This document shows, piece by piece, positions 1 through 64,000 of a stretch of 64,000 bases of DNA (its first letter is position 1; every line of letters begins with the position of its first letter). The translations under genes and the position numbers were made by a program. The DNA is from Lingula anatina (taxonomy: Eukaryota > Animalia > Brachiopoda), in assembly GCA_051362555.1 (NCBI GenBank), contig CM120644.1, positions 22,218,534 through 22,282,533 on the forward strand, given 5' to 3'. The notes beneath the pieces were generated by a model that saw only the letters and a program-made list of their open reading frames with translations, had not been told where the DNA came from and did not search any database.

Positions 1-3000
1 GCCAATAAAATACAAATGTATAAAATCAGGAATCTTTTGCCCTGTAGTAGCGCCATTGAAATATAAAGAATGAAAATTAAAATTACATGTTAGAGTAAAA
101 AATAGTTACTGCCGAGGGATAAAAGCTATTTAAAAATCGCTTACTACCCTTAAAAGCTAAGAGTCTCGAATTGCTAGGTAACAATTGAAAAAGGGTAGCG
201 TTATCCAAAAATGTGAGCCCATTGTGTCGAACCCCTATGGTTATCTTATAAAAAAGTTATTTTATGTAAGGTGGGTTCCCGGGGTGGTCTTAAGGGGGTT
301 CCCCACACATCGTTGGCATATATGTAAAACACGTTTTTCATCAGACTTCTGGCAGACAGACTCTTGGAATTTCTGAAATTTATAACCCCTACGCCAGAGT
401 CTCCAACTGTTATGCCCAGTACCCATAAATGGGGTGCTTATTATAGAAGGATTTCCAGGAATCCCTAAAACTATCCAAAAAGCACCCTGGGTCCATACAA
501 GACTGGGTTCCCATGCCTAGATCAATCCAACAGGATCGGTCTAACCCCATGGGGATTCACGCTAAATTGCTATCAACTTGAGTGGCTTAAATGTCTGTCA
601 TTTTTTGATAACCAAAACTTTAAAATGTAAGTAAACCAGTCAGATAATTTGCGTTTTTATCATTTTAAGGACAAAGGATAAATTTGTGTCGAATAAGCTA
701 AGATTAAGATGTTAAAACGTTTATTCTTTGAGAGACTTCACTTGACCTGTTCATCTTAATAACCCTTATTCTATCCCTCTGTGTAGTAGAAATGCAGATC
801 TATTTTGGAATAAATTTTATAAGCAAAAATTGTTTTTGTTTGTCTTTAAGAAAAGGATAAAAATTAAATTTATTTTAAATATGTAAAACATTTACAGGTG
901 TAACTTTGTTTCTTTCAAAGTTCCATACACGTTGCGTCTCGAATATAAATACAACGAAGGGTAATTTTTTATAAATATTACAGCTGGGACCGCCATGCCG
1001 TGTTTAACCCTTGCATGGATTTATTTAATTAAAGCAAAGCGAAGTCCGTGCATATTAGCAGTTCTTTACTCATTTCTATCTAGGGACACTTATAGTCCTA
1101 GTTTTGGATGTATTGCTTGATCATTGGGTGTCGAGTTTATATACTTTTTTTGACGTACATTCAATGCCTTCGCATATTTTAGTATAATAAATATGTACGC
1201 ATTTCACAGACTCATAAACAGATTTTACCTGACTCATAAAAATGAACAGGTGTCCTTTTTCAACATTAGGAAAATAAATAATTAACAATATGAATAAAAT
1301 ATCTTTTAAACGGTGACTACATTTGCAACCATTTCATTAAAAATAACATTACAAACACTTAAGAAGTCCACATACCAAGCTGACTTTCAAGTTAGTCTAG
1401 ATCTCACTCTGAGATCCGCGACATGAATGACGTGGAAAGCGTGCTTGAGATGATGAAGTAAACCGTCTTCTGATTTCTATATCATCAGCAGTACTCGTCA
1501 CCACTATCGCGATCCTTATGTTGCTGAAATGCATCCAAAGAAGAAAGAGATATAACTGTGATGCGCCAATAACTGGTGCGTCTTCCGTTAACGATAACAA
1601 GTCCAAAACGGGCAATGTGGATAATTCCATTTTCAAAATTTTAGTTTTCTTAATGTGAAATGTGCAAACGCTATCCTACTAGAATTTGTTGTCAAATTCC
1701 TTAATAGTACAACAAAAGAACCATAGAGTTCAGATCACAAATATGATCCCTAAACTTGAAAATTAATTTTAAGGAGTTTTTTATGCACTCGACTTGTTTT
1801 ATGACTTCATGACCTTACATGTAATTATATAACACAAGTTGACACGTGCAATTAGAGTAATTGAGATTTGTATGCACCAAGCAATAGTGCAGCACTGGAT
1901 CCACCTAAGATAAAAATTGGGATATAAGCCTGCTGAATAAGTATCTAGGGAGCAAACCTTTAGAGAGACCACTTGGGAGAGCCAACAACTCGGACGCCAG
2001 TTATAGGAGAGGATTAAGAAGTTTAAGACTTCACGTAGATCATGTAGTTAGGGAGCGTGAACAAAATACACCCCATTTCCATAGATTTTTAGATTGATCT
2101 ATCCCTGTGGGGAGTCTCACTAGATTACTGTCAGTTTGGCCGGCTTAAGCATCTGTCCCGCCTACTAAAAGCTGTAAGGGGGTAATTAACTATGGTGCCC
2201 GCTCGGCTGACTGCAATTTAGCGTGAAACCCAAGGGAGTTAGGTCGATCTAAATTTTAATCCCTGGATCGATCTAAATCTCTGGAAGTACACCCATAGAC
2301 CCTTAAACTGGTCATTATGTGTCCTTGGGTTTTCTTTGAGCAAGTTTACGTAAATCTGACACGAACCGTGGAATTTCGATCGGATTGCGTTTTGTGCAGT
2401 ATAAAAGTTATCATTACAATAGGTTGACAGGTCTCCTTACACTAATATTTTTTTCATACGGGATATAAGCTTGGGTCACAAAAAATATTAGACGCGTATA
2501 TATCGATATGCTTCTCTACAGATCGAAACCCTTTTCCCGCTTTGGTTGGAATCAGTGGCTAGCATTGACTCATTCTTTGTCAAGTAGAACATTTTTCTCT
2601 GTAGTCGTCAATTTTTTTGTGTGTGTCTTTTATTTGATTGTTATGTGTCAAATTATCCAGTTTCATCAATTGATTCTGATTGATTCTTGTTCTCTGTACA
2701 TTCGATTAACAATCTGGGTAGCTTCAAGAATAAAGTACACGTAACAACCATTAAGCTGAAATATATTTTATGACATAATTTAGGAAATAGCAAAAAAAGA
2801 GAGTTCTGATGATGAAAAAGAAATAAGAAACTTCGTAATTAATCACACGCATTTCCCTTTATGTGGTGGCAATTTTCACAAGAACGTATATGGCAATAAT
2901 GTGCGGGTGTCGTTTTTTGTCTCGTTTTACTGCTGCTGAGATGTCATTGTATTGATTTCTTAAGGTCTGATATCTAAAAATTCATGACAAACATTACTGC

Positions 3001-3509
3001 AATATGCACAACAGCAAATAAATGAATAAAGGGCAAATACGGAGAAGAGCATTTTTGTTGGAATGAAAAGTGGGAGATACCCAATTCTTTTAAGTATGAA
3101 GCTACATTTTTTAAAAATATTGATTTAAACCCCCTCTTCGAAAAGATCTACTCAAGAAAAAAATTGCTTGGGTACGGAATTGAGTACAGAATGAACTGGA
3201 GACACTTGGCTGGTCATTAAGTTTTCACGAAAATATGTCAGATAGCTTTAAACTGTCCTTGAAAGAGTAAAGATTTAGACAAACATTGACGGGGGAAATA
3301 TCCACAAAGAGTAAAGGGTTATTGCACCAACATCTTGTTGAAATTTTTACACTGCAATTCTATTTAAACTAATTGCCAAATTTAGACTTTCATTACATAC
3401 ATCTGATGTATTAGATGGCGTTGTGAATATGAGGCATGCGTTAGATTAAGTCTCTCTTACCTTCTATTACATTTCAGTAGAGACGAGAGATGAAGAAGTG
3501 GCGGTAACC

Positions 3510-4416
3510 ATGGCAACGGCAATAACACAGCCTGACTCTAAACAGGAAAATTTTTTCCGCATGACCATTCTGATTGTCGAGTATGGTTTGACGGTCTTGC
3601 AAGATGTTCTTCGGGAAGAGCTAACAAAAAGCTATTCCAGTGTTTTTGACCCCCAGAATGGGTTGCTATGTGGGGTGCTAGGTGATGGAACTGTCAGGAC
3701 AAAACTGGATAGACTAGTAAGATCAAGAATACTTAATGTACATCAACAGAACCAGCTGTATCCTGGTGGAAACCCCTCCCCATTAGGGACTGTTGGTGAT
3801 TTAGACATCACACTGACTGTGCTTTTGCTGAGAAACATCACAACATTGAATCCACGTCCAGGGTTGAATGCATGGGACAACCCCTCTGACACAGACACGT
3901 CAAGAGAAGCCACGATTGGGCGAGTTAAAAGATACCGAAATATTGTATACGGCCATGCAAACAATGCAGCAATTAGCGATCAAGATTTTAAAGCACATTT
4001 CTCAAGCCTTAAGTCCAACCTCCTGGCTCTCTCTAGTATGTACACCAGTGAGGACTATGATGACATCTTGACTCGACATCTTGATGCTACTTTACTGAAG
4101 GAAAACAAGGACATTTTGAAAACATGGCGTGATTATGACAACGATGTGAAAGAGCAGGTGAAGATCATGGAAACAAAACTCCTGGACGGCCAAAAAAGAA
4201 GTGAAGAGAACGTTCTTGGGGAGGTAAAAATTGGCACACAGCATACGCATAATAAACTTGAGGAAATCTCTGAAAGAATCACACAGGTGAACAAAGTTCA
4301 GTCAGAGCTGACCCACCAAGTCAGAGAGTTACAGGTGTGCGTGGAAGGGGTCAAAGGAGCACAGAATCGAGATTCACAAAGATGGTCTCTAGATCAACAA
4401 GTTCAGATTATCAAAG
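3510..4416 (+). CDS. Roco paralogue 1, coding exon 1: DZIP3-like HEPN domain followed by a coiled coil
   Basis: Motifs NFFRMTILIVEYG, DLDITLTVLLLRNIT and RVKRYRNIVYGH (HEPN R-x5-H) are typical of DZIP3/hRUL138-like HEPN domains, followed by a heptad-rich tail. Acceptor tttcag ends at 3477, ATG 3510 lies in ACCATGG context, donor AAAG|GTATTT follows 4416 (phase 1). The frame is open back to the acceptor, so further upstream coding exons are possible. Confidence 0.8.
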
Positions 4417-4785
4417 GTATTTATTTTATGCATTTAGATATTTTTTTCTTAAACTCACTAAAATATTGGGACCAGCATTAATGAAGTTCACAATACAGAA
4501 CTACCATTTCAGGATATGCCGATTGTGTTAAATTTTGCTGTTAGTTATGACGGCAGTTACTTCATGACTATTCACATGCAATGCAAATTGTCTTAAGTTA
4601 CCATTATATATGTAAATAAGATAAGGCAACTGTCAGGTTTTATGAAATGAACTGAAAAACATGTAGTCTTGGGTGACAGATATGTGTAAGGGTAGATCTA
4701 ATGGATATTTCAAGAAAACTTCAGTTTCCTTTAATGTTACATTAAAAGGAAATGTTTTGAAAAGTAAAAACGTTGAAATCATTAA

Positions 4786-5123
4786 AGGTATAAAACTGTT
4801 CGTTTTGGCCCAAAATGAATTTTCCTGGAGTAAACAACAATTTTCTCTTACTAACAAATGGTTAATGAATCCATTTCTACATTCAATGTTAGTCCCTCTT
4901 TATTTCTAAAAAGTTTGTTTTTTTTTGTTATAATCTCTTAAGAAATTATAAAAGAGCATAGCCATCTATGGGGGTCACGTGGTCCGATGACAAGCTCAGA
5001 TATCAGAATAATAGCTATAACTGCCGTTTTTGCGGTAAAACAGAATATATTATACTTCTTTGAGTTGTTTACAATGTTTTTATTGTGAAATATAGATCTC
5101 ATACGAAAAGTTCCTATATCCCT
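4786..5123. mobile_element. Non-autonomous TTAA-type (Kolobok-like) DNA transposon, short copy in intron 1
   Basis: Homologous to both ends of 39764-40833; degenerate TIRs; absent from the paralogous intron at ~55190. Confidence 0.65.
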
Positions 5124-5886
5124 TACCCAAATCAAATTTGCAAGTTACTTGTAGTAAGGGAACTAGCTGTCAATGAGAGTGATATCATATTCAGTAAAGT
5201 CACGTTTCCCACGTCTTTGAAGCATCCATAAAGTATAATAAAACCTAAGTAAAATTATCAAGCAAATGAAATGTGAACGAAAAGTATCAACGGTCTTTTA
5301 AAGAGAAAAAAAAACGAAAATTTGAATGCAGATAACTGATATTTACCACTGATAAAATACATATACAGTTTATTTTTTCACTTAAAAAGGGCTATTTCAA
5401 GCTTTTAAGCATTTTATAAGTAGTAAAAAGTACTTTGCAATACTTCTTTCTACTTAAAAACAGTAGAAAGTATTCTTATAATCTGTACTCCATAAGCAGT
5501 TCTATATTTTTCTTTCCACAGAGCTTTGAAAATACCATTTCTTCGCATGAAAGACTTCCCTCACAAACATTCCATCTTTGTAATTGATGAAAAACTAATT
5601 CCATACACTATTATATTTATTGCCATTGTGGATCAAGTTTTGCTTTCAGATGCAAGTAATATTTTCAATGTTTTAATGAGTGTTCCCGGTGCTAATATTA
5701 GTTGGAAAGGAGGAAATTGTCAGAAACGATTCACACAGGGTATTAACAGTCTTGCATAATATGCACCGCTAGTTTTGTTAGTAGTTACTGACGTAAAGTT
5801 ATAGTATGTTGTGTTATATAATGTCATTATCAAGTTACTTAATAAAATGCAAGTATGTCTAGATATTTCTTTATTCTGAATTCTAG

Positions 5887-6135
5887 GCTCAGTGGACAGT
5901 GAAATTTCAGCCACAATGACTGGCAGCGGGAGTGACAGAGAACCCGTGGCTGTTTTACCATCTCATATGGATGAAGAAGCAAGTAAGCACCAGACTCAGA
6001 CGCTGACCTTTGAAAACTCTGATGAACCACCATGTGTCTCAGCTGTACCTCATCCAGATGTCACCACCCCCCTGTGTGAAGACAGACACAAACACGATAT
6101 GAACACCAATGAAACTATAATGTCCCAGACAACAG
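5887..6135 (+). CDS. Roco paralogue 1, coding exon 2: acidic S/T/P-rich linker (83 codons)
   Basis: Acceptor ttctag|GC, donor ACAG|GTGATC, phase 1-1, open frame that joins exon 1 to exon 3. A decayed homologue lies at 56146-56389. Confidence 0.65.
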
Positions 6136-6921
6136 GTGATCACACTCATCCAATAATACCTGTTTGAAAAGCTACAAGTAACTAACGCTTTTAATTGTTC
6201 CCCCCTCCTTAATCAAGTTGCCAGGTAATGACTTACTCATCCTCAAGTGCCCGTTCGAGTAACTGAAACTCTTCATTTTTGACACCCCATTTATGAAGTT
6301 TCCCTCCATTAGTCAATAATTAAGCTACATACGTGCCGCAGGCCTAGGCCAGATTGAGAACCAGTCAGATTTTAATGGGCCTAGGATGGTGCTTTCAATT
6401 CGACATAATACGATTTATAAGATAGTAAGAATGAATTTACATTCTGATCTACTCAGATTTAAAATCAAGCTAGGATTGGAATGTCAGTGTGATCCAGTAA
6501 GATTTTAAATCGGGTTTTATATTAACTTTGACCTAGCCAGAAGTCTAGGTACTATTTTATTTTGCCCAGACCTTTTGAAATCTGACTACATAATATTGAA
6601 ATTTTAATATTAGTAAAGAAATAATAAGTGAATATATTCGTAAAAATGATAATACATAGTATGCTGTTTTTGTTTTGCTTTTGTTGTTGTTGTTGTTGCT
6701 CATTAATAAGTTAAGTCAAGATCATAGTAAACATTGTTTAATGCATAATCATAATGTAAAAATGCATAACAATTACAAAATATATACATGTGTTTGAGAA
6801 AGAAGAGGCAATATTTCTCCTTGCGCTCAAAAACCACTGAGAACCGAAACACACACACATACACATACACACATACAAGATAAATTATATCATATTAGTA
6901 AGACAGATGTATCCCTTTCAG

Positions 6922-9711
6922 TTACAAAGAGTGCACAGGACTATCAGGAGTGTGGAAAAGAGGACAGCATGGCTGAAGAATTTAAAGGAGGCGTGGAGGT
7001 ATTGCACTTTCTACGAGATTTGGAGAGAAGACCAGCAGACGACCAGACACCAATACCAGACATGGTCACCAAGTGTACAGTGCTGGAGCTAGCGTATCAG
7101 AACATTGACCACATCCCTAACACCATAGATAGATGCATCAATGTGAAGAGGATCAATCTGAGAGGGAACAAACTTTCGTCACTTCCTTGGTCGTTGTCTC
7201 AGTTAAAAAATGTCACATATATTAATCTCAGTCGGAATCAGTTCACAAAGCTCCCGGCCTCAGTGTGTTCTCTACCACATATAGGGAACCTGGACCTAAA
7301 GCATAACAAGTTATCCAGTCTTCCTCCCGATTTTAGTAAGTTGACCACACTGAAGAGTTTAGACCTCGGGTGTAATCAGTTCACAGAGCTCCCAGCCTCA
7401 GTGTGTGCTCTACCACATATAGAAAACCTGGACCTGTGGAATAACAGACTATCCAGTCTCCACACTGATATCAGTAAGTTGACCACACTGAAGAGATTAA
7501 ACCTTGGGGGTAATCAGCTCACAGAGCTCCCAGGCTCATTGTGTACTCTACCACATATAGAGAACCTGGACCTACATAAAAACAAGCTATCCAGTCTCCC
7601 TCCTTATATCAGTAAAATGACCACACTGAAGAGATTAAGCCTCAAATATAATATGCTCACAGAGCTCCCAGCCTCAGTGTGTGCTCTACCACACATAGAG
7701 AACCTGGACCTAGAGTTTAACAAGCTATCCAAGCTCCCTTCTGATGTCAGTTATATGACCGCACTGAAGTATCTGAATGTTTCCAGCAATAATATTACAC
7801 ATTTACCCCACCAGCTTGCTTCACTTACACTTCGTGATCTGTGTGTGGATGATAACCCCATCCAGCAACCACCCAAGTCAGTGTGTGAGGCAGGACAAGA
7901 CGCAATATTCAGATTCTTAACAGAACTCAAAGAATCAAAAGCAGTCAAGTCTTCCAGAATCCAAATAAACATCCTAGGAGAGACAGAAAGTGGGAAAACC
8001 AGTTTAGCGCGCTCCTTAAGGCATGACACCCCTATGTTGACTGATAAAGCTGATAGAACTAGAGTTGTGGAGCAATCACTGTGGGAAATTGAAAGGGGTG
8101 TCAGTTTTAACATCAATGACTTTGGAGGTCATGATGTGTACAGAGTTGGACACCGTATCTTCGTCTCACAGAACAGTATAGTTCTTGTCACCTTTGACTT
8201 GTCGACCTATGACACAAGCAGCAGATCACATTTTGGACGACATATTGGAATGTGGATAGACATGGTGCAGTCCCATAATCCAGGGGTGACAATTGCATTA
8301 GTTGGTACACATCTCGATAAAACTAATGAGTTGAACCGCAAGGCTGTCTGTGAATCTATTCAAGAAGCAATCACACATGAAAAGATATGCAGGCAAAAGT
8401 GGTATGAAAGGCAAATAAGAGATCTTAAGGAAAAAATACAGACCTCACAGAAAAACAGAAATCAAGGTCTGATTTCAGCATACAAGGAGACGATAGAATC
8501 ACTGGAGAATATAAGAGGATATGATGAATCAAGAATCCATCATTACATTTTCATGGTGAGTTCCAAGACCAAAGCAGGTTTAAGTGACCTTAAAGATTAT
8601 CTATCTACCCAAGCAAAGGAAAGAAGTGTTACCCTACCACAAGCCTGGCATGGAGCAGCAAAGATCATCTATGCAAAAAAAGAAAATAAAGCTGAAAGCA
8701 CCATTTGCAGGGAAAATATAACACAAGCCATACGAAACTCAGTTGAAGGTTTCAGAGGTACCAAAACATTCTTATGGATGACATTTCGTCAAAAACCAGA
8801 GGATGAAGTAAATGGTATCCTTGCTTACCTTGCCAACAGAGGTGATTTCATCTGGTATCCGAATAGTCCAATCCTTAGAAACACTATCTTCCACAGACAG
8901 GACGTTCTAGCTGATCTCCTCAAGGCAGTCCTCAACCACGATAAGGATAAATTTGAGTTTCTAAAACAAATCATCGTCAGTGAACCAATGGCAGAGAGAA
9001 TTAAAGAAGATTTCATCATGAGAGGAATTCTCTCTGTGCAGGTGATGGAGGCTCTATGGGAACCATTTGGTTTGACAGCCAGAGAAACCAGTGCAATGGT
9101 GGAGCTCATGCAGAGGCTGGAATTATGCTTCAAGGCGAACGAGGGCAAAGATGGTTACACGTTTCACTTTCCATGGCTACTGGAACAAAGCCGCCCACCA
9201 ATCATGGACACCAAGTGGCCTCACTCAGTACCACAGGACAGTACACAGCTTACCCTGAATGTGTATTTCCCATATCGCTGTCCTGATGGTCTCTATGAGA
9301 AATTGTCAGTGCGCCTTCATTCAACCCTGGGACACTTTCAGCCTATGAGGAGAGACTGGAGAGATGGGGTATTTGTGGACATGGCATCACACTGCATGCA
9401 AATGACCAGAAGCCAGACGGACAGAGACTGGGTGATCACCATTGCTGTCCGAGGTCAACATCTCCCAGACCTGTGGAGAACACTGCTCCAAAACCATGAT
9501 CACCTTATGGACATCCTGGAGGAAGATTGGCCTGGCTTACCACGTGACAAGTGCCTGGTGTGTCCTCACTGTACAAGTCTAGATGTAGAGCCCCCGACCC
9601 TGTTCCCTGGTGAAGTGATTGACCAGAAACCAGCCATAACTGTTCACTTGGTGCCATGTTGGAAAACTGGGGAACTAATATCAGCAGACCTAATATATCC
9701 CTATATGCCAG
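6922..9711 (+). CDS. MFHAS1: Roco paralogue 1, exon 3: 12 LRRs + ROC GTPase + COR (MFHAS1/MASL1-like)
   Basis: 23-aa LRRs; P-loop GETESGKTS, DFGG, VGTHLD; C-terminal EDWPGL...CPHC...FPGE...C...LIYP resembles the MFHAS1 C-terminus. Acceptor ccctttcag|TT, donor CCAG|GTAAGA. The symbol indicates family resemblance, not orthology. Confidence 0.9.
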
Positions 9712-9946
9712 GTAAGATATTTGATATTACCCCATTCCAACTAATGGTGTACATTCCAACAGTTACCTAACCAATGAATCCTTTGGGGATATGTGTAGAT
9801 AGAACTATATTGCATAAAAAACTGTGTAGCTAAAATGTGCCTAGTTCTTTCATTTATTTATCCCTTCAGGAGCCATTGATCAAATGCAATCTACACCTTA
9901 TAATACAGGTCACTTTTTTCATGTCTTTGCTGTTTATAATATTCAG

Positions 9947-10293
9947 GTTTCACTGCCATGAAACATCACCAAAAGCGTGCCCTGAAACAGCACATGGAGC
10001 TGCTGGTCAGTAACATTACCACGCCATGCCTGAGTTACCTGCTGGACAAGCTGATACAGGAAGACATCATCACTGACAGAGAGAAGGAGTATGTACGTTC
10101 TAAGCCGTCTACTGGGGACACAGAGGAGGTTGAGAGGGCAGCAGCAGCAGCAGCAGCCAGAGTGGTGTCTCCTGAACAGACAAGAACACTGCTCAGTATT
10201 CTGCTTACCAAAGAGAAGAGGGCATTCCAATGTCTATGTAGATGTCTGGAGAAGAATGGACAGGGATTTCTAGCAGAGCAGCTGAAAAGGTAA
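9947..10293 (+). CDS. Roco paralogue 1, exon 4: CARD (death-fold) domain
   Basis: Acceptor attcag|GT is in phase with exon 3. MKHHQKRALKQHMELLVSNI...LLDKLIQEDIIT..EKEYV...LLSILLTK..RAFQCLCRCLEKNGQGFLAEQL follows the six-helix CARD pattern (Apaf-1/caspase-9/RAIDD type). It may splice at 10289 to a terminal exon at 10549. Confidence 0.85.
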
Positions 10294-10638
10294 TGAACTA
10301 ATACCTGGATGTTTAATGAAAAAATAAGTTTAATATTTTCACATGGGACTCTTGGTTTGTATAAATCCTTTGTAGTGTTGTAAAATATTTACTTTTAAAA
10401 GGCACTTAACTTTGAAGGAGGAATATTTCATTTCTATGCCCAAGTTAAATCTTCTAATAGAATATAAAAAACTGGTGTAAAAAATGACATTGTACTGATA
10501 GTATATATTTTTAATGTGTGATAGGCGCTTTTTGTTTCCGTCTTCCAGGTCATGATTCTTATTTCTGTCTGAAGATGACTGTCTACATTCCTCTCTCCGG
10601 TAAGATGACACTGGTGGTGACATTTTCTGATAAATAGT

Positions 10639-10892
10639 TCATTACTGTCTGGTGACTGTGACCCACTACTACGGCAGATATCCAATTCCATGGATGATGA
10701 TATTGATAACACTATGTCTTATTGGATCATTACTGTCTGGTGACTGTGACCCACTACTACAGCAGATATCCAATTCCATGGATGATGATATTGATAACAC
10801 TATGTCTTATTGGATCATTACTGTCTGGTGACTGTGACCCACTACTACAGCAGATATCCAATTCCATGGATGATGATATTGATAACACTATG
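10639..10892. repeat. 88-bp minisatellite, ~3 copies (probable 3' UTR of paralogue 1)
   Basis: Unit tctggtgactgtgacccactactacagcagatatccaattccatggatgatga(t/c)attgataacactatgtcttattggatcattactg repeated in tandem. Confidence 0.95.
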
Positions 10893-12239
10893 CATTGTCT
10901 TACATCAGCAATACAAGGAGATTGATGAAAAATCCTTGCGTTGTTCCCCTGCAGTGTTTAGGCAAATGGGAGCTTCTGTTATATATTTTTTCGTTGTATA
11001 TTTCCTGCATTTTAACTTTAATCACTTTCAAACCTGGCGATGTTATGATGGATACTGGATATCTCCAGTCATTGATTTTGTAAATATAAATAGACATGGT
11101 GTCAAAGTATTTCAATGCTGTGTAAACAATGATCTTTATTTCTTCTCTAGTAAATACAGGTATCATTTATTAAGACCGATGAGCGTGATTTCATAAATGC
11201 TTTGAAGAATTGACATTGGCAAGCAGTACCTCTGTATATTACCCCATCATTATAGTTTGTTTGTGTATAGCCTGTCAGTACCTCTATTGTAACATAGTGT
11301 ACATGTTTTGAAATTGTATATTGATATTGTATATTCATCTCCTGGATCATATATAATCGTGCATCATCAGCTTATATTGTATTGTGTACGTAAGATCCCC
11401 CATTGCAGATTTAAGTAGTCAGACATTTACCTATCCCAGTCTGTATCTTCATAATTTGCAACTTTGCATCGAAATTGAATGACAAAATTTTCAGGATTTA
11501 AGCCGTACATATTGAGGCATTTTGTCACAACTTTTCTAACTGGTCAGCATTTGTAGAGAATCGTTGTATCTCATCCTTTATTGATTACTTTTTATTAAGA
11601 CATGAGATACCTGTAGGATTCAGATGTTGTTATAAAGACTTAAATGAGGTAGCATTGATGATTAATTTTGTGTTTTTCATGTACATAAACATTGTAAGCA
11701 TAATGCTACCGCTGTAGAAGGTATCTTTATTATTGTTGGATAGATACTGCCTTATTCTTTCATACAATTTCAATTAAGCATTGTAAAGGTTTTGTCAACT
11801 TGCTTCACTGTTACAGTTACATAGCATTATTTGCTGGCGAGATGAGAATGACTAAATAAATCAGTTTTTGTAAGTTTACTAGTCCGTAAATTGCATTTTT
11901 ACCCTCACACGCCTTTACGGATATGGGTGGTGTTTTTGTGATTATTAAAAGTATTTCCGTAAAAGGAGTTAGAGTTCAATTAAAATATCCTTATAGTATT
12001 AACTTGTTGTATCGGGCAAAGAGACCAATGACAGGTTGCTCGTCTAAAAATCTGTATTCACTCATACTGTTTGCTCAAACAGAAATTTCATGCTGTAATA
12101 AATCTTGTTTTATTATACATTCTTTGTTTTACCTTCAAGTTACTTTAATATTGTTATTTTTTTTTGTCAATTTGGGAACGTTCTAGTGATCAACTACCTT
12201 TAAAATTTGTGGAATTAGTGGCTATGTTCAAGAAAGCAG

Positions 12240-12945
12240 GTGTACCATGAAAATCTGACTCCCCTAAAATGTGACTCCCCAGTCAGATTTTCATTATGAA
12301 AATGTGACTCCCCTGTCAGATTTTCATAATGAAAATGTGACTCCCCCTATGAAATTTTGACCCCCCCCCCAAAAAAAAAAAAAATTCATTATTTAATTTT
12401 ATTTGAGTAAATGACTATGATCTTGTAGTATACATAATGGAGGATATATTGACACTTTTTTGGTAGTTTGCAGGTGAAAATTTTTTCATGCAAAAAAAAA
12501 AAATAATAATAATAAGAAAATTAAAAATGTGCACATGATGAAAATCTGGTTCCCCATGAAAATTTGACTCCCCCTCCACAAAACTTCATAAATCTTATTT
12601 TATTTTGAGTATTTGACTGTGATCTTCTAGTATGTAAAATGGAGGATACATTGGCACTTTTTTTGTAGTTTGCAGGTAAACATTTTCATGAAAAAAATTA
12701 GAAAATTAAAAATGTGAATATAATGAAAATCTGACTCCCCCATGAAAATATGACTCCCCCTCCACAAAACTTCATTAATCTTATTTTATTTTGAGTATAT
12801 GACTGTGATCTCATTTAATTTGAGTAAATGACTATGATCTTGTAGTATGCATAATGGAGGACACATTGGTACTTTTTGTTAGTTTGAAGGTGAAAATTTT
12901 CATGAAAAAAAATTTGTATTTTACCACACAAGGACTCCCCTATGA
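12240..12945. repeat. Internally repetitive transposon fragment (tgaaaatNtgactcccc motifs, ~190-bp subrepeats)
   Basis: Many direct and inverted copies of the motif plus three longer degenerate units. Confidence 0.65.
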
Positions 12946-13597
12946 AAAAGCTATTTATTTGACATTTGATGACCATTTCAACATTTTCCCCAGGATTATT
13001 TAAAAGGGGGGGGGGGTCGCTTTTTTTCTCTATTTTTTTTCTTTAGAAGTGGGCGGGTGTGACAGGGGTGGGATGCGAAGCTGCTTCTCAGAACCTTGGC
13101 GTGCTGTTCGGGCCTGCTTAAGGGCCCCGGGAAGTTTTGGTGTTTTGGAGGACAAATGGTGCCTTTTGGTACGGCCTAAAAATATGCTTCAGCTGAGTAA
13201 AAAATTCTAATTTCAAGAAGAGGGTCTTTTTTTTCAGAAATCAAAGGGGGGTCAGGATCCCCTTACTCATCCCTAAACCGCCACTGCTTGGAGATCCTCG
13301 ACATAAACGCCACGGAGGCAGCTTGAGATGATAAAGTTAACCATCTGATTTCAGTTGCATCAGAAGTACTTGGAACTGCTATCGCAATCCTTATGCTACT
13401 GAAATGCATCAAAGAAAGAACCTAATAACTGTGATGCTCAGCGAGCACAACGCTCAATATACTGTAAACTATCCACCAATTACAAGTAATTCTACCGTTA
13501 ACGATGCCAAGTCCAAATCGGGCAGTGCATATAATTACCCTTTTTTAATTTCAAGTTTTAATAATGTGGAATGCGCAATACGTTGACAAACACTATA

Positions 13598-14987
13598 CAC
13601 ACACTGGACAAAAGAAGTGTCACCCCTACTGAGCCAATACTATGGGGGAGATAAATGACTGTGGAATGATATGCTCCTGGTATCATATTATTAACATCAA
13701 ATTTCACAAAAAATCACAAAATGAGAACAAAATATACATTCTACCAAAATATGCAGTTTCAAGTCCAAAATTAGTACTTAGTGGCATAGCCACGTGACCT
13801 AATAATAGGTGCCAGTCTACGAAGCAAGGTTTCATATAATTGTCTGATGCGTTCAGGGCTTATGCTGGCCCAAGGATGAAACACTGAATATAACAGAGTT
13901 TCTATGCTGGTTAGACGGGCATTTGTGAAAAGTTTTGACATATCATTCCACACATTTTCTATTATGTTTGCATCTGGACTCTGGGCAGGCCACATCACCC
14001 TGCGAATGTCCTGTTGGTCAAACCAATCATCAACTGCTCTGGGCCTGTGACAAGGAGCATTGTCATCCTGGTGAACAAATGGATAATTCCTGTCACCGAA
14101 CATGTTAGTAATAGATGGTAGCAAGCCTGACTCCAAAACATCGATATATTTCTAGTGATTCATGTTTCCATTAACCACTATCAATTCGCCCAAGCCATGG
14201 ATGCTGATGCAGTCCCACACCATGATGAATATGCTGCTCCGGGTTCGAAAATTCAGTGCATGTGGTTCAAAAATGCTTTACCAGCAGTTTGCCAGCATAG
14301 TACCCGTATGTCATCAGAGGTCAGACCAAAGCGACACTCATCAGAAAAAAATATATAGGACCAATTGTCATGAACTGTCCAGTTGTAGATCCTGTTGACG
14401 CTAGTTTACTCTACGTTGCCTGTTTTGTAACGATATAAGAGGTTTCAGTCTTGCTACCCTGCTGTACACTCTCAGAGCATGTAACCGACGCCTAGCAATT
14501 TTCACTGACACATTCTTATGTGTGAAATTGTTCCACTGTGTTGTCAACTGACAAGCAGTGTCGAACTTTGACAACCTGGACATCAAAATCAGTCGTCGGT
14601 CTTCAGGGCCAGTATTTTTTTCTTGGACGACCCATCAGAGGCAATTTGTCTCTTGATCCAGTGTTTCTATACCGAGACCAGACCCTCTGCACGGTTCTGA
14701 CTGAACAATTCAATTGTATCGATATTCTGACATTGCTTATATTCCGCCTCTTCAGGTTAATAACTTGCACCTATAACCGTCAAATAATTGCCTGTATCTT
14801 GCCATATTGGAGGAAGACAGGAATAACATTTGCTGTACATGTACAAGACCAACAATACAATTCCATGGTATAGCGGTTTTATACTCATTGGTCACATTAT
14901 AAGTAGACCAGGCATTATAAGTACCCAAGATCTGCCTACTTTTATTACTCTGAGGTAGGGGGTGACACTTCTTTTGTCCAGTGTGTG
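13598..14987 (-). mobile_element. Tc1/mariner (DD34E) transposon with disrupted transposase
   Basis: ~30-bp TIRs cacacactggacaaaagaagtgtcacccc flanked by TA on both sides. Minus-strand fragments FSDECRF and HQDDNAPCH...WPAQSPDANIIENVW with 34 residues between D and E; stops and frameshifts present. Confidence 0.93.
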
Positions 14988-15559
14988 TACTACTTGAATG
15001 ATATGTTGTCAAATTCCTTGTAAAACATCAAAACGAGCGCCACCTAGGTCAAGTGGTCCCCTAACACCATTTTATTTTTCATTTGGGACAAGCAAGTCTA
15101 TCTGTAAAAATGCAAAGCTTTGGGTCATATAGAAGTATTAGACGAGTAGCTATCAATACTTTTCTCTACAGTGCAAAACCCTTTTTACAGCATAATATGC
15201 GGGTCTCGTTCTTTGTCTCGTTTTACCACTGCTGAGATGTCATTGTATTGATTTCTTAAGGATTGTGACTTAAAAATTCAGATCACACACAACTGCATTA
15301 TACACGACAGCAACTAAATAAATGGAGGGCAAATACGGAGAAGAGCGTTTTTGTCGAAATGCGTCTCAATGCAAAGATTGTTTTCATTCGCTTCCTTCTT
15401 TCAAGCGCAAAGTAAACTTCATTCGCTTCCCTCTTTTAAGCGCAAAGTAAACTTATTTCAGTTTGATTTGAGAGGGGTAAATGAAATTCCAGTATGCGGC
15501 TTTTGTGACAGGGGGATAATTTAATCTTTTATTCACCTTACGGTTTTTCCAGTATTGTG

Positions 15560-16126
15560 TGCTGCATCGAGAAATTGCGCAGTTATGAGGCACTAGTCCT
15601 AGTGGGACGACGTGAGAGGGGAGAAATTCCAAATTGTGAAGGTGAATCAAACACGTTTTGTCCGTGTATTTCTTCATTGATGACACCTTAAATTTCAAGG
15701 TGAATGCAAACTATTTGATGTTCTGGATAAACGTGAATACTCATTTTTGATGACAACGTTCTGGCGATGTGCAGTTTTAACATATTAGGTGACACACCTC
15801 TTTGTATAAAGTGAAATACTGTTAACTTATCAATCAAAATCAAGGAAACGGTACAGTTTGTTCAAAATAGGCGTAGGACATATCTGACGGAACTGAAACT
15901 AAGAATTTGTGCGCCACTGGACCCAAATTACGAGATCTATAAGCGTGATTTGTCCTAACAAGTTCAATAGCGCAGGGCGTGGCTGAACTTAATGTGATGA
16001 CGTTTTTGGCGCGAACAGCAATGGGATTCTGTCACAGCCACATTCAAGAAGTCCATGACACAAATTCCATGTACAGTAAATCACACCTTTGAAAATCACT
16101 GCTACAACTACAATAGCAAGGTAAGT
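15560..16126 (+). promoter_or_regulatory. Candidate promoter plus short non-coding first exon (paralogous block)
   Basis: C/EBP-like gaaattgcgcag, kB-like ggggagaaattcc, ISRE-like ggaactgaaact, and a strong donor CAAG|GTAAGT at ~16120. Homologous blocks occur at 41220-41365 and 43700-44112 + 48888-49040. Function is inferred only. Confidence 0.35.
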
Positions 16127-16233
16127 AAAATTCTTTAAAAAAACAATAATAATAAATAAATAAATAAATAAAAATAAATAAATAAATATTTTTATTTCAT
16201 TTATTTTCTCTCGGAGAAATAATTTATCATCCT

Positions 16234-17601
16234 AAGGGCCTGTCATCATTTAAGGCAGGGGGAAATGGAGGAGACAATGCCTGTGACCCCGCCCCCCCAA
16301 TGGAGGAGACAATGCCTGTGACCCTCCCCCCCCAAAAAAAAAAAAAAAAAAAAAAAAGGAATGATCCCCCCCCCCCTCACCCCGGAAGCATTAAAAACTT
16401 TCAGGGTCTCCCTCCCATTTATTTATTTATTTACATACTCACTAAAAACCACCTTTAAAAGATGAGTAAAAGAATAAATATATATACAAAATAATACAAG
16501 AATATATAAGAACAGTGGTTAAAACGATTTTAAGACCAGTCCAGCCAACATATATTCTTTTGAGAATAAATAATAAAAGAAACCAGTAGGATGAAAGGAA
16601 ATTCGACAGAAATAATGCCATTTTATCAGACCAGATTTGTTGATATTTTATATATATTATTCCAGTGATATATGACACTTTCTACGAATGATGGTATATA
16701 AATTACAAAACACGAATAAACAGGTCAATGTCAAACTTCCCTATTCATATGAGCATACGAACAAAACATCTTACCTCAATATGAGAACCAGACAATAATT
16801 CAGCTTTTAGCTTCCAAATTCTACAATATATCAATTCGTTTTTTTAAATGATAGGTGATTATATTAATCATTATTGAAGATCCCAATTACAACCAGAACG
16901 TATTTTGGTTTAGCGCTTTTTAGATTTTTATTAATACATTCAATTTTTAAAAGGGTATAAATCGTCTCCTGCCTCGCTTTCGAGAAATAAAATTTGTTGA
17001 TCATTTCGCCACAGTGAAAGTTTTATACGTTACGTCGGTTAATTTCGCCGACCTCTTGGGTTTTCTGATATGTAGTGCCTTAAATTAACCTTAGTACGTT
17101 TTTTTTTGTTATAACATTCACACTAGCGGTCAAGCACTATTTCTTTATCATGAGTGGGGGATGGGTGGATCCCCTTACAATAAAGGCAAAATAAATGTTA
17201 TTCTAAGGAAAGTCCGATGGCTTTACTTTTTAATACATTCAATCAAGAGAACATTTCCAATATAATTTCTCAAAACGACACCAGAAAGCAAATTAAATTA
17301 AATCAACCAGACGGTAGGTTTAAACGCCGGCAGGGTTTGTTAATTTCACCAATTTGTATATTACAAACAGCGCACTTTCGCGTACGCGCAAACGTTTGAA
17401 TCCTGCGCTGTTGATAGGGTTTCTGATTAAATAAATATGCTTGACGAGGAGGTGTAAAAACACTGCATTAACATTGCAAATTTTCAATATGAATATATCT
17501 GTCATTTTCAAACTTCAAGACCCCACAATTTTTGCTTAAAAATTCTCAGGCCCCACATTTCTTTTCCACACTCTTCTAGCTTAAATAATGACCGTCCCCT
17601 T
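16234..17601. mobile_element. PIF/Harbinger-like non-autonomous element
   Basis: Imperfect TIRs aagggcctgtcatcatttaag ... cttaaataatgaccgtcccctt. Confidence 0.5.
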
Positions 17602-18185
17602 GTGTAGTTTATATACTGTAGAATAACACAAGATAAAGATTAATCTTAAAAAAAGATACAGCTTGCATCTAAGTAATTATAGCTGCGAAAAATTCCAGTT
17701 TTATGTATTACAAAACAATAACGCACCATACTCTTTCTGTAAGTCCAGTCTGACAAAGGTACATGTAACAAAACACACCATTCAAGACCAGACATGAAGA
17801 TATACTATCCACTTAAAAATGTCCCAAAATCATATTTTTCTGCCCCTCCTCTCGCCCTACAGCCCCGTTAGTTATCTATACGCTGCGTTGTTACGAGCAC
17901 TGTCGAAATACGTACGTAAAATTATTTTAAGAGATTATTTAAAAAATTAAAATTTAGATCCTTAGTGTAAATGTATAAACAACAGGCGTTTCCTGAACTC
18001 GAAAGCGGGGGAGTATCGTTGTGACGGAATTAGGATGCAGAGAAGTAAATTAATTAAGCTTAGCACTGTATATCCATCAAAAATAGTAACGTATTGAATT
18101 CAGATCATTAAAAAAATATCTAAAATAAACAATGGACCTTTACATTGAAATACAGACAATAGTAATATGAACAGTACAATCTCTA

Positions 18186-18809
18186 GAGCGCTGAAGTTAG
18201 TGTCTAGTTTCTAGTTTCCAGTTTCGTTTTTCAAAAACGAACCTGGCAACCAGAAACTAGTGTCGTTTTTCAAAAACGAACCTGGCTACCAGAAACTAGT
18301 TTCGTTTTTCAAAAACGATTCTGGCAACCAGAAACTAGTGTCGTTTTTCGAAAAACGATTCTGGCATCCAGAAACTAGTGTCGTTTTTCGAAAAAGATTC
18401 TGGCATCCAGAAACTAGTGTCGTTTTTCAAAAACGATTCTGAGAAGCCAGAATCGTTTTTGCGGAGAGAAACAGGGGTGGGCAGAGGGATAAGCAAGCAG
18501 CGGTGAGCGTATACCGCGACTAGGTAACCCTCACCCCGAAAGCTGGGCAGGGTCTTTCGGTCTCTCCTCCACGTGCGCTGAGACCGAGACGTCCGCTGAT
18601 CGATGTCTATCGATGATGCGGTGACGTCGATCTGAGCACCGCAGCTAGACATCGATCGGCGGACGTCTCGAGAGGGCGTAACACCCTGTCCAGATACGCG
18701 GGGAGGGTTACCTGGTCGCGGTAGACACTAATGCATTGCCAGTTGCCTCTCCCTACGTCCACCCCAGTTTCTCTCAGCAAAAACGTTTCTGGCTTCTCGG
18801 AATCGTTTT

Positions 18810-18861
<52 letters not shown>

Positions 18862-19074
18862 GACACTGATTTCCGATTGCCAGAATCGTTTTTTAAAATT
18901 ATTATTCAATAAAATTAAAAACTATACCTCAAACTACAAAGGGTGAGCCTGAGGTTCCTTCCCCCTTCTTCCTCTCATCTGCCCAACGTTCACGGCTTAC
19001 GCTGTGAAGGCGGCCTGTGAAGGCGGCCGGTCATCTAGTCCTCACCGCACGGCGACAAAAAATAAATAAATAAA

Positions 19075-19131
<57 letters not shown>

Positions 19132-21080
19132 AACGTAACTCCCTGAATACCTACGCGGTGAAAGCTGCCTGTGCGCGCTGATGCGGATCAGCGGCCACAC
19201 GAGCGAGAGAGGCGTTATATTCAGCACAGCTTCCTCGGTGAAGGCTACCTGTACGCTGTAGGCAATAATCGGCGACCGTCTCGGTCTCAGCGCACGTGGA
19301 GGAGAGACCGTAAGACCCTGCCCAGCTTTCGCGGTGAGGGTTACCTAGTCGCGGTATACGCTCACCGCTGCTTGCTTCTCCCTCTGCCCACCCCTGTTTC
19401 TCTCCGCAAAAACGTTTCTGGCTCCTCAGAATCGTTTTTGAAAAACGACACTAGTTTCTGGTTTCCAGAATCGTTTTTCAAAAAAACGACACTGGTTTCT
19501 GGGCATCTGAATCGTTTTTAAAAAATTCTATAAATTCAAAAATTATACTTCAAACTACGAAGGGAGGCCCCGGTGGCCCCTTCCCCCCCCCTTCACCCTC
19601 ACCCTTATCCCCCCACCCCCACCCCCAGGTCCACTTAAGCCCCATTCCCTGCTTCCGCTGCGCAGGCTGCCTGTAACTGGTAGAGGCGGTCAATCGACCT
19701 CCCAGCGCGGCGAGGAAAAACCGTAACATCGTAAAACACCCTGTCAAGCTTCTGCGGTGAGAGTTGCCCGTACCCTGTAGGCAATAATCGGCGACTGTCT
19801 CGATCTCAGCGCACGTCGAGGAGAGACCGTAAAACCCTGCCCGGCTTTCGCGGTGAGGGTTACCTAATCGCGGTACACGCACCCCTGTTTCTCTCCGCAA
19901 AAACGATTCTGGCTTCTCAGAATCATTTTTTAAAAACGACACTAGTTTCTGGTTGCCAGAATTTGTTTTTCAAAAAATGACACTGGTTTCTGGTTGCCAG
20001 CATCGTTTTTCAAAAAACGACACTGGTCTCTGGGCATCAGAATCGTTTTTGAAAAATTCAATAAAATTAAAAATTATACTTCAAACTACGAAAGGAGGCC
20101 CCGAGGGCCCCTTCCCCTTCTTCAACCTCACCCTTATTCCCCCACCCCCACCCCCACCCCCACCCCCACCCCAACTTAAACTCCATTCCCGGCTTCCACT
20201 GTGCAGGCTGCCTGTGACTGGTAGCGGCGGTCAACTCAGCCTCCCAGCGCGGCGAGGAAAGACCGTAACACTGTAAACACCCTGTCAAGCTTCTGCGATG
20301 TGAGTTGCCCGTACCCCGTAGGCAATAATCGGCGACCGTCTCGGTCTCAGCGCACGTAGAGGAGGGACCGTAAAACCCTGCCCGGCTTTCGCGGTGAGGG
20401 TTACCGCTCCCTTCGACACGCTAGCCGCTGGTTGCCTCTCCCTCTGCCCACCCCTGTTTCTCTCCGCAAAAACGATTCTGTTTTCTCAGAATCGTTTTTG
20501 AAAAAAGACACTAGTTTCTGGTTGCCAGAATCGTTTTTCAAAAAACGACACTGGTTTCTGGTTGCCAGAATCGTTTTTCAAAAAACGACACTGGTCTCTG
20601 GGCATCAGAATCGTTTTTGAAAAATTCAATAAAATTAAAAATTACACTTCAGACTACAAAGGGAGGCCCCGGGGGCCCCTTCCCCCTTTTCAACCTCACC
20701 CTTATCCCCCCATCCCCACCCCCACTTAAACTTGCCTCTCCCTCTGCCCACCCCTGTTTCTCTCCGCAAAACGATTCTGGCTTCTCAGAATCGTTTTTGA
20801 AAAACGACACTAGTTTCTGGATGCCAGAATCGTTTTTCGAAAAACGACACTAGTTTCTGGATGCCAGAATCGTTTTTGAAAAACGACACTAGTTTCTGGA
20901 TGCCAGAATCGTTTTTGAAAAACGACACTAGTTTCTGGATGCCAGAATCGTTTTTGAAAAACGACACTAGTTTCTGGTTGCCAGGTTCGTTTTTGAAAAA
21001 CGACACTAGTTTCTGGTTGCCAGGTTCGTTTTTGAAAAACGAAACTGGAAACTAGAAACTAGACACTAACTTCAGCGCTC
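18186..21080. mobile_element. Foldback / Mutator-like non-autonomous element with modular TIRs
   Basis: Near-perfect long TIRs (gagcgctgaagttagtgtctagtttctagtttccagtttcg...) built from ~39-bp repeats. Direct repeat tacaatctcta on both flanks (TSD of 9-11 bp depending on the end chosen). No credible ORF. Confidence 0.88.
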
Positions 21081-24000
21081 TACAATCTCTATCCATGCAT
21101 AAATTATTTGCTTAAATCATGCAAATTAGATGCCAAAATATAAAGTTTCATATTTCTATAAGATTTTTGTTTGCCTAGAAACATGTGAAGATTATCAAAC
21201 CGGACTAAAATTGTGGCAAATAATTTATTTCTGACCTTATGATCCTCAAATCCCAGATGCTTCCCCCCCCCCTTTTAAGAATAGACAATTTGGCCATTTG
21301 ACTCGATTGACCCACCAGCCCCACCTAGTGTAATGTATCGTTTCTTCCTTTGGAGCTTGCAAATGTCAGTTTAAATACGTTATTTAAGAGATTGTACGTA
21401 TATTATGTCGCAAGCTCCCTAAATAATAAAATCTAGCTCCACCCACTCGCAATCAGATATTGCACTGAAACTGGAAAAAAACGACAAAAGACAAACTTCC
21501 CGTGTTTCTCAATATTGATCTTCTTGTTTTGGTATGCCATTGTCTCAGCAGCTGTGTGATACTAAATATCCTTAGACCGTTGTTGTGTCGTAGGTGACAT
21601 TGTACAATTTCTGTGTGGGTACATAGAGTTGTTCTTCAATTTGTGCAGCATTGCAAGAGAAGGATTTTTTTCTTTACGTAGATTGAAATGGCTATTGGTT
21701 TAAAGAGGCATAAATAATTGTCAAGATATACTTTAGGCTTATTAACTTCCATTTGTACGAAATTGATGTTGTGTGTCTTAACGCACGAGGACTGTATCGA
21801 CAGCGTTTCAATCAGCACAGATGACGCACGAACGGTGAACGGCAACTGCACTGATCTTGACAATGCTCCGTGCAACCACTTTTCAACTGACAAGCCCATT
21901 TCCCAAACATATCCTGAAGGTAAAAATGTGGAAATGGTTCGTCGAGTATGTTGAAATGAAAAGTATAATATGTGGGTTACGTACTTTGTCTCGTTTTTAT
22001 TACTTCTAAAGTGTCTTTGTACTGTATTCTAAGGTCCTTGACTTAATAATTCAGAGCAAACACCACTGTAATATATGCGACTTTAGCCGAGGAATATAAG
22101 AATAACACGTAGAAACACACTTTTATTGAAATGGGTCTTATTTCATTTTGTTTTGCAAACGTCTGCTATTTGATCCACTGCTTTGTTCTGCGGCTTATGT
22201 GTCAGAGGGATATTTCAGACTTTTATTCACCTTACGGTTTTTCCATTATTGTGTGCTGTATCGAGAAATTGCGCAGCTACGAGATACTTTTCCTTGTGAG
22301 ACGACGTGAGGGTGATGAAAGTAATTCCAAATTATCTGTGTGTTTAGCTTCACCGGTATACGTTTCTCCATGTATAATAAGTTTAAGAGCAAGTCTGTAC
22401 ACGTTGGCTAAGCACTTCCCCTGCTAAACGCACGGAGATGATAAACACATGGTGCTGCCAAACGTGTGGATACTTAGTGGAATTCCTTGCAATGACTTAG
22501 TACTTTTCTATTTTGTCAAATCCTGTAATTAAAGGAAGCAATGGCTAAAAACTCACTACAAGCCTAGGCCATTTTTTGGTCTGCTATGGCATAAAAGTGT
22601 ATTTTATTCTGATTCCTTATTAATCTATCCAACTATGTTTTTACTTTAGACATAAATGATAACTGGTAAGTAGAAAGCATTACATTCATAGGCAGATAAA
22701 TGGATTTTAGAAAGGGTGGGGTCCAGGCTCCAGGAATTAGAATAACAACCTAAAAAGAACCTCACTTCCAAAATTTGGATAATTAACTCGAGAAGCCATT
22801 CACTTTTGAAGATGTGATTATCGGCATCCACCCATATAGGATGGCCTAGTGGTTAGAGTGCTGGCCTATGAAGCTGGTGAACAAGGGGACATACCAGTCT
22901 TTCAGGGCAAAACCAAATAACACAGTATGAAACAATGAAACAATAAAACATCTACTGAGATGGCCAAACAATAACCATATAATAACAATAAAATGATCCT
23001 CTTTTGTCTGTATAAAGTCTTCATATGTTTTACTGTCTGCATATTATAATTTATATTAAAGTATACATACACTAAAATTTTACAGATTTCATTACGCTAC
23101 TTATGCTATTTGTTTGGCCATAAACTTTTGTAAAAATATTCTAGAACTTATAAATTTTATCACTTTCAATTTGATAAACAGCGCGGGGCCCCGAAATTTT
23201 TTGGTATTTTAGAGGGTGAACGGTGCCATTTGGTGCGATTTAGAACTATATAATTCAGCTTGTTCCAAGAGGGGACCAGGAATCGAAGGGGGGGGGGGGG
23301 GGGTGACGTCAACAGTACCCCTTTCTGAAACCCGAAAGAGACAATTATTCCCAATCTTTATTTCAAATCCAATGAGGAAGACCCAGCAAACAAAAAACGT
23401 TGTTATAAGCAATTATAATAATATAACCAAAAAAGGTTATGGTAACTTAAAGGTACATACGAACCGAGCATCAGTGGAGCGTGGACTCCCAGTAACACAT
23501 GTAAACTACTTCTACTAGATTCTTATATGATTCAAATAAATTCGACATGCCAAGGGATAAACTGAATAGATCACTCGATCAATTTAAATGACATTGTCCT
23601 AGAAAATCGTGGTGGTTGGATCTTAGTTACAATAATAGCTGTGGTATCATCATCATCAAAGGTTCTCTTCTCTTCAGAGACTGTGGCGATTTGGTTGGTT
23701 TTTGTGACAAAAATTGACTTTGTATGCATATTTAATAATTTAGTTCTGTGTTTGCTGGTGAGAAACAGAAAATTGGGGAGGGGGGCGTAAATTAAAAAGA
23801 ATAGCCACTACATTTCCACCAAAAAGTGATAAACGTATTGGATTCAGATCTATTAGGAAAATTATTTTTTTAAAATGATAGACCCTCATATTAAGATATA
23901 TGATGTCGATAACATGCAATGAAATGTAGACAATGGCTATGTGAACGTATAGGGAATACCTTAAAAAATCACGTGTCTTTGAGACAATGGACACTGGAAA

Positions 24001-24162
24001 AATAACACCAAAAACATTTATTATACCTTTTTTTCAAATCATACACGTTATTAAATCAAAGGATGAGTGCTGGTAACCATTGACAAAGTGCCCATCATCA
24101 ATTTTTAGAATTAATTTGCTATTATAAAATTTTCATTTTATACTTGTATCAATATGACAATA

Positions 24163-24255
<93 letters not shown>
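24163..24255. repeat. (AAT)n(ATT)n inverted microsatellite
   Basis: Directly visible; self-complementary. Confidence 0.9.
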
Positions 24256-24256
<1 letters not shown>

Positions 24257-24896
24257 AATTTGTTGCGTGAAAAAATATCATTCGGTTTGAGGCATCGTTA
24301 CTTAATCTTTTTAATGAGTTATATGTGTGTGTGGGGGTGGGGGGGGTAGCCAGATTTACCTGTTGTATAATGAATTAGATCAACTTATCTCAGCATATAT
24401 ATTACATAAATGTTTTTTAAACGTTCCTTGTAGTGTAAAAAGGAGTTATACATGTATGTTAAATACTTGTGGTGTGGCACAAGTAAATGGGAAAGAAATT
24501 ATATTTTTTTAATCTCATAGAAGAGAGGGTTTGGTGGTGTAATACGGTGTTTTCTCACAGAAGCCATCACTGATTTCACTCTACTATATAAAAATATTGC
24601 AAATATGGCAACTTGTTTCTGCATATTTATTCATTTATGTAACTTTTTTTTGCTAAAACAGCATTTGTTGGTCTAAATAAATGTATTGATGACCAGTATA
24701 CATTTTGTAAAAGGCTTTGTAAAGAATAATAAATAATGATGAAAGCCAAAAGTCGTTACAGTAACAAAAAATAGCATTTGTAAAGCCGCTGTTTCTTTTT
24801 TTTTTTGGCTCTGATTAAATCGGGTGCATCCTTGCATACACCGATTTTAAATTGGCCATCTAGAAGATGCTCATCGGTATAATGGTTAGCTTGCTT

Positions 24897-25283
24897 TGTC
24901 TGGTAAACGTCTGGTAATTAATTATAGGCATTCATAACATTTTGGCAGAAAAAAAAACAGTGTTATTACAAAAAGTGCTGAGGTGGAAGGTTAAGTCATA
25001 AGTAACAAAACTACCCAGCGGGCATTATTATGTTGTTTTAACGTTGAAACAACGTTGAACCATAACGTTGATAATACGTTGGATTAACATTGTCTGGTAA
25101 ACGTCTGGTAATTAATTATAGGCATTCATAACATTTTGGCAGAAAAAAAACAGTGTTATTACAAAAAGTACTGAGGTGGAAGGTTAAGTCATAAGTAACA
25201 AAACTACCCAGCGGACATTATTATGTTATTTAACGTTGAAACAACGTTGAACCATAACGTTGATAATACGTTGGATTAACATT
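24897..25283. repeat. ~193-bp near-identical direct tandem duplication spanning a MITE end
   Basis: tgtctggtaaacgtctgg...ggattaacat occurs twice head to tail. Confidence 0.85.
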
Positions 25284-25618
25284 GGATTTGAAAGTTGACT
25301 CAACCTCAGATAACAACGTTGTATCAACGTCAGATAACAACATTGTATCAAACCCAGTTGTTAGACAACATTCTTGCATGAAAAGACATTAAAATGACCT
25401 GAAATGTTTTATATTTTTGGTACAAAACACAGGTACACTGTACAAACATCCAAGTGTCTGCTTTGTCTGATTTTTTCAACGGTTTTAGCTCCTAAGCATG
25501 TTTTGCACCTAGGCAATGGTACCCCCTTTTAGCCTGGAGTGTTTAGCAGTAGGACATGTTTGTTGGCAAAATATATGTAGGGTATATATGTATGGCCTTT
25601 AAGTTAAAATTTCCAAGG

Positions 25619-25679
<61 letters not shown>

Positions 25680-26159
25680 AAGTCACAGTCACCTCATCCT
25701 GTCTATCTATAACAGGGTACCGAGAACTTTCAACTTTATTAACATCATTCCATTTACAGCAAAGTATTCATCCTAGTGTTAGCTGACCTTGCAAGGAATT
25801 CAGTTTATTGGAATGTATTTCTGAATAACAAGTTAAGAAAATTCACTAGTTCACTAAAGACACAAAACAACTGTCACTTTTACTTTCAACACTTTTTTTA
25901 TTATTTTGATAAAGTTAGTTACAGTATTGAAATACAAAGTATCACGTTTTCAACAATTAATATTTTAAATTACAATCCATGTCTGCAAGGTTGTGTCAAT
26001 GACCAAAACACAACATTGAGTCAACGTCACATTATGACGGTGTTTCGACGTGGCTGGATCAACGTTGATTTTACGTTGAATTGAATAGGTTGATCAACGG
26101 CAATTCAACGTATCAGCCTGTTTTCAACGTTGATCCAACGCAACTATGCCTGCTGGGTA
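25205..26159. mobile_element. MITE with AACGTT-rich subterminal repeats and an internal (TA)n tract
   Basis: Ends tacccagcggacat ... atgcctgctgggta; many caacgttg motifs at both ends; (TA)n at 25623-25677. Confidence 0.65.
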
Positions 26160-29100
26160 GGGTGTGTGTGATGGGGCCTGTTATTTTACTTCTATGCAAA
26201 ATAGATGTAAAAGGGTGTATTTACTTAACGATTTTACATGTACAATATGTACTTTCATGCCCATTATTAGTGAGGTGGGTAAGTCCACCCTATGTGTAGA
26301 GGGTCTCTATAGTATGGGTCTCTATATAAAGTAGGGGCCGCCAAAATGTACGTCTGCTATTATCACAATTAATATAACTTTGAATATTTGAAGAACATTT
26401 TACATTTTATCTTTCTTAATCTTAAGAAATAAGAATAGAAATAAAATATGCTAACTGTATTTAAACTCCATTTCTCATCCATATTTTCCTTTTTTTGATA
26501 GCATGCACTACACGGAAATGTATTACCCTTTTCTGCTTATAACTGAATTTATTTTTACTAATTATAACCCCTGCTTCCCTTTGAAAGACCTACAGTTTTT
26601 GGAGTAACTGTTGTTCATTTTGTACAAAAGATCCACTTTGTCTGTCTACCTCATGGCAGGAGTTCACATGGCAGACTGCTGGCATATGGACTGAAAATGC
26701 CCACATAAGTTTAAGTAAATATCAAGCCCTACCCTAAGACAAGCTGATTTTCAAATAAATCTCACCTAATATTCAAATCTTTTCAACTATGGATAATTTA
26801 CTTGTCCGTGTCTTAGGAAGGGGCTTATAAAAATGAACTTCTTTTATCCTCACGTCATTTTGAGATGATTCTATTTCTATCAACACTACATGTAAGAAAA
26901 AAGCAATCAAAATATTGATCACGGCATTGATTGGCCACTTACTGCCTTTCTTTTTTAAACTGACACCTTCTGTACCCAATTACAAAATATCACAGCTGTC
27001 ACCTTACTACAACTATAGAAATGTAGCAATGTATTTCAGAACTCCCCTAAAATGCACATTTTCAGGAATATTTGACAAGGTCATTTTGACATTTATTTTT
27101 GATATTGTAAAATTAAGAAAAAATTACAGTAGATCATAAAAGTATAAGACCTCAATTTAAATTGGTATCATTTGTTTCATTCATCCACACGTTATTTTTC
27201 ATGTACAAAGGTGGGCACTTATCAGCACTTATCCTTTACACTTTCAGTGTGATGAAAGGATCGGAGGTGTCAGTAGTAGACAGTCGACCAAAATGTACTG
27301 GGGTTTAATATGTTGTATTCTAGCATATAATCAGCCAAACGGTAACTATTGTATCAGATATAAAGTGCAACGGGGTTATTTTAACTCCCTCCCGACTGTT
27401 GCAAAATTATCAAAGAAACAAAACAAATATTGAATGCACCTTACATCACATGAACGAACGCTGTTATTTTTTTAATTTGTTTAGTTTTTGCCACTGCTGA
27501 GATGTTATTGTGACCTGTAGATATAAAAGACCAAGAACAAATACTAATGCATTGCACAGGTAGCTAAATGGGTAGAAGAAAAAACGGAGAAACACATTTT
27601 GTCGAGCAGTGGCTTTTCAAAGGCTGTTTTCAATACACTTAAAGTTAAGTGCAAAGGCTACTTGTTTCTATATTTTCCGAATTTCTGTTTTGATAGGATT
27701 AAATAAAATGCTTGGCTTTCAGTCTTCTGGATGGTCTTGGATACTTTTGTGCCACAGGTGTTTCTTTCAAACACATTGATCTGACCTATTTCCCAATGCT
27801 GGGCCAAGAAACGGCTTGTCCCAGGGTAGCAAAATGAGGGGGGAATTTCAAACTATCGGAGACTTGTCGTGAAGTGGTTTCCAGTTAGTTCTGGACAAGG
27901 CCAAATAGCGCAGTTAATTTACAAGTAACTCTTCTCCCAGGGTAGAAAAATGAGGGGGAGATTCCAAATTACCTGAGATTATCACGAGGGGGTACGGTTT
28001 ACGGTAGACAAGCACGTTAAAACTATATCAAATCAAATTCAATTTATTTCTGCCCTGGTATTTTAATTATCACATCCTTGTATAATATAATATAATATAA
28101 TATAATATAATATAATATAATATAATACCATCGGTGCTTTACTATTCTGCCAGTGGTACCTGTATTTGTTATTTAGTCGAGGTGCATTTTGAAACAGCAA
28201 CGCTACAAGATTGCTTTACAGATCTAAGAAAGATTTAAAATGCTGTAACATTTCCCGAAGATATTGTTGTACATGTACTACATGTATGTTGAAAGGTAGA
28301 AGTGAAATGGGGTTACCTCGACTCTTTTCTCCACATCTGGTTGGCCTGTTCCTGTGGTGGATGATTCTTTTTATTCACATTTAATTTCTGTTATCTCCCT
28401 CTAGAGTGACGAATACAAATATAAAAGATTGATTGACCTAACAATAGTACATGGACCCTTCAGGACTTGAGTTAAAGAAACTGGTCACCAGCACCAGGTT
28501 CTGCCTTTTTCTTCCACGTTGTAATTTTTACTATGTACACCTAGATCAGACGTGTTAGGTGGGACTGAACTTCGGTGTCTTAGTTTGTTTGGGGCGGCGC
28601 TGTCCTGGGAGTAGCTGATTTTTCACATTGTAATTTCCACTAACTACTGTTGCTGAACTGGGGGTGGTGGTGGGGGTGGATAATATCTAAAATGAAATTG
28701 AAAATGAGACAAATACATTTTGACAGTTTTAATGGACACTAAATGCAGGTTATTGTTTTTTCTCTAGATACCCTTGTAATTTACCCTTAAAAACTTGGAA
28801 CTCTCAGGGCCATTTTCTCCGTGTCTGTTGAGAATTTTACGGGAAATATTCAGATTAGCGTTAATTCCAGTTATAACTATCCTCTCCATAACATTCCAAT
28901 GTATTCATGAGATCTGTGGTTCACCTTATAATTTTAATTATGAATTTAAAAATTTAAAAACAACAACAGTGTCGATCGCTAAACAACCCTTTCAAATATA
29001 GGCCAAGGAATTCATTACAGAAGTCAACGAAAGCTCCACCCTTACGGATTCTAAGGTCCTATTACCAGGTGAAAAATGTCATCCACTCTGGGCCAGCCCG

Positions 29101-29384
29101 ACCACCAGTCACACCGTCATTTCAGCCCAAAATTCTGAAATTGTCAAGGGGCTATGCATATCTCTAATATATTTTAGTAAAAAGAATAAAAGGAACCGTG
29201 AACTGCAGTCTGTCTTGGTGATATTTACTTCATTACACTGTTACATCAACGAAAAAGCTTGAATGAAAGCAACATTAATGGAAGGAAAACATCACACGGT
29301 TATAGGTAATTTGTCAAGATGGATATGATGTATAAGATAACATTGTTGATATTAGTCTTATATTGACCAAGATAAAGCCTATCT

Positions 29385-29452
29385 TACTTCTACGTTCCAA
29401 CTCAGCAGAGACGATGGATGACGAAGTGTCAGTAACCATGGCAACAGCAATT
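29385..29452 (+). pseudogene. 5' stub of the deleted HEPN exon of paralogue 2
   Basis: cagcagagacgatggatgacgaagtgtcagtaaccatggcaacagcaat aligns to 3475-3523; the sequence then jumps to homology with ~5135-5300. Confidence 0.75.
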
Positions 29453-30175
29453 ATTTTTTTTTAATATTCCAAGTTAGTTGAATTAGGGACACTAGCTGTC
29501 AATAAGAGAGATATCATGTTCAGTTTCCCACGTCCTCGAAACATCGTAAAAGTGTAATAAAACCTTAATAAAATCATCAAACAAATGAAATGTGAACAAA
29601 AAGTGTTAACGGCCTTTTAAAGAAAATTTTGAATCAAAATAACCTGTACCACTAATAAATTGCAGGGGATAGAGATACATCCGAGTTTAGAAAAATCCAG
29701 GCAATATGATTCAATAAAATTCCGATGCAGCTGAAAAAATATGTGAATATCGTAACAATATAAAAATGTATTATATGCTGTGTTTTTATCTTTTAAAGAT
29801 CATTAATTAGCAAGGGTAGGATTATAGGAACCGTAATATGTAATTTACCATTTCAATAAAGGAAAAATATGCATTACTATGACAACATATATAAATGCTT
29901 TTTCGCTAAAACCTAATGGGAATTATTCCCACAAAAGACAATAAAAATAATTACTGATACCTTAAAGCAGTTTTATGGAGTACAGGGTATACGAAAAATG
30001 AATTTGGGGATGAATCAATCAACTAGAATTCAGAAAATAGTCAAGAAAGGACTGCTATCCCGCTTTCCTCTATTCCAAAACCATTTCTATCATACCAAAC
30101 CTTCAAATATATCTCTTTCAGTAATGCAGAGCGCACAGGACTAGGACAGGACAGGAGTGTAGAAAAGAAGACACC

Positions 30176-33100
30176 ATGGCCGAAGAAGTTATAGGAGGCG
30201 TGGAGATATTAGACTTTCTACGAGATTTGGAGAAAAGATCAGTAGATGACCAGACACCAATACCAGACATGGTCACCAAATGTACAGTGCTGGAGCTAGC
30301 ATACAAGAACATTCAGCATATCCCTAACACCATAGATAGATGTATCGATGTGAAGAAGATTAATCTCACAGGGAATAAACTTTCATCCCTCCCTTGGTCG
30401 TTGTACGAGTTAAAAAAACTCACACATCTGAACCTCAATTTGAATAACTTCACAGAGCTCCCAGCCTCATTGTGTTCTCTACCACAAATAGAGTACCTGG
30501 ACCTAGAGTATAACAAGCTATCCAATATCCCTCCTGATTTCAGTCAGATAACCTCACTGAAGAGATTAAATCTCGGGTGGAATCAGTTCACAGAGCTCCC
30601 AGCCTCAGTGTGTGCTCTACCACTTATAGAGAACCTGGTACTCGCTCATAACAAGCTATCCAGCCTCCCTCTTGATGTCAGTAATATGACCACACTGAAG
30701 AGTTTAAACCTCGGGTGGAATCAGTTCACAGAGCTCCCAGCCTCAGTGTGTGCTCAACCACTTTTAGAGAACCTGGTACTCGCTCATAACAAGCTATCCA
30801 GCCTCCCTCTTGATGTCAGTAATATGACCACACTGAAGAGTTTAAACCTTGGGTGTAATCAGTTCACAGAGCTCCCAGCCTCAGTGTGTGTTCTACCACT
30901 TTTAGAGAACCTGGTACTCGCTCATAACAAGCTATCCAGCCTCCCTCTTGATGTCAGTAATATGACCACACTGAAGAGTTTAAACCTCGGGTGGAATCAG
31001 TTCACACATCTCCCAGCCTCAGTGTGTGATCTACCACATATAGAGAACCTACACGTAGAGTGTAACATGCTATCCAGTCTCCCTTCTGTTGTCAGTAAGA
31101 TGACCAAACTGAGGTGTTTATACCTCGGGTACAATGCTTTCACAGAGCTCCCACACTCAGTGTGTGCTCTACCACGCGTAGAGTACCTGGACCTTGAGCA
31201 AAACAAGCTATCCAGTCTCCCTCCTGATATCAGTAAAATGGCCACATTGAAGAGATTAAACCTCAGAAAAAATCAGTTCACAGAGCTTCCAGCCTCAGTG
31301 TGTGAGCTACCACATTTAAAGAACCTGGACCTACACCATAACGAGCTATCCATTCTCCCTCTTAATGTCAGTAAGATGACCACACTGAAGAGTTTTAACC
31401 TTGGGATGAATGCATTGACAAAGCTCCCAGCCTCAGTTTTTGCTCTTCCACACGTAGAAAACCTGGACCTAGAACAAAATAAGCTATCCAGTCTCCATAT
31501 TGATATCAGTCAGATGACCACACCGAACTATATGAACTATATGGACCTCCAGTTAAATCAGTACACAGAGCTCCCAGCCTCAGTGAGTGCTCTACCACGT
31601 GTAGAGTACCTGGACCTAGAGCAAAATAAGGTATCTAGTCTCCCTCCTGATGTAAGTAAGATGACAACACTGAAGAGTTTTAACCCCGGGTGGAATGAGG
31701 TAACAGAACCTTCAGTCTCAATGTGTGCTTTACGACATATAGAGTACTTGGACCTAAGCCATAACAACCTTTTTCGATTTCCTCCTGATGTCAGTAAGCA
31801 TACCACACTGAAGAGTTTGAACCTCAGGTGTAATCAGCTTTCAGAGCTCCCTGCCACAGTATGTGCTCTACTACATATAGAGAACCTGGTACTCACTCAT
31901 AACAAGCTATCCAGACTTCCTCCTGATGTTGGTAAGCTGACCACACTGAAGAATTTGAACCTCGGGTATAATCAGCTCACAGAGCTCCCAGCCTCATTGT
32001 ATGCTCTACCACATATAGAGAACCTGGACCTAACTAATAACAAGCTGTCAACTCTCCCTCCTGATGTAAGTAAAATGGCCACACTGATTTTTTTGAATAT
32101 TTCCAGCAATAATATCACACGTTTACCCCACCAGCTTGCTTCACTTAAACTTCGTTATCTGGATGTGCACAATAACCCCATCCAGCAACCACCCATGTCA
32201 GTATGTGAGGAAGGAAAAGAGGCAATATTCAGATACCTAATAGATCTTAGAGAATCGCAAGTGCTCCAGTCATGTAGAGTGCAATTAAACCTCCTGGGAG
32301 AAACAGAAAGTGGGAAAACCAGTTTAGCACGCTCCTTACGACATGGGACCCCTGTGTTGACTGATAGGGCTGATAGAACCAGAGTTGTGGAGCAATCTCT
32401 GTGGGAAATTGAAGGGGACATCAGTTTTAACATCAATGATTTTGGAGGTCACGAGATGTACAGAGTTGGACACTGTATATTCATCTCACAGAACAGTATA
32501 GTTCTTGTCACCTTTGACCTGTCGACCTATGACCCTTGCAGCAGATCCCATTTCAGACAACATATTGGAGCCTGGATAGACATGGTGCAGTCCCATAATC
32601 CAGGGGTGACAATTGCATTGGTTGGTACACATCTCGATAAAATAGATGAGTCGACCCGCAAGGCTGTCTGTGCATCTATTCAAGAAGATATCAAAGATGA
32701 AAGGATAACGAGGAAAAACTGGAGTGAAAGGCAAATGAGAGATCTTAAAGAAAGAATACAGTACTCACAGAAAATCAAAAATGAATGTCTGATTTCAGCA
32801 TACAGGGAGAAGATGACATCACTGCTGAATAAAGGTGGATATGATGAATCAAGAATCCATCCTTCCATTTTCATGGTGAGTTCCAAGACCCAAGCAGGTT
32901 TTGGAGACCTTACAGATTATCTAGCTACCCAAGCAAAGGAAAGAAGTGTTACCCTACCACAAACCTGGCACAAGGCAGCAAAGGCCATCTATGCAAAAAA
33001 AGAAAGCAAAACTGAAAACACACTTCACATTGAAGATATAAAACAAGACATAGGAAACTCTGTTGAAGGTTTCATGGATACCACAAAGTTCTTATGGAAC

Positions 33101-34025
33101 AAGTTTCGTCAAAGAACAGATGATAATGTAAATGGTATCCTTGCTTTCCTTGCCAACAGAGGTGAAATTATCTGGTATCCAAACAGTCCAATCCTCAGAA
33201 ACACCATCTTCCACAGACAGGAAGTTCTAGCTGATCTCCTGAAGGCAGTGCTCAACCACGATAAAGATGCGCTTTTAAAACAAATCATCTTAAGTGAGCC
33301 TATGGAAGAGAGAATTAGAGAAGATTTCAGCAAAAGAGGGGTTCTCTCTGTGCAGGTAATGGAGGCCCTATGGAAACAACTTAGTTTGACAGCCAGGGAA
33401 ACTAGTGCAATGGTGGAGCTCATGCAGAGGCTGGAGTTATGCTTCAAGGTGAATGAGGGCATAGATGGCGCCACATTTCATTTTCCATGGCTACTGGAAC
33501 TAAGCCGCCCAGCAATCCTCTATTCCAAGTGGCCTCAGTCCGTACCACAGGACACTACACAGCTTACCCTGAAAGTGTATTTTCCATACCGCTGTCCTGA
33601 CGGTCTCTATGAGAAATTGTCTGTGCGCCTTCATTCAACCCTTGGACTCTATCAGCCCATGAGGAGAGACTGGAGAGATGGGGTATTTGTGGACATGACA
33701 TCACACTGCATGCAAATAACGAGAAGCCAGACGGACAGAGACTGGGTGATCACCATTGCTGTCAGAGGTCAACATCTCCCAGACCTTTGGACAACACTGC
33801 TCCAAAACCATGACCACATCAAGGATATCATGGAGGAAGATTGGCCTGGCTTACCTTGTGACAAGTACCTGGTGTGTCCTCACTGTACAAGTTTAGATGT
33901 AGATACCCCAACACTGTTTCCTGGTGAAATGATTGAACAGCCCCCACTCATGACTGTTGCCAGGGTACCATGTTGGAAATCGGGAGAAATGATTCCAGCA
34001 GACTTAATAAATCCCTATATGCCAG
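30176..34025 (+). CDS. MFHAS1: Roco paralogue 2: 28 LRRs + ROC + COR (MFHAS1-like)
   Basis: Same ROC/COR motifs as paralogue 1. Acceptor ends at 30121, ATG in ACCATGG context, donor CCAG|GTAAGA. About 1395 aa together with the CARD exon. Confidence 0.9.
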
Positions 34026-34314
34026 GTAAGATTATCATTAGAAATATTTTGATATTATCCCAGTCCAAGTAATGATGTCTATTCCAAAAGCATGCCCTAC
34101 TGCTACAATTCACCTACCCAATGAATATACGGGCATTAGTTTTATCAGAAACCGGCGTTTAAAATGACAGCTACCCTTAGAGGGATATGTATAAAGTTAT
34201 ATTGTAAAGAAACTGAATGACTCAAAACGTCCCTTATTATTTCATTGTTTTGATTAACACCAATCTTCACTTTATCAAGTTGTTCATGCCCTCGTCTCAA
34301 TTATTCATTTATAG

Positions 34315-34652
34315 GTTTCTCAGCCATGAAACCCCACCAAAAGCGTGCCCTGAAACAGCACATAGAGCTACTGGTCAGTACTATTACTACCCCATGTCTA
34401 AGTTACCTTCTGGACAAGCTAATAGAGGAAGACATAATCACAGACAGAGAGAAGGAGTATGTTCGCTCAAAACCATCTACTGAGGACACAGAGGAGGCTG
34501 AGGGGGCAGCAGCAGCAAGTGTGGTGTCTCCTGAACAGACAAGAACACTGCTCAATATTCTGCTTACCAAAGAGGAGAGGGCATTTCAGTGTCTGTGTAA
34601 ATGTCTGGAGAAGAATGGACAGGGGTTTCTGGCTAAAAATTTGAAACGGTAA
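34315..34652 (+). CDS. Roco paralogue 2, CARD exon
   Basis: Acceptor ttatag|GT in phase; highly similar to 9947-10293; possible donor after 34648. Confidence 0.85.
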
Positions 34653-34899
34653 TGAAGCTTTAAGTTGATCAATGAAGAATGTTTAGGTTTTTGAATAGAA
34701 CCCATTAAATATCCGTAAGTTTCACAACGGTGTATATTTTTGTACTTCTAAGAAGCACATAATTTATAACGTTGTTTATATAATTTGGTTCAAATCTTGA
34801 ATGGAGACAAATGCAACCACGAAATGAAATGACATTATCCTTTATTTAAAGCTAGATACAGTTTTATTTTCGTTTTCCAGCTTCTGAATCCCACACTGC

Positions 34900-35970
34900 A
34901 ACGATGGCATTGATAACACTATGTCGTATTGGATCATTACTGTGACCCACTACTACGACAGATATCCAATTCCATGGATGATGACATTGATAACACTATG
35001 TCTTATTGGATCATTACTGTCTGGTGACTGTGACCCACTACTACAGCAGATATCCAATTCCATGGATGATGACATTGAAAGTACTATGTCATATTGGATC
35101 ATTACTGTCTGGTGACTGTGACCCACTACTACAGCAGATATCCAATTCCATGGATGATGACATTGATAACTCTATGTCTTATTGGATCATTACTGTCTGG
35201 TGACTGTGACCCACTACTACAGCAGATATCCAATTCCATGGATGATGACATTGATAATACTATGTCTTATTGGATCATTACTGTCTGGTGACTGTGACCC
35301 ACTACTACAGCAGATATCCAATTCCATGGATGATGACATTGATAACACTATGTCTTATTGGATCATTACTGTCTGGTGACTGTGACCCACTACTACAGCA
35401 GATATCCAATTCCATGGATGATGACATTGATAACACTATGTCTTATTGGATCATTACTGTCTGGTGACTGTGACCCACTACTACAGCAGATATCCAATTC
35501 CATGGATGATGACATTGATAACACTATGTCTTATTGGATCATTACTGTCTGGTGACTGTGACCCAGTACTACAGCAGATATCCAATTCCATGGATGATGA
35601 CATTGATAACACTATGTCTTATTGGATCATTACTGTCTGGTGACTGTGACCCACTACTACAGCAGATATCCAATTACATGGATGGTGACATTGATAACAC
35701 TATGAATGGGTTCAAAATTTTTGTTCCATGTATACAAATAAAAACAGGTACAAAATATAATAACTTCAACTTGCCAGTATTTCTAAAATACCAACCTTTA
35801 ATTTTCATTTTCCAGATTCCCAGCATGTTACGATAACTGAAATGCGAACTGCTGCAGCAGATATCCAATTCCATGGATGATGACATTGATAACACTATGT
35901 CTTATTGGATCATTACTGTCTGGTGACTGTGTCCCACTACTACAGCAGATATCCAATTCCATGGATGATG
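34900..35970. repeat. 88-bp minisatellite, ~9 + ~1.3 copies, interrupted at ~35704-35853
   Basis: Same unit as 10639-10892; the 88-bp period is also visible in the ORF track. Confidence 0.95.
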
Positions 35971-36968
35971 GTGAACACTTACTTGATCAGTATCTGATAT
36001 AGTATTACAGTGATGTACATTGTATATACTGTATAATGTGTTTCCAATCACTTTGTTACATATTTTTCGTTGTATATTTGCTGCATTTAGCTTTTAACAC
36101 TTTCAAACCTGATGATGTTATGATGGATACTGGCTATCTCCAGTCATTGATTTTGTAAATATTGATAAACAATTAAGGTGTCAAAGTATTTCAATGCTAA
36201 GGAAACATTGATCTTTATTTCTTCTCTAGTAAATACAGGTACTGAGGGGTATCATTTATTAAGACCGGTGAGCGTGATTTTCTAGATGTTTTGGAGAAGT
36301 GACATTGGCAAGCAGTTCCTCTGTATATTGTCTGCAATTATACTATGTTTGTGTATAGCCTGTCGGTACCTCTATTGTAACATAGTGTACATGTTTTGAT
36401 ATTGTATACTAATCTTGTGGTTTATATATTACCAATTCATCAATCTTGCATCATCAATATATGTTATATGATACTGTATTTATATTATATTACAGTGTGT
36501 ATATACGGTAGGAAAAGTCGTATCATGCATGGCAGATTTTAGTAGTTAATTATGTCAGATAATTTTCAGTCCTGTATCTCCATTATATGCTAATCGAGCA
36601 GAATTTTATTTTTAATTTAAATTGAATGATGAAATTTTAAAGATTTTAATTGCATGTGTTGAGCCATTTTGTCATAATTCTCTCATTTTTGTCGAGTGGG
36701 AAACTAAAGCTTAGGTGAGTTGTATTGAGATGTCGTAGGGTGTACTCCAAGTACATAAAGAAAAGTATCTCTGATGTATTGTATTCAGCCTATTGTTTTA
36801 ATGTATTGTACAGAGACATTGTATTTCACCCTTTATTGTAACATTTTTTAAATTAGGACTTGAGATAGGGTTCAGGTGTTATTTTTAATATTAAAATGAT
36901 GTGGCATTGACAATAACAGTGATTGGGTGTTACAGAAACTTTTTTTACATGTACGTAAACATTATATG

Positions 36969-37365
36969 CATTTTACTATCACTGTAGAGGGTATTATTAA
37001 TATTGGAGGATTGTCCATGTCCTATTCTGTCAGATATTTTACTATCACTGTAGAGGGTATTATTAATATTGGAGGATTGCCCATGTCCTATTCTGTCATA
37101 TATTTTACTACCACTGTAGAGGGTATCATTAATATTGGAGGATTGTCCATGCCCTATTCTGTCATATATTTTACTATCACTGTAGAGGGTATCATTAATA
37201 TTGGAGGATTACCCATGTCCTATTCTGTCATATATTTTACTATCACTGTAGAGGGTATCATTAATATTGGAGGAATATCCATGCCCTATTCTGTCATACA
37301 TTATACTAACACTGTACAGGGTATTATTAATATTGGAGGATTGTCAATGCCCTATTTTGTCATAT
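36969..37365. repeat. 66-bp minisatellite, ~6 copies
   Basis: Unit tattttactatcactgtagagggtattattaatattggaggattgtccatgtcctattctgtcata. Confidence 0.9.
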
Positions 37366-38528
37366 ATATTCAATTTGACTTTGTTAAGCTGTTGTCAAAT
37401 TGGTTTAAGAGTTCTTGACTTTTATTCAGTTGTTCAAAGACACCAGCTATATCATGAATATTTTTGATAGGAATTATTTAATAAATCATTATTTTGTAGT
37501 ACAGTACTATACATGTCTGTTAATTGCATTTTTGACACTTATAGTTTTACAGAATTGGGAGATATTTTTGGGATCATGTTACTGTAAAAGGAGTTTGTGT
37601 TCAATAAAACTTGTATATGTTTTGTCAGAGAAAGAGACTTATGGCAGGTTGCTCGTCTCAGAATCTTTATTCTCTCATTCTGTTTTCTCAAGCAGAAGAT
37701 TCATGTTGAATAAATGTTGGCAGCAATGATCTGTGTCTTCAAGAAAAGAATAAACTGTAAAATATAACAGCCACGGTGGTACTTCTGTCATTCTCTACCC
37801 ACTCATTGTTTCAAAAAAAAAAAAAAAAAAAAAAAAAAGGGCCATTCCTTTGTTTATCTAATTATTTTAATACAGTTAAAACTGTATAGAGTATAGCGCC
37901 TCCTAAAATAACATATCTTCCAGCATGAATAAGGATAAAAGAATTAATGTTAGAGAAGAAATCTCCTGCGTCATACAGATGGAGTTCCCCTATGTTATAT
38001 GAACTTCAGGTTCTAACACAGCAGAAACAACTTGTAAGATTGTTGTCTTGTATTGTGATGTGGTTTCCAGGACAAAAGAGTGTTCGGCATTTTTTTTTTT
38101 TTTTTTTGCATTGGCAATAGTCCAATTTTTTTTCTGTTATTGGTAATGCATTCCCCATTGCTTTTGACGAGTTCCTACTTACATATAATTTGAAATGGTT
38201 AAGAGTTATCAGGATGACCACGGGAGGCTGTGACACGTGCGACGGCATTATAAACTAATAGGAAATAAAGCATTTAAAGTAAATAAAATTTAATATAGCA
38301 AAATTAAATCTGTTTTACGTTTCATTTTGGACAAATGACATTCAACTGCAGATTTACTGTGGAGCAGTTCTGTTTTGATTGACGGATACGCAATATTGTC
38401 GCTGTTCCTCTGGGCCACTGCTATTCTATTAAAAGTTATGAATAGTTAGCAAGCTAGCTTTCAGTGCCCTGATACTTTGTGTATTCAATCTATTGCTTTC
38501 TCGTGGTAACATGTTTGTGTATTGGGAA

Positions 38529-38679
38529 CAGGCCCGTAGCCAGCAATTTTAAAGGGGGGGTGTCTTTTCCCATAAAAACTACATGTACCTAGATCAAATT
38601 TTGCCCAGAGTGGACCTTTTCCCAGCAAAAGGGGTGGTTCTTTCAAACCCCCCGAACCCCCCCCCTGGCTACGGGCCTG
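38529..38679. mobile_element. Short hAT-like MITE
   Basis: Perfect 15-bp TIR caggcccgtagccag ... ctggctacgggcctg; TSD not clear. Confidence 0.7.
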
Positions 38680-39763
38680 GGGAGTACCTTAACCTTTAAG
38701 TCACCCAAAGACTTAAGGAACGCAACATGCTGTGGCGAGAAATTGCGCAGTTTCCAAACAGGCCATTCGCGTACCAGTGAGGAAACATGAGCCAAATTTC
38801 CAAACTGAGATTGTATCATACCAGGACCAGCAGCTGTAGGTAAGGACTTATTAAACGACCATTTGGCGAATTGCTATACTGATAAGTTAGTTAGTTAGAC
38901 GGGCGTTTTTAAGTGAAATACTGTCGACTTATCAATCAAAATACAGACAAATACAACAAAACACAGACTGTCCATATTTCTCTGCAATGGAATCTCGGTG
39001 GTTTGATAGGCCATATAGTCTCAACGGTTGGGTCAAATTGAAAAAAAAAAAAAAAGTCGCTGGTGTGTCGTAGACGGCATTGTACGTTCTTTAAGTCTAA
39101 ATTGTTCACCTACTCACAATATTTATAATATGTCGATGTATGGGTACAGTTCATTGACACATGATTGTGTCATGCTACCATATATTATATAGTAGTCTCT
39201 GTAGATAAAAGGAGGCACCCTCGGTCAAAGAAGAATTGTAATGATAGTTAATGCTTACTATGCTCTATTTGTACGAATTTGAAGTTGTGTGTCTCATGAC
39301 CACGTGCGTGTCTAATAACGCAGGATGACTATACCGACTACTAGTCCAGAAATCTGGTGAAATATAATGCATGTTTTACCTACACGCATGAAATTTGACA
39401 CAGTTGTGAATAATGACATTCTACGCAAATTTGAATTTATTGGCATGTCTGAAATTCCAAAATGGCCGTCAAATTTAAGATGGACGCCAAAATACCCTTT
39501 CTAATTGAAACTTCAAACACATAGTCTTTTAATGGCTTAAATATTATACAAAGGTTAGAAATTACCACGGTATAAATTCAGTATCAATATCTGCTTCGTT
39601 AGGTGTATTAAAGCCAAAATGGCCGCCAATAAGAAAAGCAGTCCACTTATCCAAGATATCCAATTGAACGAGATTCCAAGCAATTTAGGTTAAATTCCAA
39701 TATGACCGCCACAAATATCCGTTCAAATGAAAGCTTCAAGTATATGATCCTAAAATAGCTTTA

Positions 39764-39872
39764 AGGGATAAAAACTCTTCGTTTCGGCCAAAAATGAATT
39801 TTCCTGGAGTAAACAACAATTTTCCCATACTTACCAATGGTTAATGAATCCATTTACATTCAATGTTAGTCC

Positions 39873-39919
<47 letters not shown>

Positions 39920-40833
39920 TTAAAATCTTTTAAGAGATTCTAACAAAGTATTGCCATCAGTGGAGGTGTAGCGGACCACGAGTAAATGAAGAAATACTGT
40001 TGAATAATACTGCTGTTTATTCACGCAGTGTGAACAGAACTGAACAGAATCTGAACAGAAACTGAACAAAAACTGGTGAAAACTATAAAAAAAAAAGAAA
40101 AATTAAAAGTAATATTAACAATACAGTGAAATATCGAGATAAATAAACTAAATATACTAAATAACTTTATTCATGTGATCTTAACAAAAAAATCAATCTT
40201 ACATGCGTGTAAGTTTACTTCACTTATTATTTATTATTTAATTTTAAACACTTACACTAAAACAATATCCAGACTTATTTATTTTCCGCTGCCAAGTGGT
40301 TGCTCAGAGACGGCCATGACAATCTGAGCTGGTACTGTAATTTTATTTGAAACATAAATATACATGTTGTTTATGAAAATGCCACACCCATACCAACATA
40401 GACTTTAAACTACACAAAATACCTCTATATAAGTGAATTACACTTTATTAAATACATAAAGTTTACACAAGCTATACGTAATATCATAACATACCTCCAC
40501 TCTGCCAGTAAGTAATAAATGACCGCGCAGAGTACATGCAACATCGGCTTTAATACAGTTGACCACATGACTAAATGAACAGATGTTACTTAATTGAGTA
40601 GTGTTAGTAGTTTATTCTCTAACACAATATAAATAAACAAAAAAAAGTAAAAATGATAACAACGTATATAAAATCTGCTGTGTCGGCAACAGGAGGTCAC
40701 GTGTTCTAAAGACAAGCTCAGATATCAGAATAATAGCTATAACTGCCGTTTTTGTGGTAAAACAGAATATATTATATTATTCACAAAGTTTTTCTTGTGA
40801 AATATATATCTCATACGAAGAGTTATTATCCCT
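39764..40833. mobile_element. Non-autonomous Kolobok-like DNA transposon, long copy
   Basis: TIR agggataaaaactcttcgt ... acgaagagttattatccct flanked by TTTA/TTAA; second copy at 4786-5123. Confidence 0.7.
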
Positions 40834-41404
40834 TTAAGGTAACATTTTATGGTTAGGCCAAACTATGATATGAATGAAATATCAATATCTGCTCATTTAA
40901 GTGTATACAAATCCGAGGTGGCCTCCAAGGCTAAGAAAAACATGCCACTTACAGCCGCAGTATGGTGAATTCATCATGCACTTAAAACTACAAGTATGAA
41001 AATTATATTTATGTTTGATCATATGTAATTTTTGTTATATTTGTGAACGTTTGATCATGAATGGTGATTTAAAATTCCGTCCTTATAGTACATTTATATT
41101 GCAAAGCACCACTTTTCATTCAGCTCATTTCCGCACTTTCCTGAATGTAATGTTGGGGCAATGGCATGTCGAGTATGTTGGAATATAAAGAACCATTTAC
41201 AGATGTCACTTGTACTGACAAGGCCATTGACGCAGGGCGAATCCGATCTTTGTTCATGTGTAAAATTTTATCACAGACATGAGATTGTGTCCACGAAACA
41301 AATTACCTGGATATTGATAACAATCTGATAATCACTTATACAACCAGAGGAGCAAGGTAAGTAAAGACCTATTTAAATGCTGAGCCATCTTAAATAATGT
41401 TATA

Positions 41405-41745
41405 CTCTAGTCACACTAGAGACGGAATGATCTAGAATTTAGTCGGAATGAGAATATGTTGTATATTTCTGGATATTCGAATTGCGTTAGGAAAAATCTG
41501 AGTGCATTCCAAATATATAGGCCCATTCTTGTGTTCATTGGGAATATTTTGCACATGCTCAAAATTTTCGAAGTGCATTCCAAGTGGAGAAATATCGCTT
41601 GATATTCAAAGTGTATTCTAACTGCACTATAAGGGCATTCTCAATATTCTTACGACATTCAAACAGCATTCGAAACATTCTGATCACGTTCGCGGGAGAA
41701 CCAAAATGGCAAGACACTTCAAATCCTGCGAGAATGTTCTGTAAT
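41405..41745. mobile_element. Partial copy of the gaatgcattc-rich Harbinger-like MITE also found at 47168-47887
   Basis: Clear homology from ctagtcacactagag through ggcaagacacttcaaatcc. Confidence 0.65.
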
Positions 41746-44700
41746 GAGCCAGGGACCGTATCTCGAAAGCTTCGCGTATTGCGAATAGCGATATAGAGGC
41801 TACAATGTATTATATGGGGCGAGTGGAATCGAGACGCTAGGTCGCAATGCGCGATGCTTTCGGGATACAGGGTTCTGGAATGCAATACGAATGCATCTCG
41901 ATTGCTGCCGATGGTGCCTTCCGCATATCGCCGTTTTACGTAACGATAGTTAGACAGTTCGATCACTTCCTCGAACCTACCGTAGAAACTTGATCCATGG
42001 TGTATGAACATGACGTTTTACAAATTTAAAACAACCAGTCAGCATTACCAGCATTAGGAGCAGGCCTGTCAGTTACAGTTTTCAGATCATCAATATTTTT
42101 ATTATTTAAGATTATGATATCGTCGAGTTCTGACCAGGAAGCCGTTTCCATGCAAAAGAGTCTGATACAGTGAAGCTTAGCATTTTTCATGCATCAGCAC
42201 TCTCATTCGGACTACATTTGTACATTTTGTGTAGCATCAAAATTTACAGATTTTTCAAAAGGAGAAATTGATCAATAGCAAATGTTGGTATTGTTGAACA
42301 GTGGAGAAGTTTTTTTTTCATTTAATTGCTAAGCAAATTCATTTTAAATTGAAATGACTCGACATTAAATAAGTTTTTGAGAAATTCATCATGCTAAAAT
42401 ACATGTATAATTAACCTCCATATATAACACGGTTATGAAATATATTATGAATTCTTTGCTTTACCATACTTCATTAAAACATACTATTATACATGTGTTA
42501 ATGGCACCTGGAAATAGTGGCGAGAGCTGGAAGGCGTTGGCGAGTGCCAGCACTGAGACAATTGCCAAGATGGCGAGTCCTGAAAAATTAAGCCGTACAT
42601 GTAGCCGTACATGTATGTCCCTCCATCATATTATTGTCAGACATAAGCGAATAAAACGCAATAGCTTTATTCTTAGTACATGGCAAAGCTGATGAAATTC
42701 TGTTGGAACGTGTTCAATGTTCATTTTTATTAATTTGATTATTTTATAAAACGAGTGTTTGAAATTTCAAAAGCTACAAGGTTGAGGAAGAGTATTTTGA
42801 CATCACTATTCTAGGGGAAGAGGTGGTATTTAGATGCATGGTTCACCCATGATAAACCAATGAAATGATAGATCAAGGATGGCAATAAGATAATAAAATC
42901 TCTGTCCACCCACTTGCAATCAGATATTACACTGCAACTGGACAAAACGTCGACAAACAAACTGTCCGTATTTCTCTACATTGCGATCTCCTTGATGCAG
43001 TAGACCATAGTCTCAGCGGTTGTGTCAAACTGAAACATTCTCAGACGAATTTCTGTATGCGAACATAAAGATGTTTAATGATTGTGCAGCATTACAAGAT
43101 GATCTTGCGATACGCAGTTGTCTTAACGTAGATACATGTAGGAGTCTCCTTTTCTTTATGGAGACATAAAGAATTGTCAAGATAATTTAGGCTTATTAAG
43201 CTCCACTTGTACGAATTTGATGTTGTACCGACTGTATACCGACAACGTATCAATCAGCTAGGACGACGCACGAACGCAACTGCACTGATATTGAAAGGGC
43301 CCCTGCATCACTTTTCAACTGACAAGCCCATTCTCTAACCTGTCCTGCAGGTAATATTGGGGAAATGGTTCGTCAAGTATGTTGGAAAGTAAAGTATAAT
43401 ATGCGGGAAACGTATTTTGTCTCGTTTTTATTACTCCTAAGGTGCCATTGTACTGTAGTCTTAAGACCCGTGACTTAAAGATTGAGAACAAACACCACTT
43501 CATTATACACGCCAGTAGCTAAGGAATATGAGAATAACACTGAGAAACACATTTATTTGGAATGGGTCTTATATTAGTTTGTTTTGCGAGGGCTATATAA
43601 AACGCCCGCTATTCAATCTACTGCTTTGTCGAGTGGTTTTTGTGTCAGGGGGTATTTATAACTATGATTCACGATATTTTCCAGTATTGTGTGTTGTGTC
43701 GAGAAATTGCGCAGTTGTCAGACATGGGCCCTAGTGAGACAACGTGATAGGGAAGAAAGAGGATGCAAATTACCTCAGAGGTAAATCTAACATGTTTGAC
43801 CTGTTTATTTCTTCATTGATGATACTTCTAATATCGAGGTAACTTCAATATGCTGTTCTATGTACTACATAGACGTTACTTTTACTTTACCTGTTTATTC
43901 TGTCGACACTATTTATGGCGATGTGCAATTTTAACATATAAGGTGACACAACCATATGTACAAAGTGAATTACTGTGAACATATCAGTTAAAATCAAGCT
44001 GGTGGCACCGTTTGTTCAATATAGAGGTAGGAAAAATATGACAGATCTCAAACTAAGAATTTGGGCGCCGCTGGACCCACATTCAGAGATTTATTGACGT
44101 CAGATGTCCTATGGACCCTTTTCATCTTTTGCGAGAATAAGGAGTGCGTGTGACAGGAACCGCGCGCCACAGGGGTCGTTGTAGTCCTCTGCTGTTTCCA
44201 GCATGGCTTGGCTAGGTGTAGATGATGCGTATAGGCCTATAAAATGGTCGTTTACAGCGTGCGCTGCTACGTGTCAAACTAATAACCAGTACACTCGTAC
44301 AAAGCTTCCTAGTGTATGGACAGGTACGTACGTCTTTATAATATTACATGCACATGTACATATGCAAGCCGTGGCGATATCTCTTAATTAGTTATCTTGT
44401 GTACAGTATCAGTTCATTGGGATTTTTATCTTGTTTGAAGGATGACTTAATAGAATTTTGAAATAACAAAGTGAAATAATTTCCTTCATTTCTTTATTTG
44501 TACCTATTGTGTCTACAGGTAAAACTGTTCGTCGGTTAACTGATTAAATCATTTGTACCTGATAAGGCATCAGGTATTACTTGTTCAATTGTTCGGTAAG
44601 AGGAGCCGCCACATTGTTAAATAGGTGAGACAGGTGTTTTCGACTCCTTCCTAGACGATAATTACACTGTTCACCGTGCCTTATATTAGTATTTGTACAA

Positions 44701-45585
44701 AATTTACAACAAAAAAATGTCCCACTTTCGGTCTGACAAGTCTGAAAATTCTGTCAAACTGAAACAAAACCGTCAGACCAAACCAAATTATAGCAATTGG
44801 GCATATTATTTGATTTCGTAATGTTTTCATGTGCATTTTCATCGTTTTCAATCATAGACAATAAAATCATTCAAATTAAGTTTTTTCCATACATTTCATA
44901 CTTTTCATCGTGCAATATATTTAAGACAGTTAATACTTAAATACTTAGCATATTTGTATTACTTCACAAATACATTGTTAGATATTTTTATGATCCATTT
45001 TATATCTTTACCATACGTGTACTGTGCACGAGAAGCTTACAGGAAGGTTTTTCTTAATAACAATATATGATCCATAAATTTTCTAATTCACTTGTCGTTG
45101 AGTTCAGAAATACACAACTTTTTATTTTACCGATAACGCGTTCAACAAGTTCTGAGCCTACGTACTTTCTTTTTCGTATGTCACTATCAATATTGATAAT
45201 TTGATCCCCATTTGTAGACATCAGTAATACGTGACTGGATACAAGAATTCGTGAAAGTTCTTGAACTATTTATAAGTAGAAAACCCCGTGTAAAACTTAA
45301 CGGCTTTTAGTTTCTTTTTCCAAAACTTCATGCTTTGTCTTTTCTTTCTTTTCAATCCTCATTATTTTTTTCAGATCTTTATAAGTTTTTTATGCGCATA
45401 TTGTTTTCCCTTGAGTTCTATAATTAGAACCCTTGATTAACTTGCTGGGCCCAGTTTTATAAAAGACGTTTAGCACTAACCACCGGTTAAATCCAGTGTT
45501 CAACTTAAACGACGTTTAACTGGGTTTCATAAACGTCGTTTAGCACTAACCAATGGTTACATCTTTTTGACAGATTTATTATTAA

Positions 45586-45618
<33 letters not shown>

Positions 45619-45952
45619 TTGAAAATAAGTACATAAACATACTTTGGCAATCTCAATCATCTCTTTGTTTTCTCAGATATTGTTGACATTGCCAAAGTAC
45701 ATTAAAGAAGCGCAGACAACACAAATGAACAATGGATTAATTATTGGTATTTTATTTTGTTTATAGAAACCCATTGCATTCTGGGAAATTTCATTTCCAC
45801 ATATGGTCTGGATAAGTTGTTCATAGCAACTAAACACTGGTTAAGAGAATTAAACGTCCGTTAACTAACCGGCTGTTCAAACACTGTTTATAAAACACAA
45901 TTTTAATTAATCGCCGTTTAGTTAACCAATGTTTGGTGAATTTATCCACTGG

Positions 45953-48511
45953 TAGGGGTGGGCAAATGAAAGCTTATTTGGGAAATTTAATTTCAGACAA
46001 TTGGATTCTATGGTCATTTTGGCTGCTGAATACAAATCTAATAAGTATTTTCATTTTAAATTACATCTGATATTGGTATCAAGTTACTTTTCAAAATGGC
46101 CATCAAACGTTCCCTCAATTCACATATTTCTCATGTAAATCTTTAAATATCAGTCCAAAGATGGCTTGTTATATGTTTTACCATATGATTTCATGATCAA
46201 TGAGTGCAAATAGATACATCATTTCTGTTGGGTCACTTCATTTTGGGTTAACAAGAGGAATTTTTGGTCATTTTGAGGTAAAAATCACCCCCAAATCACC
46301 ATTTCTGTGTGCATAAATACAAATGTCTATATGCAACTGTGGCTTTTAAATTAGGAAAAACAAATATACAACAAATATGGTCAATATTGTTCAAGGATCA
46401 CATGAAACTGAAAAGTTTTGACATATAAAATAGACATAATGTTAGTTACATATGGGAATATTTACAGTAGAACACCCAGTAGCAGAGCATTAAGGATATT
46501 GTTACTCTTTATTACCACCCAGATACTGAAAATGAGTTTTTTCCTGCGTCTTTTTGCTGCTTTGAAACAATGAAAAAACTCTTGAAAATATGAAATATTG
46601 GCATTTATATTTTTTTGTTGCAATGTATAAGCATAAGCAACTCAAAGCTTTAATCATCTATTTAATAGCTTTCTTTTTTTAGATTAGTTAGCAATCCATA
46701 TGGGGCTTAACTTCATCGCTGAACAAGATTTTAGCACGAAAATTGGCCAATGGACCACAATCCCATGCCAACGTTTTTGTTTAAATGCTTTTGTTATGGA
46801 GTTATGAGTCCGTAATGACAGATCTTCTAAAAACAAAGGTATTATTTTGCTTTATCAACGATAAAATCTGAACTAAGGCTTTAAAAAAATCACTGGCAGG
46901 GTTTTGGGGTACTAAATGGTGTATTAAACTGGCTTTGAAATAGTGATCACGGGTGTTCAGGTAAAACAGAAATTTGAGAAACCGATTTTTCAGTTTTTAC
47001 CCCTTAACTGCAATTATGCCGTCACCCGAAAGATGACATGTGTAAATGTTAATTAATGTAATCACTGAACACTGAAAATTTATTTATCACCGAAAAGAAT
47101 GTATGTAAGGCAGTAAATAAGGAGTTTTGGGTGAATGGTGACAATATCCTTATTGTCTTCATTTATAACCTAGTCACACTAGAGCCGGAATGAGCTAGAA
47201 TGTAGGCGGAATGAAAATTTCTTGTTTATTCCTGAATATTTGAAGTATCTAAAAATTCTAAGCCCATTCGAAATGTTTGGGTCCATTCTTGCGTCCTGTT
47301 AAAATGTTTTGCTCATTCTCAAAACTTTTGAAGTGCATTCCAAGTGGAAAAATATTGAATGGCATTCAAGTGTATTCTAACTGCACTATGAGCGCATTCT
47401 TAAGATTCTTACGAAATTCCAACAGCATTCAAAACATTTTGATCACATTCGAGGGAGAACCGAAATGGCAAGGCGCTTCAAATCTTGTCGGAATGTTCTA
47501 CATTGTGCCTCCAGTGAGCAGGAATGCAACTCGAATGCATCTTGATTGCAGGCCGGAATTCAGCCAGCAATGAAACCACACTTGTGTGGCATTTGAAGTG
47601 CATTCTAAATATTCTCACTATATTTAGACAGCATTAACGTTATTCCTAATGTGTTCCAACTACATTCGAGCTGCGCTTGAGAGCTAATACAATACAACCG
47701 AAATGTGCACGAATCATTCCAGGTGGGTTCGAAGGGCATTCTGAGGTTCTGAGATTCTGAGGTATTCTTACTGGAATTAAGGTTAATTTTATATTACCCA
47801 ACGAACGTGGGGCAAATTTTGAAAATTCTTCATTATGGCTCATTCTGCTTGATTACTTCAGATTCCAAATAAGTGTGACAGGGGGCTTTACAGTGCCTTC
47901 TGGTCTCTGTATTTCTTGTTGATGCTTTCATGGTGGTGGTGAGATACTCTTAAACTACGCAACTGGAAACTAAGTACTATTCCAAGGTTAAGAGCTTAGA
48001 GGTTGTAAGAGGTTGATGTCACCTGACAAAGTTTTACCTGTTCTGAAGGAAAGGAAAATTATACAGCATAAAATTTGTTGGTACACATCCATGAAGGTAT
48101 TTTAAGCATTGTTTTAATACCAAACTGTAATCCATGAATTAAGTATGTACATAATGGCCATTATTTATATTTATCTTAGGCTCGAAGTGTGTATTTTATG
48201 TATATGTTTGTTTTAAATAACATATTTTTACAGATGTCACCCTAACAATATTGCAAATGTCTTGAATATGCTGATATTTGAACTCAGCAACCCTCAAAAC
48301 ATATAGAAAGACATATTACACACCATTTTTATGTACTTTACTGTGAAAATATGGCCAAAAAGCCATTTCCAGCCTTTTTTCACAAACAAATAGCAGATAC
48401 CAATATAAATCTTTAGCTTTGGTGAAAAATTTTGTCAGATTTGTGTTCAGCAGCAAAAATGGCCATAGAATCCACCTGTTTTGAAAAAAAATTGTCATTT
48501 GCCCACCCCTA
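45953..48511. mobile_element. hAT-like non-autonomous element (nest level 3)
   Basis: Perfect 17-bp TIR taggggtgggcaaatga; 7-bp direct repeat ccactgg on both sides. Confidence 0.8.
47168..47887. mobile_element. Harbinger-like MITE (nest level 4)
   Basis: Ends acctagtcacact ... agtgtgacagggggc; second partial copy at 41405. Confidence 0.65.
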
Positions 48512-49677
48512 CCACTGGTTAGGCTTATCCCCTGGTTAGTGATAAACTTCCTTTAAAAACCGGGCCCTGGTTTTTACTTAAACACTGTTGATCTACTAAT
48601 ATTGTAGGTTTTCTTCTTGCCTTTGAAATGTTCGGCGCAAACGCGGTGCCCTGCTCTTGATCCAAACCCGCTGAAATTTCTTTTCTTTCTACTGATGTTG
48701 TCTACCCATATTTTTCATTCTGACGGATTTGTTTGAACTTTTAAAAAATCCATGTGTCGATCTCGCTTACTGTTATTGTACATGTAGCAGCGGGACACAC
48801 AGCATGACATGGTCTAACTGTTTCGACATAGCAAGGACTCACTTTCCCACAATGCAATTTCCAACATGGAAAAGATGAAAAGGGTCTATAGGGGTCAATG
48901 GCGCAGGGCGTGGCTGATTTCTGTTAAAGTGGTGACGTTTCTATCACCGACACATTGAGGACATCCATGACACAAGTTCCACTTACAGTAATTCATATCT
49001 TTGATAAACACCGTTACAACTACAATACCAAAGTAAGTAAAAAATCGAGACCTCCTGATAAAATTCAAATTTTATTACTCTACTTTCGGGATTGAAAATA
49101 AACGTATACGAACTGTAGAATTTGTACTTTTTTTACTGTGGCATTAAAAAGTATGTCAAAAGCAATTTACTGGATACTTAAATGAAAAAAAAATCATGCA
49201 CAAATTTGAGGGCTTTACAAACAAAAATGAAAACTTTCTCCTCAACACAGGCACTTTATAATAAGAATCGCTAAAATGTAGTTAAAACTACACAGTTTAT
49301 CCCATTCATTCTTATGAAAAATAACCAGTGGCATGAAAAGAAATTCGAAAGATATAATGCATGGGCGGATAAAGGATTATTTTCATTAAGGATTATAATG
49401 GGGGAGGGGGTATTCGTTTTTTAAAGAATAAATAGCCTCGGATGCGAATCCGACCTTTTCCCCCTTGGTGTGGGTTTTTTTCTGGGGGCTAACGGTGTCA
49501 TTTGGTGCAGTTTAGAACTATTATTCAGCTATTTAAAAAAAAATTAATCAGATAAGATTTGATGATATTTTTAAAAACGGCGTACATGTACATGTATTCT
49601 AGTGAGTTAGGACACTTTGTAAAGAATAATGGCGTATAAATCATAAAAGATTTATACGCCATAAAAAGATCAAAAAC

Positions 49678-49679
<2 letters not shown>

Positions 49680-49753
<74 letters not shown>
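49680..49753. repeat. (TA)n microsatellite
   Basis: Directly visible. Confidence 0.95.
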
Positions 49754-49755
<2 letters not shown>

Positions 49756-50002
49756 TTCCTCAAGAACCCTCTTTTGGTTTTAAATAATGCACACTTAAGG
49801 ATGTACACGTTCAGCTGACCAAAATGTACGGTATACTTATAACTAGGATTCAATACACGTATGTTGTATTCTAGCTTATCAAGCCAAATGGTAACCGTTT
49901 TACCAGCTATAAAGTGTAGATGAATTGTTCTCACTCCCTCCCAACTGTTGAGTAAAGATAAGTATTCACCAAGTAACAAAATAAATGAACCTAAATCACA
50001 TG

Positions 50003-53000
50003 TATAATATAATATTATATATTTATTCCAAGTCTAAAATCCATAAAATGTTCAATAGACTGTACAACATAAAATACAAAGAAGTTTATAGATAAAAATG
50101 GTTAAGATATATTTTATATAAGTAAGAGCTAAACTAAATTGTAATAAACAGTAATTAAAAGTAAAAAAATCCAAGGTTTCTTTAAAATTGTAAAATTTAA
50201 AATTCATGAATAAAATGTCTTAAAAATATGAGTTTTTAATTCCTTTTTAAAATATTCTTGTGATTCTATTTGTCTAATAAAATTGGCAACTTATTCCACT
50301 CTACTGGTGCAGCTACGCAAAATGATTTTGGAACTTTCAGTAGAAGTTTGTCACCAGACCTCGGGGATCTTTGAGGACTATAATGTTTGACTAGATCAGT
50401 TATATATGGTGGAGCTAGATTATAAAAAGCAGCATGTGTAAAAACTAAAATCTTAAATAAAATTCTGGCCCTAACTGGTAACCAGTGCAGATGCTTTAAA
50501 ACTGGAGTGATATGGCAATCACCAGGCTGTAGCATTAAAAGCCGTGCTGAGATATTCTGGATACGTTGTAATCTTTTGATCTTATCATCTGGACATCCAT
50601 ATAATACAGAATTGCAATAGTCTAGCCTGGAAGTTACCAATGAGTGTATGACAGTAGCAGCAGATGATTGATTCAGATGTTTCCTTATGGTGCTAATATC
50701 CCGAATGTTGAATAAACAAGACCTTGTGATGTTGGAGATCTGTTTGACCATTGAAAGTGTAGAATCAAAGTATACTCCTAAATTTTTTACATGGGGGGAG
50801 GAAAATGCCATACTAGTTCCAATTTTAAGTTGCAAGTTGTGAGCAAGGCCCTTGTTGTGTGATTGAGTAATGACTAAAAATTCTGTTTTTCCATCATTTA
50901 TCTTCAATTTGTTTGAAATGAGCCAACCTCTGAGGTCTGATTGTGTTCACAGGCAATGCTGGATCATGGATGTTACAAGATGTATACAACTGGGTATCAT
51001 CGGCATGAAAGTGGTAACCTATCTTATGATAACGCAGGATTGCTCCAAGGGGTAACGTGTAAACACAAAACTTAAGCGGGCCAAGCACGCTCCCCTGAGG
51101 GACACCAAATAAAAGCTGTGAGAGTTCAGAAAGCACACCATTTATATTAACGTGATGCATTCTCCCAACAAGATAGGATCGTAAAAGATCTAAGGCCTTA
51201 TCTCTAACCCCTACACTCTGCTCTAGAAATGTCAATAAAATATTATGGTCTACTGAGTCAAACGCAGCAGACAATTCTAACAGTACCAATAACATAGCAG
51301 AATGTTTGTCAACACCACTTAACAAATCATTTTTTATTCTCAAAAGTGCAGATTCTGTGCTATGATTGAATTTGTAGGCTGACTGCATTTCCTCAACAAG
51401 ATTGTTTGCTTCTAAATGCTTAAATAGTCTAACTGCTATAACCCTTTCTACTACCTTAGATAAAAATGACAAATTGGAAACAGGACGATAGTTTACCAAA
51501 AGATCCGTGTCAAGGTTGTCCTTTTTGAGTAGTGGGCGAATTATTGGAGATTAAAACTTTTTTGGAAAAACACCCACAGTGAAACATTTGTTGATAATTT
51601 CCACAATCAAATATATTACAGCCGGAAGAATCTGAACCAATAATGATGATGGGATCGGGTCTAACATGCATGGTGTCTTTTTGGAACTGTTTATTATCTT
51701 TGTTACTTCACAAGTGGTTGTTGGTTCAAATATAGTGATGAGTGACTGCGGTTCTTGTAAAAGTTCTGACAAAGGTGGATGCGGTGGTGTAGTCACAGTC
51801 TTTTCTAATTCAGAAAGTTCAGCGTTGATATTACTGACTTTAGACACAAAAAAGTCACTCATGTTATTTGCAAGATTTTTCACTGAATCTGTTTTGGGGT
51901 ACTTAGAGCAATTGGTTATTCCCAGAATAGTGTTGACAGTTCTAAATAAAGCCTTGATATCACCATCACATTCTTGTATCATGTTAGAATAATACGTTTC
52001 TTTAGCTTGACAGATTAATTTGTTTACATGACAACATGCTTCTTTATAGAACTGATGATGGACAGTTAATTTACTACCTCGCCACTTCCTCTCCGCCTTC
52101 CTTCTGTCTCTCTTTGTCTCCAGAATGTGATCATTCATCCAAGGTTGCAGATCTTTCTTAGCAAACGTTTTAGTTTTGACAGGTACAAGGTTGTCAAGTG
52201 CAGTTGTCAATGTCCTGTCATACAGAAGCACACATTCCTCAGGACTCAAATTATCAAAACTTAAATCACCCAGCTGTGATGTAATCTGTCGTTGTAATTC
52301 ATTTACATCAATGCCCTTGATTTTTCTGAACGAGACTTTCTCCTTACTGGGGTGCGGTCTGCCACATCTAAGCGTGGTGTTGATAACATGATGGTCAGAA
52401 AGTAAATGCCCTACCTCACATGATGTTACAAGTGAATCACTTTCCCTAGCCAATACCATATCAAGCGTATGACCGCGAACATGGGTGGGATCTAACACGT
52501 ACTGTGTAAGTCCAAATGAATCAATTAATGAAGCAAACTGCTTGGTTTCAGAAATGTGTTGATCATCCCAGTGTATATTCAAGTCGCCGACGACAAGAAG
52601 TTTCCCTCGAAGAGGTGCTAGGTACTCAAGGAGATCAGAAAAATCACTGAGGAATAACATATTTCGCAAATTATTGGTTTTAGATGGAGGTATTCTGTAT
52701 ACTGTAATGATACGCAATGTCACTGATATAGCTGTAACTAAAACCTCAATGTACTCAAAAGACAATGGTTCAATCCTTTTTGGCTGTTGGGTTACTGTGA
52801 AGCTGCCCTGTGAAAGAAAAGCAACTCCACCCCCTCTCCGAATCGTGCGAGGTATATGAATACACTGGTTGGGGTAATATCGGTTAGCATATAATGTTGA
52901 AGATCGGGTGTTATCCAGCTTTCCACTAAGGAGACTAAATCAATATTGTCATCCTTCACCAAGTCACGTATGATAGACCCCTTATTCCTCACTGATCTAC

Positions 53001-53660
53001 AGTTCATAAGTGCCAACTTGACTGTGGGTACCTGTACAGTTCTTTCAGTTATCACATACTTTAAGTTATGAAAGTTTACACCACTTTGATAATCATCATT
53101 CCCATTTCTACTGTTCTAGATGTTATTCTTCTACTTGATACATATTTTATCCTTCTATTTAGTCCAACTCCTCCTTTACTTCCTCTACAGTTTCTGATAA
53201 TTTTGAACTTACAAAGCAGTTTCTTGACATTGTTAGGTAGATTGTTTACATCAGATGTTGGCTCCGGTTGTAGATGAAAAAGCTGTCTTCTACAGTAAGT
53301 GATGGGTGGCACTCTTCTACTCAATGTCCCAAAGCTACTAATTGCCATGACTTGTGGTTGAGTGGTCAATAACTCTGACAACAACTCAGACTGAGCAGTA
53401 TTTGACCAGTATACTGGTGACCTTTCTTGTGTTGAATAACTTATAGCTGCACCATATGTACTTAGTCTACCAACAAAAAAATGTCCAAAAGCTCCAAAAT
53501 GTAGCAGTAAAAAGAGCGTCCAGTGGATACATTGAAATCTTGGATCAATCACTAAAATCACAGTCTATGAATTATGCATCTAAAATACCAGAACCAGGTA
53601 AAAAAACGACTAAAATTGAGAGCTTCAAACAAGCTGTAGGCTGCACAAAACTGGCGCCCT
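50003..53660 (-). mobile_element. L2/CR1-group LINE retrotransposon, near full length, ORF2 (APE endonuclease + RT) disrupted
   Basis: EN motifs LMNCRSVRNK, VESW, GDLN, GHTLD, SDH; RT motifs NYRPVSNL, LSAAFDSVDH, GVPQGSVLGP, HADDTQLY; C-terminal KTEFL and SRLDYCNS. Split by stops and frameshifts. The flanks rejoin to match the paralogous block at 27310-27600; ends are approximate. Confidence 0.93.

Positions 53661-64000: not shown

What the first reader, a model, noticed from the sequence alone, without database searches (positions are those of the whole stretch)
3510..10293. Predicted HEPN-coiled coil-LRR-ROC-COR-CARD protein: an NLR-like receptor built on a Roco GTPase, with two effector domains
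Seen: four ORFs listed separately join through canonical GT/AG sites, all phase 1, into one open frame (3510-4416, 5887-6135, 6922-9711, 9947-10293; 4293 nt, 1430 aa). Known: HEPN R-x4-6-H domains are RNases activated by dimerisation, ROC-COR mediates nucleotide-dependent dimerisation, CARDs recruit caspases or adaptors, and vertebrate MFHAS1 has neither HEPN nor CARD. Inference: a sensor (LRR), switch (ROC-COR) and dual effector (RNase plus CARD signalling) immune protein. I do not recognise this architecture as described.
Basis: partly seen in the sequence, partly recalled or inferred. Interest (0 to 1): 0.88.

Follow-up and report, generated by a model that had tools for sequence, protein, structure and literature searches.

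The report
Brachiopod Roco GTPase with grafted RNase
A brachiopod gene from a large family of LRRK2-like GTP-switch proteins with variable sensor repeats and a cell-death adaptor domain likely carries a predicted RNA-cutting domain borrowed from other immune genes, a new combination of known parts that two neighbouring copies have since lost and whose job is untested.

Summary
Real gene, correct model. The four exons join in frame (1430 aa) and match, without gaps, the Lingula anatina RefSeq model XP_013379136.1, named MFHAS1 (27 substitutions). Pfam confirms HEPN_DZIP3, LRR, Roc, COR and CARD; RNase and GTPase motifs are intact. RNA reads show junctions 2 and 3; the HEPN junction (4416/5887) had no coverage and rests on the RefSeq model, homology and a preserved frame. 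New here: the HEPN, coiled-coil and linker exons come from the 5' end of Lingula HEPN-coiled coil-TRADD-N immune genes and were spliced ahead of an LRR-ROC-COR-CARD gene's old start. Two tandem copies in the window keep only decayed remnants. It works like an NLR but is not one (no NACHT). Novelty is lower than claimed: Kaur 2021's supplements list bacterial LRR-Roc-COR-HEPN and a coral HEPN-coiled coil-TRADD-N-ankyrin-LRR-Roc-COR-kinase protein, and this scan noted Roc-COR-CARD and Roc-COR-HEPN proteins in other genomes. The exact HEPN-LRR-ROC-COR-CARD order was found in no paper searched and in one gene only. Switch-gated RNase plus CARD signalling is inferred, untested.

The parts
3478..4416 (+). 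Coding exon 1 (phase-1 acceptor at 3477/3478, ATG at 3510): HEPN domain plus long helix
   Evidence: Pfam; model
3666..4100 (+). HEPN_DZIP3 domain (Pfam span, aa 53-197; the folded domain starts near aa 10, nt 3537)
3936..3956 (+). R-x5-H motif, R143 to H149, the putative RNase site
4086..4412 (+). Single long helix aa 193-301, predicted coiled coil
   Evidence: model; coiled-coil matches
5887..6135 (+). Exon 2, low-complexity linker, homologous (38-43%) to the linker of HEPN-TRADD-N-helicase/GTPase genes
   Evidence: spliced to exon 3 in RNA
6922..9711 (+). Exon 3: 16 codons of likely former 5' UTR, ancestral Roco start Met at 6969, N-cap, 11 LRRs, ROC, COR
7143..7898 (+). 11 LRRs of 23 aa (138-bp di-repeat)
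7965..8318 (+). ROC GTPase with P-loop (aa 738-745), G3 DFGG (785) and G4 THLD (848)
8796..9683 (+). COR-A (8796-9173) and COR-B (9246-9683)
9947..10293 (+). Exon 4, CARD (9976-10284) and stop
29323..29697 (+). Copy 2 remnants: acceptor and first codons of the HEPN exon, then intron-1-like DNA, then a decayed small donor exon (29668-29697); the HEPN exon body and exon 2 are gone
30122..34652 (+). Tandem copy 2: LRR (at least 23)-ROC-COR exon and CARD exon; phase-1 frame ahead of its own Met is broken
55098..56405 (+). Copy 3 remnants: intron-1-like DNA, decayed small donor exon (55892-55942) and frameshifted exon 2; no HEPN exon found upstream
56908..60173 (+). Tandem copy 3: LRR (4)-ROC-COR exon and CARD exon

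Best explanation
This is a spliced brachiopod gene whose LRR-ROC-COR and CARD exons are joined in RNA and which likely also carries the upstream HEPN exon, giving a predicted intracellular immune receptor in which variable LRRs would sense a target and the Roco GTP cycle would bring two chains together to switch on a predicted HEPN RNase and cluster the CARDs. Origin (inferred from homology): the HEPN/coiled-coil exon and linker exon of a HEPN-coiled coil-TRADD-N gene were placed in front of an LRR-ROC-COR-CARD gene and spliced, phase 1 to phase 1, into the acceptor ahead of its old start codon; the unit was then duplicated in tandem, and only copy 1 kept the graft. Shown: exons, domains, motifs, junctions 2 and 3, homology of the graft, decay in copies 2 and 3. 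Inferred: junction 1, RNase activity, ligand sensing, control of HEPN pairing by the switch (most likely by proximity, helped by the coiled coil, not by direct allostery), CARD partners.
For: Gene: in-frame join; same-length RefSeq allele; RNA joints 2 and 3. Graft: exon 1 is 57-67% identical to the N-termini of six Lingula proteins that continue into RLR helicase, IIGP GTPase, CARD-NACHT or CARD and groups with them at 97/99 support; exon 2 is homologous to the linker in three of them, and homology stops at the end of exon 2; the exon-3 Met matches the N-termini of the other paralogs. Selection on the graft: 16 frameshifting indels in 674 aligned intron bases between copies 1 and 3 predict about 11 in the 907-nt HEPN exon, none is present (rough), while copy 3 exon 2 and the copy 2 lead-in are broken. 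Motifs: R-x5-H intact in both alleles and in 42 of the 45 HEPN hits by inspection of the list; P-loop, G3, G4 intact. Fold: the HEPN model (pLDDT 90.5) has Csm6 (Z 7.4, rmsd 3.6, 118 aligned) and AbiF (Z 6.8, rmsd 5.2, 150 aligned) as best matches. Immune-type evolution: 28 Lingula LRR-ROC-COR clusters; 11, at least 23 and 4 LRRs in the three copies; pN 0.51 at the two concave-face positions against 0.15 elsewhere; ROC-COR dN/dS 0.38-0.50 and CARD 0.12-0.27. Parallels with variable effectors: PMC8195603 and other animals' relatives with Death, caspase, OTU, GT4 or trypsin domains.
Against: No read across 4416/5887; expression is very low in all 7 runs laid. Junction-3 reads come from runs where most reads are under 95% alike, so they may belong to paralogs. 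Two of three tandem copies lost the graft, a second RefSeq copy (P0001) starts in exon 2 and has no HEPN or CARD, and exon 3 keeps its own Met, so HEPN-less products are possible. Only 2 of 221 proteins held had both HEPN and ROC, and the second is decayed: the fusion is not conserved. No experimental test of a DZIP3-type HEPN RNase turned up (listing; PMC9646362 calls the motif putative). Fold Z scores are under 8, and Foldseek gave no match at E 0.001. pN/pS at the concave codons is only 1.2 and the pairs are not independent. The dimer state of the bacterial Roco goes with GDP or no nucleotide, not GTP.
Confidence: 0.5

Rival explanations
1. The fusion is made, but HEPN is paired by its own coiled coil or acts as an RNA-binding sensor or decoy domain; the Roco switch controls only the CARD, and the two halves work largely independently.
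For: A 109-residue helix and about 100 residues of low-complexity linker lie between HEPN and the LRR; the same HEPN-coiled coil module sits on unrelated switches (helicase, IIGP GTPase, NACHT), so it does not need ROC-COR; HEPN-fold proteins without nuclease role (Roquin, sacsin, MtlR) are among the fold matches (their roles recalled).
Against: The R-x5-H motif with the following Asn is kept; a constitutively paired RNase would likely be toxic, which argues for some gate (inference).
Confidence: 0.25
2. The graft is a passing product of exon shuffling: transcribed rarely, with most protein starting at the exon-3 Met, and on its way to loss as in copies 2 and 3.
For: Loss in 2 of 3 tandem copies; very low RNA depth; P0001 lacks it; a second Lingula HEPN-Roco junction, P0077, is decayed at both the HEPN motif and the P-loop.
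Against: The 907-nt exon is free of frameshifts and stops in two alleles after a divergence that put about 16 frameshifting indels in 674 intron bases; exon 2 is spliced to exon 3 in RNA.
Confidence: 0.15
3. The HEPN exon is a separate gene or an intron-1-terminated short transcript, and the RefSeq model merged two genes.
For: Junction 1 has no read support; intron 1 holds four AATAAA/ATTAAA hexamers; the exon-1 frame runs 21 codons into the intron to a stop.
Against: Exon 1 and exon 2 homologues lie in one chain in three other Lingula genes; exon 2 has an acceptor and is spliced to exon 3; the start of the HEPN exon was duplicated with the Roco unit in copy 2.
Confidence: 0.1

Closest known systems
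Lingula anatina MFHAS1-like LRR-ROC-COR(-CARD) proteins, RefSeq XP_013379136.1 and paralogs
   Same: XP_013379136.1 is this gene (98% allele, same exons); paralogs share LRR-ROC-COR and often CARD.
   Different: The database name hides the HEPN; no other full paralog held has an intact HEPN. No paper in the library holds both Lingula and MFHAS1.
DEDD2-clade TRADD-N expansions with N-terminal HEPN-coiled coil (Kaur et al. 2021, PMC8195603; sections 11 and 15 read, supplement rows seen)
   Same: The donors P0030, P0031 and P0073 are listed there as HEPN(+coiled coil)+TRADD-N+helicase or GTPase. A coral protein, XP_020604217.1, is listed as HEPN+coiled coil+TRADD-N+ankyrin+LRRs+AP-GTPase+COR+kinase+propeller.
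   Different: This gene has no TRADD-N, ankyrin or kinase, ends in CARD, and its accession is not in the supplement files searched (file 13 not searched, file 4 cut when stored).
Prokaryotic LRR-AP-GTPase(Roc)-COR-effector systems (PMC8195603)
   Same: Variable LRR, Roc-COR switch, exchangeable effector; two Thioflexothrix proteins are listed as LRR+AP-GTPase+COR+HEPN.
   Different: There HEPN is C-terminal and alone; here it is N-terminal, of the animal DZIP3 type, gained separately, with a CARD at the other end.
HEPN-NACHT-LRR NLRs of corals and bivalves (PMC9646362, PMC8662601; passages read)
   Same: N-terminal DZIP3-type HEPN with R-x4-6-H on a nucleotide switch with LRRs.
   Different: Switch is a STAND ATPase, LRRs are C-terminal; here the switch is a Roco GTPase behind the LRRs.
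Trichoplax and brown-algal ROCO repertoires (PMC4104024, PMC11378527; passages read)
   Same: Expanded kinase-less Roco genes; CARD and death domains in Trichoplax; selected concave LRR sites in algae, proposed immune receptors.
   Different: No HEPN is named in the passages seen.
Human MFHAS1/MASL1 (PMC3995007, abstract)
   Same: LRR-ROC-COR without kinase; binds guanine nucleotide, which alters its complexes.
   Different: No HEPN or CARD (recalled); single gene; orthology not tested here.

Membership tests
Roco (ROC-COR) GTPases | ROC followed by COR in one chain | tested here: met
   Roc and COR-B above cut-off, COR-A below cut-off at E 3.7e-7, in order, in one exon
Roco (ROC-COR) GTPases | Intact G1, G3, G4 motifs | tested here: met
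   aa 738-745, 785-788, 848-851
Roco (ROC-COR) GTPases | GTP binding, hydrolysis and nucleotide-dependent change of oligomer state | not testable with these tools
   needs biochemistry
MFHAS1 orthologues | LRR-ROC-COR without kinase | tested here: met
   nearest Atlas cluster is named MFHAS1 homolog, score 0.92
MFHAS1 orthologues | Orthology to vertebrate MFHAS1 in a tree | not tested
   the tree held Lingula rows only
NLR (NACHT/NB-ARC-LRR) | STAND NTPase domain | tested here: not met
   no NACHT or NB-ARC match in any exon or in the whole protein
NLR (NACHT/NB-ARC-LRR) | C-terminal sensor repeats, N-terminal effector | tested here: not met
   LRRs are central, before the switch; effectors at both ends
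DZIP3/hRUL138-like HEPN | Profile match | tested here: met
   140 bits, cut-off 27
DZIP3/hRUL138-like HEPN | R-x4-6-H motif | tested here: met
   R143-x5-H149, both alleles
HEPN RNases (Csm6, AbiF, Cas13) | HEPN helical fold | tested here: inconclusive
   Csm6 and AbiF rank first and second but at Z 7.4 and 6.8, under the level the tool calls clear
HEPN RNases (Csm6, AbiF, Cas13) | RNA cleavage by a two-domain composite site | not testable with these tools
   needs an assay; the two-domain site is established knowledge, recalled
DEDD2-clade TRADD-N proteins | TRADD-N domain | tested here: not met
   donor proteins match the window only over exon 1, exon 2 and a small remnant; their TRADD-N region has no match; that region is TRADD-N-like in the donors
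CARD proteins | Profile match | tested here: met
   53.4 bits, cut-off 23.9; same in copies 2 and 3
CARD proteins | CARD-CARD binding to a caspase or adaptor | not tested
   partner unknown

The most novel reading that the evidence does not exclude
Brachiopods have built an NLR-equivalent receptor family on a Roco GTPase, and this member gates an RNase and a CARD with the ROC-COR cycle: the HEPN module was grafted onto Roco genes twice in Lingula (this gene and the decayed P0077) and separately in a coral and a bacterium, and the enzyme gives a direct read-out of which ROC-COR state is the active one.
Probability: 0.25. Interest if true: 0.75.

Novelty: new variant of a known kind. Interest (0 to 1): 0.5.

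Why it matters
If the fusion works as inferred, it is an animal immune receptor that uses the LRRK2-type switch in place of the NLR ATPase and drives two outputs. An RNase that needs two domains to pair would report directly whether the ROC-COR dimer or monomer is the active state, a debated point for LRRK2. Apart from function, the window preserves a readable record of how an effector exon was gained ahead of a receptor gene, duplicated, and lost again in two of three copies. It is one gene in one species and the parts list was known, which limits the reach.

Tried and rejected
No genome is held for this window, so the genome-wide count of copies rests on protein databases. One search was swamped by repeats at 2086-2502 and 4588-5421 and showed no splice joint (30 joint rows hidden); one search left out exon 1, and no loose end at 5887 was among the rows shown (49 hidden). 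HEPN homodimer prediction (aa 8-215, two copies): no verdict, score 0.00 in both runs, alignment not used; not counted either way. Foldseek gave no match at E 0.001 for either model; the first wide fold search was filled by coiled coils, so the HEPN domain was refolded alone. The ESM Atlas showed no HEPN-bearing Roco cluster among the rows listed (only clusters of 50 or more members). Searches for HEPN plus ROC elsewhere: a HEPN profile hit 2 of 173 ROC-COR proteins (the best 150 of 1513 representatives plus 23 Lingula proteins), both from Lingula; none of the 43 and 7 long HEPN hits carried a Roc label. These searches are shallow: they missed the coral protein, and cluster representatives can hide fused members (P0072 hid under P0001). 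Pfam was run on 32 of the 150 representatives. Paper searches (listings): HEPN+ROCO 5 papers, HEPN_DZIP3 3 (19), Lingula+immune+HEPN 3 (26), Roc-COR+CARD+invertebrate 5 (35), Lingula+MFHAS1 0 (51), brachiopod+NACHT+RIG-I 4 (61), Roco monomerisation 29 (86), HEPN+MFHAS1 0 (94), DZIP3+HEPN+RNase+NLR 5 (98), Lingula+Roco 3 (103); none of the passages read describes HEPN-LRR-ROC-COR-CARD. Gerdol et al. 2018 on the Lingula immune genes is not held and may mention this family. Rejected: 'NLR' as a family label; 'categorically new'; a recent arrival of the HEPN exon at copy 1 alone (remnants in copies 2 and 3 show it came before the duplications). Offsets for copies 2 and 3 were one base off and were redone.
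Full report
Observation. Pfam finds HEPN_DZIP3 in exon 1, LRR, Roc and COR in exon 3 and CARD in exon 4; COR-A is below its curated cut-off, the others above. Since all introns are phase 1, any subset of exons stays in frame, so the join needed other support.

Identity. The nearest proteins are all from the brachiopod Lingula anatina (28 of 28 hits). One cluster member, P0072 = XP_013379136.1, is 1430 aa long and differs from the joined model at 27 positions without a gap, so NCBI's pipeline reached the same model on another allele and named it MFHAS1. That is a prediction, not a transcript. Raw RNA reads show the 6135/6922 joint in two runs (6 and 2 reads) in which the laid reads over that region appear to be the close ones, and the 9711/9947 joint in two runs (2 and 4 reads) where paralog reads dominate. 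The 4416/5887 joint was not seen; none of four runs had depth at the end of exon 1. Expression is low in all 7 runs laid.

Anatomy. Residues 10-190 fold as a compact helical domain (pLDDT 90.5) whose best structural matches are the HEPN proteins Csm6 and AbiF, at modest Z. The R143-x5-H149 motif is intact. A single helix runs from 193 to 301, then about 100 residues of low-complexity linker, an N-cap, 11 LRRs, ROC with intact G1, G3 and G4, COR and a CARD.

Surroundings. The window holds three tandem LRR-ROC-COR-CARD genes that form one clade with P0001-P0004 and P0072 at 100/100. Their ROC-COR and CARD parts are under purifying selection (dN/dS 0.38-0.50 and 0.12-0.27), while LRR number differs (11, at least 23, 4) and change is concentrated at two concave-face positions (pN 0.51 against 0.15 elsewhere; pN/pS there only 1.2, pairs not independent). 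Only copy 1 has a HEPN exon.

Origin. Exon 1 is 57-67% identical to the N-termini of six Lingula proteins that go on to an RLR-type helicase, an IIGP GTPase, CARD-NACHT or CARD, and groups with them (97/99). In three of them the exon-2 linker follows, and homology ends at the end of exon 2, just before their TRADD-N-like region. Kaur et al. list these three as HEPN(+coiled coil)+TRADD-N proteins. The Met at 6969 lines up with the N-termini of the other Roco paralogs, so the 16 codons before it are likely old 5' UTR. Copy 2 keeps the acceptor and first codons of the HEPN exon, then jumps to intron-1-like DNA, and its frame ahead of the Roco Met is broken. Copy 3 keeps intron-1-like DNA and a frameshifted exon 2. 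Both keep a decayed piece of a small donor segment that copy 1 has deleted. So the graft came before the duplications and survives only in copy 1. The intron indel rate between copies 1 and 3 (16 frameshifting indels in 674 bases) would give about 11 hits in the HEPN exon on one lineage; there are none (aligner-dependent, rough). This argues that the graft is being kept as coding sequence.

Distribution. A HEPN profile hit 2 of 173 ROC-COR proteins: P0072 and P0077. P0077, also Lingula, joins half of a HEPN of another subfamily (87% to P0037) to a Roco of another subclade, with both the HEPN motif and the P-loop decayed; it may be a second graft or a gene-model error. Relatives in other animals end in Death, CARD, caspase, OTU, GT4 or trypsin domains (32 of 150 scanned), so the Roco platform with swappable effectors is widespread.

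Mechanism. Most likely (0.5): LRR engagement shifts the ROC-COR nucleotide cycle, chains come together, the coiled coils pair, two HEPN domains complete an RNase site, and the CARDs cluster to recruit a caspase or adaptor. All of this is inference from domain order and from known families. The direction is open: the bacterial model Roco is a dimer with GDP or no nucleotide and a monomer with GTP (abstract of PMC5714945), and the long tether makes control by proximity more plausible than allostery. Rivals: independent halves or a non-catalytic HEPN (0.25), a fading graft (0.15), two genes (0.1).

Comparison. It is a Roco protein and a DZIP3-type HEPN protein; it is not an NLR and not a TRADD-N protein. 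HEPN on NACHT-LRR is described in bivalves and other invertebrates (passages of PMC9646362 and PMC8662601); the HEPN survey lists CARD, NACHT and LRR but no Roc fusion for this family in the passages seen (PMC3710099); CARD with ROC-COR is described in Trichoplax (PMC4104024 passages). HEPN with LRR-Roc-COR is listed for a bacterium and, with TRADD-N, ankyrin and kinase, for a coral. The order HEPN-LRR-ROC-COR-CARD and the expansion of this family in Lingula were found in none of ten paper searches, but the main Lingula immunity paper could not be read, and one supplement file of PMC8195603 was not searched and another was cut.

Verdict. A real gene, a new variant of a known kind, interest 0.5: well supported as a structure and as an evolutionary record, confined to one gene, with its most interesting claim untested.

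Noticed in passing
window 3490-3507: A five-codon upstream ORF ends two bases before the ATG at 3510 and could damp translation; copy 2 has an in-frame ATG there instead.
   Followed up: no
window 3477/3478: The HEPN exon has a phase-1 acceptor with an open frame up to the ATG, so it is a symmetric phase-1 exon suited to shuffling; the upstream exon was not found.
   Followed up: partly
P0077 (XP_013421888.1): Second Lingula HEPN-Roco junction from different subfamilies on both sides, decayed at the HEPN motif and the P-loop.
   Followed up: partly
P0074 (XP_013404860.1): Lingula model with a protein kinase ahead of LRR-ROC-COR-CARD, 1752 aa: another N-terminal addition to the same platform, or a merged model.
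   Followed up: no
window 10639-10892, 34939-35704, 60229-60808: An 88-bp tandem repeat (2.9, 8.7 and 6.6 copies, 97-99% alike) lies behind each gene copy, far more alike than the genes themselves, which suggests homogenisation; RNA reads cover it.
   Followed up: no
window 50269-52939 (-): Broken non-LTR retroelement (endonuclease and reverse transcriptase matches) about 2 kb upstream of the copy 3 remnants.
   Followed up: partly
window 13774-14151 (-): DDE transposase fragment.
   Followed up: no
window 18184-21082: Nested direct and inverted arrays of a 39-41-bp unit, likely a transposon-derived satellite.
   Followed up: no
window 2086-2502 and 4588-5421: Short repeats with high RNA depth from elsewhere in the transcriptome.
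   Followed up: no
P0099, P0114, P0115, P0116, P0122, P0123, P0082: LRR-ROC-COR relatives ending in GT4 glycosyltransferase, OTU, caspase or trypsin domains; P0082 is from amphioxus.
   Followed up: no
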